The notes under the pieces: generated by a model | What the model was told of the DNA's origin: nothing | The model's input: only the letters and a program-made list of their open reading frames with translations | Database searches by the model: none | Source: a phage | Length of the DNA: 64,000 bases | Reading direction: 5' to 3' (one strand) | Assembly: GCA_020241125.1 (NCBI GenBank) | Contig: GCA_020241125.1_4708.1 | Program-made: the position numbers and the translations under genes | Part shown: piece after piece, positions 1 through 64,000 of the stretch | How positions within the stretch are numbered: the first letter of the stretch is position 1 | Layout of the letters: the number at the start of each line of letters is the position of its first letter

Positions 1-645
1 TGCAAGATAACGATGATCGTCTAATGTAAACCCCTCTTGAGTATAGCCCGTAAACGATGCGGTGGGGGAAATGGGAATATAAGGAGGGTCGCAATAAACG
101 ACGTCACCCGGAACCACCTTTTCAAGATGCTTCTGGAACCCACCACTTACAATTTCTACCCCCCCCCCCTCGACGAAGGCAGCCTGAAGATGGTTCGCTG
201 CCAGACGCAATTCCTGTTTCGGGAAATAGACGGTCTTATACCGCCCATGCGCAACATTAAATAAACCATCACGATTATAACGACATAAGCCATTGAAACC
301 GTAACGGTTTAAATACATGAAGCAAACTGCGCGTTCCCACGGATCTTCAGCGCGGTTAAAACGTTCACGTATCTCGTAGTAGCTTCTGACGTCGGTAGGA
401 TCCGTTTGAAAAAGACGTTCCACTTCTTCGATGAAAGATTCTGGACGCGCTAGCAACGCAGACCATACTGAGAGAATATCCTCATTCGCATCACCTATCG
501 AATACGCTGGGTACTTAAGAGCAAGCGTAACAGCGCCGGAACCAACGAATGGTTCAACAAGACGCTTTCCTTTAGGTAACACTTTTTCAATCTCAGGGAT
601 AAGCCTGGTTTTGTTCCCAAGCCATTTAAGAAATGTTCTGCTCAT
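1..645 (-). CDS. dam: DNA adenine methyltransferase, Dam family (partial; C-terminus lies beyond window start)
   Basis: Own translation of minus strand from ATG at 645: MSRTFLKWLGNKTRLIPEIEKVLPKGKRLVEPFVGSGAVTLA...FNRAEDPWERAVCFMYLNRYGFNGLCRYN...VVYCDPPY; matches E. coli Dam motifs (FxGxG SAM site, LNRYGYNGLCRYN, DPPY). Open to position 1. Absent from ORF track because it runs off the edge. Confidence 0.85.
   Translation of the reverse strand, partial: MSRTFLKWLGNKTRLIPEIEKVLPKGKRLVEPFVGSGAVTLALKYPAYSIGDANEDILSVWSALLARPESFIEEVERLFQTDPTDVRSYYEIRERFNRAEDPWERAVCFMYLNRYGFNGLCRYNRDGLFNVAHGRYKTVYFPKQELRLAANHLQAAFVEGGGVEIVSGGFQKHLEKVVPGDVVYCDPPYIPISPTASFTGYTQEGFTLDDHRYLA
159..169 (-). repeat. homopolymeric C11 (G11 on coding strand) tract inside dam coding sequence
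   Basis: 11 consecutive C on plus strand; encodes E-G-G-G-V in-frame in Dam. Confidence 0.9.
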
Positions 646-1060
646 CGATTGGCGTTCCGATAATGTTGATGACTATTTCCGTTCGAACCGGATTGGTCAG
701 TACGGCCTGCATGCATTCAAGCATTGTTGGGTTATCCGTAACCACCACATCGGCGTAACACAACGGATGGCTTTCGAACGCTTCGGTATCACTTACTAAC
801 AGAACACCCATCACATTTACGTATTGCGGTATGCGACCACGAATGCGTTGCCACATGTCTTGAGTAAGGTCCTCGCTTTCTAATGCAACCACAACAACAG
901 GACTGATATTTACCGGAAAACGCGGATGCACCGTACGACGAAATGTTATCCAGTTTTCGATGTGGGATAATGCAAGTTCGAGAGAACAGCATTTTGGAGA
1001 AATCTGTATGTTTATTTGTTGAATCAATGAAAGGGGGTTTTGTACAGTCGCTTCAGCCAT
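626..1060 (-). CDS. hypothetical protein (144 aa)
   Basis: ORF track; stop/start TAA-ATG junction with upstream gene; overlaps dam start by 20 nt. Confidence 0.5.
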   Translation of the reverse strand: MAEATVQNPLSLIQQINIQISPKCCSLELALSHIENWITFRRTVHPRFPVNISPVVVVALESEDLTQDMWQRIRGRIPQYVNVMGVLLVSDTEAFESHPLCYADVVVTDNPTMLECMQAVLTNPVRTEIVINIIGTPIDEQNIS

Positions 1061-2038
1061 TTACTTTTTCCTGAAAATTAATGTTGGTAAGCCGTTTCTT
1101 ACAGCATAATACAACACTAAGAGGTTAATCTTACCTGCGGATACCGTAAGCATTTTACGACGACGTGGTAAACTAACCGGTACGGTAGATGCCATCGTTG
1201 CGCTGTTCTTGAACGTTTGGGAATAACGTCGCAGCGACGCTTCACCTAACAATGGAAGGAACAGATCCTCAGTAAGAATATCATCGCAGATATACGTAAT
1301 CGCAAGTAACGGTGGATTCCACTCGTTCAGGAACTCGAAAATCTCGTTTGCGATACCCAGCGCGTTATTGGGAAGCGGAACCTCACGAACGTATTTCTGA
1401 TTGCCTTTATCCAGCAGGATTCTTGACATACAGTAATCGTGGATTATACCCGCAACATCATCCGCTGTTTCTGCGTTCTGCATCAACGCCCGTGCTTCTT
1501 CCCAGGTCAGCTGACGTTTTGTTTCGTAGTAGGTTGGTTTCAAAACCGCGTAAAAATCGTGGATTAAGCGACCAACATCCCCACGGGTTTTCTCTGCCAA
1601 CGCGATCGCGTACGCTTTCTTCTCCGCATCCGTTAAGATCTGATTACGCCACAGTTCGTATTCGTCTAACAGCTCGGTGTATTTGGCTGTCCATTCAGAG
1701 GAAAGATAATAACCAATACTGTCAATCAATGCGTGCGTTAAAACACCCAGACGCTCGCGTTTTGGATCGACTGACGGCTCATAGACAAAAGGTAGCTTCG
1801 GTTTTTCAAAGCCGCTGGCTACGACGGTATCTGAAAAAGCGTTAGCGAAAACACCCATCGGTTTCCATGACGTAAGGAGATCCTGATATAGCATCGGATG
1901 AACGTTATTAATCGCTGTGAGTTTATCATCGAAAAGACTCACGCTTGGATGTTCAGCATTCGCAAGCTCAAAATAAATTCTTTCGAGCAACGCCTTTACC
2001 GCATCGCGTGTCTTATCGATTGGGCCAATAGAAGCCAT
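1061..2038 (-). CDS. hypothetical protein (325 aa)
   Basis: Long ORF on dominant strand; no motif recognised. Confidence 0.6.
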   Translation of the reverse strand: MASIGPIDKTRDAVKALLERIYFELANAEHPSVSLFDDKLTAINNVHPMLYQDLLTSWKPMGVFANAFSDTVVASGFEKPKLPFVYEPSVDPKRERLGVLTHALIDSIGYYLSSEWTAKYTELLDEYELWRNQILTDAEKKAYAIALAEKTRGDVGRLIHDFYAVLKPTYYETKRQLTWEEARALMQNAETADDVAGIIHDYCMSRILLDKGNQKYVREVPLPNNALGIANEIFEFLNEWNPPLLAITYICDDILTEDLFLPLLGEASLRRYSQTFKNSATMASTVPVSLPRRRKMLTVSAGKINLLVLYYAVRNGLPTLIFRKK

Positions 2039-2052
2039 GTAAATTATCCTCG

Positions 2053-2319
2053 TTAAAAAGTACCCATGATCGATAGGGCAATATGGTCTTTGTTCACACG
2101 CGCATTTAACGACATATCGAGACCGTTTTTCTTAATATGCCAGCGTGCCACCAGTTCCGGTTGGTCAACGGAATACAGCCCTTCTCGATGTTGATTCAAC
2201 CATTTAGCAATTGGATGCAGTTTATCGGGATTGACCACACCCAATTCCAACCCACCGGGTGTTAATGGTTTAGAATAAAAGTCAAGTGCGTTCCGTAAAA
2301 AGTCATCCTCGATGCTCAT
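2053..2319 (-). CDS. hypothetical protein (88 aa)
   Basis: ORF track; ATGA overlap with upstream small ORF. Confidence 0.5.
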   Translation of the reverse strand: MSIEDDFLRNALDFYSKPLTPGGLELGVVNPDKLHPIAKWLNQHREGLYSVDQPELVARWHIKKNGLDMSLNARVNKDHIALSIMGTF

Positions 2320-2432
2320 CGTAGCATACCTACCATGCCGATTACAGCAAACAGTACGCCGACAGCGCTATACGCAAGCAGCGCTTTAGCAACCCAAGAT
2401 TTTATTTCCGTATACTCTTCATTATTCACCAT
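2316..2432 (-). CDS. small hydrophobic protein (38 aa, single predicted TM helix)
   Basis: Own translation MVNNEEYTEIKSWVAKALLAYSAVGVLFAVIGMVGMLR; below ORF-track size cut-off; stop overlaps next start (ATGA). Confidence 0.35.
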   Translation of the reverse strand: MVNNEEYTEIKSWVAKALLAYSAVGVLFAVIGMVGMLR

Positions 2433-2604
2433 GTCTCACCTCGTTCGGTTATTGTCTGATCTCATACCTTTACTTAAGCGTATCCCCCGTCATTAAGACG
2501 GGGTGTTTATCACCAGAGACGATTACCTTCCTCGTCCCACCAAGCAATCGCTCGTGTCGACTCGAATGTGTTAGGGCGTAACGTCATGCCCTTGCGGTCA
2601 ACGA

Positions 2605-2883
2605 TTAACCGCAACTCAGTACCGAACCACTCAATCGAGATAAACAAACCCTTCCGAATGATTGCTTGATAACCTGATAGCCGCTCAAAGAGTCGTTGAA
2701 AGATCCATCATGCCCACACGACACTAATGCTTCTGAATAGCGTCGCATCGATTTTGCATCGCTAGGTAAACGTGTTTTACAATCCCACCATAACACAGCG
2801 TACATCAGTGCAGCATTACGCAATCGTAACGATTGAACTGGTGTTAGCTGTCGTCCTTCAACATCATCGATAATGACATACAT
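2605..2883 (-). CDS. hypothetical protein (92 aa)
   Basis: ORF track, dominant strand. Confidence 0.4.
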   Translation of the reverse strand: MYVIIDDVEGRQLTPVQSLRLRNAALMYAVLWWDCKTRLPSDAKSMRRYSEALVSCGHDGSFNDSLSGYQVIKQSFGRVCLSRLSGSVLSCG

Positions 2884-2889
2884 CGCATC

Positions 2890-3144
2890 TTATTCCGCGC
2901 TTGTTTCCTTAACATGGACACATTCCGCATCGATAGTCACACCGGTAGAACGATGGGTCTCGTTGGTAGAATCAAATCCGCTGTTGAACAACACTGCGAA
3001 TGTGTTATTATCCATACGAGCAAAGGTCTCCGCAATACGATCGGGATGAAAATCAGTGCGGCTGATGGTCGATTTCACAAAAACTCCTATAAACAATTTA
3101 ATTATTGGTATTAAGATTAAAGCAGGATCTGCGGACAGCAGCAT
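2890..3144 (-). CDS. hypothetical protein (84 aa)
   Basis: ORF track; overlaps next gene by 28 nt. Confidence 0.3.
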   Translation of the reverse strand: MLLSADPALILIPIIKLFIGVFVKSTISRTDFHPDRIAETFARMDNNTFAVLFNSGFDSTNETHRSTGVTIDAECVHVKETSAE

Positions 3145-3602
3145 GATTCGTAACCACCTTCATGTGGTAACGTATTGCTGGTGTCAGGCCAAACGAGCTG
3201 AATACCCGCAACCTTTTTACCATATCGAGCGAAAGCCGCTATCGCATACACTTCGTTGAAGGATTCAATATCCTCTATTTCACGCACGTCAAGACGCAAG
3301 GTTTCACCCGTACCTTTCAGAGTTAGATTGCCATCGAACGCGCCTAACGGGATGGTCTTTGCCTTCACCATGAAGTTACCCAGTTTGTTGATTGCTGAAC
3401 CGAGAGCAGGGCAATAACCGGATACGAAGATTTCCGGCATTCCGTGTTCGGTTAGACCAACAGTATACATAAAGCCAGGCTCGTCGCTTCCCTCATCAGG
3501 AGCGACACTGATAATAGCCCATTGCTTTTTCTCGATATATTCTTCGATAAAATCGTCCAGTTTTGAAAAATTGTTTTCATTAAGTTTAACTGTGTTACTC
3601 AT
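3117..3602 (-). CDS. hypothetical protein (161 aa)
   Basis: ORF track, dominant strand. Confidence 0.55.
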   Translation of the reverse strand: MSNTVKLNENNFSKLDDFIEEYIEKKQWAIISVAPDEGSDEPGFMYTVGLTEHGMPEIFVSGYCPALGSAINKLGNFMVKAKTIPLGAFDGNLTLKGTGETLRLDVREIEDIESFNEVYAIAAFARYGKKVAGIQLVWPDTSNTLPHEGGYESCCCPQILL

Positions 3603-3888
3603 GTTCTTTATCCTTTAATGCGTTTTCTAACCAGCGGACATAACTTTCACGATAAAGGTGAATATGTCTTTTACCGTCGCGAAAGTTAGGGTCAATAAGA
3701 TGAATCGCAGCATGGGTTGAGGTCGTCGCATGCTGTAAATGTTTTCGTGTTAATCGCCCAAGTTTTACCCAACGTTGAATATACCGTGCGTCTGCCGCTA
3801 AACAGGTACGTTCATCGATGAAAGGTACCAATACCTGAACGATACTACCGTAATACACCATCGAACTGTTGAACATCTGCGTCTCCAT
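3595..3888 (-). CDS. hypothetical protein (97 aa)
   Basis: ORF track. Confidence 0.5.
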   Translation of the reverse strand: METQMFNSSMVYYGSIVQVLVPFIDERTCLAADARYIQRWVKLGRLTRKHLQHATTSTHAAIHLIDPNFRDGKRHIHLYRESYVRWLENALKDKEHE

Positions 3889-3906
3889 GCAAATGGATGG
3901 GGCGGA

Positions 3907-4215
3907 TTAGTGAAGAATTACCGTTTGCGATCCGTTCTCGTATTCGGTAAGTAACTCGTCATACCGACGATCGACTACCTTGATTGCATTATCGATCTCT
4001 GTCGTGTCTGATACAACAGATCGTTTCGCTTCCAGTCGATATACTAACGCATCACGCATACCCTCGGCTGCAGCGAGTTCACAGGTTGCTTGATGTTTAT
4101 TATCCGAAAAGACGAAGAATGGTTTGTTCTCTTCATCGGCCAGGAAGTAGTTACGAATCTCAACCAACCTTTCATCTGGAACCAGTTCACATTTGTTTTC
4201 GTTCATTTTCATCAT
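3907..4215 (-). CDS. hypothetical protein (102 aa)
   Basis: ORF track. Confidence 0.5.
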   Translation of the reverse strand: MMKMNENKCELVPDERLVEIRNYFLADEENKPFFVFSDNKHQATCELAAAEGMRDALVYRLEAKRSVVSDTTEIDNAIKVVDRRYDELLTEYENGSQTVILH

Positions 4216-4220
4216 CTCTC

Positions 4221-4553
4221 TTAAAGTTTTAACGTATTGACGCCGCTTATAAAGGCGTTGATTTCATTGTCAATATTACCAGTTTGCTCGATAATCTTCT
4301 CCACGGTCAATCTTGGTTTGTTGTAAGCGATACATACAGCATCGGGACCATTTCCATACATGCTCGCGACGTAAATTCGAAGTTCTTTTAAACGATCAAG
4401 TAACAACTGTGTGATATCCAGAACTTCTTCTGTGGCGGTCTGTGTGTTGCATTCGCGTAACTTGTGTTCTAACAGCGAAGTCGCAGCATCGAGCATGGAT
4501 GTGTATTTACGGTAGTTATAAATATCAATTATAGCTGTCTGATTCATATACAC
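4221..4553 (-). CDS. hypothetical protein (110 aa)
   Basis: ORF track. Confidence 0.5.
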   Translation of the reverse strand: MYMNQTAIIDIYNYRKYTSMLDAATSLLEHKLRECNTQTATEEVLDITQLLLDRLKELRIYVASMYGNGPDAVCIAYNKPRLTVEKIIEQTGNIDNEINAFISGVNTLKL

Positions 4554-4558
4554 GTTAT

Positions 4559-4927
4559 TTATTTATCGGGGTCTGGAAAATAGTAAAATCGCCAATGCAA
4601 CATAGAAATCGCATTTCTTATTCGATTCGCACGAACACGGCGTCCGAGAAAGGACTTGTAGCAAGAATCGCAATCCATAAACAACTCATGGCTCGATTTC
4701 ATCAGAACCACGATATCTCTTATATACGAATTGCAGTACTCGATAAACGGGTCTGTATCGTACGTATATTTCCTCGCACTACCTATCCCCAACCCTCTAT
4801 TTAACTCACGACAATTTATCATGAGCTTCACATAACGGATAAGCCGAACGAAGTCACGTAAATTACGATTAAACCAATATCGATACCAAAATGACTGTAT
4901 ACTCCGAACAGTTCTATTTAACTTCAT
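4559..4927 (-). CDS. hypothetical protein (122 aa)
   Basis: ORF track. Confidence 0.5.
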   Translation of the reverse strand: MKLNRTVRSIQSFWYRYWFNRNLRDFVRLIRYVKLMINCRELNRGLGIGSARKYTYDTDPFIEYCNSYIRDIVVLMKSSHELFMDCDSCYKSFLGRRVRANRIRNAISMLHWRFYYFPDPDK

Positions 4928-5555
4928 TGATACCTTCTATTAGTTGTACAGCAACTTCTTTTTCGGTGCTATAAAAGAACTTGCGATGGAACTGAACAAG
5001 AAGTTTTTCGAATTTACATTGAACGATCTTTTTGCGTTCGATATGACCCAGGGAGAGCAAAGCACCCATGCAACGTACCGCTTGTTCGAGAACTTGTTTC
5101 GCGGTATCGTGATCGTCCGGTAACGGTAAATCTTCCTCATCGTCTTTAGCGATAAGGCGTCTGATGATGTTATCGATACGTATCTCATCACCGTTAATAA
5201 AAGCCCCCTTCTCCCAGTCATCGAATCGTTGATGGATTCGACGTTGTAAGTTGGCCCTGTCTTCCATTAACTCTTTCAACTGGCTTTCTAAATGGGATAC
5301 GGTACGGCGGTCGGTTTCAGTGAAGTTTTCCGATTCTTTGTACCACCAATCATTACGCGATAGTAAATCGTTAACGCGCGAAATCGTCCGACGACACTCA
5401 CTAACAAGCCCGTCACCATTCGGTAGCTCTGTACCAAAATAGCATTTGTATTTATAACGCATAACACGGATTAAACGTTTCGCTAGAAAACCTTGCCTTT
5501 CCAGTTTCTTCTTCAGTTGTGTGTATTTCTCTTCTTTTGTTTCCATTAATTCCAT
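4914..5555 (-). CDS. hypothetical protein (213 aa)
   Basis: ORF track. Confidence 0.55.
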   Translation of the reverse strand: MELMETKEEKYTQLKKKLERQGFLAKRLIRVMRYKYKCYFGTELPNGDGLVSECRRTISRVNDLLSRNDWWYKESENFTETDRRTVSHLESQLKELMEDRANLQRRIHQRFDDWEKGAFINGDEIRIDNIIRRLIAKDDEEDLPLPDDHDTAKQVLEQAVRCMGALLSLGHIERKKIVQCKFEKLLVQFHRKFFYSTEKEVAVQLIEGINEVK

Positions 5556-5944
5556 GATGTTGTACCTCGTTCAGCAATCAGGAGAGTCGTGGTTGTGCTT
5601 TTCACTAATCTATTAAAGTCTTGATATATCCGCCTGAGGGATGATTTCAAATCACAATAACGGCTGAAATAAACCTTCAAGTCATCTTTTGTCACAGTCT
5701 CCGTATTTATTTTCGTAGAAACACCGAGATCGATAAACTCTTTTCTTAATTGGGATAATTCATCAAGAAGTCGATGATGGCTTAGATAAATAACAGATTT
5801 ATCGGATAACAACTCGCCGGTTATCCGGCTCTGGCGTTCATCGAAATATTGGAGCCGCCATTCAATTCGCTTACGTAATTTATCAAGTAAATCAACAAAA
5901 GCGGTATAGCTGTTAACGGCTAGGTTAACTTGACTCGTTATCAT
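5546..5944 (-). CDS. hypothetical protein (132 aa)
   Basis: ORF track. Confidence 0.5.
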   Translation of the reverse strand: MITSQVNLAVNSYTAFVDLLDKLRKRIEWRLQYFDERQSRITGELLSDKSVIYLSHHRLLDELSQLRKEFIDLGVSTKINTETVTKDDLKVYFSRYCDLKSSLRRIYQDFNRLVKSTTTTLLIAERGTTSWN

Positions 5945-6291
5945 TCCACTTTCTCCGTTATATGCTTTAAACTGTTACGTATACTTTTCAATCGATGGTT
6001 AAATCCGGAACGATAACATTTCCGTACATCCCGTGCTGATCGCGCTTTATTCGCCTGATTAAGCTGCTCATTCACCTGCGACGCTATACGTAAACGCTCT
6101 AATAAAGACCTCAACCGAACGACAACCAACGGCTGTTCTTTCACCTTCTCTAGTTTGAGTAAAGAGTCAATATGAAACTTTATTTCGATAATCTGATTCC
6201 TGTTTTTGCGGTACTGATGAATATACCAACATCGACGAAAATAGGCGATGTTTAGCATCGGGTAGATCCTTTTCAACGCTACCTCCAACAA
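5941..6291 (-). CDS. hypothetical protein (116 aa)
   Basis: ORF track; 4-nt overlap with neighbour. Confidence 0.5.
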   Translation of the reverse strand: MLEVALKRIYPMLNIAYFRRCWYIHQYRKNRNQIIEIKFHIDSLLKLEKVKEQPLVVVRLRSLLERLRIASQVNEQLNQANKARSARDVRKCYRSGFNHRLKSIRNSLKHITEKVE

Positions 6292-6476
6292 TACATCGGA
6301 TTAGGCGCTTTATGGTATTTATAGATACCTACTTTCTTCTGTCTGCCTTTACCCGGGCCTCGTTTAATACGTTTGTTATAAACACGATCCAAATATCGAT
6401 CAACGATAAATCGGGATAAATACACCGGATCGATATAAGCCAGGGTACCCGCTTCTGTTTCTTCGAGACATTGCAT
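6279..6476 (-). CDS. hypothetical small protein (65 aa)
   Basis: ORF track. Confidence 0.3.
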   Translation of the reverse strand: MQCLEETEAGTLAYIDPVYLSRFIVDRYLDRVYNKRIKRGPGKGRQKKVGIYKYHKAPNPMYCWR

Positions 6477-6502
6477 GCGTAACCTCTCTTTCCTCTAAAA
6501 AG

Positions 6503-6709
6503 TCAGTCCAACATAAGCCATGGCATCGCTTTCGCGATAGAATCCACCGCAGCATTTGCGATCCTTCGTTCGGTGGTTGGTACCACATGCGCCACGAACC
6601 GTTTTCCTTTATTGCAACCTTTCTTGTGTTTTCCTTTGACTAAACGAACACCAATCATGTCGTTGATAACATGATTTAGTATATGGCGCTGTAGAGAATT
6701 AATCATCAC
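6503..6709 (-). CDS. hypothetical small basic protein (68 aa)
   Basis: ORF track. Confidence 0.3.
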   Translation of the reverse strand: MMINSLQRHILNHVINDMIGVRLVKGKHKKGCNKGKRFVAHVVPTTERRIANAAVDSIAKAMPWLMLD

Positions 6710-6875
6710 TTTTACTCCAGGCCGAGAAGATTCTCGGTTTTAGTTCTATCTGTCCGCATATCCAGGTGTATCTCCATTTACCTTTACGAGGACCTTTCTT
6801 ATTTTTAACACCTATCAGAATACGATAGGGATATGACCAAGCCATTCTAAACTCCTAAAATAAATCTCGATATTC

Positions 6876-7202
6876 TTAATGCAGTTGCTTCTTAAAACCT
6901 AATTTAAGAAGCGTCATTCTCTTGTCGATGGTATCTAATGCTTCCAGCAAGGATTCACGCTGTTCTTTCGTAAGCATATCGACGCGTAGACGTTCGTTAA
7001 TTTCCGCTTTAAGCTGTATAGGAAGGGTTTGTGTAAGTATGCTATCAGCCTCCATCTCGTAACTATTTTTCGGTGTGGGTAATGCTTCAGTAACACCAGT
7101 GAGATAAAAACCGATAGTGGTTACTCGTTCATCCATTGCTTCTAGCAGTTCAGAACTTACCTCATCCACGATAGTTCTCCGTATTAGGGTGGGCGTACCC
7201 AC
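6876..7202 (-). CDS. hypothetical protein (108 aa)
   Basis: ORF track. Confidence 0.5.
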   Translation of the reverse strand: MGTPTLIRRTIVDEVSSELLEAMDERVTTIGFYLTGVTEALPTPKNSYEMEADSILTQTLPIQLKAEINERLRVDMLTKEQRESLLEALDTIDKRMTLLKLGFKKQLH

Positions 7203-7216
7203 CCTCAGTTGTTAAT

Positions 7217-8236
7217 TTACACCGCCACCTTAGCCTTGATAGCGGGGTGTGATTGATATCCGACGAACACAAAGTCTTCGTAACGGTAATCCGTAATACT
7301 TTCTGGTTTACGTACGATTGTTAGCTTCGGTAATGGATACGGCTCACGACTAAGTTGTTCTTTAACCTGTTCGAAATGGTTGTGATAGATATGACAATCT
7401 CCACCTGTCCACACGAACTCACCAACGTCCATATTCAGCTGTTGGGCAAGCATATGTGTTAACAACGAGTATGATGCGACGTTAAAGCTCCAACCCAAGA
7501 GCGTGTCGCACGAACGTTGATAAAGCTGACAGGATAAAGCACGTGTTGGTACGTTATGCGCATTCAACCAGAGTTCTGTTTCACTGTGTCGTACATCATC
7601 CGTAACCCACTGGGTTCTTAGTACGTCATTGCGCTGGACATAATCAACGCGTTCATCGATCGTGAGTTCGTGGGTATAGAACTGATAGAATGAATGGCAC
7701 GGAGCGAGATGCATATCGTCTAAATCACCTACGTTCCACGCGCTAACGATGATTCGTCGAGAATCAGGATCTTCTTTGAGTTGACGCATCATGTTTGCGA
7801 TTTGGTCGTGGTGTTTAACATACAAGAGATGTTTGACCATACCGGCGTCAACAACACCGCAATACTCATAGCCGCGTTGCATCAACTCACGAGTACGTTC
7901 TGTATCATGCGGAACAACCACTTTGTAGTCAATCCATTCTCGCCATTGTCTGCCGTAAATCGGTCCTAGATTCCCTTCCTTATCAGCCCATTCATTCCAA
8001 ATACGAACACCGTTATCTTGAAGATAAGCAACGTTTGTGTCGCCGTTAAGAAACCAGAGCAGTTCGTGGATAACGCTCTTAAGGTGAATCTTCTTGGTGG
8101 TTACCAGCGGAAATCCTTTCTTCAAGTCAAAACGCATCTGACGCCCGAATACCGAACGGGTCCCGGTGCCCGTGCGGTCGGCCTTATCGCGACCGTTATC
8201 CATGATGTCTTGCAAAAGGTCCAAATACTGTTTCAT
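7217..8236 (-). CDS. thyA: thymidylate synthase, ThyA family (339 aa, two insertions relative to E. coli ThyA)
   Basis: [31 protein letters not shown]...[12 protein letters not shown]...[30 protein letters not shown]...[11 protein letters not shown]...SFNVASY...[16 protein letters not shown]; catalytic Cys in the PCH motif and the dUMP-specifying Asn are present. Confidence 0.9.
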
Positions 8237-8445
8237 TTTAATCCTCTAAGTGTTTCGAGTAGTTCCTGAAATTTATAACGATATTTAGGATTGCTTAACG
8301 TGTAACAGCAGCCATGTAACACGTTATACGCGTAATCAACTTGTAAACCATGAACCTTCGGATCCGATGATAGATTCAATGGCACATCATCAAAAATCCA
8401 CGCTTCAATGTTCTTCTTAGATTCCTTCGTTAACATCGTTTTCAC
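8233..8445 (-). CDS. hypothetical protein (70 aa)
   Basis: ORF track; ATGA overlap with thyA. Confidence 0.45.
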
Positions 8446-8509
8446 CTCGTAGTAAAAATAAATAGAGTTTTTGTCGAGACGCCCTAATTACTTACAACGT
8501 AGGTTATCC

Positions 8510-9394
8510 TCAATAACGACCGTAGCGTTCCTCGAGCCGTTTTGGTTTTCTCAGAAGGCTATCTTTAAGTGGTACGACGTCGATATCAACACTCTCTGAG
8601 TAATAGCCGTTAGAACTACCATACCAACGGATAACAACACAACCCTTTGCAGTACGGATATGGTAAAATGTCCATTGTATACGTTCGCTGTAATAACCGT
8701 AGTTATCGGTTCTTTCCTCGGTTCTTTCTTCAGCACTGAGTATCTTTTCACCGATGATATCATTAATATCGCCGTCAATGTCTTCAAGATACACCTCTTC
8801 GCAGCAATCCTGCTGATGACAGAATTCGACAACGTTTCCATCACCACGATAGAAAAGAAGGGCGATACCGTTTCGTAATTGCTCGCTCGTTACATCAGAC
8901 ACACAATGCAAACTTTTATCGTCGGTAATCACCAAGACGTTGTTGATTACATGTCCGGCAAGCGCTCCGATCTTATTTACCGTGATAATCGGACGAACCG
9001 GTTCAGATTGAACGATAGGAATACGGACACAACCAATTAAAGCCATCCGTCCTTTCTTTGGTCTAACCGCAAGATACGGTGATTTTCTTGGGTGGTTATG
9101 TAGTCGTATTTCTACTTCGTTGAATTTAATCCCGTATGAACACAGAAAATAATTGAATAGTTTACGGAATTCCTCGGTTGCTTCTTGCAACGTGATGTTA
9201 TTTACTGTGAGTTTATGTCCCCTGAACACCCGGGTTAGATCGATAACATCCAGCGTTTTGAAATATATTTCCGTAAGGGGATGACCTGTGTATTCCAGGC
9301 AAGTAATTGTTCTTTGAACCACGATTTTAGGTTGTGCACCTTTAAAACGTTTCAGGTATTTAACACGATAGCGTGTATGATCTGATGTTAACAT
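8510..9394 (-). CDS. hypothetical protein (~294 aa; start moved to internal ATG with GGAGAGGAG RBS)
   Basis: ORF track 8510..9493; the longer N-terminus would overlap a terminator hairpin. Confidence 0.5.
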   Translation of the reverse strand: MLTSDHTRYRVKYLKRFKGAQPKIVVQRTITCLEYTGHPLTEIYFKTLDVIDLTRVFRGHKLTVNNITLQEATEEFRKLFNYFLCSYGIKFNEVEIRLHNHPRKSPYLAVRPKKGRMALIGCVRIPIVQSEPVRPIITVNKIGALAGHVINNVLVITDDKSLHCVSDVTSEQLRNGIALLFYRGDGNVVEFCHQQDCCEEVYLEDIDGDINDIIGEKILSAEERTEERTDNYGYYSERIQWTFYHIRTAKGCVVIRWYGSSNGYYSESVDIDVVPLKDSLLRKPKRLEERYGRY

Positions 9395-9467
9395 TTTAAT
9401 CTCCTCTCCCGACTTCAGAGAATTCTTAAAATCCGTTAGTTTTGATAGATAGGGTAAGACGGCATAA

Positions 9468-9490
9468 AAGCATCCCATTACGGGATGCTT
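9468..9490 (-). terminator. hairpin (AAGCATCCC/GGGATGCTT) with UUUUAUGCCG tail in minus sense
   Basis: Inverted repeat directly after stop of 9502..10050. Confidence 0.5.
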
Positions 9491-9501
9491 CATTAATCAG
9501 C

Positions 9502-10050
9502 TTATTTCACAAGAACAGCGAATTCGAGAACATGAATAGCTTCATCGTCCATCGGATTTGTCGCGGTATAACCAACGAAGCAATAGCCCATATCCACGAT
9601 AAACTCGCTAAGTTTATCGATGACTGATACCCCGATACGATCGTCAACAGACAGACGACATTTACGGGTTATGTTTTGCCCGCGAGGAACGCCAGCTAAC
9701 ACGGATAGGAAATGTACGATCCGGTTATTGGTTGCGAACTGCATGTAATCATCGTAGTACTTAAGGTCTTTCATCGCAGACTCTACCGTCATACGACGAC
9801 CAGGTGACACATACTCAGAATAAGAATAAGCTGCGATCGTACGACGATCTTCAGTAAGGTAAGTATTCCCTTCGGGATGATAACTCTCGACTGTTCCGTC
9901 TTCATGGGTGACGGTCACAACAGGTGCGCCGTACTCGTCGCGACCGAATTCAATCTTACATTTATCCGAAAGCGGTAGAATCGTACAAGGCTTTGCGTTG
10001 TTCTCATCAGGGAGATTGTAACCGCTCATCATTTTCAAAAAGATAGACAT
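9502..10050 (-). CDS. hypothetical protein (182 aa), paralog of 10137..10670
   Basis: Shared features with neighbour: NNAKP near N-terminus, IEFxRD, TIAxYxYS. Confidence 0.6.
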   Translation of the reverse strand: MSIFLKMMSGYNLPDENNAKPCTILPLSDKCKIEFGRDEYGAPVVTVTHEDGTVESYHPEGNTYLTEDRRTIAAYSYSEYVSPGRRMTVESAMKDLKYYDDYMQFATNNRIVHFLSVLAGVPRGQNITRKCRLSVDDRIGVSVIDKLSEFIVDMGYCFVGYTATNPMDDEAIHVLEFAVLVK

Positions 10051-10102
10051 AATAGAACCTCATGATAATAGATAATAGAAATGATAGATAGTACAACAAA
10101 TT

Positions 10103-10126
10103 GAGGGGGTATTATCCCACCCCCTC
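10103..10126 (-). terminator. GC hairpin (GAGGGGGT/ACCCCCTC) followed by U-rich tract in minus sense
   Basis: Inverted repeat after stop of 10137..10670. Confidence 0.5.
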
Positions 10127-10136
10127 GTAGGGATTA

Positions 10137-10670
10137 CTACTTAACGACCGCGATGATTTTGCCGCTCGCACCGGCGTAATATGCCGTTAATTCACCAGTA
10201 AACAACTCTTGTAAAAGACGATTTACATGACTAACAAAGTTAGGATTGTCTGATTTTACAAACTCGATATTGCGCGTTTGTTTTATATCACGATCGATTA
10301 AACGTATTTCCAACAACGCACAAATAAGGCGATCGTCGAGTTTACCACTCGTATCCAACACTTCCCCATACGTCGTAGCACGGACGTCCGCATACATACG
10401 GTCAACATCATCCTTCCCAAAACCACAGGAATAGGCGTACGTTGCGATGGTATTACCGTTGTCCATCACGTAAACGTTACCGCCCGGGTAATCGATAAAT
10501 CGTTGATCCTTATCGCCATGAGCGACGAACTCCAGTGTCGGTCTACCCATCGAATCACGGTTGAATTCAATTGTGGTCAAACGGTCAGGCACCACATGCA
10601 ACGTAAACGGTTTCGCGTTGTTACGATCGCTAGTATCGCAGTTACCCATTACTTTTACGATAACACTCAT
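10137..10670 (-). CDS. hypothetical protein (177 aa), paralog of 9502..10050
   Basis: See paralog. Confidence 0.6.
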   Translation of the reverse strand: MSVIVKVMGNCDTSDRNNAKPFTLHVVPDRLTTIEFNRDSMGRPTLEFVAHGDKDQRFIDYPGGNVYVMDNGNTIATYAYSCGFGKDDVDRMYADVRATTYGEVLDTSGKLDDRLICALLEIRLIDRDIKQTRNIEFVKSDNPNFVSHVNRLLQELFTGELTAYYAGASGKIIAVVK

Positions 10671-10747
10671 GTTTTATTCCTTAGTAGTCCTAGTAGTAGT
10701 AGTATTGAGGAATTTCACCTCATTAGATAGTCTATTTTGGTAATGTT

Positions 10748-11047
10748 TTACTGAAACAAGACATTAAATTCGACAAGATACCCATCGGATCTATCACCAC
10801 GATATCTGTTGCAGAAAACACCGAATTTCATCAAGAACGCACATAACTCTTCGGCTTTGTATAACGGAATACGATTTTCGTCGAGCAGAGGGCAACTATG
10901 GCTAACCCGCTCCGACGAATCAACGCAACACAAATAAAGAAGGAACCGAACAATAGCTCGGTTCTTAGTGAAGCTCTCGAATTCACCCGCAGTTCTGAAC
11001 TCATCGAGGAGCTTTGTCGTTTTCTTCAATCGTTCACGATCGAGCAT
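10748..11047 (-). CDS. hypothetical protein (99 aa)
   Basis: ORF track. Confidence 0.45.
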   Translation of the reverse strand: MLDRERLKKTTKLLDEFRTAGEFESFTKNRAIVRFLLYLCCVDSSERVSHSCPLLDENRIPLYKAEELCAFLMKFGVFCNRYRGDRSDGYLVEFNVLFQ

Positions 11048-11110
11048 GTTAACCTCAATACGAACATAACCCTCCTCCTTCCCTGTTGGGTTGGAGGAGG
11101 GAATATGCTG

Positions 11111-11425
11111 TTATTCTGTTTTCGGTGTTGAACCGTTCTTCTTGAAGTCGGATTCGTATTTCACGTTAGAATCGAGAACCTCACGAACGGTTTTATCCGT
11201 ACAACCACGAGCGATGTATGCATTAAGATCATCACGTAATTTACGCATCGTTGTTTTATCCGCATCAGAAACATCTGACTTGGTAAGACGGAATGCGATT
11301 GCATCGCGAATTTTATTCAACGTTGCTGGGTTATTACGCTGTTCTGCAAATACCGCTTTGATGAACTTATCGCTATCTTTCGAAGCAATAGCAGCATCAA
11401 GAATCTCAATATGCTTTTCAGACAT
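11111..11425 (-). CDS. hypothetical protein (104 aa)
   Basis: ORF track. Confidence 0.5.
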   Translation of the reverse strand: MSEKHIEILDAAIASKDSDKFIKAVFAEQRNNPATLNKIRDAIAFRLTKSDVSDADKTTMRKLRDDLNAYIARGCTDKTVREVLDSNVKYESDFKKNGSTPKTE

Positions 11426-11476
11426 CTTCTTTCCTTTAATAAACGATCATCGTCATATTCATTGCGCGTGACGTCG

Positions 11477-12730
11477 TCACTTCAGAAGCTTAGACGCCGC
11501 CATGCTTCGCGCCTTCGCAACGTCATACGCATCCATGATTGCGTCACCGATAGCGGTATGACGGATCAACGGAATACCCATATCTGGATACTCTTTGGTA
11601 CCTAAGATGGATACCGGTTTGTCTTGATATGCGGCAATCATCGAACGGATATCCTGAACCTGGTTATAACGACAAACTGGCTTAAAGCCTGCTTTACGGA
11701 ACCAATGCTCTAATTGAGGCCAATCTGTTTCACCGCGAGCAAGATAATAGAAGGCATCCTTACCGTAATATTCGGTCATTTCATCACGGATATTGTTAAC
11801 AAACGCATTCACTGTGGTAATGGCTTCTTTATAGTCCATCACTCCGTCATGCTGAAAACAATAGTCGCGCGCTTCCTTCGGTGCTTTGGTTTGCCACCAT
11901 TCTACCGTGGACTTACTAATATCACCACCATCAGCGATTTGACCATAAACGTCAGGGAAGATATCTATACGTGGGCCGTTAATAACAGATTCTGGATTAG
12001 CTAGATCAAAGAACAAGATGCCGATTTCCAGCAGTACCCCGTTCTTTTCCAGACTGAGATTCTCCACATCCAGGCAAAACGCAGGTTTCTCTACCGCTGA
12101 AAAATCAAAATATCCTTCGAAACGTGGCGTTGGTTCAGCAGCGAGAAACGTCTCATGGACGAACTGAGAGAATGTCTTATTCTCTGCTACTAAGTCAATG
12201 CCCAATTTACTTAGCAGTGGTATAAGCGCACGGTCGTTCTGCTCGATTATCACCAACTCTTGGTTTTTGATATAACGACCAATTGAGTAAAAAAGATGAA
12301 CGATATCTAACGGTTTATACGGAGCCCCAAATGTTGTTCCCTGGAACGACTGAGCTAGCGCCTTATGCGTTTCTTCGCGATGATTCATCAGTTGGATAAT
12401 AGCGCAGCGCAGATAATACCGTAATGTTATCTCGTGAAGATGCGACGTATCTTCCTGAAATAACGTCATGAAACCGTGATACGTATAATACTCTCCTCTT
12501 TTAATTTCTTCGAGGAGTTCTTTGTCCCCATTTATTTCCTCTGGTGTTATCGGTTCGATTTGATCGTGGATAATGTTGAGCAGGTCACTGCCGTGTACCT
12601 TAAACAGTTTTTCAACGTCAAGATTAGGTAAAGTCGCAATCGCCGCGTACATTAATGTTTCTGCGGGATTAAGTTCTTTATTGTCAATTGTGATGGTTAA
12701 AGCCATTTTGTTATACCTCATCGAAATCAA
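11477..12730 (-). CDS. putative 3'-5' exonuclease, DnaQ-like DEDDh-type C-terminal domain (417 aa)
   Basis: CLDVENLSL (Exo I-like D-x-E) and IRHTAIGDAIMDAYDV (Exo III-like H-x-A-x-x-D...D); N-terminal ~200 aa unassigned. Confidence 0.45.
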   Translation of the reverse strand: MISMRYNKMALTITIDNKELNPAETLMYAAIATLPNLDVEKLFKVHGSDLLNIIHDQIEPITPEEINGDKELLEEIKRGEYYTYHGFMTLFQEDTSHLHEITLRYYLRCAIIQLMNHREETHKALAQSFQGTTFGAPYKPLDIVHLFYSIGRYIKNQELVIIEQNDRALIPLLSKLGIDLVAENKTFSQFVHETFLAAEPTPRFEGYFDFSAVEKPAFCLDVENLSLEKNGVLLEIGILFFDLANPESVINGPRIDIFPDVYGQIADGGDISKSTVEWWQTKAPKEARDYCFQHDGVMDYKEAITTVNAFVNNIRDEMTEYYGKDAFYYLARGETDWPQLEHWFRKAGFKPVCRYNQVQDIRSMIAAYQDKPVSILGTKEYPDMGIPLIRHTAIGDAIMDAYDVAKARSMAASKLLK

Positions 12731-12731
12731 A

Positions 12732-13073
12732 TTAGTTCAGTTCTGGTTTATTAGCAGCCAAACCAAGTCCAGCTAATATCACGTAGTCGTACCAAGCTTT
12801 TACTTTTGCTTTCGCCTCATCTAAACTATCTGCGTTGATGTGCGAAAACTCATCGTTGACTGGGAAAGGTGAATCGCAGTCGTAGCTTGTATAGTCTTTC
12901 CAACCTTTCCATTCGATAGTTAGAGAACCAAAAACGGTCTCAGCAACAACGTGGTTATAGCGACATTCTTCACATGGCGAGCGCTCTTCCGACCAAACAA
13001 GCTCATGCTGCGCTAAAAGTTGTTGTACGACCGATAACGGTTGCTCTTCATTAAGTTCGATGCTGTCTATCAT
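12732..13073 (-). CDS. hypothetical protein (113 aa)
   Basis: ORF track. Confidence 0.5.
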   Translation of the reverse strand: MIDSIELNEEQPLSVVQQLLAQHELVWSEERSPCEECRYNHVVAETVFGSLTIEWKGWKDYTSYDCDSPFPVNDEFSHINADSLDEAKAKVKAWYDYVILAGLGLAANKPELN

Positions 13074-13666
13074 CGTATACCCTCCTTTTCCTTATCGTAA
13101 TCGCTGCAAATATTGACAAACGCAGTATTATCAGACAGCGTGGCGACCATCTGACGGATTGCGGCCAACGGTTCAAGTTTAGGATTGATTGATTCACCGG
13201 TCAACGCGCTTATTGCTCGTGTGATCTCAACCAAATCAACGTTCGGGTCGTTATCATCGATGATGAGCAGACTCTTCGCTGGTTTCTGACGACGTTTGAT
13301 GATCAACAAATACGTGATGAGGTTCTCACGCCAAGCATCAGAATCCAGATTGCGTATCAGGGTTAACGCGCGACGTTCTTCCGCCCACGATGGTTTCTCA
13401 CGGATAACAGGCATGTAAGATAACTGCTCAGCAAGCCCTTTCAAACTGACACGGTTGGTACCACCAGGATGCTCACTAATCCGCAACATCTCGGTTAACA
13501 GACGGACATAGGCGGCTGTTGTCGAAACACCCCTCAACGGCAGGAACACATTATGTCCTGGGACACCATCGTGACTCAGCGGTGCGATATACGCCATGAA
13601 TCGCCGAATATCATCATCGGTCTGTTCCCCAGCAACGAACTTAAACGCTTCACGTAAAACGCTCAC
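13070..13666 (-). CDS. hypothetical protein (198 aa)
   Basis: ORF track. Confidence 0.5.
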   Translation of the reverse strand: MSVLREAFKFVAGEQTDDDIRRFMAYIAPLSHDGVPGHNVFLPLRGVSTTAAYVRLLTEMLRISEHPGGTNRVSLKGLAEQLSYMPVIREKPSWAEERRALTLIRNLDSDAWRENLITYLLIIKRRQKPAKSLLIIDDNDPNVDLVEITRAISALTGESINPKLEPLAAIRQMVATLSDNTAFVNICSDYDKEKEGIR

Positions 13667-13952
13667 TATGAAGTCTCCTTAATGTTTCTTGCATACGTAG
13701 TCTCTTCGGCAGAAATAGACGTTTGTATAGATCAATTAACAGATAACGCATAACAGAAGCGACCGCCAGGTATTCACCTTCAGCTTCCGAATAACGTATC
13801 ATGTTAATTGGGTAATTCAAATAAGAATAAGAAAAGAGATCATCGTTGGTAAGGTGATGATCTTCAAGATACTGACGAAACAATTTTGCTAAGGCATCGT
13901 ACTCCATTCCGTAGTAACACAACGACACCTGTCTTGCAGATAGTCGTTTCAT
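13650..13952 (-). CDS. hypothetical protein (100 aa)
   Basis: ORF track. Confidence 0.45.
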   Translation of the reverse strand: MKRLSARQVSLCYYGMEYDALAKLFRQYLEDHHLTNDDLFSYSYLNYPINMIRYSEAEGEYLAVASVMRYLLIDLYKRLFLPKRLRMQETLRRLHSERFT

Positions 13953-14791
13953 GCTGGGTTACCTTTTAGTTTTCCACGTATCATGTCGACAACGCGTGAG
14001 GGATCAGAAATAACATTGGCGATAAGATGATCGATAGGTAGGTCGAGAATGATATTCTTCAGCTGGAAAGCCGTATCTTTACGACGCACGCCGTAGAACA
14101 CGCCATCTTTAAACACAACCTCGTACGAGATGGGGAGCTGGCTAATAACCGTGTTAGCGTAATCACCCAACCACATCGACCCCGCCATCAGATGCGCACA
14201 AACCGCATGACTAATACGCACATCTTTGTTCTTCCGGTTAACGTCTTTAGTTTTCGACATGGTAACCAGAAGCTCACCGATCTTACTCAGCATATCGTCG
14301 TATACCCCAAAGAACTTAATCAGTTGTCGGGCACCTAACGATATATATGTTTCTCGTGGTAAGACACAACACACCTGCGGTAACGTTCCAACCCCATAGA
14401 CACAACTGTGTGGTGATAATGGAAGCAAATCAGCAACCGCGTTCTTGATGTTGTTATACTCAACGATATCGTTGAACGGTGAAAGACCTTTCGTAATCGG
14501 TTTATCAATCGCCACATCGAACTCCGCGAACGTCCATGCTGCTTTACGTGGTTCCCCTTTCTGGTACGGTGGAGCCAGTACCGCGACAACACGAAGTCGA
14601 TGTTCATGGGTATCACGTAGCTTAAGTTGGATACCCTCACCGTCACCCTCACGCACAAGTGAGTAGCGGCTTGCGCAGTCATCACATACCACCGTTGGTT
14701 CGTGTTGACCGTATGCTGCAAGCATCGGTTTACTAAGATCTTTATCACAGTGTTTACAGCGATGATCCTGTTCCTGATAACTGATTTTCAC
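13949..14791 (-). CDS. hypothetical protein with N-terminal Cys4 zinc-ribbon-like motif (280 aa)
   Basis: CKHCDKD...VVCDDCASRY near N-terminus. Confidence 0.5.
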   Translation of the reverse strand: MKISYQEQDHRCKHCDKDLSKPMLAAYGQHEPTVVCDDCASRYSLVREGDGEGIQLKLRDTHEHRLRVVAVLAPPYQKGEPRKAAWTFAEFDVAIDKPITKGLSPFNDIVEYNNIKNAVADLLPLSPHSCVYGVGTLPQVCCVLPRETYISLGARQLIKFFGVYDDMLSKIGELLVTMSKTKDVNRKNKDVRISHAVCAHLMAGSMWLGDYANTVISQLPISYEVVFKDGVFYGVRRKDTAFQLKNIILDLPIDHLIANVISDPSRVVDMIRGKLKGNPA

Positions 14792-14806
14792 ACCGAGACC
14801 CCTTTG

Positions 14807-15763
14807 TTAATGCAAGACACGATCTGCTGGAATTATCGTGGCATTGCTGTCGGACAGATTCGTCGCTTTACGATCAGGACTGAATCGACGAGCGTTCTCT
14901 TCATGGTAGTTGACGGGGTTATCCTGTTTTAACAGTTCCATTGCCTCATCAAACGTTAGTTCCCGAAATCCTCTTGGATAGAGGAACAGGGGTTCATCAA
15001 CATCCAACCCTTTAACAAACCCGTGCGACAACCAGACGCTGCCATCAGCACTGTAAAGAACCGGCTCAACGTCATAATCCAAGACGTATTGATACCAATA
15101 ATTAAACAGTTGAGCAATCCACCGATTACGTAATAAGTAATCGATCATAACCGCACTGCGCACGCTGTGGCACCAGCCGATCTTACCATCGACTTTCTGC
15201 AACAACGTACCCTCATTTGCTTGATGAATAACCGCATTAAATAACCACGCGAGATCGGTTGCGAAAAGTGCGGCTTCTTGAATATCGCTAATGTAACGCA
15301 CGGGTATCGTCAGATGCGTGCGGTAATGCGACATCGCCTCTTCGTAGTTGTCTCCTTCGATGCAGAGAGTCCCGTTTGGTGACAGATGCCCCTGATTCAA
15401 CGACTGACCAATATAAAGATCAGCGATCGCGTTAATGTATTCGACGGTACCCAAGGTTAACTCAGACATAAAACAATCGACATCAACAGCCATCGATGTA
15501 CTGGAAACAAACGGATTGGTTGGGTGAGTTGTATTAGAGAAAATAATAGACCAAACCGCTTCATGTTTTTCATCCGATGGCAAAAACGAAATATGGCGTT
15601 CTGCGCTATTATCGACAACAAATACCTTTACGGTTTTCAAGCAGTTAGTACAAACATAGCACGTGTTCGGCAACGGCATATCCGAAAACATATCGTAACG
15701 AATCGATGCCAGCGAAATGTCATGTCCGCAATGAGGGCATGTCGTATCAATAAGCGTTTTCAT
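14807..15763 (-). CDS. hypothetical protein with N-terminal CxxC...CxxC motif (318 aa)
   Basis: CPHCGHD...CYVCTNC. Confidence 0.5.
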   Translation of the reverse strand: MKTLIDTTCPHCGHDISLASIRYDMFSDMPLPNTCYVCTNCLKTVKVFVVDNSAERHISFLPSDEKHEAVWSIIFSNTTHPTNPFVSSTSMAVDVDCFMSELTLGTVEYINAIADLYIGQSLNQGHLSPNGTLCIEGDNYEEAMSHYRTHLTIPVRYISDIQEAALFATDLAWLFNAVIHQANEGTLLQKVDGKIGWCHSVRSAVMIDYLLRNRWIAQLFNYWYQYVLDYDVEPVLYSADGSVWLSHGFVKGLDVDEPLFLYPRGFRELTFDEAMELLKQDNPVNYHEENARRFSPDRKATNLSDSNATIIPADRVLH

Positions 15764-16026
15764 TATTGAATTCCTTTTGATAAGAATAACTGAATATCGG
15801 TAAACTGTTCTTCAGGAACATCGTCAGCGGCCGTTAGAACCTTAGGACCGTGTTCATTGAGGTAAGCTTCCCGTAGACAATGATGACGTCGATTGGCTTC
15901 CTGGAACTCAGTGTCCGTCATGTAAACCAGCGTAAACTTCGAACGTTTATTCGGATTATATCTCTTATTACGTTTCTTTGGTTTCTTCGCCATAATAGCC
16001 TCGTGAAGGTGGATGGATACACCCAT
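15763..16026 (-). CDS. hypothetical small basic protein (87 aa)
   Basis: ORF track; Lys/Arg-rich N-terminus. Confidence 0.45.
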   Translation of the reverse strand: MGVSIHLHEAIMAKKPKKRNKRYNPNKRSKFTLVYMTDTEFQEANRRHHCLREAYLNEHGPKVLTAADDVPEEQFTDIQLFLSKGIQ

Positions 16027-16041
16027 CCACCTTCCTCCATG

Positions 16042-16563
16042 TTAAAGTGCGTTCAATTCTTCAGGCGTACGTACAGTACGCGTGTTGGGATCAACCATTG
16101 CTGGCACGCCCGCTGGACATTTACGGACATCGATCCGCATCTCCGGCTCGATCGGACGAACGCGATACGTTTTGCCGTCATCGGTTAACACCGAAATGGT
16201 CAACGCTTGGTTCAATTCACTAACGAAGTTCACCAAACGCTGTTGTCCACCCTTCGACCAGAAGTTAAGATCGGTTTCTCCATTGAAATAACTGATTCCA
16301 TCAGCGGTTCCAATCGTGATTTTAACGATACCCGGATAGTCACGAAGAAGAGGTGCCTGATAACCTTCATCTTCCGTATCCAGTTTTACCCACGCGCCCC
16401 CCGTAGACAAGCAGTTAACTTCCAAGGCGGTTGGTGCGCTGACTTCCGCCGATGACCAGGTATACATCGTGCCTAGTTTAGCGTGTCCGGTTTCCAGCTC
16501 GCTGTAATCCCAAGCATGTGCTGATGCCGTAATAAATAAAGCCGCAAGAAACAACTTTTTCAT
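16042..16563 (-). CDS. predicted secreted/periplasmic protein (173 aa) with Sec-type signal peptide
   Basis: N-terminus MKKLFLAALFITASAHA|WDY: basic n-region, hydrophobic core, AxA cleavage motif. Confidence 0.55.
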   Translation of the reverse strand: MKKLFLAALFITASAHAWDYSELETGHAKLGTMYTWSSAEVSAPTALEVNCLSTGGAWVKLDTEDEGYQAPLLRDYPGIVKITIGTADGISYFNGETDLNFWSKGGQQRLVNFVSELNQALTISVLTDDGKTYRVRPIEPEMRIDVRKCPAGVPAMVDPNTRTVRTPEELNAL

Positions 16564-16618
16564 TCTTTTCGATTCCTATTAAAAGTGACCGATTTCTGTG
16601 GTCGAGATTGCTAATAAA

Positions 16619-17080
16619 TTAATTCCGGTTTTGTTTCCGTATTGCACGGTTACGTTTACGTTCTTGGTCTTTGATGGCACCAAGAAACTTCTTTAATTCT
16701 GACGGTTCGAGCGTACCCTCACATACCACACCGTTTTGTTCGATATGGTACGACCAATAACCAACTTCAGCCGTTAAGGATAACGTTGTCGGCTGCTCAT
16801 CGGGTAACGATCGGGGTGAGAAAATAAAGAGTAATTCAAAAGGCGTTTCTCGGCTGATGATGGGACGGATACTAACATCAAGCCCCTCCCATCGCTGAGG
16901 TTTAAATATTCCTCCAGCCGCGACGATTGTCTCCGAGCGTTGTTCTACAAGCTCGGCTAATTCACGATCGTCATTGAAATAAATATCGTGAAGGATATCC
17001 GTATCGATAAAAAACCCGCGATCCGAATCGTGACGAACAATGGAATTCTTCATTCTAACGCCTTTGTTGTTTGTTTTCAT
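16619..17080 (-). CDS. hypothetical protein (153 aa)
   Basis: ORF track. Confidence 0.5.
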   Translation of the reverse strand: MKTNNKGVRMKNSIVRHDSDRGFFIDTDILHDIYFNDDRELAELVEQRSETIVAAGGIFKPQRWEGLDVSIRPIISRETPFELLFIFSPRSLPDEQPTTLSLTAEVGYWSYHIEQNGVVCEGTLEPSELKKFLGAIKDQERKRNRAIRKQNRN

Positions 17081-17129
17081 GTCCTATACGAACATGAAAA
17101 ACCGTTAATTTTTACCATAGCCGCGTGCG

Positions 17130-17405
17130 TTAAAATTCCACACCGCGACCTGTCATCGACGAAGGAACCGCGCGATAATAGAAGTAGATGTAATGGTCAC
17201 GATGGCTAAAATAGTTTTTGCAAGCATAGAACTCTCCAGATCCAATGAATGATTTAATACGTGTAACTTGAGGGTGTCGTGCGATTAACGCCTGTATGAC
17301 GATTTCCATTTGGTGTGCGCTCAAGCCTGGTCGAGCTGCAACATGATAATGAAGCTCTCTAAGAAATTGTTTCCAGGGGTCGTGGTGTGTCGATGATCGA
17401 GACAT
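17130..17405 (-). CDS. hypothetical protein (91 aa)
   Basis: ORF track; AAGGAGA RBS 5 nt upstream of ATG. Confidence 0.5.
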   Translation of the reverse strand: MSRSSTHHDPWKQFLRELHYHVAARPGLSAHQMEIVIQALIARHPQVTRIKSFIGSGEFYACKNYFSHRDHYIYFYYRAVPSSMTGRGVEF

Positions 17406-17443
17406 CTTTATCTCCTTAACAGGTGCTGGTAACGCAGCATAAA

Positions 17444-17461
17444 CCCTCCCCGAAGGGAGGG
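17444..17461 (-). terminator. hairpin CCCTCCC-CGAA-GGGAGGG with UUUAUGCUG tail in minus sense
   Basis: Perfect 7-bp inverted repeat after stop of 17472..18029. Confidence 0.5.
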
Positions 17462-17471
17462 CGGTTGACGA

Positions 17472-18029
17472 TTACTCCATCCATACTTCTTCGTCGTAAT
17501 GATTTTCTATCGCATTACGCCAAAAACGTACGGTGTCCAAACTAATCGGTGCGTAAAAATGTTGGTCAACGCCGACGTTAAGTCCGTTGGCCTTCGCTAA
17601 CATACAACGATGAATATGCCCGAATAGATTAAAGTAGCCTGGGTTTCTTTCGCTGGGTTTATGGCATAGCCAGTAGGATTCGTCATTGCTAATCGGCAAC
17701 ACCAACGGATGTTCATAAACAGCAGCAAACCCCATACCGAGCAGTTTATCACGCCACGCTTCGAAGCTTAATCCTGTCGCTTTGTATGCGTCTTCGTCCC
17801 AATTCCCCATTACCAATTGAACCTGGATATCAGAACGAATGGCTTCCACGAACTCGAACTTACCCCAATCACCTAAATGCCATAACACACTGTTCTTTGG
17901 AAGATTGTTGATGGCTTTCAGCATATGCTGGTTCATATCGGCGACGCTTGCGAACGGACGGCGTGAATACGTCCATGTACGCTCGCTATCAAAATGGGTA
18001 TCCGACATAAAGAAGATGGGTGGGGTCAT
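17472..18029 (-). CDS. calcineurin-like metallophosphoesterase (185 aa)
   Basis: Ordered motifs FMSDTH (D-x-H), GDWG (GD), GNWD (GNH[DE]-like), GHIH (GHxH). Confidence 0.6.
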   Translation of the reverse strand: MTPPIFFMSDTHFDSERTWTYSRRPFASVADMNQHMLKAINNLPKNSVLWHLGDWGKFEFVEAIRSDIQVQLVMGNWDEDAYKATGLSFEAWRDKLLGMGFAAVYEHPLVLPISNDESYWLCHKPSERNPGYFNLFGHIHRCMLAKANGLNVGVDQHFYAPISLDTVRFWRNAIENHYDEEVWME

Positions 18030-18508
18030 TGATCTAATTGCTCCAGAAATGCACGACCCGATTTACTTGCTTTTAAATGCTGTTCTGCGGAAGTAAGCAG
18101 AAGATCGGTTGGCGTGTATGCAGCGCTACCTTTCCACTCTGTTTTCAGTTTACCCTCTTCGATACTGAACTGAATCAGTTGTTGGGTACCGAAGTTAAGC
18201 GTGTTCGTCGCGGCGCTAAATACGCCACCCATCATGCTGTAACCAAAGACTTTCACGTTTTCCGTGTAGAAGTCATTGTCGATCAATTTGTTCTGGAGCT
18301 CGAGTTGGTCGGACGGCAGCAATCCTCCGTCAAAGACACTTAAAATACCAGCCAGGCGATACATACTCACCTTTCCTGAAACGCCCACCACGTAATTGCC
18401 GTACAGTGTTTCTTCCAGTTTAGCAACAACGGTGCGATCGTCGGAGGTTTTCATCGAAACCTCAATACCATCACCAACTTCTGTTAACGTTAAATCAACG
18501 ATACTCAT
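18026..18508 (-). CDS. hypothetical protein (160 aa)
   Basis: ORF track. Confidence 0.5.
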   Translation of the reverse strand: MSIVDLTLTEVGDGIEVSMKTSDDRTVVAKLEETLYGNYVVGVSGKVSMYRLAGILSVFDGGLLPSDQLELQNKLIDNDFYTENVKVFGYSMMGGVFSAATNTLNFGTQQLIQFSIEEGKLKTEWKGSAAYTPTDLLLTSAEQHLKASKSGRAFLEQLDQ

Positions 18509-18530
18509 TCATTATTCTCCGCTTTCATGT

Positions 18531-19217
18531 TTAACACATGATTTCACCATGTTTCTTTTCAACATACGTATAAACATCATCCAAATAAGCAATGAGTTTA
18601 TCACGATCCGCACAGAGCGATTTAATCATCGCAATCTCTTTCATATAAAGCTGCTGACCTAACGCCGGATAGGTAATCCAAGCGTAGCCGTCAGGCGCAA
18701 ATTTAGAAATAAGATAATCGGCGGTTTCCTGTAATGCGAACTCTTTGCTCATCTGGCCGTAACGATGTTCGATTGCACGGATACCAAAACGTTCGCTATC
18801 GAGACGGCCCATATCCGCCAGACGAAGCACTTGAGAGGCAACCGAACTACGTGGACCAGAATACGAGGCACGATGTTCAGCAATAAGTACGCGTATCTCC
18901 TCGATGTCTTCCGGTGTGAAAATATGCTGCTCGTTACGAAGCAGGATAACCGATGCACGAATACCCCCGATAAGGTGGTGGTATGTTCTGTTTTCGTGGC
19001 AAGCGATATCATGCATAAATGCAGCGGTTAATAGACGACGACGTTCCGTGGGTCTGATGATCCCAACCACATCAGCAAGTTCATTTGCCAGTTCAACAAC
19101 GGCAAGCACATGTTCTTCTTGATGTGCAAGATCGTTCTTCCGAATATTTTCAATTACTTCAGCGCGAGTTTCCCGAGATAAGAAATTTAAACAATCCAAC
19201 GAATATAAAGATTTCAT
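18531..19217 (-). CDS. hypothetical protein (228 aa), possible HD-motif hydrolase
   Basis: AAFMHDIACHENRTYHH contains an HD dyad (weak); AAAGAGG RBS; promoter-like motif 40 nt upstream. Confidence 0.5.
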   Translation of the reverse strand: MKSLYSLDCLNFLSRETRAEVIENIRKNDLAHQEEHVLAVVELANELADVVGIIRPTERRRLLTAAFMHDIACHENRTYHHLIGGIRASVILLRNEQHIFTPEDIEEIRVLIAEHRASYSGPRSSVASQVLRLADMGRLDSERFGIRAIEHRYGQMSKEFALQETADYLISKFAPDGYAWITYPALGQQLYMKEIAMIKSLCADRDKLIAYLDDVYTYVEKKHGEIMC

Positions 19218-19262
19218 TGCACGTACCTCTTTGAATCTATTAATAAATTTTCTTTACTCACG

Positions 19263-19282
19263 TAAGTAATATAGCCGTGAAA
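19263..19282 (-). promoter_or_regulatory. conserved promoter-like motif, copy 1 (minus sense TTTCACGGCTATATTACTTA)
   Basis: One of four near-identical copies; TATATTAC core ~40 nt upstream of ATG at 19217. Confidence 0.5.
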
Positions 19283-19361
19283 GGATTTGTGTTGGTCCGT
19301 TTCGATACCCATCGTATTTTATGGATTGTCGAATGACGTCATTTTAAGGGACATCCCCGGC

Positions 19362-19395
19362 CTCCTCCCCAGGAAAGGTGTGGGGAGGAGTTTTT
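19362..19395 (+). terminator. plus-oriented terminator-like hairpin (CTCCTCCCC/GGGGAGGAG + TTTTT) in a divergent intergenic region
   Basis: 9-bp stem followed by T5, ~30 nt upstream of the SNF2 ATG; function unclear. Confidence 0.35.
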
Positions 19396-19425
19396 ATCAT
19401 ACATTCTATTAAATCGAGCGCGATT

Positions 19426-21507
19426 ATGTTGGATAGAATCAATCGTTTAATGAACCGAATAGCGGTTAAAAATCAGAGTAACAATACCGTGCATATCGGG
19501 GGTATCGATGCCTGGCGTCTTTCAGATGACATTCAGCGAATATGGGGTACCTCCCGATTTATGAAACACATGTTTCGTAATTTCTCTTCCAGTGGTCTCA
19601 GTCTCCACAACTTTTACCTTCCCGATTTCGTTTATATTCTCGAAACGATCATCGAGGCAAAGAATACTCGCAGTAATAAACGCATGCTGAAACACCTTAT
19701 TGAGGTACTGCTGCAGGAAACCTGGTTGCAAAATACCACAATCGAGCAACCTGCAATCCTCGATAAAGCACGCATGAACAAAATGCTAACGCTCTCCCTG
19801 TTCGATTATCAAGATGAGTTTATCGACATCTATAACCGTAACGTACCTAAATATCGACTGAAAGGATACGTGTGTGCGATGGGTGCGGGTGCCGGTAAAA
19901 CAATCACCGCGTTGGCTTTAAGCGCCGCAATGAACGTCGACGTATTTGTGGTCTGCTGTCCTAAGAACACCATGCGTTCAGCATGGCAATCCGATGTAAA
20001 CAAAGCCATCGTTGACCCCGCAACAGAAACCGCATTCTGGTCAGATACAATGCCACCGTCACAGCTGCAGAAAAGCGATAAGTATTATTTTCTGCATTAC
20101 GAGTCGATGGGTTTATTAAACGATGTAATGATCAAGCATAAACGCACCGCGAAGCGCGTGTTGATCGTGGTTGATGAAAGCCATAACTTCAACGACAAGA
20201 ACAGCCAACGTTCCCAACGACTGGTTGATCTCGTACAGACGATGCGTCAGACCATGAATGCGGATGTGCATGTCTTGTTTATGTCGGGTACGCCCGTTAA
20301 ACAGATGGGTTCTGAGATGATCCCCTGTTTAGGTTGTATTGACCCGATGTTCCAAGGACAGGTGGTCGATAGCTTCAAAGCAATTTACGGTTTAACCAGC
20401 AGCCGCGCTAACGATATCCTCAGACATCGTCTTGGGTTCATGATGCATGTTGTACCTAAAGAGGCTTATCGTAAAACCCGGCCGGAAGTTCAGGACGTTT
20501 ACGTGAAGCTCCCTAACGGTAGCGATTATACCATCTCGAGTATCCGCGACGACATGGCGATATTCGTACGCGATCGGGCGAAGTATTACAAGGATAACTG
20601 GGGGCATTACAGAAAGATTTTTGATGACGCCTTGGACTACTATCGTAAGACTATTCGTACCGATGGTGAACGTAAAGAGCTATCTCGATACGAATCGATT
20701 GTTGCTCGTTTCCAGAAAGGTTACGACCCCGTCAGAGACAAAGAAGATGCGATGTTCTGCAACGCGTTTGAAAAACGTTCTATTATGCCGGTTCTTCCTT
20801 CTGATTTAAGGGTTGCTTTCAAAGACGCCAAGAGCGTCATCAAGTACGTTGGGTTGAAAATTCAGGGTGAAGCGTTGGCGCGTGTTCTAGGTGCAGCCCG
20901 CATTCGGTGTCATGTCGACATGGTGGAGTACATCGACTTCGAAGGGTACATCAATAACGCTGAAGCCAAGGTGTTGATCTTCACGTCGTACGTTCAGGTG
21001 GTTGAGCGTGTCGACAACATGCTTCGCGATGCCGGTTTCTTACCGGAACCCATTTACGGGAAGACCAACAAGAACATCAACCAGATACTTGCTCGCTTAC
21101 GCGATGATCCTGACAGCGGTCCCGCTATCGCAACATTTGATAGCTTAGCCGAAGGGGTTCCGATGTTGATGTGTAACGTGGGTCTCTTCTTGAACAACCC
21201 ATGGCGTTCATCCGATGAAATCCAAGCCATCAGCCGTCTCGATCGTGTAGGGCAAACGCAACCTGTTCGGATTTATCGTTTCATGTTAGATACAGGAAGC
21301 GAGGGTAACGTTTCTACACGTAGCCACGAAATCATGGAGTTAAGTCGACAGCTTGTTGAAGAAATCACAGGCGTCAAATACGTGGTGAACAAGCAAGATG
21401 CTGTTAACTTGCAGGAAACGTTGGCGATGGAAGGATACGATCAATACGTTACCGTAAACACCACGGAATACGATATTAAACCACGACCTGCGTTCTTGGA
21501 ATGGTGA
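19426..21507 (+). CDS. SNF2-family helicase/ATPase
   Basis: GAGAGKT (Walker A), VVDESHNF (DExH), SGTPV (motif III), QAISRLDRVGQTQPVRIYRF (SNF2 motif VI). Start placed at first ATG; the track ORF starts at an upstream GTG inside the hairpin. Confidence 0.75.
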   Translation: MLDRINRLMNRIAVKNQSNNTVHIGGIDAWRLSDDIQRIWGTSRFMKHMFRNFSSSGLSLHNFYLPDFVYILETIIEAKNTRSNKRMLKHLIEVLLQETWLQNTTIEQPAILDKARMNKMLTLSLFDYQDEFIDIYNRNVPKYRLKGYVCAMGAGAGKTITALALSAAMNVDVFVVCCPKNTMRSAWQSDVNKAIVDPATETAFWSDTMPPSQLQKSDKYYFLHYESMGLLNDVMIKHKRTAKRVLIVVDESHNFNDKNSQRSQRLVDLVQTMRQTMNADVHVLFMSGTPVKQMGSEMIPCLGCIDPMFQGQVVDSFKAIYGLTSSRANDILRHRLGFMMHVVPKEAYRKTRPEVQDVYVKLPNGSDYTISSIRDDMAIFVRDRAKYYKDNWGHYRKIFDDALDYYRKTIRTDGERKELSRYESIVARFQKGYDPVRDKEDAMFCNAFEKRSIMPVLPSDLRVAFKDAKSVIKYVGLKIQGEALARVLGAARIRCHVDMVEYIDFEGYINNAEAKVLIFTSYVQVVERVDNMLRDAGFLPEPIYGKTNKNINQILARLRDDPDSGPAIATFDSLAEGVPMLMCNVGLFLNNPWRSSDEIQAISRLDRVGQTQPVRIYRFMLDTGSEGNVSTRSHEIMELSRQLVEEITGVKYVVNKQDAVNLQETLAMEGYDQYVTVNTTEYDIKPRPAFLEW

Positions 21508-21513
21508 TTAAGA

Positions 21514-21552
21514 AGCTCTGCCTGATGTCAGGCAGAGCTTTATGCTGTATTT
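21514..21552 (+). terminator. intrinsic terminator (12-bp perfect stem AGCTCTGCCTGA/TCAGGCAGAGCT + TTATGCTGTATTTG)
   Basis: Directly after SNF2 stop. Confidence 0.7.
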
Positions 21553-21607
21553 GTTGCAAGATCGTATGACGTATATGCGTCGTAATTATTAAAATAGGGC
21601 AAAATAC

Positions 21608-23062
21608 ATGAAACTCAAACAAAGCTGGAAAGACGAACTTCTCGCGTTAGTAAACAGCAAAAACAGTTTACAACTGACATTAGACGATGTAAAATTTGAA
21701 CTAACGGCACCGGTAAGCGAAGTGCCTGGAACGGTCGTTGTTACAATCAAACCGAACGATAATAGTCGCTACTTTAACGAGCAGTCTCTGACCTACATCC
21801 GTCGAGACATCGCTAAAAACTTCACCGGGATCCCGTTACGGGTTATCGTTAAGCAAGATACCGCTGTAAGGGATATCATCAATACGATTGCTGAACGTTA
21901 CGGATTGGTATTTGACACAGCCGTCGACTTCCTCGAATCCGAGCTGAATAAACAAATTACGTTCGCAGACACCGGTATTAAAGACATTACGGTTCCGGTT
22001 GCAAACACGTCTTATGTTTGGGCGGGTAATCTTCAGTTCAATATTGCTAACGATACGTTAAGCTTGATTACTATCATCAAGAAAACCGATCTTACGAATC
22101 TGGTTTATCTGGATGGTGTTGAAGCTGACACATCTGGTTCGTTACTATTAGCAACCGCAGCACTTGTTAACGAACACGTAAATGAACCGATGGTTGAAAA
22201 CGAAGATATCGTTAATGAATTTATTAACGTTCTTAATACTCTAGCCAAATATGGTGACATAACCGGCGATGAATTAGATGCCGCCTTACAAGCGTACGAT
22301 GAAGCAGAAAACAGGAATAAAACCACGGTAATAACTCTTGGTGATATCCAGTGTGTTGCAACAGAAAAAGACGATTGGGAAATTGGACGTTTACGCGGTC
22401 AGATGGTTCTCGCGCTCAAATCCGATAAATACCCGGAGCCCGATAACACGTTCAGGTTGTTTACGAATGGTGGTGACGTATCGCTAACGTTAAACACAAT
22501 GAAAGATATAAGTATCGATTGGGGTGATGGGAATAAAGTAACGTTGGATGCTGAAGAAAGATACGCGCACCACACATACGCCGACAATAACCAGTACCAA
22601 ATCGAAATTGTGTCTCGTACGGACCCAGATGTGCTGCGACCAAATTATATTTCTGGGAGTGAGATAACCGAAGTAATTCACTGGGCTACTACTTCAACAA
22701 TAGCTCTGAATTTTGTTGGATGCGATAATTTAGCGACTGTTCCAGATGAGATCCCAACTTCGTGGACAACGTTGGACAGCATGTTTGAAAGTTGTACGAA
22801 TTTGAATGATCCGTCTATCTCTAACTGGAATACAAGTAACATCACATCAATGAATGGTATGTTCGGCGGATGCACTAAATTTAACCAACCTTTAGCTGCC
22901 TGGGATGTCAGCTCAGTAACTGACATTGGTGGTATGTTTAACGGATGCAACAGTTTTAACCAAGATTTAAGTGGGTGGCGATTACCGTCAGGAGTAACCC
23001 ACGACAATTACGATAGTGGTGCTTTCTCGTGGCAGACGGAACATAAACCGACGTTCCAGTAA
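21608..23062 (+). CDS. protein with C-terminal DUF285/BspA-type leucine-rich repeats (484 aa)
   Basis: C-terminal repeats NFVGCDNLATVPDEIPTSWTTLDSMFESCTNLNDPSISNWNTSNITSMNGMFGGCTKFNQPLAAWDVSSVTDIGGMFNGCNSFNQDLSGW match the FxxCxxF-NQDIS-xWDVSxVTxMxxMF pattern. Confidence 0.7.
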   Translation: MKLKQSWKDELLALVNSKNSLQLTLDDVKFELTAPVSEVPGTVVVTIKPNDNSRYFNEQSLTYIRRDIAKNFTGIPLRVIVKQDTAVRDIINTIAERYGLVFDTAVDFLESELNKQITFADTGIKDITVPVANTSYVWAGNLQFNIANDTLSLITIIKKTDLTNLVYLDGVEADTSGSLLLATAALVNEHVNEPMVENEDIVNEFINVLNTLAKYGDITGDELDAALQAYDEAENRNKTTVITLGDIQCVATEKDDWEIGRLRGQMVLALKSDKYPEPDNTFRLFTNGGDVSLTLNTMKDISIDWGDGNKVTLDAEERYAHHTYADNNQYQIEIVSRTDPDVLRPNYISGSEITEVIHWATTSTIALNFVGCDNLATVPDEIPTSWTTLDSMFESCTNLNDPSISNWNTSNITSMNGMFGGCTKFNQPLAAWDVSSVTDIGGMFNGCNSFNQDLSGWRLPSGVTHDNYDSGAFSWQTEHKPTFQ

Positions 23063-23083
23063 AAAAAAAAATAGTTAGCATAT

Positions 23084-23122
23084 CTTCCTCCCTACCCATA
23101 ACGGGCGGGGAGGAAGGTTTTA
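23084..23122 (+). terminator. intrinsic terminator (CTTCCTCCC/GGGGAGGAAG + GTTTTATGG)
   Basis: Follows stop and an A11 run at 23061-23071. Confidence 0.65.
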
Positions 23123-23134
23123 TGGCGTTATGAC

Positions 23135-23473
23135 TTAGAACCAGAGTTCTTTCATGAAGTAGGCTTCCGTATCGTAGATAAGCCACCCATCGGGGATTTC
23201 TAAAGGATCGTCTTCGGTTAAGGTGAGCATGTGCAGGGCGAACGCACGCTTAATATCTTCCAACAGCTTATCATCACCGTAACCTTCGGGTAGTTTACGG
23301 TCAGCCAGCTGAGTTTGTTTATAGACATCGCGGAACGCTTCAGGATTATGTTTATCCATCGGGAATTGTTCAGCAGCCTGAACCATCGAAAGCGTCCAGC
23401 TTACAACATTGTAACGCTCACCGTTAATTTCACTGAACTGATCATCGATTAAACAGATTTGTTGTATATTCAT
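23135..23473 (-). CDS. hypothetical protein (112 aa)
   Basis: ORF track. Confidence 0.5.
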   Translation of the reverse strand: MNIQQICLIDDQFSEINGERYNVVSWTLSMVQAAEQFPMDKHNPEAFRDVYKQTQLADRKLPEGYGDDKLLEDIKRAFALHMLTLTEDDPLEIPDGWLIYDTEAYFMKELWF

Positions 23474-24363
23474 TCATTTTCTCCATTCTTATCTTGGTCG
23501 CAATCACACTCTTCGACGTCTTTCTTACTTAAACGTAAGACACCGAGTGCGGCATGCTTGAGTTCTTGCAACGCGCTTTTCAGCTGACCTTCTTCATCGA
23601 AATCAAAATACTTCTCGTTGTAGCTTAATGCTGGAATCATATTTACGAGAGGCTCGATGGCAGGCATCAACATTTCGATGACGACCTTAGGATCAACAAA
23701 GCGATCGAACCCTTCAGGAAGTTTGCTCGCTACAACCTTATCGTTCTTGATGAAGAATTTGTTCTTGAACAAATCGTCAAGAATAGCGTTCTCTTCATCC
23801 GTACGTTTTGCGTGGGGACGATCGATCATCTGAACGAAAACACCACTCAACGCTTCAGGCAAAGTCGGATTTTCACGAAGAGAAGTTCCAGCCGGAATTT
23901 CAATATCGATCTTTGCCCACTCAACAACCTGGTGATCTCGTGTGTAGATAACGTCTACTTCCCACGCCAGGCCGTCCGGACTTTCCACGGTGTAACGTGT
24001 TTTCGCTTGACCTTCCGGAGCCATACGCTCAATGGCATCAAACATCTCGACTGGAATTTCTACCTCGCTTTCCGTTGCATCACCTGGACCACGATACACC
24101 TTCGTGGTCATGATGTATTTCGGTTCTTCGTTATCGATCTGTATAGCTCGTGCTCGTACTTGACCTTTCACACCACCAACGGCCGTGTTATCAAACAACC
24201 ATTGATGTTGCACCATATGTTCAATTTTTGATGCTACTTGACGAAGACGTTCAACACCATCCTCAGCCAGTTTGCCAAAGAAGACCAACTCACGTTCCTG
24301 CTGTGTCTCACCACTTAACATCATTAAATTGGCGATTTGTTTCACGCCTCTTACTTTTGACAT
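23470..24363 (-). CDS. hypothetical protein (297 aa)
   Basis: ORF track. Confidence 0.55.
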   Translation of the reverse strand: MSKVRGVKQIANLMMLSGETQQERELVFFGKLAEDGVERLRQVASKIEHMVQHQWLFDNTAVGGVKGQVRARAIQIDNEEPKYIMTTKVYRGPGDATESEVEIPVEMFDAIERMAPEGQAKTRYTVESPDGLAWEVDVIYTRDHQVVEWAKIDIEIPAGTSLRENPTLPEALSGVFVQMIDRPHAKRTDEENAILDDLFKNKFFIKNDKVVASKLPEGFDRFVDPKVVIEMLMPAIEPLVNMIPALSYNEKYFDFDEEGQLKSALQELKHAALGVLRLSKKDVEECDCDQDKNGENE

Positions 24364-24431
24364 ACATGCTCCGGTTATAAGGGCCTGCTTCGAGGCCCTT
24401 CATTGATTTTTGATTCCACCAAACGCTATCG

Positions 24432-26006
24432 TTACAATTCAAAATCTTCATCGATAACGCGCTGGGTAAGCACTTTGTCGCTGAAGAACTCCACCTTGCG
24501 CTGATGGTATTTACGATGTGCTTCTATCGAAGTACATACCAGATACCAGAACGTTGGTGTCATTCCTTCAAACTTCCCTTTCAGCTGACGTAGCCGTCCC
24601 AACACCTGAATGTTACCGGTTCGTGACCCCATCGCTAACGTCATGAACGTCATCACCAAGTCAGGAAGGTCGATGCCCGTACCTGCCGATTTCACGGTTG
24701 TAACGCTAATATCGTTATCCAACAAGACCATGAAATCTTCTTCAGCAGTATAAGGACCAATCTCTAACTCAGGAATACGTTCACTGAGATAATGCGACAA
24801 CGACTTACACATATCGACGGTTGCACAATACACCAGCATCTTCATACCTTCCTGATACTGGTTCATGAAACCTTTGATTATAACGGTATAGATGAAGTTA
24901 AAGTACGCGAGTTTGAGTTGCTTGTTCTTCATGATAGACTGTTCGAATATCGTGTGAGAATAAGAACCCCCAAAGCCTTTGTATCTGACTTTATCTGTAC
25001 TGCGTAGTCGATACGTCACGGCATTTACCGCAATGTATTTCTTGTATTCGCATTTCGCATAACGTGCTTCTTTCGGATACATCAAATACAACATCCGCTC
25101 GATGAACGGATCGTCGGACACCGCCGTTGCTGACAGATAGATGATTTCCGGAATATTCGCGTAGCACTTCACTTTGAACAAGAAATGCAAAGCTTCGTGA
25201 CATTCGTCATGGATTAACAACCCAATGCCTGTTTTCTCCCAGAACTCGACTGGATGGAAAACATACGGTGCGACACAGTTGTTCTTTTCATAATCGGTTA
25301 TGTATCTCTGAAACATGTTCAGTGAGAATAACGCAATTTTGAAATCCAGCTCACCTTGTTCCACCAACATCTGGAATTCCAGCATGCTGTAACGAGGAAT
25401 GTCGGGATGCGGTGGGTCAGATTGGGCTGTACCGCGTATCTCGATAACATCACCTGGTTCCATACCGAAGAAACTTAGCAACGAGCTGCGCCATCCAGGC
25501 ATGTATCTCGGTGACAGAATAATGCCCGTCCGTACACCACGTCGGAAAGTGATCTCCTGCGACATGGCTGTTTTACCACTGCCCGTGCCTGCGGTGTTTA
25601 GGCTCATTCTGAAGGGGGTATCCTTACCCCCGTCCATGTACTCCAACCATTCTTGCTGATCTTGACGCCATGGAAACTTCCATTTCTTTACGAACTCCAC
25701 TTCTTTACCTGGTACCGGATCGTGATAGACGATTTCCAACCACTCTTTTCGTATCCCTCGAGAAAAGATAAAATCCAAAAACGATTTCAACTGTTCACGG
25801 AGTAAGTATACCTCGCTATAATCGCTTCTTGCCGCGGCATACGTGTTTATGGTATCGGTAACCATTCTCCGTGTACGAGGATCGCGTCGTTTCCTCAGAT
25901 GCAAACAACGGTCTCGAAGGTAATGGCCGATAAGATGGGCAAATCGAAGTCCGTATCCGCTCAGCCTCATGCCGTGCGAGAAGACGTCGATACGAGCTAA
26001 CTTCAT
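24432..26006 (-). CDS. superfamily-2 DExH-box helicase (524 aa)
   Basis: NTAGTGSGKT (Walker A), LLIHDECHE (DExH), LSATAV (SAT), TVKSAGTGIDLPD (motif V), QVLGRLRQ (motif VI). Confidence 0.75.
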   Translation of the reverse strand: MKLARIDVFSHGMRLSGYGLRFAHLIGHYLRDRCLHLRKRRDPRTRRMVTDTINTYAAARSDYSEVYLLREQLKSFLDFIFSRGIRKEWLEIVYHDPVPGKEVEFVKKWKFPWRQDQQEWLEYMDGGKDTPFRMSLNTAGTGSGKTAMSQEITFRRGVRTGIILSPRYMPGWRSSLLSFFGMEPGDVIEIRGTAQSDPPHPDIPRYSMLEFQMLVEQGELDFKIALFSLNMFQRYITDYEKNNCVAPYVFHPVEFWEKTGIGLLIHDECHEALHFLFKVKCYANIPEIIYLSATAVSDDPFIERMLYLMYPKEARYAKCEYKKYIAVNAVTYRLRSTDKVRYKGFGGSYSHTIFEQSIMKNKQLKLAYFNFIYTVIIKGFMNQYQEGMKMLVYCATVDMCKSLSHYLSERIPELEIGPYTAEEDFMVLLDNDISVTTVKSAGTGIDLPDLVMTFMTLAMGSRTGNIQVLGRLRQLKGKFEGMTPTFWYLVCTSIEAHRKYHQRKVEFFSDKVLTQRVIDEDFEL

Positions 26007-28009
26007 AACGTGATTACATCCTCCGGTTTAGGTTCTTTACGCGGTAAAAGCATGTAGTCGATCGGATGATCTGGCTTCATGGTTGGGATATAACTGTTCG
26101 GGTTTTGGAACGCATCCAGTTGCTCTTGGTGAGCGAACTTCATACTCAAGGAGCGCATGTTCATGTTCTTCTTGAAGGTACTGAAGTATCGTGTTGTTCC
26201 CTGTTTCGGCATGCGATAATCTTTCGTGTGTGGCGAACGAATCATGCTGGCGTAGAGAATAACATCGAGATGCGAAAGGTTCATTCGCAGACGCTGGGCA
26301 CACAGACGATGCCAATAATACAGCACGTTTGCAACTTCTTCCGGCGTTGCTTCGTCTTCCGAAAGGAATCCGGCACTGAAAGAACCTTTCCCGAATTTGA
26401 ACTCACGTTCGATTTCTTTTGCGTATTCCATCATGTTTTTGTGGATTAACGGCATCTGGAATAACGTACGTGAATTGTCCCAATGTTTCAAGTCGAAAAT
26501 CACAATCCCGTCAGACGTCACTTCCCAGCTATGGCGTTTTAGATAACGGATAAACGCTTTACTCGGTACAACAGGACGACCGCAGAAATCGAAATTGACT
26601 TTGAGCTTACGATAGCTTTCATCTTTCCTGTCGTAAATCTCCATATCGCAAAGCGTCATGTTAAACAAACGTTGCGGTATCAGCGAACTAATTTCTTCCG
26701 CTTCGGCTACGTCGTACAACATGTTCGCAAGACCTAACTTCATCTTAATCAGCACGTGTTTACCTTTCAGCTCACGTGCGAGTTTGATGTCGTTCATGTT
26801 CTGGCTGTAGCGAAGGATATGTTGATATTCCGGTGGGATTGGTGCTGTGGATACCGTTGACGAACCATCGTGGTGTTTGGTAGAAAGAATGTTCTGCGTT
26901 ACCTGTTGCGAACAGGTACGCGCTGCGCCATCGCCGACATTATCGGTTAGTGCGAAGTTATGACTTAATTCACCGTAACACGTTGTACATACCCCAGCAG
27001 GATCGGGATGATGGCAATAGTTAACGGAGCGCATGCGTACCGTCGTACCAATCAATTCTTTCATGTGTGGTTGTATCGCTACCAACGAACCGTCATCACG
27101 AATAATGAATCGACCATGGAAGCCACGCAGGTCGGTCTCATCACGGATTGGCATCGGGATGGTCTCTTTACTACCACAATCACCAGGATGAAGTCGTTGT
27201 ACAACCGCTGTCGCTATCTGAAGTTCACGACCGAAATATTCAGACTTTTTAATCTGCTCTTTGTTGAACAGCAACGATTTCGCCGCAGAACGACTTTCTT
27301 TCAAGCTGTCGGGAAGAGAGATCAAACCAGCTGCGTACGACCGCATTACTGGATCACGGAATATCTCGGAGTTAATATCAGTCAAGAATCCACGCATCCC
27401 AATACACTGTAGCACCTGCCCAATCGAAACGTGTTCGGTTCTTACCGCACGTGCAATAGGGTTTGCATGTAACGTTTTATCGGTGCTCAGTACCTTGGTC
27501 AGTTTCTTGTATGCGCTTTCGATACCTTCACGGGTGGGTTCCGCTTCGGCGATGATTTTCTTAACTTCGGGGTGTACAGTAATCTGATAAAAATCATCCG
27601 CGCAAATCGTTGTTACGTATTCCTCCAACGCATACGTAAAGAAGTTATACACATTGTTAAACATATCGAACAATGCTTTCCAGAGAACCTCACGATTCTC
27701 TTGTGGGTAAGCATACATGCATTGACGATACGCGGCGCTTTGCAACGCAACCGATGAACCCGCTGTGAACTTGCGTTTATCAACCAGGTTCTCTTTTGTC
27801 AGTGGTGTCTCAGGATACATGCGATGCACAGACCAGTGCATGTAACTAAAGAAAATGCGTCGCGCACGTAATTCATGAACGCCATCGTCCATCTCGATAT
27901 ATACGCGGTCATTAGGCTGTGCCCACTCGAATACCTCATCAACCGGCCAGTGCATAAGCTCGCGTGCCCTCACACGACGTTTCGTGGTGGTCGTCTGTGT
28001 TGTAGTCAT
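26003..28009 (-). CDS. multisubunit RNA polymerase beta'-like subunit, C-terminal module (668 aa)
   Basis: GVCTTCYGELSHNFALTDNVGDGAARTCSQQVTQNILSTKHH resembles the E. coli beta' trigger-loop region CAHCYGRDL...GEPGTQLTMRTFHIGG. Confidence 0.6.
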   Translation of the reverse strand: MTTTQTTTTKRRVRARELMHWPVDEVFEWAQPNDRVYIEMDDGVHELRARRIFFSYMHWSVHRMYPETPLTKENLVDKRKFTAGSSVALQSAAYRQCMYAYPQENREVLWKALFDMFNNVYNFFTYALEEYVTTICADDFYQITVHPEVKKIIAEAEPTREGIESAYKKLTKVLSTDKTLHANPIARAVRTEHVSIGQVLQCIGMRGFLTDINSEIFRDPVMRSYAAGLISLPDSLKESRSAAKSLLFNKEQIKKSEYFGRELQIATAVVQRLHPGDCGSKETIPMPIRDETDLRGFHGRFIIRDDGSLVAIQPHMKELIGTTVRMRSVNYCHHPDPAGVCTTCYGELSHNFALTDNVGDGAARTCSQQVTQNILSTKHHDGSSTVSTAPIPPEYQHILRYSQNMNDIKLARELKGKHVLIKMKLGLANMLYDVAEAEEISSLIPQRLFNMTLCDMEIYDRKDESYRKLKVNFDFCGRPVVPSKAFIRYLKRHSWEVTSDGIVIFDLKHWDNSRTLFQMPLIHKNMMEYAKEIEREFKFGKGSFSAGFLSEDEATPEEVANVLYYWHRLCAQRLRMNLSHLDVILYASMIRSPHTKDYRMPKQGTTRYFSTFKKNMNMRSLSMKFAHQEQLDAFQNPNSYIPTMKPDHPIDYMLLPRKEPKPEDVITL

Positions 28010-28154
28010 TATTGCTTTCCGATTTAAATGGTTTTATCATACGGTTTACCAAATCCGTTGGACTTTACTATCGTTGTGATAGCATCGGGAATCCCTTCCC
28101 TTAGGTTATGTAGGTGTTAATATATCTCCACTGCTGACCTTTATGTCGGCAGCA

Positions 28155-28640
28155 TTATCCAGCTTTCTGTTGTAAAGCGTATGGATCCATAGCGTCAGAC
28201 ATATCCGCAAAAACGGTGAGAATAAACCCCTTTATCTGTCTCACCTCGGTTACACGAAGCCCTTTATCATTACGATATACGTTTTCTTCACCGACTAACT
28301 TTGGTCGAATAACATAAACCCCATCAACAAACGGGAATGTCGGATACGGATAAATACCAATACGAATGATGTTTGGGTGATCGCCTAGAAGGTCACGCCC
28401 AAACTTATCGACTCGACCATAAATCGTTCCATCCACACCTTCCACTTCAATGAGATCATTTCGAATATCCTGAAATAGCTGCTCTAACGTGTCGGCGGGG
28501 TACGTATATGCGACGCCTAACGCTGGATCCTCAATGGTTTTGACACTGAATCCGTTAAGCCAAACAATCTGTTCATCCGCCCATGTTTCTTCATATACCG
28601 TTAATCCATCGCCGTATATGTTGGCGTGTGCTATCTCCAT
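28155..28640 (-). CDS. hypothetical protein (161 aa)
   Basis: ORF track. Confidence 0.5.
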   Translation of the reverse strand: MEIAHANIYGDGLTVYEETWADEQIVWLNGFSVKTIEDPALGVAYTYPADTLEQLFQDIRNDLIEVEGVDGTIYGRVDKFGRDLLGDHPNIIRIGIYPYPTFPFVDGVYVIRPKLVGEENVYRNDKGLRVTEVRQIKGFILTVFADMSDAMDPYALQQKAG

Positions 28641-28753
28641 AATCTCATTTCCTCTTATACGTTAGGATAGATGACATGTTGGATATACGTTGCCTTTGCA
28701 TATATTGCTTTATTTCCGTCAGAAATAACGGAAAATAAAAACAACGACATAGT

Positions 28754-28784
28754 TCCCTCCCACCTCCACATGGGAGAGGGAGGG
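28754..28784 (-). terminator. hairpin (CCCTCCC...GGGAGGG) followed by U-run in minus sense
   Basis: After stop of 28798..29160. Confidence 0.5.
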
Positions 28785-28797
28785 CTATTCGTGTTTA

Positions 28798-29160
28798 TTA
28801 CTCTATGCTGTCTTCTTCAACACAATCCTCTTCGGAACCGTCGAACGTTTTCTGCACTGCAGTGGTATCCCAGTTGGCAGCGTAATCAGCCATCGCTTCG
28901 CGCAGCGCTTCTTCACCGGCATCACCAGCCAGGTCAAGCACAACCAAACCTTGCGCGACGTTTTGAGCAACTGTATCAATAACGGTTGCATCTTCTTCAA
29001 AACTACGTACCGGTTCAATGGTGCCTACATCAACAGCATAGTTCGTGGTCGCTGTAAGCACGGCGACTTGTAGCGCATCGCTATCTTCATCATGCAATGC
29101 TGCTTCAATACCGATTGGACGGGCAAGTTCTTGCAGTGTTAATTTGCGAATTAAGTTCAT
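28798..29160 (-). CDS. hypothetical acidic protein (120 aa)
   Basis: ORF track. Confidence 0.5.
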   Translation of the reverse strand: MNLIRKLTLQELARPIGIEAALHDEDSDALQVAVLTATTNYAVDVGTIEPVRSFEEDATVIDTVAQNVAQGLVVLDLAGDAGEEALREAMADYAANWDTTAVQKTFDGSEEDCVEEDSIE

Positions 29161-29183
29161 TATGTTTTTTCCTCAGGTGAATG

Positions 29184-29534
29184 TTAGCAATCGTTTAAAA
29201 CTTTTTCGATACGATGGTTGACGAGTTCATTGAACGATTCTTCAACTTGTTCAATAATTTCATCAACGTCGATATCTAATTGTTGGGGTTGGATAACATG
29301 CTCTTTCATAGTTTCTAGCCAGTATTCGGCTTTAACCATAACGTTAGCTACTTGTTCGACCTGGCTGCGTATGTCGACGATCTGGCAGTCAGGATTTTTA
29401 ATATCGATGATGTGTCCGTGGTGGTTGATAAAACCTAGCTTATTTGATGCCCTTACCGCATCGCGGGTAAGTTCTTGCAAGATTAAATTATTAACGTAGT
29501 TCACTGCTACGGAACGATTTTCGTTATCACTCAT
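29184..29534 (-). CDS. hypothetical protein (~116 aa; start moved to internal ATG with AAAGAGGA RBS)
   Basis: Track ORF 29184..29612 would run into the terminator hairpin. Confidence 0.45.
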   Translation of the reverse strand: MSDNENRSVAVNYVNNLILQELTRDAVRASNKLGFINHHGHIIDIKNPDCQIVDIRSQVEQVANVMVKAEYWLETMKEHVIQPQQLDIDVDEIIEQVEESFNELVNHRIEKVLNDC

Positions 29535-29612
29535 ACCAGGGATCCTCTTTAAGTCATCACATTCTAGTGTTAAGCAGTTAAAATAAACCGTTCCTTTTAT
29601 CAGCATAAACAT

Positions 29613-29641
29613 CCTCCTCCCACCACATGGGCAGGAGGAGG
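29613..29641 (-). terminator. hairpin (CCTCCTCCC/GGAGGAGG) with UUUAUGCUG tail in minus sense
   Basis: After stop of 29653..30063. Confidence 0.5.
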
Positions 29642-29652
29642 CGTAATATGCA

Positions 29653-30063
29653 TCAGAAAGGAGGACGATCTTTAAATTCTAGCAACGTGTCTTCGAAGCA
29701 AGCGATAAGTTCAGACCGCAATTCGGTACGGCCTTGTTCACCGAAGAGTTCCAGCAACATTAACCCCCGAGCGGTCTTCGTAGCAACCTCTTCGCAGATG
29801 CGGAGATCGCGAACTTCATCATCGCCGACATCTTTACGTAACTGCGCTGCAATGGGCTTAAGATTACCGTTTTCATCGTGTTCGTCACGAAATGCATCAT
29901 AAGCCGCATCGATGTTCGCGATCCGTGTCAACCCTTCAGAATCCCGCCAGTCTCGATATAATCCAAGCAGACGGTTATGATTCTTCGTTTTGACGTTCGG
30001 TGCTGGAAGGTTGCGCAACAGATGTGGTGTAATCATTGCTATCACGCTATCCGAATGATCCAT
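29653..30063 (-). CDS. hypothetical protein (136 aa)
   Basis: ORF track. Confidence 0.5.
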   Translation of the reverse strand: MDHSDSVIAMITPHLLRNLPAPNVKTKNHNRLLGLYRDWRDSEGLTRIANIDAAYDAFRDEHDENGNLKPIAAQLRKDVGDDEVRDLRICEEVATKTARGLMLLELFGEQGRTELRSELIACFEDTLLEFKDRPPF

Positions 30064-30074
30064 CGTATACCTCG

Positions 30075-32243
30075 TTAGCTTTCACAGTCATCTGCGTCGA
30101 TGATTTGTCCGCCAGCAACGTTCAGTTGATGATACAGAATCCTCAACGCACGGTTACCGCCAATGGGATACTTCTCGAAGTTGGTCGCAATAGGAATCGC
30201 TGATGGCTTATCGGTCGCATAGATACTCTCAGTGATGCTATCCACCTGTTTTGGATTGTTCGCATAGTCCATAAAGACGCTCGCGAACCATCCGCCAGCA
30301 AAGGCGGTAACTTCACGATGTTCAGATTCACCGCAGTAACGAGTCGGTTGCTCTTTACCAGGAGAACTGTATTTATCGCTATTACTGAGTTTCGACGGTA
30401 ATCCATGCGCTTGCAGTTTAGGGATGCCCACCGCTGACCAGTCGTTCGCCGTCTTCTCCAACATCATGATGTACGTGTCACCGATCGCAATATCGTTCTT
30501 GGTTGTCCGCCATTGCCCAGAACGTCCACGATACCGTACAGGACCTTTCTTCAACGGGAACTCACGAATCAGATTCTCCATACGTTCTGAACCTGCTGCG
30601 ATACTGTCCGTCGGGATATAAACTTCCGTACCATGGCGTTGTACGTACCGTAAATGATCCCATTTATCCTCATCCGTGATACAGTATTTTTCAACAACCT
30701 GTTCCACGAATTCAGGACTGACGATATAGTAGTAGCGCATCAGTGTGTTCCAAGCGGTCTCCAGATCGCCTGCATCCATCACCGGTTTCAGTTCACGCAT
30801 GATCTGATCACCAACACCGTTGATGTACGGTGCGTTAACACGACTTAAACTCATCCTTTTGATTACCGTACTATCGTCGAACATGAAGTCCGCAACGTTA
30901 CCCCATTGGTCGACCGGCATTTCATCGTCTTCCATGATGTCGGTTACGACGAATTTATCACCCGCCATACCGGTGAATTTAAACCCGATACCTGGAACAA
31001 CGTCGTACGTGTATGTGATGGTCACACGCCAATCATCGAGATTCTCTTTACGGTAATCGCGGGTCGGTAACACATGACGTAGCTGTCCGTTAGGATTGCG
31101 GATATCAATACCGTGTTCAGCATCAGCCAGGTTCAACCACCACATCACCGTTTGATGATGACGTATCGGCGTACCAACGCGTTCACGTTCGTACTTACGA
31201 ACAGCATCCTGAATTCGGGTGTAAAGCAAACCAATCGCGTTCTCGTATTTCAGGAATTGACGATACGGAGGACGCATCTTCTCTTCCATCATAATCGCAC
31301 GCTCGCGGGCTTGACGTCCAGAACGACGATGTCGGTCGCTGACAACATCGATATCCGTTACACGCGCATTCGGTTCCGCGTAAGTGAGATCATCGTAAAC
31401 ATAATCCACACGCTGAAGGTTACACGTCATCATGTCAACAACGCTGAGGATAGGATCGATTTCGCGTGTTGCTGCAAGTAACCCATCCTTACGAATACGC
31501 TCACCGTTCTCGGGTATTGCTTGATATACCTCATCATCACCGTAGAGATTGATTGGGTATCGTGATTTACCTGATGTGATCGTCCGCTTCTCAATGCCGG
31601 TACTGGTGAAATGCTTCAATACACCACGACGGGCAACACCACCATCCTCGATACACTGATAGAAGCTACCGAAACACACTTTGCAATCGCGACCGTAACC
31701 CCACTCGCGCGTTTCTTGATTGATCGCTGGACTTTCCATCAAACGAGAATATCGCGGTACGATCTGGCCTCGACGAAGGGAATGGAACAAGTTGGTTGGT
31801 CGAAAACGGAAACCGTACTGCTGATGCATGATGTGATGCTCGGGCACTTCAAGCAAGCGTAGCTCGTGACGGTTACCATCCTCTTGGTTTTCATACAGCA
31901 CGTAATGCATCGTGTTTGTTTTGATGCTGTTTGCTGTATGCCCAGGTTGGAAACGTGGGATGATATCTATGATGCGAGATTCAACTGGAAACTCTACTGA
32001 CCAAGTGTTCTGTCCGTACTGGTATTCAATCCCCGTCGTTAGTCGGGACGGTTTCGCATCTTTGATAACCAACGCTTGGCTAAGATGTCCACCAAACATC
32101 GCAGCGCGCTGTGCTGAGTTATAATGCAATAGCCCGTTAAGTCCAGTCCCTACGCCAGTATACTCCTGTTTAATGGGAATGATTTTACCTTCAGCGATTG
32201 CCTGCTTCACAGATTCATAAAGAGGTTTTTCTTTATAATGCAT
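30075..32243 (-). CDS. multisubunit RNA polymerase beta-like subunit, C-terminal module (~722 aa)
   Basis: Ordered matches to bacterial beta: NSAQRAAMFGG (cf NMQRQAVP), YGQNTWSVEF (cf GQNMRVAFMPW), MAGDKFVVTDIMEDDEMPV (cf GDKMAGRHGNKG...EDMPY), GESEHREVTAFAGG (cf GEMEVWALEAYGA). Start moved to internal ATG (MHYKEKP) with AGGAAG RBS. Confidence 0.6.
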   Translation of the reverse strand: MHYKEKPLYESVKQAIAEGKIIPIKQEYTGVGTGLNGLLHYNSAQRAAMFGGHLSQALVIKDAKPSRLTTGIEYQYGQNTWSVEFPVESRIIDIIPRFQPGHTANSIKTNTMHYVLYENQEDGNRHELRLLEVPEHHIMHQQYGFRFRPTNLFHSLRRGQIVPRYSRLMESPAINQETREWGYGRDCKVCFGSFYQCIEDGGVARRGVLKHFTSTGIEKRTITSGKSRYPINLYGDDEVYQAIPENGERIRKDGLLAATREIDPILSVVDMMTCNLQRVDYVYDDLTYAEPNARVTDIDVVSDRHRRSGRQARERAIMMEEKMRPPYRQFLKYENAIGLLYTRIQDAVRKYERERVGTPIRHHQTVMWWLNLADAEHGIDIRNPNGQLRHVLPTRDYRKENLDDWRVTITYTYDVVPGIGFKFTGMAGDKFVVTDIMEDDEMPVDQWGNVADFMFDDSTVIKRMSLSRVNAPYINGVGDQIMRELKPVMDAGDLETAWNTLMRYYYIVSPEFVEQVVEKYCITDEDKWDHLRYVQRHGTEVYIPTDSIAAGSERMENLIREFPLKKGPVRYRGRSGQWRTTKNDIAIGDTYIMMLEKTANDWSAVGIPKLQAHGLPSKLSNSDKYSSPGKEQPTRYCGESEHREVTAFAGGWFASVFMDYANNPKQVDSITESIYATDKPSAIPIATNFEKYPIGGNRALRILYHQLNVAGGQIIDADDCES

Positions 32244-32274
32244 AGGACTTCCTATTATCGAATTGAGGTACGTC

Positions 32275-32628
32275 ATGTCTAACACGCCCCTGAACGACTT
32301 TCTTAAGACAAACCCCGATGACCTCATCCACGATCTTGATTTCAGGAACGTTGTTGAGATGCATCTGGAATATTTCAAAAATGCCGGACTGGTCTCTACG
32401 ATAGACATACCACCCGAACGCGCCTACGAATTCGATGGTAACTTTTATGGATTGTGTCGTGTTCTGCTTGGCGAGGGCAGTGAACCAATGCACTGGATAA
32501 CCATGAGACTCAATGGTTATCGTGACCCTACGGAATACACCGCCGATGTTCTAACCATGAAGATTGTCGATACAAGCGCAATCAACACATTAAAACAACA
32601 GTACCGCACAATCCACTACAGCGCTTAA
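32275..32628 (+). CDS. hypothetical protein (117 aa)
   Basis: Plus-strand ORF with GAGGT RBS and a terminator right after its stop. Confidence 0.45.
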   Translation: MSNTPLNDFLKTNPDDLIHDLDFRNVVEMHLEYFKNAGLVSTIDIPPERAYEFDGNFYGLCRVLLGEGSEPMHWITMRLNGYRDPTEYTADVLTMKIVDTSAINTLKQQYRTIHYSA

Positions 32629-32633
32629 GATAA

Positions 32634-32662
32634 CCCTCCCACAGCGTAAAGCGTAGGGAGGG
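32634..32662. terminator. hairpin CCCTCCC...GGGAGGG between convergent genes
   Basis: Lies between stops of 32275..32628 (+) and 32694..33974 (-). Confidence 0.5.
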
Positions 32663-32693
32663 CATTTATACCGTCGTTCGATGACTTAATACA

Positions 32694-33974
32694 TCAGAAA
32701 CGATTTACAGTACGTCCTGTCCACGCGCTCAGGATGTTGTTACGTTCCATCTCAGCACGACGACGTAAACCGTTTGGCGACTGCGGTGCTGGCGGCATCC
32801 CCCATCCAGCAGGTTGCATGCCCATGCCTGGCCAAGCAGCATTATTGAACATCGTACCGTTACGTTCCGCAACACGGTTCATCAACGCATCAAACGTGCT
32901 ATTACCTGCCGGTTGGTTACCACCACTTTCCCACTGATTAGGTTGGACAGGTGCGGTTTTACCTAACAGGTTATCGATCACACTGCCTGTTGAAGCAGGA
33001 CGCGGTTGCATACCTTCATGTGCAGCTGCTGATGGATTTGGCTTAACCGTCGGCTGCGGACGACTGTTCAGCGTTACACCCATGTTGTATTTCGCTGGCG
33101 GAATCTGACCACGATGTTGATTGATCGGTTCAAAATCCTCAACCCAAGTAACATCACAGTAGCCGTTCTCTTTACCGTCGTACTTATCACCAAACAGTTT
33201 GATGAGATTGTTCAGCGGTTCCATCAGCTTAGCGAAGCTGTGGATAAGACAATCGAAATACGGAGCATGAGGATCGCTTGACCCAGCGTTGTACGTTTCA
33301 CTTACCTCACCCGCGTGCGGGATAACGTACTCAACCAGGTTTCTCAGCATGTTAAGATCTTTCTTGGAAATCTCAACACCACACCAATACGTTTTCTTAT
33401 CTTTCGTGCTGATATGTTCTTCTTCCATGAACGGGAAAGTAACGACCGCAACGCGGGTCATCTTCTTACCCATGTAGGTTGCGCCGGTACGACGAAGATA
33501 AATTTTGGACAGCGTATACGGTGTGTCGCGTTTCAGCCAAACGGTGACCAGTTTACCCAGGGTCGTTAATGTTTTATCGCTGGCGTCCGCAAGGATGTTG
33601 AAGAACTCTTTTTGCTTCGGTCCGAAACGTTTTGCTTCTTTAGGATTGATTGCGGTTTCAACCATCCAAATCAGCATGGAGCATAGCGTGGCGTTAAAAC
33701 GAACAACCATCGCACGACGCAGGAACTGAAGTACTTCCGATTCGCCGTTCATCACGTCTTCACTTAGCGGATGGAACAGCACACGTTCAGCCAGCTGATT
33801 TCCGGTACGAACTTCAGAAACCGGCATCAGCAACGGCATGCTTTCCACGGTAGCGGCAACTGCAACAACTTTACCATCCCCATCCGTAAAACGATATTCT
33901 AATTCGTGGGCGTCATTCTCAAAATAGTTAACGCTCTGTAGTGCTTTGCGATAAGCTTCGATAAGCTTCGACAT
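32694..33974 (-). CDS. hypothetical protein (426 aa) with Gly/Pro/Gln/Met-rich low-complexity C-terminal tail
   Basis: C-terminal ~110 aa: GMQPRPASTG...GMGMQPAGWGMPPAPQSPNG. Confidence 0.55.
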   Translation of the reverse strand: MSKLIEAYRKALQSVNYFENDAHELEYRFTDGDGKVVAVAATVESMPLLMPVSEVRTGNQLAERVLFHPLSEDVMNGESEVLQFLRRAMVVRFNATLCSMLIWMVETAINPKEAKRFGPKQKEFFNILADASDKTLTTLGKLVTVWLKRDTPYTLSKIYLRRTGATYMGKKMTRVAVVTFPFMEEEHISTKDKKTYWCGVEISKKDLNMLRNLVEYVIPHAGEVSETYNAGSSDPHAPYFDCLIHSFAKLMEPLNNLIKLFGDKYDGKENGYCDVTWVEDFEPINQHRGQIPPAKYNMGVTLNSRPQPTVKPNPSAAAHEGMQPRPASTGSVIDNLLGKTAPVQPNQWESGGNQPAGNSTFDALMNRVAERNGTMFNNAAWPGMGMQPAGWGMPPAPQSPNGLRRRAEMERNNILSAWTGRTVNRF

Positions 33975-34029
33975 ATTGTATTTCCTTTTCTTTACGTCAA
34001 CGGTCCCCCTACAACAGGGGACCTATGGA

Positions 34030-35616
34030 TTAGAAGTTGCCTTTGGTAGTTACCGCATCCACCAGGTTAAACAAATCAACGCTCAGCTTATACACCTCCT
34101 GCTGGCTACGGTTGAGCAGCGGGCTGTATGCGGATGGGTTGATGTTCGGCATGGTGTACGGAATCGGTGCAGAGCCGTCAACGCTGATCTTGAACTGGCT
34201 GTCCAGGAACAGGTTAATCGCGCCGCTCACCATAACCGCATTCGGGTTGTTACCCAACATGGAGGGTAGGATATTGGTAATCATGTCAGAACGCATTTGT
34301 TCAGCAGCACGGTTACAATCGTATCCTTTAATGAACGGTACAGCGTCGGTAACCGCAACCGCCCACTGACCAGGCATGATACCGAGTTCTGGGTGACCAT
34401 GGTTGTCAGCAATGAAACGGAACGACTCCAACATGCGATACGTCATCGCAGCAGGCATCATTGCAGCAAGCGATGAGCAATACAGCGTTGGATAATCGAT
34501 CACGTCCCAGCTCTGGCTGTCGGTCGGCATCCAACCAAACTCGGTGGTTGCTGATGTACCACGACGAGCTTCCACATACGGGAATAACGTTAAGACGTCA
34601 CGGATATGTTCACCGAACATCCGTTTCATGTCAGCCCAACTCAGGCTACCGCTGAAAGCGAACCCTTCATCACGCATAATCGCACCGAATACCGGATGTG
34701 CAACCAGCGGTTCTTCACGAACAGCTTGAGCGGCTTCTACGTAAATATCCTCGTTCTCTGCGCTACCTGGATGAGACCCGCTTTCGTACGTCTGACGAAT
34801 AGCGCCAACATTATCGAAGGCTTTTCTCAGATAGATGGTTGGGATGTTCGTATCAGCACTAGCGGGTTTGATTTTCTCTGTTGCGAAACACATTGCTGCT
34901 TCCACACCACGGAAAACCGGTTCCGGTTGCGGTGGGTAGGATGTACGATGAACCACATCAGCGTAGGCTGGATCGAACTGTTGCATCACGTTCTGCATGG
35001 CTGGGTCCATGAACTGGTTATCAAAACCACCATTACCTACCCAACGTGCTGTTGATGCATAGGTCAGCGTATCCTGAACACGAGTACTGAACTGAACATC
35101 ACGATTAACGGGGTCGTATGCGCCGGTCAACAGGTTCGTTGCGTCCATCGGGGTTGCACGAACAATTTGCTTACCGAACATGTCCGTTGTGGTTGTTTCG
35201 GTTACCTGGATTACGTTCGTGAAGAAGAACACCAGTTCGTTCGGCAGATCGATAGCGCGCGTTGTAAACGCATCGAGGCTTACAGAATGGTCGGTGTATC
35301 CAGAAATGTAATGGACACGCTTGGTTCCTGGTGCGAGGGCCAAGGATTCTTCTACCGCCATCATGAAATGGAAACGACGTGTGCCCCAACCATTCGCAAT
35401 CTCCGAAACCCCCTCAGGTTCTGCAGACTGCTGCAACAAACCGGTTGCAAGCTTATTGATTGCTGATGGTGTTGTTGCCGTACCGAACCGCGTCGTGTTA
35501 ATGAAGTCTTCGATGCTACGCATGCTATCTGCGTGGAATCGTAGTGGACGACGTTGTACGTTGTTATACGGTGCGGTTTCAACCATCAGTATTTCACGAA
35601 CATTCATCGGGATCAT
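34030..35616 (-). CDS. hypothetical protein (528 aa)
   Basis: Long ORF; 2-nt gap to upstream gene suggests co-transcription. Confidence 0.55.
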   Translation of the reverse strand: MIPMNVREILMVETAPYNNVQRRPLRFHADSMRSIEDFINTTRFGTATTPSAINKLATGLLQQSAEPEGVSEIANGWGTRRFHFMMAVEESLALAPGTKRVHYISGYTDHSVSLDAFTTRAIDLPNELVFFFTNVIQVTETTTTDMFGKQIVRATPMDATNLLTGAYDPVNRDVQFSTRVQDTLTYASTARWVGNGGFDNQFMDPAMQNVMQQFDPAYADVVHRTSYPPQPEPVFRGVEAAMCFATEKIKPASADTNIPTIYLRKAFDNVGAIRQTYESGSHPGSAENEDIYVEAAQAVREEPLVAHPVFGAIMRDEGFAFSGSLSWADMKRMFGEHIRDVLTLFPYVEARRGTSATTEFGWMPTDSQSWDVIDYPTLYCSSLAAMMPAAMTYRMLESFRFIADNHGHPELGIMPGQWAVAVTDAVPFIKGYDCNRAAEQMRSDMITNILPSMLGNNPNAVMVSGAINLFLDSQFKISVDGSAPIPYTMPNINPSAYSPLLNRSQQEVYKLSVDLFNLVDAVTTKGNF

Positions 35617-35617
35617 T

Positions 35618-37204
35618 TTATTTTTTTCCTCTTAAATTTACTACGTGTTCATTTAATCGAACAACTAATTGCACAAGCTGCTGACGGATATCTGCTGGAC
35701 AAAGCATCAATCCTTTACGGTCAGCTGGGACTTTCTCAAGGATTTCCGGGCCTGCTGCTGAAACATCCCAGTCCCATTCACAAAACGCATCGGCCACCAT
35801 GTTAATACCGACAACCGGTAAAGTTGTACGTTCATCTTCATACATGGCGTGTGGATACAATTTATTGACAGTAATGATCTCCTGTGGTTTTAATTGGTGG
35901 ATAATCTGATAAACATCGTCGCGTTTGACCTGGATACCTACGGTCAGCGCGGCCAGTTGAGGAAAACCCCAATGGTCTAACAAACAAGCTGCGATCGCTA
36001 ACGCTTTTGCCTGATGCACGGCTTCAATCGGTGCCAGACTTCTCGCCGGAAGATGGCTATCAAGCAACCATTGCGCCAGTGCTCGGCATCCGCGGTTAAT
36101 TGGTTTTAACTCAACGGTGTCATCGTGTTTAGCGTACGTGTATCCGTCGTAACGTTTTGCGATACGCGCATACATGTCTTCAACTTTACCGTAAGGTGCC
36201 GTTTCGTCGACGTCGTGCAACACACGTTCCATCTGGGTAAGATACGCAATGTCGAGAATGAGTACACGTGGTGAACGTTTATCTTTCACCATCAACGCAT
36301 CAATCACGCCTTGACTGTCTTCATCTTGCGCATTCCCTCGCGGCGTTTTCTCGCGAATCGGTCCGCTGAAACGTCGTTCCGTACAAAGGTTATTCACATA
36401 GCTGAAGATCAGTGTTACTAGATGCGTACAACTCACTAACACCCCATCTTTAACGACAGGCTGTACAGCTTGGTCCAAGTCGCGTACGGCGAGACGGCGG
36501 ACGATGGCTTGTGAACGCAACCAGCCGGGCACTTTCTCCGTCGACATGTAATCCACGGTCATCGACAGCGTGATCTTTTTATCACCCGTCTGTGCGCGGA
36601 TATAGTCTTCCAGTCGGTCGTAAGCGGCGATATCATGAATGCGTGTTTTATACATCAACGACATAGCCACTTCTTCTTTACGAACCGTTCCGTACGTTTT
36701 CCCTGCGTCAATCAGAAACTCTGCCCAAATCGGCACCATCAGACGGACGTAGATCGCTAACGCCGTTAACTCAACGTAATCATTTCGTAAATAGGTTTTC
36801 TCAGGTATGTCATCCTCACCTAATGTTGTTTTCATGTCCGGTGGTAATTTTACCCAACCTGGGGTATTACACAATGCCAGAATCTCTTCGTACACAACCG
36901 GTTTGTAAATTTCACCAACAGCGCGACTCAACTCCTCCATTTGTTGTTGTGGAGCAATGTAGTTATCCATCGCTTCACGTGCTTTAACGAACCCTTCGAA
37001 GATGTCGTCAATTCGACGTGGGTTCTTTTGTTCTATCCAGGCGAGATACTTGTTAATCTCCCGCATCTGATTGCTAGCCATATCCCCATCAATCTTGATG
37101 TAACCCTGACCTGAAAATTCCACAGTACGTCCATCACGGTGTTTGATGAGATAGTGATCCAGCTTTTCTTTTCCTTGCGTCGTAATGACGGGCACTATGT
37201 GCAT
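35618..37204 (-). CDS. hypothetical protein (~528 aa; start at internal ATG with AAGAGG RBS)
   Basis: Track ORF extends to 37339, but the promoter-like motif and RBS support the ATG at 37204 (MHIVPVITTQ). Confidence 0.55.
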   Translation of the reverse strand: MHIVPVITTQGKEKLDHYLIKHRDGRTVEFSGQGYIKIDGDMASNQMREINKYLAWIEQKNPRRIDDIFEGFVKAREAMDNYIAPQQQMEELSRAVGEIYKPVVYEEILALCNTPGWVKLPPDMKTTLGEDDIPEKTYLRNDYVELTALAIYVRLMVPIWAEFLIDAGKTYGTVRKEEVAMSLMYKTRIHDIAAYDRLEDYIRAQTGDKKITLSMTVDYMSTEKVPGWLRSQAIVRRLAVRDLDQAVQPVVKDGVLVSCTHLVTLIFSYVNNLCTERRFSGPIREKTPRGNAQDEDSQGVIDALMVKDKRSPRVLILDIAYLTQMERVLHDVDETAPYGKVEDMYARIAKRYDGYTYAKHDDTVELKPINRGCRALAQWLLDSHLPARSLAPIEAVHQAKALAIAACLLDHWGFPQLAALTVGIQVKRDDVYQIIHQLKPQEIITVNKLYPHAMYEDERTTLPVVGINMVADAFCEWDWDVSAAGPEILEKVPADRKGLMLCPADIRQQLVQLVVRLNEHVVNLRGKK

Positions 37205-37257
37205 AACAACCTCTTTTCGCGGTTCCCTGTTAAAACGTCTTCTGTGACGTCTACCAC

Positions 37258-37280
37258 AAAGGTAATATAAGCGTGAATAA
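37258..37280 (-). promoter_or_regulatory. conserved promoter-like motif, copy 2 (minus sense TTATTCACGCTTATATTACCTTT)
   Basis: TATATTAC core ~58 nt upstream of ATG 37204. Confidence 0.5.
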
Positions 37281-37408
37281 TTTTGGATTCCGGCTGAGTT
37301 ATCGCTCAGCATGCAAGGCATCCCGCCGAAGCGAGACACCTTGCACTAACGGAAAATATTCGCGTTACCTTCTGAATCGAGGACTCAGAATGCGATGCTA
37401 AAGCATGA

Positions 37409-38200
37409 TTAGAACGCTAAGCCATCAAAGGCTACGGACGGATCATCGTCGTCATTTGCGCTTGGCGCATCCCAACGGGTATCAGGGGCCGCTGAAGCCG
37501 AACTTGATGCGTTAGAGTTACCGTTGTACTGGCCGTTACCAGCATTACGGTTACCGCCGCCGTTGTTATTGTTACGGTTATAGCTATTGTTGCCACCATT
37601 ACTTACGCTACGGCTTTCACCGTCGAAATTGGTTGCGAGGATGCTCGGCAACACTGCGCGATGAATACGTACAAATTCCAACGCACAAAGCGGAGAAACA
37701 ACCCCGATCTGTAAAGGTTGCCCAGACTCATCAACCAGAGCGTGGAAACGCGGTGGCTTGAATACGAATTGGATGTTCGGTTTTTGGTACGCGGTTACAG
37801 CGATATATACCGAACCATCATCGTTCTTACCAACCCATGTTGTACTTTCGGTAATCTGTTTCTTCTTACCTGGATTATTGCGATCGTCGATAACCTTTTC
37901 GTTCTTCATCGCAAAACGTTGGCCTGGCTTACCCTTAGCAACCTGCTCGAGGATCGCAAGCAGGTTATAGAACGCGTATGAACTCATGCGTGCCCAAATG
38001 CTTTCGGCGCGACCCTGCTGGTCTTTACGACCTGTATAAACCGTGATGCGCGGTTGATTCTTAGCAACGCTAATTTTCAATGAGGGGATTGAATTACCGC
38101 CCTCAACCTTTTCGTCCGCCCACAGTTTCCAGTTGTTGTCGTCATACGCTGTAGGAATAATGTTTCCTTGTGGTTTACTGCCCGAATTCCAATTGCTCAT
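37409..38200 (-). CDS. putative single-stranded DNA-binding protein (SSB-like architecture, 263 aa)
   Basis: Folded N-terminal ~200 aa, Gly/Asn-rich linker (SNGGNNSYNRNNNNGGGNRNAGNGQYNGNSN), acidic tip ANDDDDPSVAFDGLAF, as in bacterial SSB (DDDIPF). Confidence 0.4.
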   Translation of the reverse strand: MSNWNSGSKPQGNIIPTAYDDNNWKLWADEKVEGGNSIPSLKISVAKNQPRITVYTGRKDQQGRAESIWARMSSYAFYNLLAILEQVAKGKPGQRFAMKNEKVIDDRNNPGKKKQITESTTWVGKNDDGSVYIAVTAYQKPNIQFVFKPPRFHALVDESGQPLQIGVVSPLCALEFVRIHRAVLPSILATNFDGESRSVSNGGNNSYNRNNNNGGGNRNAGNGQYNGNSNASSSASAAPDTRWDAPSANDDDDPSVAFDGLAF

Positions 38201-38273
38201 TTTCAGCCTCGTTACGTAGTGTGAATCAATTTCTGGTTCAGATGATAGTCAATATTAGTTAAAAATTACAGCC

Positions 38274-39071
38274 TCAGCGGAACATGTCCAACAGAAAACG
38301 TTTTGCGAAGGGGTCACGTAACTGGTTGACACCAAAGCGTGTACGGTCTTCCGTTGTTAATGGATTCCACTGACTCTGTTTCGCAAGATCTAACAGCATC
38401 CTTTTTATTTTCACCGGCCCGCTATTGAACTGTACGGCTTGGTCACCGAACGTTCCCAATGTCATCTTTGTAAATGGAAGGTTCGCAACCTCTGGACGAT
38501 CCCCACCAGTAAGTTTGGTCGACCACTGATGTTTTCGTTTCAAGGTTCCGGTATGGCTCTCCACCAAAATAAGTTCACCAAAACCGGTTCTTGCCAACAA
38601 GTCAGAAACATAGTGCGTGGTGATATACGATGTCTTGGTTATCGTGGGTAATTTACAATCCATCGATTCGATATTAGGGAGTCGATCTACAGACGCCATC
38701 AACCCACGATAAAGTGTAGCGAGTCCTTTTTGTTTTTCGGTGTGTGGCTCCTTATGTATAGCGTGCGGATAAACACGCTTTATTGACGCATAGGTTGGCG
38801 CATATATCCGCAAACGAATATGGGGAATGAGTTCATTCACCAACTGCCTTAGCTGCAGTAACTCGTTTTGAAAATCCCCTGTTATCATCGATAACGGTAA
38901 TTTATGTTGTTCAACGTCTTCAAAGCTTTCAACGAAATTGCGTGCTAAAGTACGCAGGTTGAACAACCAATCCATCGGTGTTTCTGGCTGTTGCTGTACT
39001 GCTGATAGTGTTGCTGACGTCCCTACCGATAAAGGATAATCACCTAACGTGCGGGCGTACATATTGCTCAT
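38274..39071 (-). CDS. hypothetical protein (~265 aa; start at MSNMY with AAGGAG RBS)
   Basis: ORF track 38274..39107; RBS favours internal ATG. Confidence 0.5.
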   Translation of the reverse strand: MSNMYARTLGDYPLSVGTSATLSAVQQQPETPMDWLFNLRTLARNFVESFEDVEQHKLPLSMITGDFQNELLQLRQLVNELIPHIRLRIYAPTYASIKRVYPHAIHKEPHTEKQKGLATLYRGLMASVDRLPNIESMDCKLPTITKTSYITTHYVSDLLARTGFGELILVESHTGTLKRKHQWSTKLTGGDRPEVANLPFTKMTLGTFGDQAVQFNSGPVKIKRMLLDLAKQSQWNPLTTEDRTRFGVNQLRDPFAKRFLLDMFR

Positions 39072-39090
39072 ACCCCACAACTCCTTCTTA

Positions 39091-40233
39091 TCATGGCAAC
39101 GTATCAAGCCAAGCAGAAACCTTTAAGGCATCAACGTTCGGGTATTTATTACGAATGCGTTCGACCAACAAACGCTTAACGTTGTCCTTTGTCAAGTCTC
39201 CACCTTTCTCGATAACGTTATTGACAAAACTGTTCTTTAATAGCGACTGGTTGTTCTTGGCGTCCGTTTTAATTGACCAAACGAAGCCTGGATACAAAGA
39301 AGGGATAGAACGAAACGTTTTCGCCGCATCGTCTTCCTTATCGCAGCGTATTCGGATATGATCACCCTTCTTCAATGGAGCCAATTCCCGTTCCAACACA
39401 CGGACAATTTCATCTCCAACAAGACCATGCAGTTTTATCGTCTTGTAGACATCTGCTTTCTTGTTTTCAACAAATTCCCACTGGTCGTTAAACGTTTCCG
39501 TTAACATATAACGGAGATACCCTTTTGGACCTTCTTCACCGTGCGCCAAGCGACCGAACGAACCGCCAACCATGATACGTCCTTTCTGGGATTGTAAGTG
39601 AATATGTCCGCTCACGATCCATCCCTGGGTCTTCTCCACCATTGCGTTATACGCATCGCTGCTATGAACACATGTCGCTTTTAACGCTTCTGGTGGAAGC
39701 TGATATTCAAACGCACCGTGCATCAGAATGAAGCCCGGCGATCCCTTCTCATCAATAAGTCGGTTCACGGCTGACAACGTCACATCCGGGTCGTGGCTGT
39801 AGTTATCTGGAAGATAAAGTACTTTTAAACCAAAGTCTTCATCAACCATGCAGAGGTCATCGTAATAACGAACTTTCGCTCCTATCTCCATGACCTCGTT
39901 CTGTTCAACGAACCACTGACTTTGCTTCTGGTCGTGTAAGTTGGTACCCTCAAGAAAGATCAACGTAATATCGTGTTTTCTTGCATACCGTAACAACCAG
40001 GTACCCCAGGCACGAACAGCAACCACGTCACTCGTCACAAACGTCGTGATACGATCGAAGACATCACCACTGAACGTAATCACATCAAGCAGCGCAGGAT
40101 CTTCTTTTGTAATGTAATAACGCAGCTGGCTAATCAGGTTTACTGTCGGTGTTTGACGATGGATAAAGTGAATATCCGACAAGTTGATTCCACGTAATAC
40201 CCCAGGCGTTTTATTTCGACTGAAGTCTCGCAT
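39091..40233 (-). CDS. calcineurin-like metallophosphoesterase, possible SbcD/Mre11-type nuclease (380 aa)
   Basis: Ordered motifs INLSDIH (D-x-H), FSGDVFD (GD-x-x-D), GTNLHD (GNHD-like), LMHGAF, SGHIH (GHxH). Confidence 0.5.
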   Translation of the reverse strand: MRDFSRNKTPGVLRGINLSDIHFIHRQTPTVNLISQLRYYITKEDPALLDVITFSGDVFDRITTFVTSDVVAVRAWGTWLLRYARKHDITLIFLEGTNLHDQKQSQWFVEQNEVMEIGAKVRYYDDLCMVDEDFGLKVLYLPDNYSHDPDVTLSAVNRLIDEKGSPGFILMHGAFEYQLPPEALKATCVHSSDAYNAMVEKTQGWIVSGHIHLQSQKGRIMVGGSFGRLAHGEEGPKGYLRYMLTETFNDQWEFVENKKADVYKTIKLHGLVGDEIVRVLERELAPLKKGDHIRIRCDKEDDAAKTFRSIPSLYPGFVWSIKTDAKNNQSLLKNSFVNNVIEKGGDLTKDNVKRLLVERIRNKYPNVDALKVSAWLDTLP

Positions 40234-41015
40234 CAGAATTCCTCTAAGTTGCTGCTGCTAATAGTCCCCGTCGTAGACGGCATGTTTCTACTACCCACCG
40301 ACGCAGTTGTTGAAGAGGTTCTGGCTAGATTCAATCCGTTTAATAACCCACACTCTTTTACCGTACGACGTGAACCATCACGAACGTCATAAAGAGGTAC
40401 GTTATAATGGTCAAAAATCCGAAGCCATTGCACGTAATCAGCAACAACATGGTCTTTGCTTTCATTCGGGGCAAAGCGATCAAGCTGATGGTCGACGTAA
40501 GCTTTAGCGCTTTCAGGATTGAAGTTATACTGTCGACGTGCTTTGTCCACCATCGCGAGGAAACATGTATTGGGGTCACGATTGATGTATGAACGCGTCC
40601 GGATAAAGATAGCCGGTACCGTAAACAGAACCTTGTTGTTATTCCCATCAGCAACGATGTTAACCGCACGATGCGGTTGGCCTGCTATCTTACACCAATC
40701 GTGAACAATGGTGCTATTACTCAGCATCTCCGCGTATTCAGGATCCTGGGAAAACATTCCTGCGAACGGATACAAGAAATGTTTAACGAACAGCGATTCA
40801 GGCAGGATGTTGGGACGCGTCATCTCCTGTAAACCTTTTCGTAGAAGCTCGCTATTGTCTACCAGCTCCTGCCACATGTCCGGTCGTGTTTTCGGGATGG
40901 ACGGATCCTGAGCGCGGCGAATGCGCTCTTCCTCATTTACAACCACTACCCCAGCCGGATACCCCAATAAATCCGTTCCTTCGCTAACGTTGCTGTTAGT
41001 TTGGCGCGCCTTCAT
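40233..41015 (-). CDS. hypothetical protein (260 aa)
   Basis: ORF track. Confidence 0.5.
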   Translation of the reverse strand: MKARQTNSNVSEGTDLLGYPAGVVVVNEEERIRRAQDPSIPKTRPDMWQELVDNSELLRKGLQEMTRPNILPESLFVKHFLYPFAGMFSQDPEYAEMLSNSTIVHDWCKIAGQPHRAVNIVADGNNNKVLFTVPAIFIRTRSYINRDPNTCFLAMVDKARRQYNFNPESAKAYVDHQLDRFAPNESKDHVVADYVQWLRIFDHYNVPLYDVRDGSRRTVKECGLLNGLNLARTSSTTASVGSRNMPSTTGTISSSNLEEF

Positions 41016-41403
41016 TTACTTCCTCCTGCCACTTGATAAAATTACCACGCTCGGATCGCAGAACACCACCCAGATCGTACGATATACCTTTCTCTGTGAC
41101 AATCCCCCCAATCTGGAGATCAACACGTTCCGTCGTCGGATCGATATACTTGACACGGACTTTCAATTCCACGCGATCGTAATAACGCATTAAATAATCA
41201 TACAACATCCGGTACGTCGCATCTTCCAATTTGGGTGCGCTATACTGCGACGTTGCAATGAGGTACGGTAGTGAAACGATGGAACCTTGATAGCAATACG
41301 ACTGGGAATAATTCGATATTGCGAAATTGGTCATTAACCCATCCAGCTTTTTACCCGACGCGGTTAAAAAGCTCGACAGTCCCGGTAACGGATTCGATGC
41401 CAT
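40996..41403 (-). CDS. hypothetical protein (135 aa)
   Basis: ORF track. Confidence 0.45.
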   Translation of the reverse strand: MASNPLPGLSSFLTASGKKLDGLMTNFAISNYSQSYCYQGSIVSLPYLIATSQYSAPKLEDATYRMLYDYLMRYYDRVELKVRVKYIDPTTERVDLQIGGIVTEKGISYDLGGVLRSERGNFIKWQEEVNEGAPN

Positions 41404-41416
41404 GAGGAACTCCTCT

Positions 41417-41866
41417 TTAAGCGTAATTCATTCCAACCAATCTATCGTAGTTAGGCATATGCCCTAACTCCAGTTCGACGGGCATGGATACATTGGTGCG
41501 TGGTGCGTAAAATGTTCGCGTATGCATATCGATATACCCACAGTCCAAATAAACAATATCGGACAACTCCGCTGGATGTTTAGGTGCGGGAATCTTTAAG
41601 CGATTGTAACACTCAAGCTGCCACCAGGCATGAAAAAAGTTATTGTAAGCGTACGATTTACTGTTAGCAACTTTAAGTCCGTAGATCACCCATAACGCCG
41701 CCATGAAGTTGGTCGCGTTAATTCGCATCGGTTGTTCATTATTGAGCATGTACGTGTAGGTAAACAACGGTGTGTTACCATCACCGAAACGTCCGACCAA
41801 GGTATTGTTTGTGCGTTCGACCTCAAAGGAAAAATGCTGGCTGCTATTGCCATCAAAATGGATCAT
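41417..41866 (-). CDS. hypothetical protein (~149 aa; start uncertain)
   Basis: Track ORF starts at a GTG inside a hairpin (41956); in-frame ATGs at 41890 and 41866, the latter with GAGGAG RBS. Confidence 0.4.
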   Translation of the reverse strand: MIHFDGNSSQHFSFEVERTNNTLVGRFGDGNTPLFTYTYMLNNEQPMRINATNFMAALWVIYGLKVANSKSYAYNNFFHAWWQLECYNRLKIPAPKHPAELSDIVYLDCGYIDMHTRTFYAPRTNVSMPVELELGHMPNYDRLVGMNYA

Positions 41867-41985
41867 TCCGTTCTCCTCAAGCTTTTTCATTTCATAGAGT
41901 GGTGGAAATTCGTAGAAAGTTACAAAAATAAAAAAGAATGGGCAGCCCCTCCCCACCCGAAGGTAGGGAGAGACCGCAAATATAC

Positions 41986-42450
41986 TTAAACCAAAGCTGC
42001 GATAACGTCGTTAACATTACGGCCTCGCAACTCTGCCGCTAAACGAATAACTTCATCCAGGGAACGGTTTGTACGAATCTTGGCCACTTTCCAATTTTCA
42101 GGATACTGTTCGAAGTTAAGCAACCAAGTCATTACCTTTGCTTGTTCCATACCGTTGAGTTTGATTGTCGTGCGCGGATTGGCTTTGAACCACTTCTTGC
42201 TCAGCTGCGCCATACGGCGAACAGGGTAAGCGTAAGCGCGAGTCCAGTCTTTGGACAGATTGTCGAGTAATTCACAGTAGCTGTTGTCGTAGTCTTTGTT
42301 GATACGACGTAATAACCAGTTGGCGGTCATCTGATAAAGTTTATCATCTTCACGTAACCGCATACCCGCTACTGCTAAATAAATGATAAGACCTGCGCCC
42401 AGGATGAGAGACAGGATAAACAGAATTTGGGTTTCTTGTGCTAAAGTCAT
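41986..42450 (-). CDS. predicted membrane protein (154 aa, N-terminal TM segment)
   Basis: MTLAQETQILFILSLILGAGLIIYLAVAGMRL; GAGGA RBS; promoter-like motif upstream. Confidence 0.55.
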   Translation of the reverse strand: MTLAQETQILFILSLILGAGLIIYLAVAGMRLREDDKLYQMTANWLLRRINKDYDNSYCELLDNLSKDWTRAYAYPVRRMAQLSKKWFKANPRTTIKLNGMEQAKVMTWLLNFEQYPENWKVAKIRTNRSLDEVIRLAAELRGRNVNDVIAALV

Positions 42451-42540
42451 TTTACTATCCTCGGATTTCGTTAGGATTTAATTTCCAATATAAGGGCAAT
42501 GTGATATGCCTTATACAGTCGATTGATGTTGTACATCACT

Positions 42541-42560
42541 TAAGTAATATAGCCGTGAAA
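42541..42560 (-). promoter_or_regulatory. conserved promoter-like motif, copy 3 (minus sense TTTCACGGCTATATTACTTA)
   Basis: Identical over 20 nt to copy 1; ~85 nt upstream of ATG 42450. Confidence 0.5.
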
Positions 42561-42569
42561 AATGTTGGA

Positions 42570-43367
42570 TTAACGTGTTCTCCTATCACGATGCGTATAC
42601 GACTGAAGACCGATGTCCATATGCGGTAACGTCAGCGTCTGCCAGATCTGTCGTGCGTAGCGATCGAGCGTATGATCGTCAGTAACACAATCGACGGGTT
42701 CGATGAGGTGGGTCGTATACTGGCTTTTCTCAGAGAAAGGTTCGATGTTAGCTGTATCGCCTAATCCGCTTTTCACGGTGAAGACAAGACGTGTGACGAT
42801 CATCGCCTTATGCTGCTGTTCATTATAACGAAGGCTGCGGTATACGGCATAGCTTCCTCCCTTTAAGCTTCGGGTATAACGAAGGTCGGAGGTCGTCTCG
42901 GAAATCTGATACAGCATCCAGTCCAACGTATCACGCCAGTACGCATCATCCACATCAGGAACTGTAATACCATACCGCGTAGGTAGCAGTTCTAAAAGCA
43001 ATTTATAAAGTCCGCGACGCAGACCATGCTCTTCTGTTTCCGATAAACCGTTTCCAACGTAACGTGAAATACGTGTACGTAAATACGTACGGATGAACAT
43101 ATTCGCCATCAGTGTTTTCACTCTGCTACTGGTATCCTCAAAGCGATCAACGCTGAAACTCGTTTCAATCAGCCGTCCATTAAAATACAATGCGGCAACA
43201 TACATCGCGTTATTGCTATCACGTTCAATGTTTAAACGACCGCAGATATTAGCCGCGTCGTTCATGGTAAATTCTAATTTATCGTGTTCGATACGATAGA
43301 TAATATCCTCTTGGGTTGCCAGGCTCGCAATGCGACGGTAGCCCGGAGAAGTACGTTTTACACTCAT
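42570..43367 (-). CDS. hypothetical protein (~265 aa; start at internal ATG with GAGGA RBS)
   Basis: Track ORF starts at 43406 inside the UUUAUGCCG terminator tail; the internal ATG (MSVKRTS) has a proper RBS. Confidence 0.5.
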   Translation of the reverse strand: MSVKRTSPGYRRIASLATQEDIIYRIEHDKLEFTMNDAANICGRLNIERDSNNAMYVAALYFNGRLIETSFSVDRFEDTSSRVKTLMANMFIRTYLRTRISRYVGNGLSETEEHGLRRGLYKLLLELLPTRYGITVPDVDDAYWRDTLDWMLYQISETTSDLRYTRSLKGGSYAVYRSLRYNEQQHKAMIVTRLVFTVKSGLGDTANIEPFSEKSQYTTHLIEPVDCVTDDHTLDRYARQIWQTLTLPHMDIGLQSYTHRDRRTR

Positions 43368-43409
43368 GATTGTCCTCGTTTTCAATTTTAAGATTGCATG
43401 CGGCATAAA

Positions 43410-43434
43410 CCCTCCCCGCCTTATGCGGGGAGGG
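43410..43434 (-). terminator. hairpin (CCCTCCCCGC/GCGGGGAGGG) with GUUUAUGCCG tail in minus sense
   Basis: 10-bp perfect stem after stop of 43450..44088. Confidence 0.55.
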
Positions 43435-43449
43435 CAGCCATTAAATGGA

Positions 43450-44088
43450 TTAACCTAATTTACCACCGGCGATATTGGTGAAATCTTCGCCATCAGGAAC
43501 TTGCAGTAGGATACGTGCCATGTCCCAGTTGGTTAATGTAATTGCTTTATCATCGATACTCAGTTCTGGTAGGTCGAGTTCATGATCATCAAACTCGTAG
43601 GAAATACTCCACGTTTCATCTGTTTTAGGATCGGTTATCAACACACCGTCTGTTACACGCATGTAGTCCGGGTGCAGTTCATTACTGAACGTGCCGAACG
43701 GATCGGTGTAACATTCAGCATACCCCTCGATCTGCTGACGCTGTGCCTTCGTACGTAATTCAGGGCACGCCATGATCAGTTGTCGAGATATGCCGTTTGC
43801 AGCTCGGAAATCCTCCACGGTGTTACATGGCATAACCACATCGTCATGGAAGATGTTCTCCGATTGTCTCAGCAAAGTCTTACGGAGTTCAGCATAGTTT
43901 ATCTGATTGAATGCGTCGAACGTTGCTAACGATTCAGCGTAAAAATGCTTTACGTGTTCGCTTGCGCCGCCGAGGCTATTCATCAGCTTGTGGCCGTACT
44001 CCATAAAGCTTTTATCGAGACCGGAGGACATTTCTCCGAACCTCAGTGCACGATAACTGTCTCGTCCACCTGTAAATATTTGCGCCAT
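43450..44088 (-). CDS. hypothetical protein (212 aa)
   Basis: AGGAGG RBS 9 nt upstream of ATG; follows beta' exon 2. Confidence 0.6.
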   Translation of the reverse strand: MAQIFTGGRDSYRALRFGEMSSGLDKSFMEYGHKLMNSLGGASEHVKHFYAESLATFDAFNQINYAELRKTLLRQSENIFHDDVVMPCNTVEDFRAANGISRQLIMACPELRTKAQRQQIEGYAECYTDPFGTFSNELHPDYMRVTDGVLITDPKTDETWSISYEFDDHELDLPELSIDDKAITLTNWDMARILLQVPDGEDFTNIAGGKLG

Positions 44089-44103
44089 TACAGGCGTCCT
44101 CCT

Positions 44104-44346
44104 TTAGCAATGGTTGTTAGTTGCTTCTATTTCGTCAAGATAAGGTTCTACGTCATCGCCCTCCACGAATTCGTTGAACCAACAGTCAATAGTGGAAATA
44201 ACCGGTGACTGGTGTTCACATTTCTTAGATACCTTAAAAGGTACGTTATTATCCATCATGCCGAGTTCGGGTCGAAAACGCCCGAAATGTTTCGCAGTCC
44301 AAATGTCTGGGACGATATGGTTGTTCATTGCGTCGCCGTCAAAGTC
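44104..44346 (-). CDS. RNA polymerase beta'-like N-terminal subunit, exon 2 (begins at the DFDGD catalytic motif)
   Basis: Reading frame opens 3 codons upstream (UGA) and encodes DFDGDAMNNH...; cf bacterial beta' NADFDGDQMAVH. No RBS; joins exon 1 to give GYNA|DFDGD. Confidence 0.6.
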   Translation of the reverse strand, partial: DFDGDAMNNHIVPDIWTAKHFGRFRPELGMMDNNVPFKVSKKCEHQSPVISTIDCWFNEFVEGDDVEPYLDEIEATNNHC

Positions 44347-44696
44347 CACATATCTTCAGTATGAATCGCTACTTCATACCCGCAGCATTACCTGCAGCTC
44401 CTGGTGTTACCAGGACGGAGAGATCATCTCATCACCCACGAAGGGTGTTCCGCGCTACCCTCAGCGAATTCGAGGGACATGATCGTTGAACCTTCCACCG
44501 ATAATCGGTGGCTAGGCTGCTGATTAAACATTGTACGTTGGGGTGGCATCCTGGTTCAGGACTGTCGTTGAAGCCTCCCAACATCCACTCACTTATTTCC
44601 GCCTTATCGGCTCCCATAAGGGCAGAGTGGCTTTAGCCCGTCTCAGCAATTCACGGAATTCAAGCTCTTCCTTTCAGAAGGCAGGGCCTCATCTGA
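44347..44696 (-). other. putative self-splicing intron (group I-like, 350 nt, no ORF) interrupting the beta' gene
   Basis: Exon 1 frame ends ...KGYNA and exon 2 starts DFDGD, restoring the YNADFDGD motif; 5' exon ends in U and insert ends in G; insert carries GGUUCAACGAUCAUGUC and AAGAUAU near its 3' end (resembling group I R and S elements) and several stem-loops (CCUGGUAACACCAGG). Confidence 0.55.
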
Positions 44697-45947
44697 AGCA
44701 TTGTATCCCTTAAGGATCATCACGCTTAACCCGATGGTATTATCCTGCGGATCGCGTTTAACCTTGGTGATTTCAAGACATTGGTTACTGCTTCGGTCAA
44801 GTGATGGGTTTCGAACAAAACCGCACACAATCCCATCGAACGGTGTATCAGCAATAAGCTCATCGTGCAGCTCACTCATCATCGGATGATAATTACGGAC
44901 ATGTTCCGCAACGAACGCACGTGCTGCTCTCGGTGAATAACCACGATGGAATAACTTGGATTGGATATGTTCTTTATTGGTTAAAGTAAATGGTGCGTAT
45001 GGGAAATGCAGATGATAATAACGATGGTTCGCTGTTATCGAACTGATTACAGTACGCGTGGTGAATGGATGTAATGTACCTAATATGTTTTTACGTGTGA
45101 TACCTTTCTTCTTACCGATGAACTCATCGAAAATCGCCGCATGGTATTGCAGTAGCTTCAATTGCACTTTCGCCATCCAGTTTTCTTTCTTTCTGGCGCT
45201 CAAAGGTGTTGTTGGGTGATAGATACTATTCAACGTACCGATAGCATCGATCGCACCTTCCATTTTGCTATCCGCATAACGACCGGTTGGCGTATTCTCG
45301 ATAACGAACATCATGGCCGCAGGAAAGCTGATATACTGACTGAAGAACTTATCACGATGGATACGGATGAATTCTCGTAGCGTATCAACTTTCTCCGTGT
45401 TCTTCGGTCCGCGTAACGTCGGTCCTTTATACAAGATCTCCATGATGCGATCGAAGTTCTGTATAAAACTATTTACACCGCGACGTATCCCGAATACATC
45501 GAATTGCTGCTCCAGATAGTTCTTGAGTTCGATGGGTCGTTTTACATTTGGACGGTAACTGGCATCAATGAGCCACGTCATCGTTTCAAAGCTTTTGATA
45601 TTCAACTCGCTTGCCAGCACGAGATGGACCAACGGGTTAATGAACGCATCAATTCCTTCAGGAACACGCGCCCAAACCGTCGAACGAATCTCTTGTTCTG
45701 CTGGATAGGTTACAACCGTTTTACAGTTCGGACACACCGTGCCGAGCAGCTCACCACGATTGTAGAAACCACAACCACATTGTGGCGTGATATCCAACGT
45801 ATCGCTGGAGTAAACACGGGTGATAAAACTGTTTAATTTCTTCTTCTCTTCGACGACTTTTGTATCGTAATCATTCAACAAAATCGGCGTGAAAGGAAGT
45901 TCTGCGAGCTGTCTATCGAAACTCACGATATCGAGCATGATGGCCAT
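44697..45947 (-). CDS. RNA polymerase beta'-like N-terminal subunit, exon 1 (417 aa to the GYNA junction)
   Basis: N-terminal zinc finger CGCGFYNRGELLGTVCPNCKTVV (cf beta' CxC...CxxC); TAGGAG RBS; unspliced frame continues 17 codons to a stop. Confidence 0.65.
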
Positions 45948-45989
45948 GGGGTATCTCCTACAAATGAAAAAGAACGTTAGGACGTATAA

Positions 45990-46013
45990 GGGAGGGAGGT
46001 TGCCCTCCCTCCC
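45990..46013 (-). terminator. hairpin GGGAGGGAGG-TTGC-CCTCCCTCCC after the 631-aa gene
   Basis: 10-bp perfect inverted repeat 27 nt after the stop; U-run further downstream. Confidence 0.55.
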
Positions 46014-46039
46014 GTCAGATTACATCGAACGTTCTTCCA

Positions 46040-47935
46040 TTAGAACAGGTTGAATGCCCCACCCATGTTGTTAACGCCAACATTCGGACGATCGCTACGT
46101 GCGTAGATGTTACCGGAGATGTTACCCAGACCACGAGCACGTGCTGCCATGTTACCACGAACAGCGGTACCTGCCAGATGCTGGATGTTCTCAGGACGGA
46201 TGGTGAAGCCAGCATCAGCAGCGGCCTCGATCAGCGCCTGCAGTGCTAACGGATCGAAGTCGTAACGCATTGCCCAGCCGGTTTGTTCCCAGCTACCAGA
46301 CAGAACACGATCAATGATTTCGTGACGAGCGACAACACGCTGAGACATCGTCATATCGGTACGGTCGAAGCTGTCTTCCCAAGCTTCTACGGTATCCGGG
46401 TTAGTGATGTTCATCATGTACAGATCGTCCATATCACGAATATCGTGACGGTGACCATCCTGGTGGTTATAATGACCCAGCGGGATACGGTTACCGGTAG
46501 CGTAGACCAGTGGTGCGCCGTACTGATATTTCTTGCTGAAGCAACCCAGGGTAGTATCATCGAAGGCACGGAAGAGTGCTTTGTAACCTTCGGAGATTTC
46601 CCGGACTTCACCTTCAACTTTGCCCGTATAGATCTTCTCAGCCGCCGGGATCATACGCAGCAGCCAGCTGTATTCGCCTTCTTCCGGTACGTCGATAGAA
46701 ATCAGCAGAGACGGATACAGTACCTGTTGCAGGAACTTGTAAATCTGCTCGTTGGTTTGAGTAGACAGATCCAGCGGTGCGGTAACTTCCGGATCCAGTA
46801 CCATCGCCAGAGCACCCGGGTTATGCGGACCAATACCACGAGCAGCGTTGCTGATTAAAGACTGTGCCCACGCCATACCGCTGTTCAGCGTAGCGATGGT
46901 GCCAATCAGACCCAACACGAAAGTGTTCGGCGTGAACGCATCCAGCTCCAGCGGGTAAGCGCTGGTCATCACGTAACGCGGTTGGTATTGTACAGTCGGC
47001 GGTACCGGATAACCGTTAACCAGAACAGGGCCTTGGTTGAAGGTCGGGTTCTGCGGGCTGTAGGTCAGGTCAATGTAACCGGTGGTTGCGACCAGACGCT
47101 GCTGACTATCGTAATCGCTCATCGCTTGACGGATGCGGTTAGAGATAGTTACAGTGATGTCAGAACGCACAGGGTTACCAACAATATCGCTGTCCTGCAT
47201 ACCGCTGGTGTTGTACTGAACGCTGCTGATTGGCTGATCGCTTGCCATCATGCCCAGGTTGAACTGCGGCAGACCCAGTTTATCGCCGAGACGGATTTCG
47301 ATCGCGGTTTGGATTGCGTTATCTGCAGCAGACAGCAGGGTGGTTGCCAGATGCGCAGATTCAGCGGTGATTTCATTGGTCACCACAGCCAGACCAGCGA
47401 TACGAGCAGTACCATTAGACTTACCACCGATAGCTGCATACATTGCCGCCATGACTTCGTTGATGAACGTACCGTTCAGGTTATCAACCCAGGTACGCGG
47501 CACCAGAATGTTACCATGCGGGCCTTGTTCTTCACGACGCGGCAGCGGAGCCAAACCGGCAACCAGTGGAAGCACATAACCGAAGAAGTGGTTATGGTCA
47601 CCAACTTTTGCACCGCTCATAACAACCAGGGTCGGATACGGTACACTGTATTGGTTAGGATCGACGGTCACCATGATGAAGTCGTCTTTGAATCCTTTAT
47701 CTTCCAGTTCTTTTTCCATCAGACGACGGAGATTCAGTACCTGCTCGGAGCCAGTATTACGGCTAATACGACGGCTCAGTGTACGGTTGATCGTACGCAT
47801 CGTATGAGTTACTTTAGGCTGGCCAGCAAAATCTGCAGCGGTTTCCAGCGCCTCATCAGCACGTTGTGCGGTGCGGGTTTCAGCTGCACGAATTTCTACA
47901 TTATCGTTACCGTTATTACGTACGTCTAAGCCCAT
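46040..47935 (-). CDS. chmA: candidate chimallin / phage-nucleus shell protein (631 aa); major capsid protein not excluded
   Basis: Large ORF with strongly optimal codon usage, AAGAGGAA RBS, promoter-like motif 70 nt upstream, directly upstream of the beta'-N gene (order as recalled for phiKZ gp54-gp55), ~8 kb from PhuZ. No motif confirmation possible by eye. Confidence 0.45.
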   Translation of the reverse strand: MGLDVRNNGNDNVEIRAAETRTAQRADEALETAADFAGQPKVTHTMRTINRTLSRRISRNTGSEQVLNLRRLMEKELEDKGFKDDFIMVTVDPNQYSVPYPTLVVMSGAKVGDHNHFFGYVLPLVAGLAPLPRREEQGPHGNILVPRTWVDNLNGTFINEVMAAMYAAIGGKSNGTARIAGLAVVTNEITAESAHLATTLLSAADNAIQTAIEIRLGDKLGLPQFNLGMMASDQPISSVQYNTSGMQDSDIVGNPVRSDITVTISNRIRQAMSDYDSQQRLVATTGYIDLTYSPQNPTFNQGPVLVNGYPVPPTVQYQPRYVMTSAYPLELDAFTPNTFVLGLIGTIATLNSGMAWAQSLISNAARGIGPHNPGALAMVLDPEVTAPLDLSTQTNEQIYKFLQQVLYPSLLISIDVPEEGEYSWLLRMIPAAEKIYTGKVEGEVREISEGYKALFRAFDDTTLGCFSKKYQYGAPLVYATGNRIPLGHYNHQDGHRHDIRDMDDLYMMNITNPDTVEAWEDSFDRTDMTMSQRVVARHEIIDRVLSGSWEQTGWAMRYDFDPLALQALIEAAADAGFTIRPENIQHLAGTAVRGNMAARARGLGNISGNIYARSDRPNVGVNNMGGAFNLF

Positions 47936-48004
47936 TTGGGATTCCTCTTTTCTTAAACTTTATTAAATGACGTCATTGAATCAGCTTCTACTCGCTCATT
48001 CACC

Positions 48005-48024
48005 TAGGTAATATAACCCTGAAA
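48005..48024 (-). promoter_or_regulatory. conserved promoter-like motif, copy 4 (minus sense TTTCAGGGTTATATTACCTA)
   Basis: TATATTAC core ~73 nt upstream of ATG 47935. Confidence 0.5.
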
Positions 48025-48189
48025 TTTTTTTCAATATTGGTGTAACCACATTGAACGATATAAACCCCTAGGCGAACGCTGCCGAGAAGCAACATTCTTT
48101 CTACATATAATCAGGATATGTCTGTAAACTTTTACTTCTCTTATTGAGAGTAATGTCATATCCGTTTACCATCTTCTTACGGAGTTCGT

Positions 48190-49284
48190 ATGTTTCGTGT
48201 TTTAAATAACCTCCCGCGAACATCATCGGGTGTGCAACCCGTCCCTCAGAAAGACTATCTAATACGCGAAGTTCAAAGAAACCTACAGACAATCCAGAAC
48301 CACTATCAAGGTTTTACCTTCGCGGTTCAGAGCGATCACATCCTTGCGTTGCTGCTCGCACAGCTCCCTATGAGATACGACATCTCAGTACAAACTTACT
48401 ACGACATGATTCTCGATCTTACTCCAGAATTGGGTAATCGTGTTAAGTTGACAACATCAAGATACGCGGGTAAGTTATTCGACGGTGCTTTCTATCCGGG
48501 ATTGCACGAAGCTATTATCGCAACCGGTGAAAGTCGTCTTATTTCACGTGACGTTCTTGACAACTGGCGTAATTGGTCACCGGTTAGAATCGTGACGCAC
48601 CCATACGCAAATCTTCGTTACATTCCTCTTCACCGAAAGCCGGTTGAAGAAGGACGAGGTTTTGCGGTCATTATGGTTGATGTACCTTTATTAGCGCTAC
48701 AGTATCGAATGTGGTCTTTGGTCATGGGTCATAACGTCGACGGCAAATGGGTGGTTAAAGAACCGGTTACAAGCTTCCTTGCGAGTTTTCCGTTGGTTAA
48801 CGCATTATACTCACACAACGATGTTGTTATACGCAATCGTTGTTTGTGGGTATCTCCGGCTAAGAATCCACTCAAATCACCAATTTACGTTAACGACCTT
48901 GATAACGTATTCAGTCAAGTCGTTCTGTCCGTACAGCATCATTTATTACGAAGAAGACGAAGCTACACCGACATGCTTAAACAGATACCGAGTTTATACG
49001 GGGATCAGTACCAAGCAACCCGAATGGGTTACACCGTCGATCTTCGGCAAACGCGATGGGCAAGGGATCTGGGTTGTCTGTCATTATGGCAACAACTCGT
49101 CACGTTGCAAAACGTATCTGAAAGCGTCGGGTTCAGCAGTCAAATCGATAATGACCTGTACCGTGCTGCCGACCGGAGTCTAAAAGAAGGTAACTGGGAG
49201 TCCTCTCCGTTACCTGGCGATTTAAGACGTGAAGTTATCGCACAGGTTGCCGACCTCTTAAAAATTCTTCCCGCTGGTGCATAA
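48190..49284 (+). CDS. hypothetical protein (364 aa)
   Basis: Plus ORF with GGAG RBS; divergent from the 631-aa gene. Confidence 0.55.
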   Translation: MFRVLNNLPRTSSGVQPVPQKDYLIREVQRNLQTIQNHYQGFTFAVQSDHILALLLAQLPMRYDISVQTYYDMILDLTPELGNRVKLTTSRYAGKLFDGAFYPGLHEAIIATGESRLISRDVLDNWRNWSPVRIVTHPYANLRYIPLHRKPVEEGRGFAVIMVDVPLLALQYRMWSLVMGHNVDGKWVVKEPVTSFLASFPLVNALYSHNDVVIRNRCLWVSPAKNPLKSPIYVNDLDNVFSQVVLSVQHHLLRRRRSYTDMLKQIPSLYGDQYQATRMGYTVDLRQTRWARDLGCLSLWQQLVTLQNVSESVGFSSQIDNDLYRAADRSLKEGNWESSPLPGDLRREVIAQVADLLKILPAGA

Positions 49285-49288
49285 TAAC

Positions 49289-49344
49289 CTCCCTCCTCCC
49301 TTGCATCCTCCCAACCCGTAAGGGAAGGGAGGATGGGGTGGTGG
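49289..49344. terminator. compound GC hairpin (TCCTCCC...GGGAGGA) between convergent genes
   Basis: Between stops of 48190..49284 (+) and 49351..51504 (-). Confidence 0.45.
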
Positions 49345-49350
49345 GTTATG

Positions 49351-51504
49351 TTACTCTGCGGTTTCTTGCTTCGGTAAATAACTTGCTGCGATGTCTTGGG
49401 CTAACAATGTATTGTTTTTATTCGAGATGAAAATACCATAACTTTCCATTAACGCGTAATACGAACGCACGAGCGTAGAGATCAATCGACGAATATCCAT
49501 ACCTTGAATAAAGATATCAGGAAGCCCGGAGGCTTCGATCACCGGTAATGGTATCGTTAAGTTGCTTATCGTTTTCTTATCGTTACGTACAATCCAATCA
49601 CGGAAACGTTGTTGTAACCCTTTATCCTCCCAGGAATCAATCCAATCGTTAAGAAGCGTTTTGTTCTTCGTCGCCAACGGCACACGAACCCCAACATAGG
49701 GTGGTTCCTGGCAATGGCCGTACGATTGAGCAAACACCTCTTCCCACATATCGTAAGACTGTTTCGTTACTGCAACATGCGGTTTCACTTTAACACGTGT
49801 TAAGAAATCAGGATCACCACGTTTCATGGACTCAACGATTTCGTTTTCTAACGAGATAATATCGTCAAGAACCAATCGAATGCTGATCTTCTCGTTACGT
49901 AACAGCTTATCCATGATACCACACATCATGCGTTCAACACGTTTGACGATCATTTTTGGTGCTGACGCATCGCGCATAACCGGACCTTTCAATTCCAGCT
50001 TCGGTGGATTGATAGGAACCCCTTCACGCATGGTCATGTAACCGTAATAGTTTTTACCCATCGAGGTTAACGACAGAATCAAGAACATATATTCGTTCTT
50101 CATTTCCATCACGTACATATGCTCTTTCGCCACACCGATATTACCAGAACACATCGCCATCAGATGAACCGTAATCTGCGTAACCAGATAGATAAGCGTG
50201 TTTGCTAAGCGCGTCGAAACTGGATTGATCTCCATATTTCCAAATCGCCACTGAACCCACTCCTGGCAGGTAAACACCGTCGAGTCGGTATCAGACAACA
50301 CACCCACTTCACGGATTGCTGATGGGAAAGCATAAACACCAGCCGGTTGGTTCTCGGTACGCCAGAACGCCATAATCAAATCAGCATAGCTTTGAATACG
50401 CTGTAGCATTAATTTTGTCGTTGCTGCAGTAAGACGATAACCAAGCTCATTTCCTTTTTCTAGCGCTACGTAAATCGCTTCCCCATTCAAGAACTCCGTA
50501 CATTGTGCTGTAATCCAAGCGACCGTGTTGTTATCCATGGAAGCAATAATGGCTTTAGCCTCTTCCATCGTTTCAACAGGTTCGGATGCCAGCTCGCATA
50601 ACGAATCAAGAAAATCTCGAACAAATTCAGGATTAAGCTCACGTAACGAGTACAGGTTATTGCTATACATGTAGCAGGCGCGTTCCAGTGGGGTTAAACC
50701 GGTAATTAACTCCCGGATAGTCAGTTCTTTCTCTGGGTCGAAAGTATATCGATGCAAGCATTTCGATACGTTAGCCCAAACCTCTTCCGGCGTAGGGTAA
50801 TGTAGTTTGTATTTTACCATTACCTGTTCAATGGCTTTACGATCGCTGTTGCGGACAATACTCACGATGTTTTCAATTGCGATATCACAATCGTAATAAT
50901 GGAAATTGCCCGCAAGGAAGCGTTCGTTGTTCGCATTGGCTGAACCTGAAGCACAGCGACACGTTGTCGTTAAACTTGGATGCGCAATTGGATTATAAAA
51001 AGGGTTAAACTTGGACGCCTGGGTTCCTGACAAACTGTTGTTATCTAACTTGGTGTTGGTTTGTCGTTTATCGTGTAACTCAGCTTCATCTTTACGTCCG
51101 TGTGCTTGCGCTATCGACATTTGTTTCTTTTGTTTCTTACGCAACTTACCGTTTTCAACCGCAAAGTCGCTTAGCACACTGGAACGTGTTTCACGTGGAT
51201 AACAGTTAGCCCACACCGGCGTGATAATTAAATTATTTTCTTTAATATCATTGAAGTATTGGCTGAACTTGATGACTTCTTTTTCTCGATTTCCTTCGGT
51301 GCGCTGTGTTAATACAAGGCAGTCGGGATCAACCATCCCGTATTTTCCACCAGGACGAACCGTATCAAGGACAAACTGCAACGCTTCCTGCTGTGATATC
51401 CCACGCATGCGCATTAAGAACAGGGTATAATCCTGTACCGCTTCTTTGGTCATATCCAACGTACGGCCATATCCGTTTTCATCGTAAAAGAACGGATTTT
51501 CCAT
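49351..51504 (-). CDS. hypothetical protein (717 aa); candidate divergent family-B-like DNA polymerase catalytic module
   Basis: VGVLSDTDSTVF resembles polymerase motif C (YGDTDS); downstream GKNYYGYM resembles the KxY motif; motifs A and B not convincingly found. Confidence 0.55.
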   Translation of the reverse strand: MENPFFYDENGYGRTLDMTKEAVQDYTLFLMRMRGISQQEALQFVLDTVRPGGKYGMVDPDCLVLTQRTEGNREKEVIKFSQYFNDIKENNLIITPVWANCYPRETRSSVLSDFAVENGKLRKKQKKQMSIAQAHGRKDEAELHDKRQTNTKLDNNSLSGTQASKFNPFYNPIAHPSLTTTCRCASGSANANNERFLAGNFHYYDCDIAIENIVSIVRNSDRKAIEQVMVKYKLHYPTPEEVWANVSKCLHRYTFDPEKELTIRELITGLTPLERACYMYSNNLYSLRELNPEFVRDFLDSLCELASEPVETMEEAKAIIASMDNNTVAWITAQCTEFLNGEAIYVALEKGNELGYRLTAATTKLMLQRIQSYADLIMAFWRTENQPAGVYAFPSAIREVGVLSDTDSTVFTCQEWVQWRFGNMEINPVSTRLANTLIYLVTQITVHLMAMCSGNIGVAKEHMYVMEMKNEYMFLILSLTSMGKNYYGYMTMREGVPINPPKLELKGPVMRDASAPKMIVKRVERMMCGIMDKLLRNEKISIRLVLDDIISLENEIVESMKRGDPDFLTRVKVKPHVAVTKQSYDMWEEVFAQSYGHCQEPPYVGVRVPLATKNKTLLNDWIDSWEDKGLQQRFRDWIVRNDKKTISNLTIPLPVIEASGLPDIFIQGMDIRRLISTLVRSYYALMESYGIFISNKNNTLLAQDIAASYLPKQETAE

Positions 51505-51579
51505 AAATCCTCCAAAAGTTATTTAGTCTGTCTACATCATCTCGTATATCTGTTAAAAAAGAAGGACGGCATAAAAAAG

Positions 51580-51607
51580 AACCGATCCAGCCGAAGCCAG
51601 ATCGGTT
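51580..51607 (-). terminator. hairpin AACCGATC...GATCGGTT flanked by A/T runs (bidirectional), CUUUUUUAUGCCG tail in minus sense
   Basis: In the 300-bp intergenic region after stop of 51804..52217. Confidence 0.55.
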
Positions 51608-51803
51608 AAAAAGGATAATAACTGACAGAAAGATATCGATGATGTTCGTGAAACAAGATCTTCTCTCGTGTACAATGATGCTAGATCAGAGGGAGGTTGT
51701 AACACGAGAGGTGGTCCGCCAAAGAAGGAATAAAAAACACGAACCTATCTTATTTCACTGATGGCACTAACCACTCAAAATATATAGTACCGTATGTAAA
51801 AGT

Positions 51804-52217
51804 TTACTGATTAATCAAGTCGTTAGCAACAATCTTGGTGTAACCCGCCTGATTAAGAATTTGATTAATTTTCGTCACGTCGGTCGCATCCTCAATAACG
51901 ATGCTGGGTTTATAGATCAGCGTCTTGGTAACGACGATTGTACTCTCCTTAATCCAAGGAATCCCTAGAATCACATACTCACCATCGGCTGTAATGACCT
52001 CGACGTAATTGTATTTCGTCGGATCGTTCGGTACACTAGACGGGAGCCGGGAATAAATCTGTTGGTGAATGGCGTCTACATCACGACCGTTACGTACAGC
52101 TGTGCGATAATTGTACACAGCGCTAATTTCTACTCCGTTGAAGTTAACCCCAAGTTCTGGGGCGTACACATCAAAACTCACAACAGAGCCAATCTTTTCT
52201 AAATCAGAAGCTGGCAT
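51804..52217 (-). CDS. hypothetical protein (137 aa)
   Basis: ORF track. Confidence 0.5.
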   Translation of the reverse strand: MPASDLEKIGSVVSFDVYAPELGVNFNGVEISAVYNYRTAVRNGRDVDAIHQQIYSRLPSSVPNDPTKYNYVEVITADGEYVILGIPWIKESTIVVTKTLIYKPSIVIEDATDVTKINQILNQAGYTKIVANDLINQ

Positions 52218-52626
52218 AATAGCATCCTTTATTTAAAATGTATTCATATCCGAAAGTCGTCGCTGACCAGACCCGGATAGATGATAGTGTTCCGCCACGA
52301 TAAAACGTTTTTGTGAATTCCATATCCTGGACAACACGATAATAAACACGTCCGATAATACGCACGATAAGGTTTCGTGATAACGATCTCTCCTCGCAGT
52401 ATTCATCGATAAAGTCATCGTCGATATCCGATAAGACAACATCCGCAATTTCTTGCAGTAGATTCCTCATCAGCATCTGCCTTCCTTCGGTACCCCACCC
52501 AGACAAACAGTAATCGTCTTCTGCCTGACTATAGATGTCGTTAACCGCCTGTTCGAGCAGTTGCTCAAGATAGTAGTCATCGCGTTTTATAACGTGGCGA
52601 CGGCGCTCAGTGGCGTATTTTTCCAT
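52204..52626 (-). CDS. hypothetical protein (~140 aa; start uncertain)
   Basis: Track ORF 52204..52749 overlaps the upstream gene by 160 nt; internal ATG (MEKYATERR) chosen. Confidence 0.4.
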   Translation of the reverse strand: MEKYATERRRHVIKRDDYYLEQLLEQAVNDIYSQAEDDYCLSGWGTEGRQMLMRNLLQEIADVVLSDIDDDFIDEYCEERSLSRNLIVRIIGRVYYRVVQDMEFTKTFYRGGTLSSIRVWSATTFGYEYILNKGCYYASF

Positions 52627-53075
52627 CCTGTGTTTCTCTTGTTCGGCGTATGTATTAACGACGCCACAGTCTTTTCTGGATCGTCCCACAATGCGCGACG
52701 AAAACTGGATACTACCATAACGGTAGGATAGATTTGTACAACCTCCCATCCGTAACGATGTGCGTTAGTCGTACGTCCGACATTGAACAGACATAACTGA
52801 TTTAAGAAACAGAGCTGCATCTTCGTAAACAACACCATATCTTCACGTTTAACGTATCCGAGGATATATGCATTCTCGAACGCCTCGCGTGACAAGACGG
52901 GACGATTAAGATACCGTAACGCTAATACCAACAACGTTGTTATGCGCAACGGATCTTCTGGGTCATTCATGGTGCTCAGCTCTGCTTGTAACCAGTCAGG
53001 GATAGTAACCGTCAGACGATAGGTATCTGTTCCACGATCAACCACATTCAATGTTGAAAAAGGCAACATATCCAT
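52587..53075 (-). CDS. hypothetical protein (162 aa)
   Basis: ORF track. Confidence 0.45.
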   Translation of the reverse strand: MDMLPFSTLNVVDRGTDTYRLTVTIPDWLQAELSTMNDPEDPLRITTLLVLALRYLNRPVLSREAFENAYILGYVKREDMVLFTKMQLCFLNQLCLFNVGRTTNAHRYGWEVVQIYPTVMVVSSFRRALWDDPEKTVASLIHTPNKRNTGWKNTPLSAVATL

Positions 53076-53613
53076 GAATTCCTTCTAGCTCGAGGTTGTT
53101 CTCGCCGGTCTTCGGTAATAACCCACTGGCCGTTAACATCTGTGTCATCGAGTAGTCAAAGCACGGGAATATCAGGTTAACGGTTTCCTGGATCGCGTCA
53201 ACATAACTATAAATGGCTTCATAATACTCACCGTCATGATCTACGCTAACCAGTTCCTGACACAGTTCTTCGCTTATCATTTCATATACCGGCGGATACC
53301 ACGATTGAAATGGTCGCTGCATACGTAACGACCAATACTCGTACGTCGTATACTGAAGCACGTCGTAAGCCGATACGTTAATGCGGTCGAAGAAAGCATA
53401 CTTGTCCATATGCTGATACAACATCGCCAGCACGGTTTCCAAGCACACCGATATCCGCACGCCGTCATCTTTCCCGTTAAGAAAATTAGGTTTCTGCCGA
53501 TAACGCACAAATGCCGACGGCTTTGATTGCATTATTCCACCACCAACCATAACGTCATACTCGTATCTAACGTAAAATTGAAATGCCACCAATCTTCTAC
53601 ACGTGGAATCCAC
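53038..53613 (-). CDS. hypothetical protein (191 aa)
   Basis: ORF track. Confidence 0.45.
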   Translation of the reverse strand: MDSTCRRLVAFQFYVRYEYDVMVGGGIMQSKPSAFVRYRQKPNFLNGKDDGVRISVCLETVLAMLYQHMDKYAFFDRINVSAYDVLQYTTYEYWSLRMQRPFQSWYPPVYEMISEELCQELVSVDHDGEYYEAIYSYVDAIQETVNLIFPCFDYSMTQMLTASGLLPKTGENNLELEGIHGYVAFFNIECG

Positions 53614-54215
53614 GTACGAAGGATTTGGTTAACTTCGCTTCGCATCACCGATAAACGACAACGAAAATCGAACTTCTCATCGTGGCCGTAGTCTTCATGC
53701 ATGAAAACTTCATCCAAAACGAACTCAAGTTGCATGTCGACATCACGGCCAGAGATATTCCGTTTGTACAGATACAGTTCAATCGTGTCGTAAAGCAACG
53801 TGTGAATATCATAATTTCCGTTCGGTGAGAAATAAGGTAATCGCTCATCGAGCATCGTAAACAGATATTCGCTGTAGTTTAATAACGGGATGATGTACCG
53901 ACGCCCTGTCTGTGGTGTGCGAATATGTATCGAAACCTGACTTGGGCGCGGAATAACCGACGGCTTAGAATCGTCTCTCTGAAATTGCTCTAAAGATCGC
54001 AACAAAGGTGGCCGCATTGTAACTCTCCAACGCCCAATTGTAAGGCCCTTCCAACATGTGTTCCCATACGTGAATAAACTCACTACCGAAGACAGGCTCC
54101 AGCGCCATGGTGAGATTCGTAAGTTCTGACGCAGCCGCATGGTAAGCATCAACATGTCTTTCCATTGACGGATCGTCTTCATTGAAAATACGTTCTGTGT
54201 CGCCAGCCCGCTCAA
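53532..54215 (-). CDS. hypothetical protein (227 aa; boundaries uncertain, overlapping frames)
   Basis: Protein-like composition only in the C-terminal two-thirds; a second frame (53965..54594) overlaps. Confidence 0.35.
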   Translation of the reverse strand: MSGLATQNVFSMKTIRQWKDMLMLTMRLRQNLRISPWRWSLSSVVSLFTYGNTCWKGLTIGRWRVTMRPPLLRSLEQFQRDDSKPSVIPRPSQVSIHIRTPQTGRRYIIPLLNYSEYLFTMLDERLPYFSPNGNYDIHTLLYDTIELYLYKRNISGRDVDMQLEFVLDEVFMHEDYGHDEKFDFRCRLSVMRSEVNQILRTWIPRVEDWWHFNFTLDTSMTLWLVVE

Positions 54216-55189
54216 TAAGTTCGGTAATGAGATCTGTCCATGTCTCGTGACACGTCATCATTTCCTGTTCTCGACTTAGTATGCCGATGTCTGCGTGGAC
54301 GCTGGACTCGAACCGGTCTAAAAGGACCCGAAGAACGTGCACCTTGTCGATGTATTTCACCGTTATCCAGGAAAGCGGTTGCCACCGACTCAGCATCCAT
54401 CCGGTACTCGGGAACCCCAAACTCATATAGTACGGGTTGCACCGGACCGAAGACGGAGCGACGTTGTTTAAATCGCTCCTTAAGGGCAAGGCCTTGTTTA
54501 ATATAAACGGGTTCATTGGCGAGTTGTTCCGCTTTTCGTTTTGCGTGAGCCAATCGAAGTTCTTCCAATTGCCCAAGCCATTCAAATTGTTCATCTGTTA
54601 GCTCCTGGGGACGTTCAACAATCGCGCCAGACGGGCAGATATTGATCGTAATGTTAATTGACGGCATCGCCATCACTCGAGGATTACTATTACGTACGCG
54701 GACAACATGTTCGGTTGCTGATTTACGATCGACGCAATACTCTGTTTCTTGGAACTCAAATGCTTTTAACGGTGTTGGTTTTATTTGACGTTTAGGAACG
54801 CGGCCAAGATCAACAATATAGGCATAATCGCACACACGTTCTATTCCGTAAATACGGTTATCCGACCAGTTCTTACCAAACAGCTTATTGTGGTGATAAG
54901 ACAGATATTCGGTTACCATACCCTGGACAACATCGAAGTCTTCTCGAAATTCAGGTTGGTACCAAATCGGACCGAGAATATCTGCGAACGATTCATGACG
55001 ATATCGAGGATCATGTCGAGTCCAGGTCATTCTCTGATTAAGATCGAAATCCACCAACAACTCGGTTAATTGCAATTTTTCCTTCGGAGAAAGCTGGCGT
55101 TGATGATGCAAACTCAGGCAATCGATAAGCGGTAATGAAACCCACGATGCTAATGTGTACAAATCGATCCTGGCTAATCTCTTGGTCAT
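54212..55189 (-). CDS. hypothetical protein (325 aa; C-terminal Arg-rich stretch may be out of frame)
   Basis: ORF track; overlaps frame 53965..54594. Confidence 0.45.
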   Translation of the reverse strand: MTKRLARIDLYTLASWVSLPLIDCLSLHHQRQLSPKEKLQLTELLVDFDLNQRMTWTRHDPRYRHESFADILGPIWYQPEFREDFDVVQGMVTEYLSYHHNKLFGKNWSDNRIYGIERVCDYAYIVDLGRVPKRQIKPTPLKAFEFQETEYCVDRKSATEHVVRVRNSNPRVMAMPSINITINICPSGAIVERPQELTDEQFEWLGQLEELRLAHAKRKAEQLANEPVYIKQGLALKERFKQRRSVFGPVQPVLYEFGVPEYRMDAESVATAFLDNGEIHRQGARSSGPFRPVRVQRPRRHRHTKSRTGNDDVSRDMDRSHYRTY

Positions 55190-55280
55190 ACTCTTTTCCT
55201 AAGTCCCCATTGTTTATACACACGATATCTGGGAATAGTTAAAATATACGGCGTAAAACGAAGCAGGAGAGTTTCTGACG

Positions 55281-55601
55281 TCATTTTCTCCCTCTTCGAA
55301 TACTACCGATACCTCTTTCGTCTAAGACGTCCCAGGCACGCTTTATTTCATCCTCCGTTGCTCTGGTATCTGGAGGGACAACCATAACACAGTCGTGGAA
55401 CGGCCAATGTGTAGGTCTGGGGTTAGCGAACAAATCATCCCATTCAAATGTCCATTCTTTCTTTGAGCGATTGTAGTAGAGCGTAAGGTACGTGTTGGTA
55501 TACGCCGGATAACCGCGCATAACTTCAATATCCTTACGATCTTGCCGTTCCTGATTCCAATCGTTAAACCGCTTTCTTATTTTCTCCCACCACTTTCCCA
55601 T
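55281..55601 (-). CDS. hypothetical protein (106 aa)
   Basis: ORF track. Confidence 0.5.
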   Translation of the reverse strand: MGKWWEKIRKRFNDWNQERQDRKDIEVMRGYPAYTNTYLTLYYNRSKKEWTFEWDDLFANPRPTHWPFHDCVMVVPPDTRATEDEIKRAWDVLDERGIGSIRRGRK

Positions 55602-55623
55602 GCTTTCTCCTACACGGCATAAA

Positions 55624-55645
55624 AGCCTGCCCCGAAGGACAGGCT
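55624..55645 (-). terminator. hairpin AGCCTG-CCCCGAAGGA-CAGGCT with CUUUUAUGCCG tail in minus sense
   Basis: After stop of 55655..55855. Confidence 0.45.
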
Positions 55646-55654
55646 CGATAGAAC

Positions 55655-55855
55655 TTAACGACCATCCAATTTCAATGAAGGATGGTTGACGATATGTGCG
55701 TGTTTTGCTGGGTCATATAGCTGATATGGAAAATAGCCATGCCATTGACGGCCTTGGCATTTCGTACACAGGAACTGACCAACACCTTGTCGATTCTCGT
55801 AAGCGAGTTCGGTACTATCAACATGACCGCAACGTTCGCAGATAAACAGCGACAT
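55655..55855 (-). CDS. small zinc-ribbon protein (66 aa)
   Basis: CERCGH...CTKCQG (two CxxC pairs). Confidence 0.45.
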   Translation of the reverse strand: MSLFICERCGHVDSTELAYENRQGVGQFLCTKCQGRQWHGYFPYQLYDPAKHAHIVNHPSLKLDGR

Positions 55856-55892
55856 AGCGCATCCCCATTCACTTGAACCTTTTGGTTCGGCA

Positions 55893-56873
55893 TTAGAAAA
55901 GCAAGAAACCGCTATTCTTCGCTTCCGCTACAGTTTCGTCACCAACTTTCGGCGCTTGTTGACGTGCGTTACGATGTTCGATGTAACGTTTCGCTTCGTC
56001 CGCGATCTGTTTGATAATACCCCCTAAACGATCGGTACTTAAAACAAACGACGTCGCTTCACGAATTGGGCTGCTTTCAGGCACAAAACCATCGCAGCTG
56101 TAAATAGCGCTAACGCCCATGACTTTTGTCGCGTCTTTCGGATAAAGCGTACAGAAAGCAATCGGGCTATCGTTCTCTTTCGTCCAATCGTATCCCATGA
56201 ACGTATTCAGTTCGGTGATCGTTGGTTCCAAACCGGTAACACGTGGATGGTTTAAGAAGTTTTCCAGGTCGGCGCTGTCAAGACGACGGTTCTCGCCAGA
56301 AAACAGAACACAAAGCTGGCTAATAACAACCTGCACGTCCAGGTTGACATCCTGCTCCGATTTCCCATTTTCGCCATTCATGTGATAGCTAACAATCACT
56401 GGACGTTTCAACCCTTCTGCAGCCGCCATCAGTCCTTTGAAGGTGCGATCGGCGTTGATCGTTTGACGCTCGTCATCGAACGAGGCAACGATGCAACACA
56501 CCACACGTTCACCACGTTCCAGCAGGTTAGCAACCAACGCAGGACCTGCAACAGAACCTGAACCACCGCTCAGACTAAAGACCACGATATTAAATTTACC
56601 TGGCGTATGCTTATTCAGAATACCCGGGATTTGTGAACAGATCAGTTCAGCGTTCTCATCACGCTTCTTACCAGAACCGTCTAACTCACGACCGGCTACA
56701 TCTTTAAAGATGTAAATATGATCGTCACCCAGTGTGCTATCGCGTAGGTTAGCGCGGCTGGTATCGACATACGTCATGCTGTGTAATCCTTTCGCGACTT
56801 CGCCTTCAAATGCTGAGCCGATTTCGCCACCACAACCACCGACAGCCCAAATATGTACTTGGTTCTCTTGCAT
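55893..56873 (-). CDS. phuZ: phage tubulin PhuZ-like (tubulin/FtsZ-fold GTPase, 326 aa)
   Basis: N-terminal VHIWAVGGCGGEIGSAF (cf tubulin IHIQAGQCGNQIG) and VVFSLSGGSGSVAGP (tubulin signature GGGTGSG); size matches PhuZ. Confidence 0.8.
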   Translation of the reverse strand: MQENQVHIWAVGGCGGEIGSAFEGEVAKGLHSMTYVDTSRANLRDSTLGDDHIYIFKDVAGRELDGSGKKRDENAELICSQIPGILNKHTPGKFNIVVFSLSGGSGSVAGPALVANLLERGERVVCCIVASFDDERQTINADRTFKGLMAAAEGLKRPVIVSYHMNGENGKSEQDVNLDVQVVISQLCVLFSGENRRLDSADLENFLNHPRVTGLEPTITELNTFMGYDWTKENDSPIAFCTLYPKDATKVMGVSAIYSCDGFVPESSPIREATSFVLSTDRLGGIIKQIADEAKRYIEHRNARQQAPKVGDETVAEAKNSGFLLF

Positions 56874-56937
56874 GTGAACTCCTAACTTAATATGTATTTA
56901 ACGTACAATGAATCTTTCTTTGCTAAAGGGGTGACCC

Positions 56938-57780
56938 ATGGGTGCTATTGACTACAGTGTAGATCGTATCTGTCGTACAATACCGGCAGATATCCTACAG
57001 TATTGCTATATCGATCGTTACGACTGGCGTAATCGCTATCCTCGTTCCGTAGAAGACATCATTACCGATTGGGTAATCCGTAAACGGGTTATCGGCGACA
57101 TCGATATCTACGGGGGACTACAAACCGTTATTCCCCTTGATGATGCAGGTGTCACAATCGAAGAAGTCACCATTAACTGTTATGTTTTCCACATTCCGTT
57201 GGAAGCCACACAGGGACGTTATATCACGTCCGCATTATCCATTATTTCAGGGAGCGTGAACAACTACGGAATAAACTATAACGGGCAATGGGGCGCTTTC
57301 AACCAAACCCAATTTCAACGTCAGCTTTGTGGGTGGAACCCCGCAAGCAACACGTTACAGCAAGGGATGAACGCGTTCGGTCCCATGAACGTTCTTAGTA
57401 CAGCCAACGTTGATATCATCGCCCCTAACACCATCATGGTGAACAACGTCACGCCTGTACAATTTCCCCTGAGCCTACGCTGTTTCCTTGCCCACGATCC
57501 GGAACTTACCAACCTCAGCATGGAGGTTTGGAACGACTTCTACAAACTCTGTTTATACGCCACGCAAAGTGACATCTACAACAGAACCGTTATCCGTCTC
57601 GATAGAGGTGTTACAGCACAAGGACAAGAAGTCGGTGCATTCAAGGAATACATCGATCGCTTTGCTGATGCTGAAAACACATATCAGGAATTCCTGAACG
57701 AAACGTGGGCTGGCGTTGCTGCCTGGAACGATCCACAAACTAAACGTCGCGCCATTCGACTACAAACCGGTTACTTCTGA
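56938..57780 (+). CDS. hypothetical protein (280 aa)
   Basis: Plus ORF with AAAGGGG RBS; terminator follows. Confidence 0.55.
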   Translation: MGAIDYSVDRICRTIPADILQYCYIDRYDWRNRYPRSVEDIITDWVIRKRVIGDIDIYGGLQTVIPLDDAGVTIEEVTINCYVFHIPLEATQGRYITSALSIISGSVNNYGINYNGQWGAFNQTQFQRQLCGWNPASNTLQQGMNAFGPMNVLSTANVDIIAPNTIMVNNVTPVQFPLSLRCFLAHDPELTNLSMEVWNDFYKLCLYATQSDIYNRTVIRLDRGVTAQGQEVGAFKEYIDRFADAENTYQEFLNETWAGVAAWNDPQTKRRAIRLQTGYF

Positions 57781-58307
57781 TTAACGACAGCTTCCTCCCT
57801 CGGTGTTTTCGAGGGAGGTATTTGCCGTTTAAACACTTTCAGCACGTTCGCAAATTCAGCGGCAATAATACAGGCCGAGGTTGATAGCTTATTACTGAAA
57901 ATGAGATCGTCCGGTAAACAATCGAACTGAATACCGTATTGCGTCTTTGTCTCATCAACGATCAATGACGGTGTCGATCTTGTCTTCGCGATGTCGGTGA
58001 TATACAAACGTAGAAATAATTCACCGTCTTCGCTATCCATAAAACGATAGGCGTTACCAGAAAACGCAACACATGGCGTAACGATAAATTGAACACGATC
58101 GTCGGTCGGATGGATATTTAACCAACGTTCGATATCATTACTACTCACATTTCGCATATTTACTACGGTAAAAGCAAATAGCGTATCGTGATGTTTGGAA
58201 TAATGCAGCACGTACGCCGCACCTTTCTTTCTGTGAATCCCTTCAATGTATTCTATTGTCGTATAGCCGGATTTATATAGCTTTACTTGCGGTTTATCAC
58301 TCATCAT
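57771..58307 (-). CDS. hypothetical protein (~178 aa; start at ATGATG with GGGAAGGG RBS)
   Basis: Track ORF 57771..58388 overlaps the upstream gene; internal start chosen. Confidence 0.4.
   Translation of the reverse strand: MMSDKPQVKLYKSGYTTIEYIEGIHRKKGAAYVLHYSKHHDTLFAFTVVNMRNVSSNDIERWLNIHPTDDRVQFIVTPCVAFSGNAYRFMDSEDGELFLRLYITDIAKTRSTPSLIVDETKTQYGIQFDCLPDDLIFSNKLSTSACIIAAEFANVLKVFKRQIPPSKTPREEAVVNQK
57794..57830 (+). terminator. intrinsic terminator (CCTCCCTCG/CGAGGGAGG + TATTTGCCGTTT)
   Basis: 14 nt after stop of 56938..57780; overlaps the 3' end of convergent minus ORF. Confidence 0.6.
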
Positions 58308-58603
58308 AACAACCCTTCCCGTTTCATCGCAGCACGCATACTTGCGTAAAGCGCATTCTTCATCGCACCTGGACGCAACGGATAACAAATCTCATATCGA
58401 CGTCCTTGTTTTACAGCAATTTTCCTTCCATTCAGAAACAACGTGCCATTATCCAGCAACAACTCACCTTGTAGTACCATGAGTCCTGCTTTAACATGAC
58501 GTCCTTCTTCTTTCGTTAAGACCTTATAGCCGTGTTTATCCAATAACCACAATTCGTAGATACCATGCGCAGCCTTCGGCATTACTTTCTTCTTCGTCGT
58601 CAT
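58304..58603 (-). CDS. hypothetical protein (99 aa)
   Basis: ORF track. Confidence 0.45.
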   Translation of the reverse strand: MTTKKKVMPKAAHGIYELWLLDKHGYKVLTKEEGRHVKAGLMVLQGELLLDNGTLFLNGRKIAVKQGRRYEICYPLRPGAMKNALYASMRAAMKREGLL

Positions 58604-58615
58604 GGAAGATCCTCC

Positions 58616-58990
58616 TTAAACTCCTTGTCGGATCATCACCAACCGGAGCATGTTGTATTCCAATGTAGCGCTTTCTAATTCGAATTCATATCGATACCAG
58701 AAATTCGGCTCTAATTGACCTACAACACATTTACGAACATCTGTCTGCACCTTCCTCGACAACACCTGTAACAGTTGTGTTATCTCCGGCTTGAAGTAAT
58801 GCGCCAAACCTAACTGATCAGAATAAAACAGGCCACAATCAAAGATGGCCTGTAAAATAACATATTCAACCATCAGGTGACGCGCATCGGGGTCAGGGAA
58901 TGGCGAACGTAAAGCGAGATCTAACACATCGACGATTGGGCCGACATAAATGGCGGCACGGTACTCACGAATAACACTGATGTTATCCAT
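58616..58990 (-). CDS. hypothetical protein (124 aa)
   Basis: ORF track. Confidence 0.5.
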   Translation of the reverse strand: MDNISVIREYRAAIYVGPIVDVLDLALRSPFPDPDARHLMVEYVILQAIFDCGLFYSDQLGLAHYFKPEITQLLQVLSRKVQTDVRKCVVGQLEPNFWYRYEFELESATLEYNMLRLVMIRQGV

Positions 58991-59003
58991 GATAACCTAT
59001 TCG

Positions 59004-59828
59004 TTAACTATCGCTTTCTGACGTATCGACGTAGTTGAAAATACGATCCCGTAAACACTCGTAACGAGGCAACGCGCTAAGAATGATCATCTTCAACTGC
59101 ATCGCGATCGATACACGTTCTTCATTCGATGCATCGTCTCCCCATTTACCCGGCTTAACCTGAATGGGTTCGTGCGGATCCTGCGGGAATATAAAACTTA
59201 ACAACAGATAATCTGTGCGGAACTCCCACACTTCTCGACCGTCGTTATCGGTTTCCTTACGCAACGTGAAGAGTTGACGTTCGGTGGTTGGATCCAACAT
59301 CAGCGGTCGGCCACGAACAATCTCCAGTTTACGTGGGCTGACGAACGTCGTACGTTCAGGAAGGTATTTTTCAACATCATCCGTATCCAACAAGAACAAA
59401 ATGATGTCGTCGAAATACTTCGGTGCGTACGTGTGTATCGGTTCACCGTCGCTATACGAAGAGATCTCTTGAAGTATTGGTGTCTTACACGAAAAGTTCT
59501 GGCATGAGCCGCGGGTGATCGGTAAGGTGGTCCATTGATGTTCTGTAGACAATTCAACAGGCACTAACGGATAGTCATCAATGAAAACCACACACGTTGT
59601 ACTAATGGGTATTCTTCCATCATTACCGGGTTCAAAAACCAAACGTATCTTACCGGTAATCAACGCCATCTCATCTGGCATTAAATGGCTTGCTGAACGG
59701 GCAAGTCTGAAACCGCTCGCCTGTTTATAAGGTTCGGGTTTATAGCCACGGACAATAAGAGACACATCCGCAAGTTCAACGCTCACGAATGCATCTTTGA
59801 TGTCTTCATTGTTCGTCGTTAACGTCAT
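59004..59828 (-). CDS. hypothetical protein (274 aa)
   Basis: ORF track. Confidence 0.55.
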   Translation of the reverse strand: MTLTTNNEDIKDAFVSVELADVSLIVRGYKPEPYKQASGFRLARSASHLMPDEMALITGKIRLVFEPGNDGRIPISTTCVVFIDDYPLVPVELSTEHQWTTLPITRGSCQNFSCKTPILQEISSYSDGEPIHTYAPKYFDDIILFLLDTDDVEKYLPERTTFVSPRKLEIVRGRPLMLDPTTERQLFTLRKETDNDGREVWEFRTDYLLLSFIFPQDPHEPIQVKPGKWGDDASNEERVSIAMQLKMIILSALPRYECLRDRIFNYVDTSESDS

Positions 59829-60843
59829 TGTTCATTTTCTCCATTGCAACGAATCGTTCAAGCTCGCGTAATAAACGCTCTTTTAACGCAGGATCAACTT
59901 CCGGAGCATGTTTATCACGATACCACTCTGTCCCGTTGTATTGCAGGCTAACATGCCATGTTCCTAACGGGCTTTCCTCTGCAGCGGCGATGAAATTCTT
60001 AACGCCGGTTTTGGTAGGATACTCCATGATAGGAATAGCCTGCTTCAGATCCATTACGGTAAGATCCTGGAAGTTATAATCCAGGAGCGTTAATGCACGT
60101 TTGTCGCGTAACAGTAACCCGCAATCCAAGATAGTGAAATCGATACCCCAAAATTGTAGCTTACCGCCCGTACTGATAGGAATATGACCGCGATAAACCG
60201 CGAGATAAATCTCACCTTTATCGGTTTCTTTATTGTATCCTGCGATGAATGCTGCGGTAATTAACGGCTGATCGCCTTTCGCAAAGAAAACAGGATGCGT
60301 ACGATAAAGCCAATCATTACGGATTAAATCGGATACCTGACCTAAACGTGCCGTGGGCACCATTGTCGATCCTAAGTCACTATTACTAACTTCGAATTGG
60401 TAATATTCAAACAGAACACCGTCGACTTCTTCTTTAGCGTATGGTTCACGATCCGGATTAGCGAGTATATAACGCAACTTATTATCGATTTCGGCTACGC
60501 GTTCCTCATGGGTATCCATAAGGCTAGTGACGACGAAAGCAGCCAGATTACGTACGCTAAGGAACACGTCGTCTTTCTCCTGGTCGCTTAGTCCTTCTTC
60601 ATCTGCTAGCGTTGTCCAATGCAGTGGTCCCTCCACCATTTTCAACCATTTGTCTTCACGCTCTGGGTAAACAAAGGGCTTGTGTACAGGAACGCTGGTA
60701 TGCTGCACACGCAATAGTAACGAACAAGGGGATTGCATTATCGACTCCCATGGCACTATACCACTCGTGACAGCGATGACGTGACGATTAAGAACAAGAG
60801 AAGCTGAATAAGTAATGTTATCTAATCCTGGTAATTGATCCAT
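59806..60843 (-). CDS. hypothetical protein (345 aa)
   Basis: ORF track; AT-rich 300-bp region upstream. Confidence 0.55.
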   Translation of the reverse strand: MDQLPGLDNITYSASLVLNRHVIAVTSGIVPWESIMQSPCSLLLRVQHTSVPVHKPFVYPEREDKWLKMVEGPLHWTTLADEEGLSDQEKDDVFLSVRNLAAFVVTSLMDTHEERVAEIDNKLRYILANPDREPYAKEEVDGVLFEYYQFEVSNSDLGSTMVPTARLGQVSDLIRNDWLYRTHPVFFAKGDQPLITAAFIAGYNKETDKGEIYLAVYRGHIPISTGGKLQFWGIDFTILDCGLLLRDKRALTLLDYNFQDLTVMDLKQAIPIMEYPTKTGVKNFIAAAEESPLGTWHVSLQYNGTEWYRDKHAPEVDPALKERLLRELERFVAMEKMNNDVNDEQ

Positions 60844-61098
60844 GATAGAAATCCTTAGTATGTTTGATATGTTGTTTAATTAACATATTAAGTTTAAAAG
60901 AGGTTATGTTTTACGTATTGTTAATAACGTATTCTTATCTCTATTAAGTTATGTTCTATCTAAAGATAGTAAACAGATATAATGCTCCCCACCTCCCCAT
61001 TCTCCCAAGTAATACTGGCCTACCGGCCCTCTCCTTTTTAAGGGAGAGAGTAAGCATTCAGTATTGCTCAAATGAATAAGCAAAACAGTATAAACTTA

Positions 61099-61122
61099 CC
61101 GTCTCGAGATAACTCGAGACGG
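61099..61122 (-). terminator. perfect palindromic hairpin CCGTCTCGAG-ATAA-CTCGAGACGG with U-rich tail in minus sense
   Basis: 30 nt after stop of 61152..61505. Confidence 0.6.
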
Positions 61123-61151
61123 CGTAGTAGTATCTGTTTATCTCTTTTATG

Positions 61152-61505
61152 CTAACAGCCTATTTCTGCATGAACCTTTAACGATTCGAATACATCTTGC
61201 TTCTTTATCATCGTCTTGTATAAACGTGATTGAGCAATGATCTTTATCCATTGTTGTGGATCGCGTAAATTCACATTTTCAAAACGGGGTGGGGTATTAT
61301 CTCCGTCGAGTCGGATATACCCTAAGAGCAATCCTTCATGGTCTCCTCGACGGATTTCGATATGCGGTTTGAGGAAGACATGATTGTCTGGTGGATACCA
61401 GCTTACGGTGTAGTAATGGTTTCCTGAAACAACGAATTCGTGAACGGCTTTTGTCTCATCGTCAATGACCGCATTTACGCTGGGAATCATTAATTTTTGA
61501 AGCAT
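61152..61505 (-). CDS. hypothetical protein (117 aa)
   Basis: ORF track. Confidence 0.5.
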   Translation of the reverse strand: MLQKLMIPSVNAVIDDETKAVHEFVVSGNHYYTVSWYPPDNHVFLKPHIEIRRGDHEGLLLGYIRLDGDNTPPRFENVNLRDPQQWIKIIAQSRLYKTMIKKQDVFESLKVHAEIGC

Positions 61506-62089
61506 GGGACATAAACCTCCATCAACATCGCATAAAGCGCACCAAGCCCATGCAGGACTTGGTTAGGTGCAAAGGTCGGAGTGTAGCATACTTGTTCGGT
61601 TGGTGCTTGTTGACGTAAGTCTAACGGATCTCCGTTGATAAGCATCTGCAGGAGATCAGCATCATCTTGCAATGTGTCTTCATCGATATACGCATCAACA
61701 CAAAGCAGTCGGTGTAACTGTTCTGGTTTAATTGAAATACCTACAACCATGCAGTTGTTGTAGGTGGCGTTGTCCAGAAAGAAGTGAATGACGCCCGCTT
61801 GAGGATCGCCACCGTAGTGGAGCCAACGCGTAAAACCAGCCGACATCATCCATAGCGGGTTGTGTTGTAACGCACTGACGACGCGGGTCTCGAAATCCAA
61901 ACCAAACTTCTGGAAGATTGCGCCCATCTGGAAACGATCTTCATCGAGACGGTAACGGAATATACAGGCATCCGATCCCGTTGAGTTATCATACACCGAA
62001 AGATACCCACGATGGATTTCCACGGTAACATTGTTGTCGTCAAGCGTGGCGCTCGCAACGCCGTTAGAAAAGGTTGGAACAAAGCTCAT
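61490..62089 (-). CDS. hypothetical protein (199 aa)
   Basis: ORF track. Confidence 0.5.
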   Translation of the reverse strand: MSFVPTFSNGVASATLDDNNVTVEIHRGYLSVYDNSTGSDACIFRYRLDEDRFQMGAIFQKFGLDFETRVVSALQHNPLWMMSAGFTRWLHYGGDPQAGVIHFFLDNATYNNCMVVGISIKPEQLHRLLCVDAYIDEDTLQDDADLLQMLINGDPLDLRQQAPTEQVCYTPTFAPNQVLHGLGALYAMLMEVYVPCFKN

Positions 62090-62637
62090 CTTGTAATCCT
62101 TAATTTACCTGAATGAATTATCGTTGATGGGTCCACGACGCGACCGTATTTCGCGTTACGTAATACACGATGCCCAAAGAAGTCAGCGGTTTCCAAAACA
62201 ACCGTGTAACAACCCAGCTGATGTTGATGTCCCCAAAACCGTTCAATGGGAATCCAGCAGGGCGACATGCCTTTGTGTCGCCAATCCGTAACACAGCCGA
62301 ATTCAGCAAACTGTTCAGTAAACCACTCGTCAATGTCGGTATCCGTAAAGAGAAACACGTGGTTTTTAACCAGATAAGCGAACCCAGGATAAAAAAGCTG
62401 AGGGTCATCTGGGTCACGGAGATAAACACGAAGTTTGTCTAGCGTACCCTCGACAACGATTGTATCGGGTAATCCTGGCGGCGTGAACCGAAGTTGGAAG
62501 TTATCCTCGTTTGCCGAGGCGTTAACCAAATACCCCAGTTGAAGGGGTCGATGCAATTCGAAAAGGTTAAACGTTAATGCATATTCGATATACTCTAATC
62601 CTATATTCATGTCTGACCTATGTGGTATGGACGGCAT
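62086..62637 (-). CDS. hypothetical protein (183 aa)
   Basis: ORF track; ATGA overlap with downstream gene. Confidence 0.5.
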   Translation of the reverse strand: MPSIPHRSDMNIGLEYIEYALTFNLFELHRPLQLGYLVNASANEDNFQLRFTPPGLPDTIVVEGTLDKLRVYLRDPDDPQLFYPGFAYLVKNHVFLFTDTDIDEWFTEQFAEFGCVTDWRHKGMSPCWIPIERFWGHQHQLGCYTVVLETADFFGHRVLRNAKYGRVVDPSTIIHSGKLRITR

Positions 62638-62742
62638 TGCATTGCCTTCCGCGAGTGTAATCAGGAAGGTAATGTAGGTTTATTTTAATCTCCATTTCGC
62701 GATGATATGACAGTCTTTATTACGTTTACCATCTGAGGGAGC

Positions 62743-63987
62743 ATGCTCATGTCTTCTATTTTACAGGTGTTTAATGCGCATGCGGAAGGCATTGACATCG
62801 ACGAGTATTTTGTTAATCAGGTTATCCGTTACGCGACACGCTTCCGTACGCAAGACCAAGAACACATGCGTTTTTTCGGTGGGGTTCTGTTAGGTGTACA
62901 GAAAATCCGATTCACAACAAGACATAACGATACATGGTTTTCCGACGTCTTGATGATGGATGAAGAAAGCTTACGGCGCGATTTGAGTAAACTACCCTTC
63001 TACAATACGCAGACCAACCGTGTTGCCTCAAACGCCTTTAACCTAAGTTGCTGTTGGTTGCTTTATGCGATCTTCCACAGCAAACAAATCAAAAAAGAAA
63101 AGGTTCGTGAAGCCGGGATGCTTGCAGCAATGCAAGTCCTCCATTATAAATTCATTTGCGGTCTGGTAGCACGACGTTATCCTTATAACGCCGATCCGGC
63201 TATCGCCATTAAGGCGTACGATGAGTTAACCCTCAAATCAGGCATCAAGCGCATGAATAGCTGGAATGAGTACATCGACGAACGCTGTAACGCCATCATT
63301 GCGCGCAATAGCACGCATCTCAGTCGCTGGTCAACCCTGGAACCAGATAGTGTCGCCGAACGTTTTGTGCGTGATGTGAATACCGGAATCCGTAAGGTTA
63401 TCAACCGTATCACCGATACGTACTATGCGATGTATGAAGAGGGTAAGAAGATAGGCACGTCCTCTCAAACTGTAGAATTAGACGACGGCCTCGCTGTTCG
63501 CGATATCAAACGCAACGAAACCACTTATCGTCAATATCTGTTCGAAATCGCTTATGACCGAACAAGTTTCGTTAAACGTGAACTCATGGTCGTCATCCTC
63601 GACGTGCATCATACTACCAATCTTTTATCCCTTGAGCGAGCGTTAAGCTATATCAGCGCTAACGTAGAACGACCGACAAGAGACGGAAAACAGGTCTCTC
63701 AGATGTTGCGGCTTGTAATGGAGCATGCTATCGAGTATATCATCTTGAATAAGGTCGATATGCGCGATCTTACGTTCTTATTCTACATGCGTAACGTGTA
63801 CACGTCCAACCGTACCAGCAACCCGAAACTGTTAGAACTGCGTAAACTTGGCTCTGAAGTCATTAAGAAAGCAACCAACGCGAGAAACGACGCTGAAGCT
63901 GCAGCGACACGTACCGGTGTCTTTCTGTATATCCTGCTTCGTGTGTTTAGCCGTAACTATTACGTTCGACGTGCGATGTCACGTTAA
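62743..63987 (+). CDS. hypothetical protein (414 aa)
   Basis: Plus ORF with GAGGGA RBS. Confidence 0.55.
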   Translation: MLMSSILQVFNAHAEGIDIDEYFVNQVIRYATRFRTQDQEHMRFFGGVLLGVQKIRFTTRHNDTWFSDVLMMDEESLRRDLSKLPFYNTQTNRVASNAFNLSCCWLLYAIFHSKQIKKEKVREAGMLAAMQVLHYKFICGLVARRYPYNADPAIAIKAYDELTLKSGIKRMNSWNEYIDERCNAIIARNSTHLSRWSTLEPDSVAERFVRDVNTGIRKVINRITDTYYAMYEEGKKIGTSSQTVELDDGLAVRDIKRNETTYRQYLFEIAYDRTSFVKRELMVVILDVHHTTNLLSLERALSYISANVERPTRDGKQVSQMLRLVMEHAIEYIILNKVDMRDLTFLFYMRNVYTSNRTSNPKLLELRKLGSEVIKKATNARNDAEAAATRTGVFLYILLRVFSRNYYVRRAMSR

Positions 63988-64000
63988 CAATGTAACGGTA

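Follow-up and report, generated by a model that had tools for sequence, protein, structure and literature searches.

The 'group 1' (PhiKZ-like) jumbo phages have as their hallmark polymerase a clade in which Iyer et al. [quoted passage not shown] The same authors described an SH3 gene upstream of the polymerase as a conserved neighbourhood. In the abstract of the later account by Basu et al. (bioRxiv Oct 2026, PMC13648687), the core polymerase of PhiKZ is a stable 1:1 complex of two chains, DNAP^N and DNAP^C, whose 2.1 Å cryo-EM structure is homologous to B-family polymerases. A third subunit, Rhc, combines an N-terminal RNase H with a C-terminal clamp-related domain; it boosts primer extension and acts with the thumb to bind the duplex as it exits. 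Among the top hits of an antisense screen in PhiKZ are the SH3 protein gp049, two proteins labelled 'DNA polymerase', gp050 and gp082, and gp155 with its RNase HI domain; plaque formation suffers when PhiKZ049 is knocked down, and knock-down of PhiKZ050 impairs the phage. This enzyme is of interest for its two-chain active site, for the clamp-derived monomer that replaces a ring clamp, and for its work inside the phage nucleus. Here we analyze a homologous locus in a 64,000-nt stretch of phage DNA (the window).

A 717-residue protein of the PF20286 family

In the ORF listing of the window, the minus strand at 49351..51504 carries an ORF with an ATG start that encodes 717 residues and a stop. 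A first-pass annotation made from the sequence alone had described this ORF, with its DTDS and GKNYYGYM strings, and had called it, speculatively, a divergent family-B DNA polymerase. All of these elements are present as described: DTDS lies within VGVLSDTDSTVF (residues 399-410, with the D405 codon beginning at nt 50292), and GKNYYGYM covers residues 483-490. The polymerase call also holds, given an end-to-end match to the polymerase family PF20286, profile matches to family-B polymerases and invariant motifs. Translated in all six frames, the window contains a single DTDS; because shuffled windows give 0.7 ± 1.0 occurrences, the tetrapeptide alone is within chance, and its weight comes from the conservation of S404-S408 and from the profile matches, not from the string itself.

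The match to Pfam PF20286, 'Divergent Family B DNA polymerase' (divDNApol), has E=2.4e-204 and 681 bits, where the cut-off is 25.7; residues 9-705 align to positions 3-704 of the 705-position profile. The protein also matches PHROG 2927, 'DNA polymerase' (2.5e-206). By tblastn, 306 phage records have one copy each, and most of these records are of PhiKZ-like jumbo phages. Searching 5.8 billion proteins, we obtained 112 homologues, all 112 of which contain PF20286. For the analysis of conservation we aligned 41 homologues with 24-64% identity to the query protein, and here too PF20286 is matched by every one (41/41).

The same amino-acid sequence is found in gp244 of Escherichia phage vB_EcoM_Goslar (HOV27_gp244, NC_048170; 'DNA polymerase' in RefSeq). 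The two genes are 97.6% identical at the nucleotide level; of the 51 differences, 50 fall at codon position 3 and all 51 are synonymous, a pattern indicating that the gene is under strong purifying selection. About 63 kb of the Goslar genome (125,464-188,467) runs collinear with the window, interrupted by a few indels, at 93.5-97.8% identity. Judged by this collinearity, the phage of the window is a close relative of Goslar, a jumbo phage of E. coli. Besides, the protein is a full-length orthologue of PhiKZ gp050, with 33% identity to PhiKZ050 over its full length (E=1e-138). Three sequence and synteny features mark the DNAP^C family of PF20286, namely a full-length match, synteny with PhiKZ gp050 and a helical insert with no fused exonuclease, and all three were found here.

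The surrounding genes follow the same order as PhiKZ 049-055 (Table 1). Directly upstream of the polymerase gene is SH3DP, an orthologue of PhiKZ gp049 that matches the 'SH3 fold domain associated with phage DNA polymerases' (PF20287). In the Goslar record, a putative terminator is annotated where the hairpin at 51580..51607 would fall. The window also encodes split RNA-polymerase subunits, which, with chimallin and the gene at the PhuZ position, count among the hallmark genes of chimalliviruses. Scanned against Rfam at gathering thresholds, the window gave no match. A scan for sigma-70 promoters around the gene found 6 sites, compared with 6.6 expected in shuffled sequence; this result says little, because such phages use their own RNA polymerases.

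Table 1. Coordinates of the polymerase gene, its domains and motifs, and neighbouring features in the window.
Feature	Position	Strand	Description
Chimallin	46040-47935		PF25677
Opposite-strand neighbour	48190-49284		Matches PhiKZ052
DNAP^C gene	49351..51504	-	717 aa + stop; orthologue of Goslar gp244 and PhiKZ gp050
Thumb, aa ~517-717 (boundary approximate)	49354..49956	-	Alignment runs on from KxY into start of RB69 thumb
KxY, K484-N-Y486	50047..50055	-	= RB69 K706-R-Y708; K484 and Y486 invariant
Motif C, S404-D405-T406-D407-S408	50281..50295	-	Turn of palm beta-hairpin, strands 401-405 and 408-411
All-helical insert of ~200 residues, aa ~200-395	50320..50907	-	Between post-motif-B palm helix and motif C strand
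Motif B, K152xxxN156-S-x-S159-G160	nt 51025-51051	-	= RB69 K560...N564 S565 x Y567 G568
R122/K126	nt 51127-51141	-	= RB69 R482/K486; invariant
Palm strand 'SPSMTxY' and two-helix fingers, aa 76-163	51016..51279	-	Alignments to RB69, AlphaFold2 model
N-terminal extension, aa 1-75	51280..51504	-	Two helices and a beta-hairpin, pLDDT 81-96 (AlphaFold2)
Terminator-like hairpin	51580..51607	-	12-bp stem with 6 GC pairs, then T-run; between SH3DP and polymerase genes
SH3DP gene, 137 aa	51804..52217	-	PF20287, E=1.3e-36; 42% identity to PhiKZ049, E=7e-19
PhuZ position	55893-56873		Weak sub-threshold Tubulin-domain match; PhuZ annotated there in Goslar

The family connects to classical family-B polymerases

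Searched as a single sequence against PDB sequences, the 717-residue protein had no match at E<=10, and so family-B polymerases were reached only through the 41-sequence profile. This profile, one of the checks named in the first-pass annotation, matches 82 distinct PDB sequences, and all 60 of the matches listed are family-B polymerases. They include RB69 gp43 at 1e-6 and the poxvirus E9/F8 enzymes (vaccinia/mpox) at 6e-5, the latter over a stretch from the fingers through motif B to the next palm helix, as well as Pol zeta, delta and alpha. Matches to Pfam PF00136 (DNA_pol_B) were obtained with 20 of the 41 family members individually, with a best value of 1.4e-12; in the six matches examined, which cover the fingers/motif B region, all six were above the curated cut-off.

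Another of these checks, a comparison of predicted structure, gave the same answer. An AlphaFold2 model of the protein has a mean pLDDT of 90 and a pTM of 0.86, and in a Foldseek search with this model the best 50 PDB matches are all RB69/T4 gp43, at low TM-scores of 0.2-0.26. The best superpositions are with RB69 gp43 and Pol alpha/delta, and the palm/fingers/thumb fold that defines family B was found.

Residue map of DNAP^C

We mapped the protein onto RB69 gp43 by combining HMMER and hhalign alignments, the AlphaFold2 model and conservation in the 41 homologues. The first 75 residues have no counterpart in gp43, as the alignments begin at residues 76-78, corresponding to gp43 435-437. Residues 76-145 align with gp43 435-505 and residues 146-163 with gp43 554-571, and in the model the two fingers helices span residues 110-134 and 138-161. 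Further on, the KxY/thumb segment is aligned by hhalign (residues 484-532 with gp43 706-754) and by HMMER (residues 480-533 with RB69 705-758). The region assigned to the thumb is helical with short strands in the model, with a pLDDT of about 85-94.

The invariant columns in the alignment of 41 sequences are R122, K126, K152, N156, G160, T179, E194, G199, Y253, R398, S404, D405, T406, D407, S408, K469, E471, K484, Y486, E494, K506, G507, G596 and P662. Motif B reads K152-L-D-N-N156-S157-L-S159-G160, a KxxxNSxYG variant in which Tyr is replaced by Ser; K152, N156 and G160 never vary, and the Ser at position 159 is kept in at least 90% of the family. By analogy with established PolB biochemistry, R122, K126 and K152/N156 are predicted to bind the incoming dNTP, and K484 and Y486 of KxY to contact the primer terminus.

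The first-pass annotation had equated DTDS with motif C and likened GKNYYGYM to KxY. Both assignments gain support: S404-D405-T406-D407-S408 is unchanged in 41/41 homologues and sits at a hairpin turn in the model, and K484 and Y486 are invariant and aligned with RB69 K706 and Y708. Neither hhalign nor HMMER aligned motif C with RB69 residue by residue. Motif C stays unaligned to a solved PolB because the HMM alignments are broken by the insert of ~200 residues, in which helices span residues 206-380 between motifs B and C (model, pLDDT 90). This insert is the multi-helical one that Iyer et al. had described for the clade. The proposed equivalence to the PolB motif thus rests on invariance, on the hairpin in the model and on collinearity between motif B and KxY. 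By the same biochemical analogy, D405 and D407 would be the metal ligands.

Motifs A and B had both been reported as not clearly recognisable. This is right for motif A, which is not in the chain, and wrong for motif B, where K152xxxNSxSG160 is clear. Since no acidic residue is conserved within residues 1-150 of the 41 homologues, the aspartate of motif A is not in the DNAP^C chain. The 'SPSMTxY' segment bears a superficial likeness to motif A, but we ruled it out; it aligns with RB69 'SPNGMMY' (~454-460), a later palm strand. As the earlier reading had also stated, the 717-residue chain has no exonuclease domain, nor did we find exonuclease motifs in it.

A second subunit carries motif A and the exonuclease

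The first-pass annotation had found the missing elements consistent with the split or cryptic replicases reported for phiKZ-like phages and had suggested a search for a separate exonuclease or N-terminal PolB fragment. By tblastn, no DNAP^N or other partner gene was found in the window (E>=1.4). Searching the annotation of the whole Goslar genome, we found such a fragment in gp068, the second protein annotated as 'DNA polymerase' (79,690-81,189), about 93 kb from gp244 and outside the window. As the Goslar genome is 96-98% identical, the window's phage presumably encodes the partner genes, DNAP^N included, as well.

We retrieved 120 homologues of DNAP^N, and looked for motif A in the Goslar reference and in metagenomic homologues; residues are given in DNAP^N numbering. 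All three exonuclease motifs are conserved: D155 and E157 of Exo I (DxE) in 120/120, N254 of Exo II (NxxxFD) in 120/120 and its D258 in 119/120, and Y389 and D393 of Exo III (YxxxD) in 120/120. The chain also carries a motif A of the DxxSLYPS type, D499-L-D501-[VI]-x-x-x-Y506-P507, followed by N514-I-S-K-E-T-T. The match to Pfam PF03104 is weak (E=0.008). The program hhalign places DNAP^N residues 123-519 collinear with gp43 84-429 (Prob 96.4%, E=1.2e-9), such that D501 corresponds to RB69 D411, Y506 to the steric-gate Y416 and N514 to N424. The split considered earlier is thus borne out, with motif A and the exonuclease on the second subunit. The defining features of family B were found across two chains: motifs B and C, the fingers Arg/Lys and KxY on the 717-residue protein, and motif A and the exonuclease on DNAP^N.

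By these alignments, the chain break maps to gp43 ~430-434, just past 'NISPET'. About 64 residues at the tail of DNAP^N and about 75 at the head of DNAP^C flank the break with no match in RB69, and both extensions (in DNAP^C, residues 1-75) probably form the inter-subunit interface.

Two other candidates were rejected. Goslar gp039, annotated as 'polymerase', has no Pfam match and no exonuclease or PolB motifs, and is not DNAP^N. The 417-residue DnaQ-like exonuclease encoded in the window at 11477-12730 (PF16473/PHROG 255) has no motif A and is unlike DNAP^N, and is not the missing domain.

The annotated Goslar DNAP^N gene is truncated at motif A

In the Goslar annotation, gp068 ends at '...IRLFVAD' followed by the stop. 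Taken at face value, this end, together with the 'MENPF' start of DNAP^C and its conserved F5, would place the split inside motif A. This reading is refuted by P0113, a 99%-identical, intron-free homologue of 583 residues that reads through the complete motif A. In Goslar, the remaining 84 codons (exon 2) lie 1.76 kb downstream of the end of gp068. Between the exons are an HNH/NUMOD1 ORF (gp069) and the core of a group I intron, which matches Rfam RF00028 over the full model length at 44.7 bits (gathering score 50; E=1.5e-9). On this comparison, an intron splits the Goslar DNAP^N gene between the codons for D499 and L500, and the RefSeq CDS is truncated. Among public gene calls for DNAP^N, 27/120 stop at positions 499-503; motif A appears to be a recurrent site of interruption, with the intron verified in Goslar only.

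A proposed composite active site assembled from two chains

Chimalliviruses, the nucleus-forming jumbo phages, replicate with a two-chain family-B polymerase, and the 717-residue ORF almost certainly encodes its C-terminal subunit, DNAP^C. Identity, fold, motif conservation, synteny and orthology are established directly here, as is the placement of motif A and the exonuclease on the partner chain. The 1:1 complex, the polymerase activity and the role of Rhc are taken from the PhiKZ literature, as described in the abstract of Basu et al. Since PhiKZ050 carries motifs B and C, KxY and the thumb, we infer that it is the DNAP^C of PhiKZ.

In the mechanism that we propose, DNAP^C would supply most of the palm, including the hairpin with motif C (D405/D407), as well as the fingers, the KxY contact and the thumb. 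DNAP^N would supply the N-terminal domain, the 3'-5' proofreading exonuclease and motif A, with D501 and the steric-gate Y506. The active site would then be a composite one, assembled at the subunit interface, and catalysis would need both chains; DNAP^C would be unable to work alone, because the motif A aspartate, the steric-gate Tyr and the exonuclease are on DNAP^N. The subunit-specific extensions at the break (~64 residues in DNAP^N and ~75 in DNAP^C) may hold the chains together. By analogy with PhiKZ, Rhc would join the thumb, hold the product duplex and raise activity. A candidate for Rhc is Goslar gp190, a protein of 508 residues with Pfam RNase_H at 87-194 and ~310 further residues that have no Pfam match; its gene lies outside the window.

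It is conceivable, but doubtful, that SH3DP is indispensable to the replicase, as one of its physical components or as an assembly factor, perhaps docking on the helical insert or on the 75-residue extension; if it were, the insert would be a protein-recruitment platform and not a clamp substitute. SH3DP goes unmentioned in the abstract on the PhiKZ replicase by Basu et al. (PMC13648687).

Could the enzyme also prime DNA synthesis? Iyer et al. (PMC7824862) raised this possibility for the group 1 jumbo phages, which have neither DnaG-type nor archaeo-eukaryotic primases, and it would explain the missing recognisable primase, which is described as still unidentified in the abstract of Basu et al. 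(PMC13648687). However, neither the sequence nor the model gives any hint of a primase module, and the assays described in that abstract are of primer extension only. The RNase H is moreover placed there to remove RNA (PMC13648687), which fits primers made by another enzyme, for example a phage RNA polymerase. We regard a combined primase-polymerase as quite improbable.

Still less probable, in our judgment, is a self-sufficient single-chain PolB with no exonuclease of its own, with proofreading left to a free-standing DnaQ-type enzyme such as the protein at 11477-12730. A stand-alone exonuclease elsewhere in the genome was indeed proposed by Iyer et al. (PMC7824862) before 2026, and the window does encode the PF16473/PHROG 255 exonuclease. 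But upstream of the fingers there is no motif A aspartate or conserved acidic residue; motif A instead sits with a PolB-type exonuclease on DNAP^N, collinear with RB69 gp43, and the PF16473 protein has no similarity to DNAP^N. The stable 1:1 DNAP^N-DNAP^C complex of PhiKZ, as given in the abstract of Basu et al. (PMC13648687), also argues for the two-chain enzyme.

Finally, a PolB derivative without catalytic activity, structural or regulatory in role, like the inactivated PolB modules of some cellular polymerases, could be imagined from the lack of motif A in the chain, the change of the motif B Tyr to Ser and the large insert, but we give it next to no credence, given that the remaining catalytic residues are all invariant in 41 diverse homologues, that all 51 differences from Goslar are synonymous, that the Goslar annotation offers no other candidate replicative DNA polymerase (gp039 has no polymerase signature), that knock-down of PhiKZ050 impairs the phage, and that the PhiKZ complex extends primers in vitro according to the abstract (PMC13648687).

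Comparison with known replicases

The nature of this protein is already known from Pfam PF20286, from the RefSeq annotation of Goslar, from the clade defined by Iyer et al. (2021) and from the 2026 cryo-EM structure of the PhiKZ enzyme. Our analysis adds a residue map of the PolB motifs by subunit, locates the chain break on RB69 gp43 and corrects the annotation of Goslar DNAP^N, in which the gene is truncated. These additions are useful for annotation and are not a discovery.

The described system most like this one is PhiKZ, which shares with the window the upstream SH3DP gene and the ChmA/RNAP neighbourhood. PhiKZ and Goslar alike have a second annotated DNA polymerase and a protein with an RNase HI domain. 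The two lineages differ in host, Pseudomonas for PhiKZ and E. coli for the Goslar lineage, and their DNAP^C proteins are 33% identical; in the Goslar reference, moreover, motif A of DNAP^N is interrupted by a group I intron that contains an HNH/NUMOD1 ORF.

Iyer et al. (PMC7824862) found the nearest relatives of the clade, by profile-profile comparison, to be the E9/F8 polymerases of poxviruses and other NCLDV PolBs. In our searches, by sequence profile as well as by structure, RB69/T4 gp43 scored above the poxviral enzymes. Unlike the enzyme described here, poxviral polymerases are single chains with a fused exonuclease; they too use a non-clamp processivity factor.

Whereas RB69/T4 gp43 is a single-chain replicative polymerase, the window's enzyme would be built from two polypeptides with a break near gp43 ~430, and gp43 has no counterpart of the ~64- and ~75-residue segments that flank this break. 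The fingers are shorter than those of RB69, with 30 residues from R122 to K152 compared with 78; the motif B Tyr, Y567 in RB69, is Ser; and, unlike gp43, the window protein has a helical insert of ~200 residues ahead of motif C. Going by the abstract on the PhiKZ enzyme, the chimallivirus replicase also differs from that of RB69/T4 in having no ring-shaped sliding clamp or clamp loader, the place of the ring clamp being taken by a clamp-derived single subunit, Rhc.

Conservation of the polymerase gene and interruption of its partner in Goslar

The window and the close relative Goslar (NC_048170) differ at 51 nucleotides in the gene for the C-terminal polymerase subunit, DNAP^C (49351-51504), and every one of the 51 differences is synonymous: 50 fall on the third base of a codon and the remaining one on the first. 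A wholly synonymous set of differences at 2.4% divergence is an unusually clean mark of purifying selection on the polymerase gene.

The partner subunit, DNAP^N, carries the exonuclease and motif A and is encoded in Goslar by gp068, which is annotated at 499 aa. The break in gp068 falls between the D499 and L500 codons, within polymerase motif A, and ~1.76 kb separates the two parts of the gene; the second exon, 84 codons long, is left without annotation. This interruption holds an HNH/NUMOD1 ORF (gp069) and the core of a group I intron, which matches RF00028 at E=1.5e-9 with a score slightly below the gathering score. Among public gene calls of the DNAP^N family, 27 of 120 end at this same motif A position.

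Two further proteins were considered. The stand-alone DnaQ-type exonuclease of the window, which also has an uncharacterised N-terminal region of ~218 residues, was rejected as the polymerase's proofreading domain. Goslar gp039 matches nothing in Pfam and lacks both PolB and exonuclease motifs.

Features in the window and in Goslar (L003 and L005, stretches of NC_048170 outside the window)
Feature	Location	Strand	Evidence or label
DUF7448 protein, 327 aa	8510-9493	minus	DUF7448 domain, E=1.4e-23
DnaQ-type exonuclease, stand-alone, 417 aa	11477-12730	minus	PF16473 Rv2179c-like, E=5.8e-15; PHROG 255
SbcD-like nuclease subunit, 380 aa	39091-40233	minus	PHROG 100, E=2.5e-38
RNAP subunit ORF, 434 aa, contiguous	44643-45947	minus	Goslar intron site at 44689-44698
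PhiKZ052 homologue, 364 aa	48190-49284	plus	E=3e-15
Goslar gp039, 598 aa	L003:39828-41624		RefSeq label 'polymerase'
Goslar DNAP^N gene region (gp068 onward)	L005:29691-33201 (NC_048170 79,690-83,200)

An intron-less RNA-polymerase subunit gene and other differences from Goslar

In Goslar, the RNA-polymerase subunit gene contains the HNH endonuclease gp186 and an annotated group I intron (168,194-169,661). These 1,467 bp are missing from the window, which therefore carries an intron-less, contiguous allele; scanning the window against Rfam at gathering thresholds likewise turned up no intron.

Collinearity is also broken at ~5544-5941, at ~22155-23030, within a DUF285/DUF7941 (BspA-like) gene, and at 8509-9405, where ~0.9 kb that the Goslar reference lacks encodes most of the DUF7448 protein.

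Neighbouring genes

The SbcD-like nuclease subunit is labelled 'hypothetical' in Goslar, which encodes an SbcC-like protein elsewhere (gp012). From the polymerase to chimallin, the only plus-strand gene is the homologue of PhiKZ052, annotated in PhiKZ as a structural head protein, and its inverted orientation matches that in PhiKZ.

Follow-up and report, generated by a model that had tools for sequence, protein, structure and literature searches.

PhuZ of a Goslar-like jumbo phage: a tubulin gene predicted to serve nucleus rotation

Phage tubulins and the nuclei they move

The PhuZ tubulin of phage 201phi2-1 assembles into three-stranded filaments and builds a bipolar spindle, and the PhuZ spindle of phiKZ centres the phage nucleus (PMC12908238). 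In Escherichia phage vB_EcoM_Goslar, PhuZ filaments instead wrap the phage nucleus as a vortex (Birkholz et al., PMC9891218), and during infection 92-97% of the nuclei rotate, at 44-50 nm/s. The Goslar nucleus is not enriched at midcell. A D202A version of Goslar PhuZ already assembles when expressed far less, has a dominant-negative effect and does away with the vortex; only 29% of the nuclei then rotate, at 18 nm/s, and their position along the cell is unchanged (PMC9891218). For phiKZ PhuZ, an adjacent-subunit GTPase mechanism that is general to tubulin/FtsZ has been described (PMC3678025). PhuZ is an accessory gene, absent from about one third of chimalliviruses (PMC12908238, PMC12768965).

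Here I examine a gene in a stretch of phage DNA 64,000 nucleotides long (hereafter the window, meaning the whole stretch), which an earlier note had read from the letters alone as encoding a PhuZ-type phage tubulin. The gene at 55893-56873 almost certainly encodes PhuZ, the tubulin/FtsZ-superfamily GTPase of Chimalliviridae, in its Goslarvirus version, which would turn the phage nucleus in a vortex rather than hold it at midcell. The coordinates of the gene, its motifs and its neighbours are collected in Table 1.

Table 1. Features of the PhuZ gene and its surroundings, in window coordinates
Feature	Position	Strand	Details
RNA polymerase beta' N-terminal subunit gene	44104..45947	minus	phrog_2987, E 4.1e-115, profile 1-417 of 478; piece 44643-45947
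Chimallin (phage nuclear shell protein)	46040..47935	minus	phrog_4795 'nuclear shell protein', E 4.9e-52; marks a nucleus-forming phage
phiKZ-type DNA polymerase	49351..51504	minus	phrog_2927, E 2.5e-206; placed between chimallin and PhuZ, like its counterparts in phiKZ and 201phi2-1
Terminator-like hairpin	55619..55645	minus	AGCCUGUCC-UUCG-GGGCAGGCU, then UUUUAU; GC-rich; closes the PhuZ/zinc-ribbon gene pair
66-aa ORF, CxxC...CxxC, zinc-ribbon-like	55655..55855	minus	37 nt 3' of PhuZ; ortholog of Goslar gp235
PhuZ coding sequence	55893..56873	minus	326 aa plus stop; ortholog of Goslar HOV27_gp234, 99.4% identity
Flexible C-terminal tail, codons 306-326	55896..55958	minus	QAPKVGDETVAEAKNSGFLLF; after helix H11 (283-305); equivalent of the acidic-knuckle region
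Codon 229	56187..56189	minus	GAT (Asp) here, GAA (Glu) in Goslar; conservative change, variable column
T7 loop DSAD, codons 199-202	56268..56279	minus	catalytic D202 (and D199)
T4 loop SGGSGS, codons 102-107	56553..56570	minus	PhuZ version of the tubulin signature GGGTGSG
Codon 59	56697..56699	minus	GTA (Val) here, GCA (Ala) in Goslar; family alignment poor and rich in gaps here
T1 (phosphate-binding) loop GGCGGEIG, codons 12-19	56817..56840	minus	tubulin/FtsZ GTPase domain
Ribosome-binding site AGGAG of PhuZ	56879..56883	minus	5 nt 5' of the ATG; upstream sequence ...AAGTTAGGAGTTCAC, then ATG
DUF7484 gene, 280 aa, divergent	56938..57780	plus	PF24302, E 1.4e-87; phrog_3179

The gene, its family and its fold

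The ORF listing of the window holds one ORF at exactly the coordinates of the PhuZ gene, with an ATG start and its stop codon at 55893-55895. Compared codon by codon with the Goslar ortholog, the gene differs at 22 of 981 nucleotides, which amount to 20 synonymous and two replacement codons. This corresponds to a dN of 0.0026, a dS of 0.097 and an omega of 0.027 (Nei-Gojobori), lower than the 0.094 of chimallin in the same window, also measured against Goslar. With so low an omega and so few replacements, the gene is under strong purifying selection and is neither a chance ORF nor a relic. The two replacements (Table 1) would be expected to change nothing in the behaviour of the protein.

Could this nevertheless be an accessory gene on its way out? 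PhuZ is not essential, about one third of chimalliviruses have lost it, and shortened members occur in its protein cluster (277 aa, with partial records of 275 and 237 aa), several of them on small contig fragments. The window copy, however, keeps an intact, full-length frame with every catalytic and nucleotide-binding residue, its dN/dS against Goslar lies below that of chimallin, and both its ribosome-binding site and its terminator-like hairpin are conserved. I give decay next to no chance. That an accessory gene is under such strong purifying selection suggests that the lineage gains from retaining nucleus rotation.

The GTPase motifs are those of the family. The features of PhuZ proteins in the T1 loop (GGxG) and the T4 loop (GG[GAS]SGS) are both present, as are the DxxD aspartates of the T7 loop, here D199 and D202. 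Alignments of 14 and of 25 homologs show G103, G104, D199 and D202 to be invariant in both, G12, G13 and G15 to be invariant or at least 90% conserved, and S105, G106 and S107 of the T4 loop to be at least 90% conserved; N140 and N166 are also invariant among the 25 homologs. The strict tubulin signature in the PROSITE pattern is [SAG]-G-G-T-G-[SA]-G. The SGGSGSV of the window protein is an equivalent of this signature and not a strict match, with S in the T position and V in place of the final G, and the PhuZ proteins of phiKZ (GGASGST) and 201phi2-1 (GGGSGSV) depart from the strict form in the same way.

Sequence searches place the protein among PhuZ tubulins over its whole length. PHROG 4733, 'tubulin PhuZ', matches residues 1-323 against profile positions 1-321 of 323 (E 3.2e-68). 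Matches to PDB sequences are led by 9pm9 (E 1.6e-219), followed by phiKZ gp39 (3zbp, 8.7e-29) and the PhuZ of 201phi2-1 (3r4v, 3rb8 and 3j5v, about 6e-15); the sole further match, at E 0.61, was YgiW, an unrelated protein. By tblastn, 173 of 50,697 phage records contain a homolog. Two of these, at 99.4% identity, are the records of Escherichia phage vB_EcoM_Goslar, one in GenBank and one in RefSeq, and the rest fall below 60% identity, lying at 28-33% among the matches listed.

The fold agrees with this placement. An AF2 model built on 25 homologs (pLDDT 87.7, pTM 0.86) has the tubulin/FtsZ fold, with a GTPase domain, H7, an activation domain and a long H11. Searched against the PDB with Foldseek, the model ranks first with 9pm9, 'PhuZ Tubulin from phage Goslar (locally refined monomer)', a structure made public on 2025-12-24 (TM 0.92), then with phiKZ structures (TM 0.77-0.86; 3zbq 0.83-0.86) and then with those of PhuZ from 201phi2-1 (TM 0.79-0.84). 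Below all of these come TubZ of phage c-st, CetZ, FtsZ and TubZ of B. thuringiensis, at TM 0.53-0.73 and 11-16% identity.

Pfam alone was not decisive, and the identification leaned on PHROG, PDB and fold evidence. PF00091 scores 29.6 bits on the window protein, under its cutoff of 33, but the founding PhuZ proteins of phiKZ (30.5 bits) and 201phi2-1 (29.9 bits) fall under it likewise, so the sub-cutoff score is a property of the family. PF22334 (TubZ_C_2, the phage tubulin-like C-terminal domain) has no match in the window protein at E up to 1, whereas it scores 128 bits on phiKZ PhuZ and 139 bits on 201phi2-1 PhuZ; among closer relatives it gives 17.3 bits on P0002 (60% identity) and nothing on P0003. 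Because PF22334 is absent yet the structure matches, the activation domain of the Goslar clade has diverged in sequence and kept its fold. The missing match reflects this divergence and is no argument against PhuZ membership.

On each of these points the earlier note was right. The reading frame it proposed is intact, 326 aa long, preceded by an AGGAG Shine-Dalgarno sequence and under purifying selection; the two GTP-binding motifs it named, GGCGGEIG and SGGSGS, are residues 12-19 and 102-107; and its call of a PhuZ-type phage tubulin agrees with PHROG 4733 and with the best PDB and Foldseek matches, all of them PhuZ. The comparison with PhuZ and TubZ that it proposed as a check likewise comes out for phage PhuZ, with plasmid TubZ and FtsZ far more distant (12-16% identity, TM 0.53-0.73).

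A chimallivirus neighbourhood

The PhuZ gene is followed by about ten small genes, the DNA polymerase gene, one gene on the opposite strand, chimallin and the gene for RNA polymerase beta', which belongs to a split RNA polymerase. The same block order is found in phiKZ (gp39, gp50, gp54, gp55) and 201phi2-1 (gp59, gp83, gp105, gp107), as well as in Goslar and in L008, a metagenomic relative with 56% PhuZ identity. Window chimallin differs from that of Goslar at 8 of 631 residues, and the Goslar protein, gp246, is annotated as nuclear shell protein. That the DNA comes from a nucleus-forming jumbo phage, as had been claimed from the letters, is corroborated by chimallin, the DNA polymerase and RNA polymerase beta' within the window and by its relative Goslar.

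Directly downstream of PhuZ lies the small zinc-ribbon-like ORF, which matches the Zn_ribbon_Elf1 model weakly, under its cutoff. Its homologs keep this place: one lies directly 3' of PhuZ in L008 (57% identical) and another 179 nt 3' of PhuZ in Xanthomonas phage RTH11. The 57 nt that enclose the terminator-like hairpin behind this ORF fold at -19.5 kcal/mol, and the Goslar counterpart is annotated as a putative terminator. The hairpin was found by reading the sequence, a simple consensus scan having missed it, presumably because its U run is only four U long. Around PhuZ, a scan for sigma-70 promoters returned 3 sites where chance predicts 3.1, and one for terminator-like sites returned 1 where it predicts 2.0. 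The promoter scan is uninformative, as one would expect when a phage relies on RNA polymerases of its own for transcription. On the other side of PhuZ, the divergent DUF7484 gene adjoins PhuZ also in Goslar and L008 (56% identity) and is a conserved neighbour of Goslar-type PhuZ.

The flanking genes also bear on whether the protein might be a tubulin of another kind. TubZ acts with a TubR adaptor and centromere repeats in type III partition systems. Were the window protein a DNA-partition tubulin of this type, it would move its replicon by way of TubR bound to such repeats. Aylett et al. do name phiKZ gp39 'TubZ', pointing to the shared H11 helix and tail (PMC3678025), and Foldseek detects the TubZ structures of Clostridium phage c-st and B. 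thuringiensis pBtoxis (3v3t, 4xcq, 2xka, 2xkb), which share with the window protein the superfamily and a C-terminal helix and tail. These matches are nevertheless much weaker than those to PhuZ (TM 0.57-0.66, 12-13% identity), and the genome is that of a lytic chimallivirus. Furthermore, no iteron-type repeat array was found near PhuZ in 55200-57900 or in 54000-59000, and no DNA-binding adaptor could be identified among the flanking genes at 55655-55855, 56938-57780, 55281-55601 and 54212-55189, whose profile matches are the zinc-ribbon model under cutoff, the function-unknown families DUF7484, phrog_3179 and phrog_5903, or nothing. The lack of both a repeat array and an identifiable adaptor gene near PhuZ argues against partition, and the probability that this protein is a partition tubulin seems to me negligible.

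Another part of the neighbourhood deserves separate mention. In the RNA polymerase beta' gene, a 350-nt element at 44347-44696 splits the codons for ...GYNA from those for DFDGDAMNNH.... Goslar carries two elements in the same region of its beta' gene. One is a group I intron, detectable with Rfam, that contains an HNH gene. The second is homologous to the 350-nt element of the window and sits 18 nt further downstream. Two relatives from IMG/VR have other combinations of elements in this gene, where a stretch of 39 coding nt is broken as many as three times. A common structure is predicted for four copies of the window-type element, and 28 of its 86 pairs are kept through changes on both sides. 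In the window, Rfam returned no family at all, and none in the 350-nt element even with the E limit relaxed to 1. The intervening elements are presumably spliced out. A variable set of presumed introns at the active-site codons of an RNA polymerase is more unusual than the PhuZ finding itself.

Overall, the window is colinear with Goslar 125464-188963 at 93.5-97.8% nucleotide identity, interrupted by several insertions, deletions and replaced segments. It comes from another Goslarvirus strain or species rather than from Goslar. Mining of bacterial assemblies for lytic phage contigs has raised Goslarvirus from 1 to 237 genomes (PMC12768965). Under the label 'hypothetical protein', the exact PhuZ sequence of the window occurs in E. 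coli O157 and Salmonella Bovismorbificans assemblies, where the contigs reach up to 239,671 bp; the 90%-identity cluster to which it belongs counts 111 sequences. Its occurrence in such assemblies agrees with the report that Goslar-like lytic phages lie hidden in bacterial genome assemblies (PMC12768965). The PhuZ call fixes the window as Goslarvirus, a nucleus-forming jumbo phage of E. coli and Salmonella. The Goslar-type protein itself is already known: RefSeq names the Goslar gene, its product has been studied in infected cells, and a structure has been solved. The finding matters little beyond correct annotation.

From filament to predicted vortex, and the known tubulins

By analogy with Goslar, the window variant probably forms GTP-dependent dynamic filaments that move the phage nucleus. 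GTP would be bound at the T1 loop (residues 12-19) and the T4 loop (residues 102-107), and in a head-to-tail stack of subunits the T7 loop, with D199 and D202, would complete the GTPase site of the adjoining subunit. H11 and the tail (306-326) may run along the adjacent subunit and make the polymer more stable, the part given to the tail being the more conjectural. Hydrolysis of GTP would make the filaments dynamic. In infected E. coli they are predicted, from the 99.4%-identical Goslar protein, to wrap the chimallin-shelled nucleus as a vortex and to push on the cell membrane, turning the nucleus and not holding it at midcell. Rotation is thought to spread capsids over the nucleus surface for DNA packaging.

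Rotation, and not centring, is predicted here because the Goslar protein, two residues different, does the former. The earlier note had assigned to PhuZ the centring of the nucleus, which is true of phiKZ-like Pseudomonas phages but does not carry over to this lineage, where Goslar PhuZ rotates it (PMC9891218). Might the window protein still act as the PhuZ of phiKZ and 201phi2-1 does, in a pole-anchored bipolar spindle that pushes the nucleus to midcell? It shares family, fold and catalytic residues with them, and in phages of Pseudomonas and Erwinia the nucleus is placed by a PhuZ spindle (PMC12908238). On the other hand, Goslar PhuZ, from which it differs at 2 of 326 residues, forms a vortex, and there D202A cuts rotation and leaves positioning unchanged (PMC9891218); moreover, identity to the spindle-forming proteins of phiKZ and 201phi2-1 is only 27% and 23%, respectively. 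A midcell spindle is therefore very improbable for the window PhuZ.

In the tail, the earlier note had suggested looking for an acidic knuckle of the kind that filament assembly needs. The acidic knuckle was reportedly defined by Kraemer et al. in 2012. It has also been described as lying on the adjacent subunit (PMC3678025). In the AF2 model of the window protein, the helix at 283-305 gives way to a stretch of low confidence, with means of 70, 60 and 47 over ten-residue blocks from residue 301, as expected for a segment that becomes ordered only in the filament (PMC3678025). The terminal glycine-hydrophobic motif is kept, with G322 present in at least 90% of homologs and followed by FLLF. The acidic character, by contrast, is weak: the last 20 residues hold three acidic (D312, E313, E317) and two basic residues, a net charge of -1 compared with -2 in phiKZ and -5 in the 201phi2-1 protein, and the two most conserved of the acidic tail columns in the family consensus are V315 and N320 here. 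The tail keeps its hydrophobic end and only a faint form of the knuckle, to which D312, E313 and E317 may contribute; with V315, N320 and so small a net charge the contact made by the tail may differ from the acidic knuckle of phiKZ and 201phi2-1.

A further speculation, which I think unlikely though less so than a midcell spindle, is that the Goslar-type clade (the window PhuZ and Goslar, with P0002 and P0003 at 56-60%) may have swapped the acidic-knuckle contact for a mainly hydrophobic one through its G-F-L-L-F end, that the conserved zinc-ribbon protein encoded downstream might take part, and that this change of contact or partner, and not the geometry of the cell, could yield a rotating vortex in place of a centring spindle. 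Among the papers searched, no publication behind PDB 9pm9/9pmk was found; the Avs5 paper (PMC12931631) is unrelated to these entries.

Among named systems, FtsZ and CetZ have in common with the window PhuZ the GTPase domain fold with T1, T4 and T7 loops. Identity is 11-15% for FtsZ, at TM 0.53-0.62, and 14-16% for CetZ, the two together spanning TM 0.53-0.73. Their signature is GGTG[ST]G where the window protein has GGSGS, their C-terminal tails differ, and the window gene is phage-encoded, in a chimallivirus. I rejected FtsZ as the identity of the protein, as SGGSGSV is not GGGTG[ST]G, FtsZ structures ranked under all those of PhuZ, and PF00091 stayed under its cutoff.

The founding PhuZ, gp59 of 201phi2-1 (3r4v, 3rb8, 3j5v), belongs to the same family and shares the fold, the T4 and T7 motifs and the terminal glycine-hydrophobic motif, but at 23% identity and with a strongly acidic tail, IIDADDNVDEDGMVV. 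Slightly closer, at 27% identity, is phiKZ gp39 (PhuZ, also called TubZ; 3zbp, 3zbq), which has the same fold, the H11 helix with its extended tail and the same syntenic position; it differs in its clear PF22334 domain and its more acidic tail. Closest by far is the PhuZ of Goslar (HOV27_gp234 / Goslar_00201, YP_009820885.1; PDB 9pm9, 9pmk), whose gene, at 180856-181836, carries the RefSeq annotation 'tubulin PhuZ'. At an equal length of 326 aa, 324 of the 326 residues are identical, and the genomic position, the neighbours and the motifs, D202 among them, are the same. Goslar PhuZ differs from the window protein by A59 in place of V59 and E229 in place of D229, beside the 20 synonymous codon changes.

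Genes beside PhuZ

The DUF7484 gene that lies next to the PhuZ tubulin gene adjoins it as well in Goslar and in L008, a metagenomic relative; the annotation notes of Goslar place the two genes side by side in Erwinia phage Ea35-70 (gp206 and gp207) too. On the other side, the pairing of PhuZ with a small zinc-ribbon-like gene is conserved in Goslar, L008 and Xanthomonas phage RTH11. The zinc-ribbon-like protein is 100% identical to Goslar gp235; its homologue in L008 is 57% identical and lies directly 3' of PhuZ, and that in RTH11 is 40% identical and lies 179 nt after PhuZ. This protein could be a partner or regulator of PhuZ.

Proteins identical to the window PhuZ have been deposited as 'hypothetical protein' under E. 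coli O157 and Salmonella enterica serovar Bovismorbificans, on contigs of up to 239,671 bp, and close variants appear in the databases as proteins of Shigella sonnei, Shigella flexneri and Salmonella Panama. These entries are phage contigs within bacterial assemblies, a phenomenon that has been described (PMC12768965). A contig of this kind is the probable origin of the window.

Location of the features discussed (window coordinates unless stated otherwise)
Feature	Position	Strand	Remarks
132-aa ORF	5546-5944	-	No family match; no Goslar counterpart at that position
327-aa ORF	8510-9493	-	DUF7448 / phrog_2650 domain at residues 210-309; no Goslar counterpart there
484-aa protein	21608-23062	+	Counterpart of Goslar gp161; divergent part 22156-23029
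RNA polymerase beta' N-terminal gene, interrupted	44104-45947	-	Element at 44347-44696
Zinc-ribbon-like protein, 66 aa	55655-55855	-	CxxC...CxxC; 37 nt downstream of PhuZ
DUF7484 gene	56938-57780	+	PF24302, E 1.4e-87; divergent from PhuZ
Goslar RNA polymerase beta' interruption region	L004 (Goslar stretch) 43363-45146		Arrangement differs from that of the window

Segments that differ from Goslar

Besides the two ORFs without a Goslar counterpart (see table), the window departs from Goslar within the 484-aa protein, whose N-terminal domain is DUF7941 / virion-structural-protein and whose C-terminal domain is DUF285 (BspA-like repeat). Starting near residue 184, most of the C-terminal two-thirds of this protein has no nucleotide match in Goslar gp161; the flanks of this divergent part are ~96% identical to Goslar. 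Such a pattern is consistent with exchange of a receptor-binding or host-range module. At the window's edge, positions 1-660 have no match within Goslar 124500-189836, the stretch compared, which contains gp123 and gp124, and the colinear alignment of the two phages begins immediately after these two genes.

Interrupted catalytic codons of RNA polymerase beta'

The RNA polymerase beta' N-terminal gene of the window is interrupted exactly at the codons of its catalytic NADFDGD motif: ...AAT GCT (N A) is followed by a 350-nt element and then by GAC TTT GAC GGC GAC (D F D G D). The last base of the 5' exon is T and the last base of the element is G, as in group I introns, but a comparison of the element with Rfam returned no match.

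In Goslar, the Phe codon is interrupted by a group I intron (46.9 bits with RF00028) that has the HNH gene gp186 inside it, a 13-nt micro-exon lies 3' of this intron, and a homologue of the window element follows the second Ala codon, at a distance of 18 nt from the window's site. In L007, an IMG/VR contig, each of the two Ala sites is occupied by a copy of the window-type element (4255-5000). L006, another IMG/VR relative, has three elements inside 39 nt of coding sequence: one interrupts the Tyr codon, an intron lacking HNH lies within the Phe codon, and the third occupies the second Ala site. A common structure is predicted for four copies of the window-type element, and 28 of its 86 pairs have changed on both sides yet remain paired. 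Taken together, the active-site codons look like a hot spot at which mobile introns would compete for adjacent sites, their splicing being putative. A literature search found no paper describing such an intron arrangement at RNA polymerase beta' active-site codons.

The Goslar cassette of group I intron core and HNH endonuclease gp186 spans 1,466 bp (168195-169660) and is absent from the window phage, where the corresponding position is 44690-44697. The same kind of cassette is found at the same motif in phiKZ, in which gp55 is followed by the HNH gene gp56 and then by a downstream frame containing ...NTADFDGD....

Follow-up and report, generated by a model that had tools for sequence, protein, structure and literature searches.

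The late promoters of phage phiKZ consist of the tetranucleotide TATG, the G of which is the first transcribed nucleotide (PMC4666361, PMC12809450). Every substitution within TATG cripples transcription by the non-virion RNA polymerase (nvRNAP) of this phage, and there is no other consensus (PMC4666361). A structure from 2026 shows that the beta-like subunit reads TATG in non-template DNA that is already separated, and the propensity of the DNA to open has been proposed as the source of the remaining nvRNAP specificity (PMC12809450). The leaders of phiKZ transcripts are typically 31-40 nt long (PMC8244752). Outside phiKZ and 201phi2-1, promoter use in nucleus-forming jumbo phages is largely unmapped, and how nvRNAP selects among the many TATG sites is an open question.

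Here we analyse a non-coding gap within a stretch of phage DNA of 64,000 nucleotides, which we call the window. The 3.7 kb around the gap align over their full length, at 97.1% identity, with Escherichia phage vB_EcoM_Goslar (MK327938.1), a nucleus-forming jumbo phage of E. coli with a genome of 237,307 bp, and the whole window is collinear with approximately 125.5-189.0 kb of that genome.

The gap between gp208 and gp207

We obtained a gene map by lifting the Goslar proteins over onto the window with tblastn. Between the homologues of gp208 and gp207, both encoded on the minus strand (hereafter the sense strand), there is a non-coding gap of 308 bp, at positions 60844-61151. An earlier note, made from the letters of this DNA, had singled out 60844-61098 as an AT-rich intergenic region; its end needs correction, since the non-coding gap extends to 61151. 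The genes gp210-gp209-gp208 form a tightly packed run, of which gp208 is the last gene and lies upstream of the gap. For comparison we used the close genomes (Goslar, L009, L010 and L026-L029, with flanks that are 93-100% identical), the L011/L012/L030 lineage (flanking genes 75-91% identical) and a distant syntenic lineage, L017-L021 (gp207 homologue 37% identical). The features of the locus are as follows, in the approximate order in which the sense strand is read.

61152..61505, minus strand: homologue of gp208, a hypothetical protein of 117 aa with 95.7% identity to the Goslar protein (tblastn)
61099..61122, minus strand: terminator-type hairpin CCGTCTCGAG-TTAT-CTCGAGACGG, with a perfect 10-bp stem, followed by TAAGTTTATAC
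61088..61094, minus strand: TTTATAC just 3' of the hairpin, a variant of TTTATGC
60976..61084, minus strand: block A, a conserved 109-nt element with a long imperfect hairpin at 60996-61080
60985..61009, minus (sense) strand: G-rich tract CTTGGGAGAATGGGGAGGTGGGGAG, with a G4Hunter score of 1.84, the third highest in the window
60978..60983, plus strand: TATAAT hexamer without a -35 partner
60844..60984, no strand assigned: AT-rich stretch, with a GC content of 22.7% and the least stable duplex of the genome
60956..60969, no strand assigned: 14-bp palindrome CTATCTTTAGATAG, on the sense strand CTATCT-TT-AGATAG
60918..60949, no strand assigned: variable middle of the AT-rich stretch, 66% identical to L011
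60859..60955, plus strand: four antisense-strand copies of TATGTT, which include the TTATGTT repeats of the earlier note
60844..60917, minus strand: block B, candidate gp207 promoter and 5' leader, nearly invariant in ten Goslar-like sequences; it contains ACATAACCT (60901-60909), TATG (60884-60887), TTAAACAA (60872-60879) and the Shine-Dalgarno sequence AAGGA (60852-60856)
60884..60887, minus strand: sense TATG, a candidate start for nvRNAP, whose G is the complement of C60884 and would give a 5' UTR of 41 nt
59806..60843, minus strand: homologue of gp207, 345 aa, which heads the tightly packed run gp207-gp203

The unusual AT-richness that the note had described, over about 140 bp, is borne out. 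Positions 60843-60982 have a GC content of 0.221, against a window mean of 0.455, which is the lowest value of any 140 bp in the window and about five standard deviations low (sd 0.046); the next lowest value is 0.30. Within the gap, 60844-60984 is the sole AT-rich portion (GC 0.227), and the remainder, 60985-61151, has an ordinary GC content (0.437) and is structured. By nearest-neighbour duplex stability, the weakest 100 bp of the window are found at 60874-60973 (-106.9 kcal/mol, with a mean of -136.6 and an sd of 6.2), and their counterpart is the weakest 100 bp of the entire Goslar genome (-107 kcal/mol, versus a mean of -138 and an sd of 6). Goslar has only one other island of comparable GC content, at 15.2 kb, within a non-coding gap of 854 bp. 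Nine of the ten most AT-rich 140-bp segments of the Goslar genome lie in gaps upstream of genes, several of them with early-class promoters, and low GC content in this genome generally marks promoter regions.

Neither flanking gene has an informative annotation: the gp208 homologue has no match in Pfam, PHROG or PADLOC, and gp207 has none in these or in the PDB. The AlphaFold model of gp207 was unusable (pLDDT 45) and was left out of the fold search. In a search of 1.8 billion representatives, gp207 homologues were confined to Goslar-like phages; one further candidate relative (P0006, E = 2e-5) was set aside because its source is a 2.7-Mb non-phage contig. Within the gap, we rejected as genes a 44-aa ORF on the minus strand that begins with TTG (60949-61083) and a 42-aa ORF on the plus strand (60951-61079), both of which are without a ribosome-binding site. 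The small gap ORFs have about four synonymous versus seven non-synonymous substitutions, as read from the alignment of relatives, and the reading frame stops early in L017 (sequence read by eye). A tiny leader peptide after a GGAGG was likewise rejected, because this Shine-Dalgarno sequence is lost in L011, L027 and L030. A scan for tRNAs and tmRNAs found none, and in searches with blastn-short and a covariance model every part of the gap proved to be single-copy in Goslar and in the window.

Conservation of the locus in three lineages

The note had proposed a comparison with the cognate regions of relatives. In this comparison the position of the gap, its GC minimum, the G-rich tract and the block around TATG recur in all three lineages, but the short repeats do not. 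The lowest GC content of the locus is found, in each lineage, within the last 100-140 bp before the ATG of the gp207-like gene (z = -3.9 to -5.4). As the minimum stays at the same place though the sequence drifts, it is the position, the composition, the G-rich tract and the TATG block that are conserved, and not the short repeats. In L011 and L030, 58 nt of AT-rich sequence are inserted after position 60918 of the window and most copies of AACATA/TATGTT have been lost, and the spacer of L017 is a shorter AT-rich stretch that cannot be aligned and has no AACATA/TATGTT.

As to these repeats themselves, TTATGTT and TAAGTT are indeed repeated, with two copies each on the plus strand, but ATATTA, which the note had also called repeated, occurs only once. 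The copies of TTATGTT are at 60904 and 60949, and those of TAAGTT lie inside an exact 9-mer, TATTAAGTT, at 60886 and 60942. The shorter TATGTT is found four times on the plus strand (60859, 60868, 60905 and 60950) and once on the minus strand (60882-60887), so that the AT-rich stretch holds 5 of the window's 48 copies. In the gap, no repeat has three or more copies at regular spacing. The arms of the 14-bp palindrome are invariant in ten Goslar-like sequences, with a change of the central TT to AA in L027, and the palindrome is not recognisable in L017. ACATAACCT is common to both AT-rich islands of Goslar; it has a handful of intergenic instances and is not established as a motif.

At the upstream end of the gap, the hairpin at 61099-61122 has properties of an intrinsic-type terminator, in that it is a stable G+C-containing stem-loop just after a stop codon and shows a compensatory change. 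In L027 and L029, one C:G pair of the stem is replaced by U:A through a change on each arm; Goslar, L009, L010 and L026 vary in the loop only. The tail after the stem, UAAGUUUAUACUGUUUUG, is U-rich but interrupted, and the only hairpin that a terminator scan reported was shifted and weaker. The L011/L030 lineage does not have the 61099-61122 hairpin, and in L017 its place is taken by another one, which is followed by TTCTTATGC. TTTATAC at 61088-61094, which is not conserved in L011, may serve as the U-tract of the predicted terminator, as a secondary start site, or as both. Hairpins followed by TTTATGC are also found upstream of gp156, gp161, gp169, gp191 and gp199, and a hairpin followed by TTATAC upstream of gp188. 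More broadly, intergenic sequence is dominated by CCTCCC/GGGAGG hairpin arms.

Block A is a single-copy element in Goslar and in the window. Averaged over alignment columns, it is 96% identical in six Goslar-like lineages, and its identity to L011 is 89-94%, where the flanking genes have 75-91%; its conservation in L011 is thus at least that of the best neighbouring gene. Part of the 3' arm of its hairpin lies within the G-rich tract, which extends past the stem. Relatives keep the G runs, and have A, T or C as the base that separates GGGG from GG. L017 retains recognisable versions of the G-rich tract, of GGCCGTAGGC and of ATTTGAG, and the CTTGGGAATGGGAGGCGGGAG that is kept there is the strongest G-rich site on the sense strand of that locus. 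Block A could be an accessory element that reinforces termination, insulates the operons from each other or acts as an RNA element on read-through.

Promoter classes and competing readings

The note had observed that the gap lacks the TATATTAC motif, and had suggested that it may hold a different class of promoter. The absence is confirmed: with a weight matrix built from 12 Goslar sites, the best score in the gap is -21 bits, versus 45-55 bits at the four true sites of the window. The four copies of TATATTAC in the window are no more than a chance-level count. Each of them lies on the minus strand in an intergenic position that precedes a minus-strand gene, chmA (gp189) being one of these genes, and together they share a 30-nt consensus that consists of an A-rich tract and TTTCACGrCTAyATTACyTAnnTGA. 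Goslar has 12 strong copies of this extended motif class. Since chmA is expressed at 5 min, from a start site within 91 nt of its ATG, the TATATTAC class is very probably the early promoter of the virion RNAP, and would correspond to the AT-rich motif that is conserved at early promoters of phiKZ. Two further candidates were discarded. GGCCAGTATTACTTGGGAG (61005-61023) partially resembles the early promoter, but does not score as a promoter with the weight matrix. TTTTAAC, considered as a second promoter class, looked enriched in the gaps of the window, but genome-wide it occurs 35 versus 35 times on the two strands, mostly inside genes. A different class of promoter appears to be the best supported of the suggestions in the note, given that the TATATTAC class is absent and a TATG is conserved in three lineages.

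This sense TATG lies 41 nt before the gp207 ATG in the window and in the Goslar-like genomes, and 45 nt before it in L017, where TATG and, 3-4 nt further on, ATTWAAACAA are kept though their surroundings cannot be aligned. The combination of TATG with TTAAACAA is thus conserved as far as a relative with a gp207 of 37% identity. Both distances fall within the approximately 30-50 nt that would be expected of the leader of a phiKZ-type late promoter. In Goslar, TATG is likewise found upstream of the genes for the capsid protein (MCP; 52 nt), the sheath (38 nt), gp248 (36 nt) and gp222 (36 nt), although its enrichment at 30-60 nt is modest (4 of the 13 Goslar late genes inspected). At the composition of this stretch, about one TATG per strand is expected by chance in every 140 bp, so its presence alone means little. 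It is the position of a conserved TATG 41 nt before an ATG, and in the stretch of the genome that opens most readily, that fits the phiKZ model, and we therefore lean, at somewhat better than even chances, towards a gap that consists of a terminator followed by a phiKZ-type nvRNAP (TATG) promoter and leader for gp207-gp203, at an operon boundary. Under this model, transcripts of gp210-gp208 would end at the hairpin 61099-61122, and the phage nvRNAP would start the gp207-gp203 operon at TATG 60884-60887, to yield a gp207 leader of 41 nt with the Shine-Dalgarno sequence AAGGA. Following the phiKZ model, the extreme AT-richness around TATG would make the strands easy to open. The start site of gp207, its polymerase and the role of melting are what we infer from these observations. 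Some aspects of the locus fit this model less well. The other candidate late promoters of the Goslar genome need no AT-rich tract of 140 bp, so the extreme composition is only partly accounted for by a promoter; the model gives no part to the conserved G-rich element; and by the same TATG logic the four antisense TATGTT copies could fire in the opposite direction.

Several other readings of the gap have to be weighed against this one. The whole gap might be transcribed as a long gp207 leader (about 245 nt, or a product of read-through) that acts at the RNA level, with the hairpin of block A as a processing, stability or anti-termination element and the A/U-rich part as an unstructured leader, either enhancing translation or serving as a ribonuclease target. 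On the sense strand, the 85-nt imperfect hairpin of block A is significantly stable in two lineages (-34.6 kcal/mol with z = -4.0 here, and -38.2 kcal/mol with z = -3.6 in the L011 version), and the changes in its stems are all of a wobble-compatible type; however, no true compensatory change is among them. The long hairpin lacks significance in L017 (z = +0.65), where the covariance model of block A detects nothing either, and no Rfam family matches: the whole window is without an Rfam 15 match at gathering thresholds, and 60700-61300 has only chance-level matches at E-values up to 10. The AT-rich part is without significant structure (z = -1.1), as an unstructured leader would be, but its middle tolerates the 58-nt insertion. 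The absence of the simple terminator hairpin from the L011 lineage makes read-through likely there. Also in favour of this reading are the 5'UTR-derived sRNAs reported in phage 201phi2-1 (PMC11512511) and the gene for the nvRNAP beta' subunit (gp188), which has a transcription start site within 91 nt upstream and whose 92-nt upstream stretch holds a hairpin and then TTATAC, as in the gap. On balance we regard a long, RNA-acting leader as plausible but rather unlikely. An antisense or small RNA is a distinctly poorer candidate, and we consider it improbable that the plus-strand TATGTT copies are the starts of an RNA that crosses the complement of block A in the rightward direction and extends as far as the hairpin at 61099-61122. 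The cluster of copies is above chance, since only about 1e-4 of 20,000 mononucleotide shuffles reach four on the plus strand in 141 bp, and it is the densest TATGTT/AACATA cluster of the Goslar genome. Being perfectly palindromic, the hairpin can function on both strands, and many antisense RNAs are reported for phiKZ in work cited in PMC11077065. Nevertheless, the plus-strand TATG copies are not conserved (L011 keeps one of the four and has a further one within its insertion, and L017 has none of them), block A folds less strongly on the plus strand than on the sense strand, and no T-run follows the hairpin on the plus strand.

The note had also raised the possibility of an unwinding element or a replication origin, and the extreme ease of melting on which such a reading depends is present, whereas conserved repeats, an inflection in GC skew and a neighbouring replication gene are not. 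The AT-rich stretch would then be the DNA unwinding element of an origin, possibly primed by an R-loop: a transcript over the G-rich tract would form a stable RNA:DNA hybrid, and the adjacent unstable duplex would open for loading of the replisome. In favour of this, the least stable 100 bp of both the window and the whole Goslar genome are located here, the compositional minimum is kept at the locus while the sequence drifts, and directly upstream, on the sense (transcribed) strand, there is a conserved G-run tract that ranks with the highest-scoring G4Hunter sites of each of the three lineages. Two reviews (PMC12908238, PMC13282480) name no origin for chimalliviruses. Against it, there are no iterons or initiator boxes, and the TATGTT/AACATA repeats, which could have been taken for such, are lost in L017 and, except for one copy, in L011. 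Cumulative GC skew declines steadily through the locus without an inflection, and reaches its minimum in Goslar at 215 kb, where gene orientation switches. The flanking genes have no recognisable replication function, the other AT-rich minima of the genome coincide with promoters, and large phages often replicate mainly by recombination. We consider an origin at this site unlikely, and give only a slim chance to the more specific proposal that the G-run tract and the least stable duplex together form a transcription-primed origin, assisted by an R-loop or a G-quadruplex, of a nucleus-forming jumbo phage. A host RNA polymerase promoter, which the note had listed as well, does not hold up. The TATAAT that it placed at about 60977 is present, at 60978-60983 on the plus strand, and is a perfect hexamer in AT-rich and probably curved DNA, but it has at most two of six matches to a -35 element at spacers of 16-18, points away from gp207 and is absent in L017. 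No sigma-70-like site is found on either strand in 60500-61500, versus 2.0 expected by chance. Furthermore, phages of the phiKZ type transcribe without the host RNAP, in an infection that is rifampicin-resistant (PMC4666361), and their genome is enclosed in a vesicle and then in a protein shell. It is thus extremely improbable that this TATAAT is the basis of a host sigma-70 promoter or of a region bound by host nucleoid proteins.

The nvRNAP promoter at an operon boundary is the reading that we carry forward, and the stretch is most likely an unannotated example of this known kind of element. If it is only an operon boundary, its value is modest, in that what the annotation of Goslar-like phages gains is a terminator, a candidate promoter and one conserved element outside the coding regions. 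However, because a conserved TATG coincides with the least stable DNA of the genome, and AT-richness is conserved without sequence, the locus is also a natural test case for melting propensity as the missing component of nvRNAP specificity. For the hunt for an origin in chimalliviruses, it provides concrete coordinates, at 185.8 kb in Goslar, along with the second AT-rich island at 15.2 kb.

Comparison with known systems

Within the same genome, the early promoters of the TATATTAC class share with the locus an intergenic position on the minus strand and A/T-rich surroundings, and ACATAACCT resembles their core TAYATTACYT. However, the full 42-nt motif is absent here, and no TG start is suitably spaced. 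ACATAACCT, which is centred about 22 nt upstream of the sense TATG, also recalls the middle motif of phiKZ, AAanTTACc. A search of Goslar for a pattern like that of phiKZ middle promoters (WWACC, 11-17 nt, TATG) gave many matches, mostly coding, from which no class emerges.

For the origin reading, the comparison in principle is with initiation of the R-loop type, as at phage T4 oriF/oriG, ColE1 and mitochondrial CSBII. The origins of T4 (oriF/oriG) and of ColE1 share with the locus the order of their elements, in which a very unstable duplex comes after a G-rich segment that is transcribed. They differ from it in that here there is no defined upstream promoter and no sequence homology. Moreover, the order of G-rich segment and unstable duplex here would also fit an ordinary spacer between a terminator and a promoter.

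Such spacers are known from 201phi2-1 and phiKZ, together with 5'UTR-derived sRNAs (PMC11512511). No sequence relationship to them has been demonstrated, and the element here is single-copy and upstream of a gene that is restricted to Goslar-like phages. Nevertheless, both have a conserved G/C-rich intergenic hairpin that is followed by a promoter, and both have a structured, conserved leader upstream of a gene.

The late promoters of phiKZ, such as P119L, differ from the candidate at gp207 in several respects. The TATG here is a candidate start; the AT-rich tract is far longer and more extreme here than at the other candidate late promoters of the same genome; and a conserved TTAAACAA is present here just downstream of TATG. 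In their basic design, however, the two are alike: both have a non-template TATG at a typical leader distance, without an upstream consensus, in the easily opened context that has been proposed for these promoters (PMC4666361, PMC12809450).

Divergence beside the gp208-gp207 gap and a second AT-rich island in Goslar

The feature adjoining the almost invariant non-coding gap (60844-61151) is the following.

59806-60843, minus strand: gp207 (Goslar gene numbers are used for window homologues)

The N-terminal two-thirds of this gene, especially 60250-60843, is a hot spot of divergence from two close Goslar-like genomes (L009 and L010), with 59-85% nucleotide identity against a baseline of 93-100%, and the edge of the divergence falls exactly at the start codon. 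This pattern suggests diversifying selection or cassette exchange. Elsewhere, the gp161 homologue (21608-23056, plus strand) encodes a protein only 61% identical to that of Goslar, while its neighbours are 94-99% identical.

The only other extreme AT-rich island in the Goslar genome (15189-15328, GC 0.22) is also intergenic. It lies outside the window, in a non-coding gap of 854 bp that separates gp022 from gp021 (14972-15825 of the Goslar sequence, L004). The same gap holds ACATAACCT as well as several hairpins, and an early-class promoter lies in it at 15067.

Blocks that differ between the window and Goslar

A 1.47-kb Goslar block (168195-169660), which adjoins gp188, the gene for the beta' subunit of the non-virion RNA polymerase (nvRNAP), is missing from the window, with the junction at 44690-44697. 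In Goslar it contains the HNH/NUMOD1 endonuclease gene gp186 and an annotated group I intron. A scan of the entire window detected no Rfam family at threshold, group I introns included. In L017, a distant syntenic relative, an I-TevI-like (NUMOD3) homing endonuclease gene lies between gp211-like and gp210-like genes (1768-2412).

Conversely, the window carries roughly 0.9 kb of inserted sequence (8510-9404) without a Goslar counterpart, in which an open reading frame sits.

8510-9493, minus strand: 327-aa ORF

The first 660 bp of the window likewise have no match to Goslar, and include an 11-base C homopolymer at 159-169.

Promoter motifs and terminator hairpins

A 30-nt promoter motif, TTTCACGrCTAyATTACyTAnnTGA, occurs in four window copies.

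19266-19273, minus strand: promoter motif
37262-37269, minus strand: promoter motif
42544-42551, minus strand: promoter motif
48008-48015, minus strand: promoter motif

The genes downstream of these copies are gp159, gp175, gp182 and chmA (gp189). Weaker variants are found at 62676 (gp210) and 28112 (gp165), and Goslar has 12 strong copies. This class probably represents the early promoters of the virion RNA polymerase.

The convergent gp190/gp191 gap carries canonical four-run G-quadruplex motifs on both strands at 49317-49346, a site that ranks first in the window by G4Hunter score. More generally, intergenic gaps of the window contain terminator hairpins with CCTCCC/GGGAGG arms, typically with TTTATGC directly after them.

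For example, upstream of gp156, gp161, gp169, gp183, gp191 and gp199: hairpin followed by TTTATGC

Since TTTATGC directly follows the hairpins, the U-rich tail appears to be fused in these gaps into one terminator-promoter unit with TATG, the nvRNAP start motif in phiKZ.
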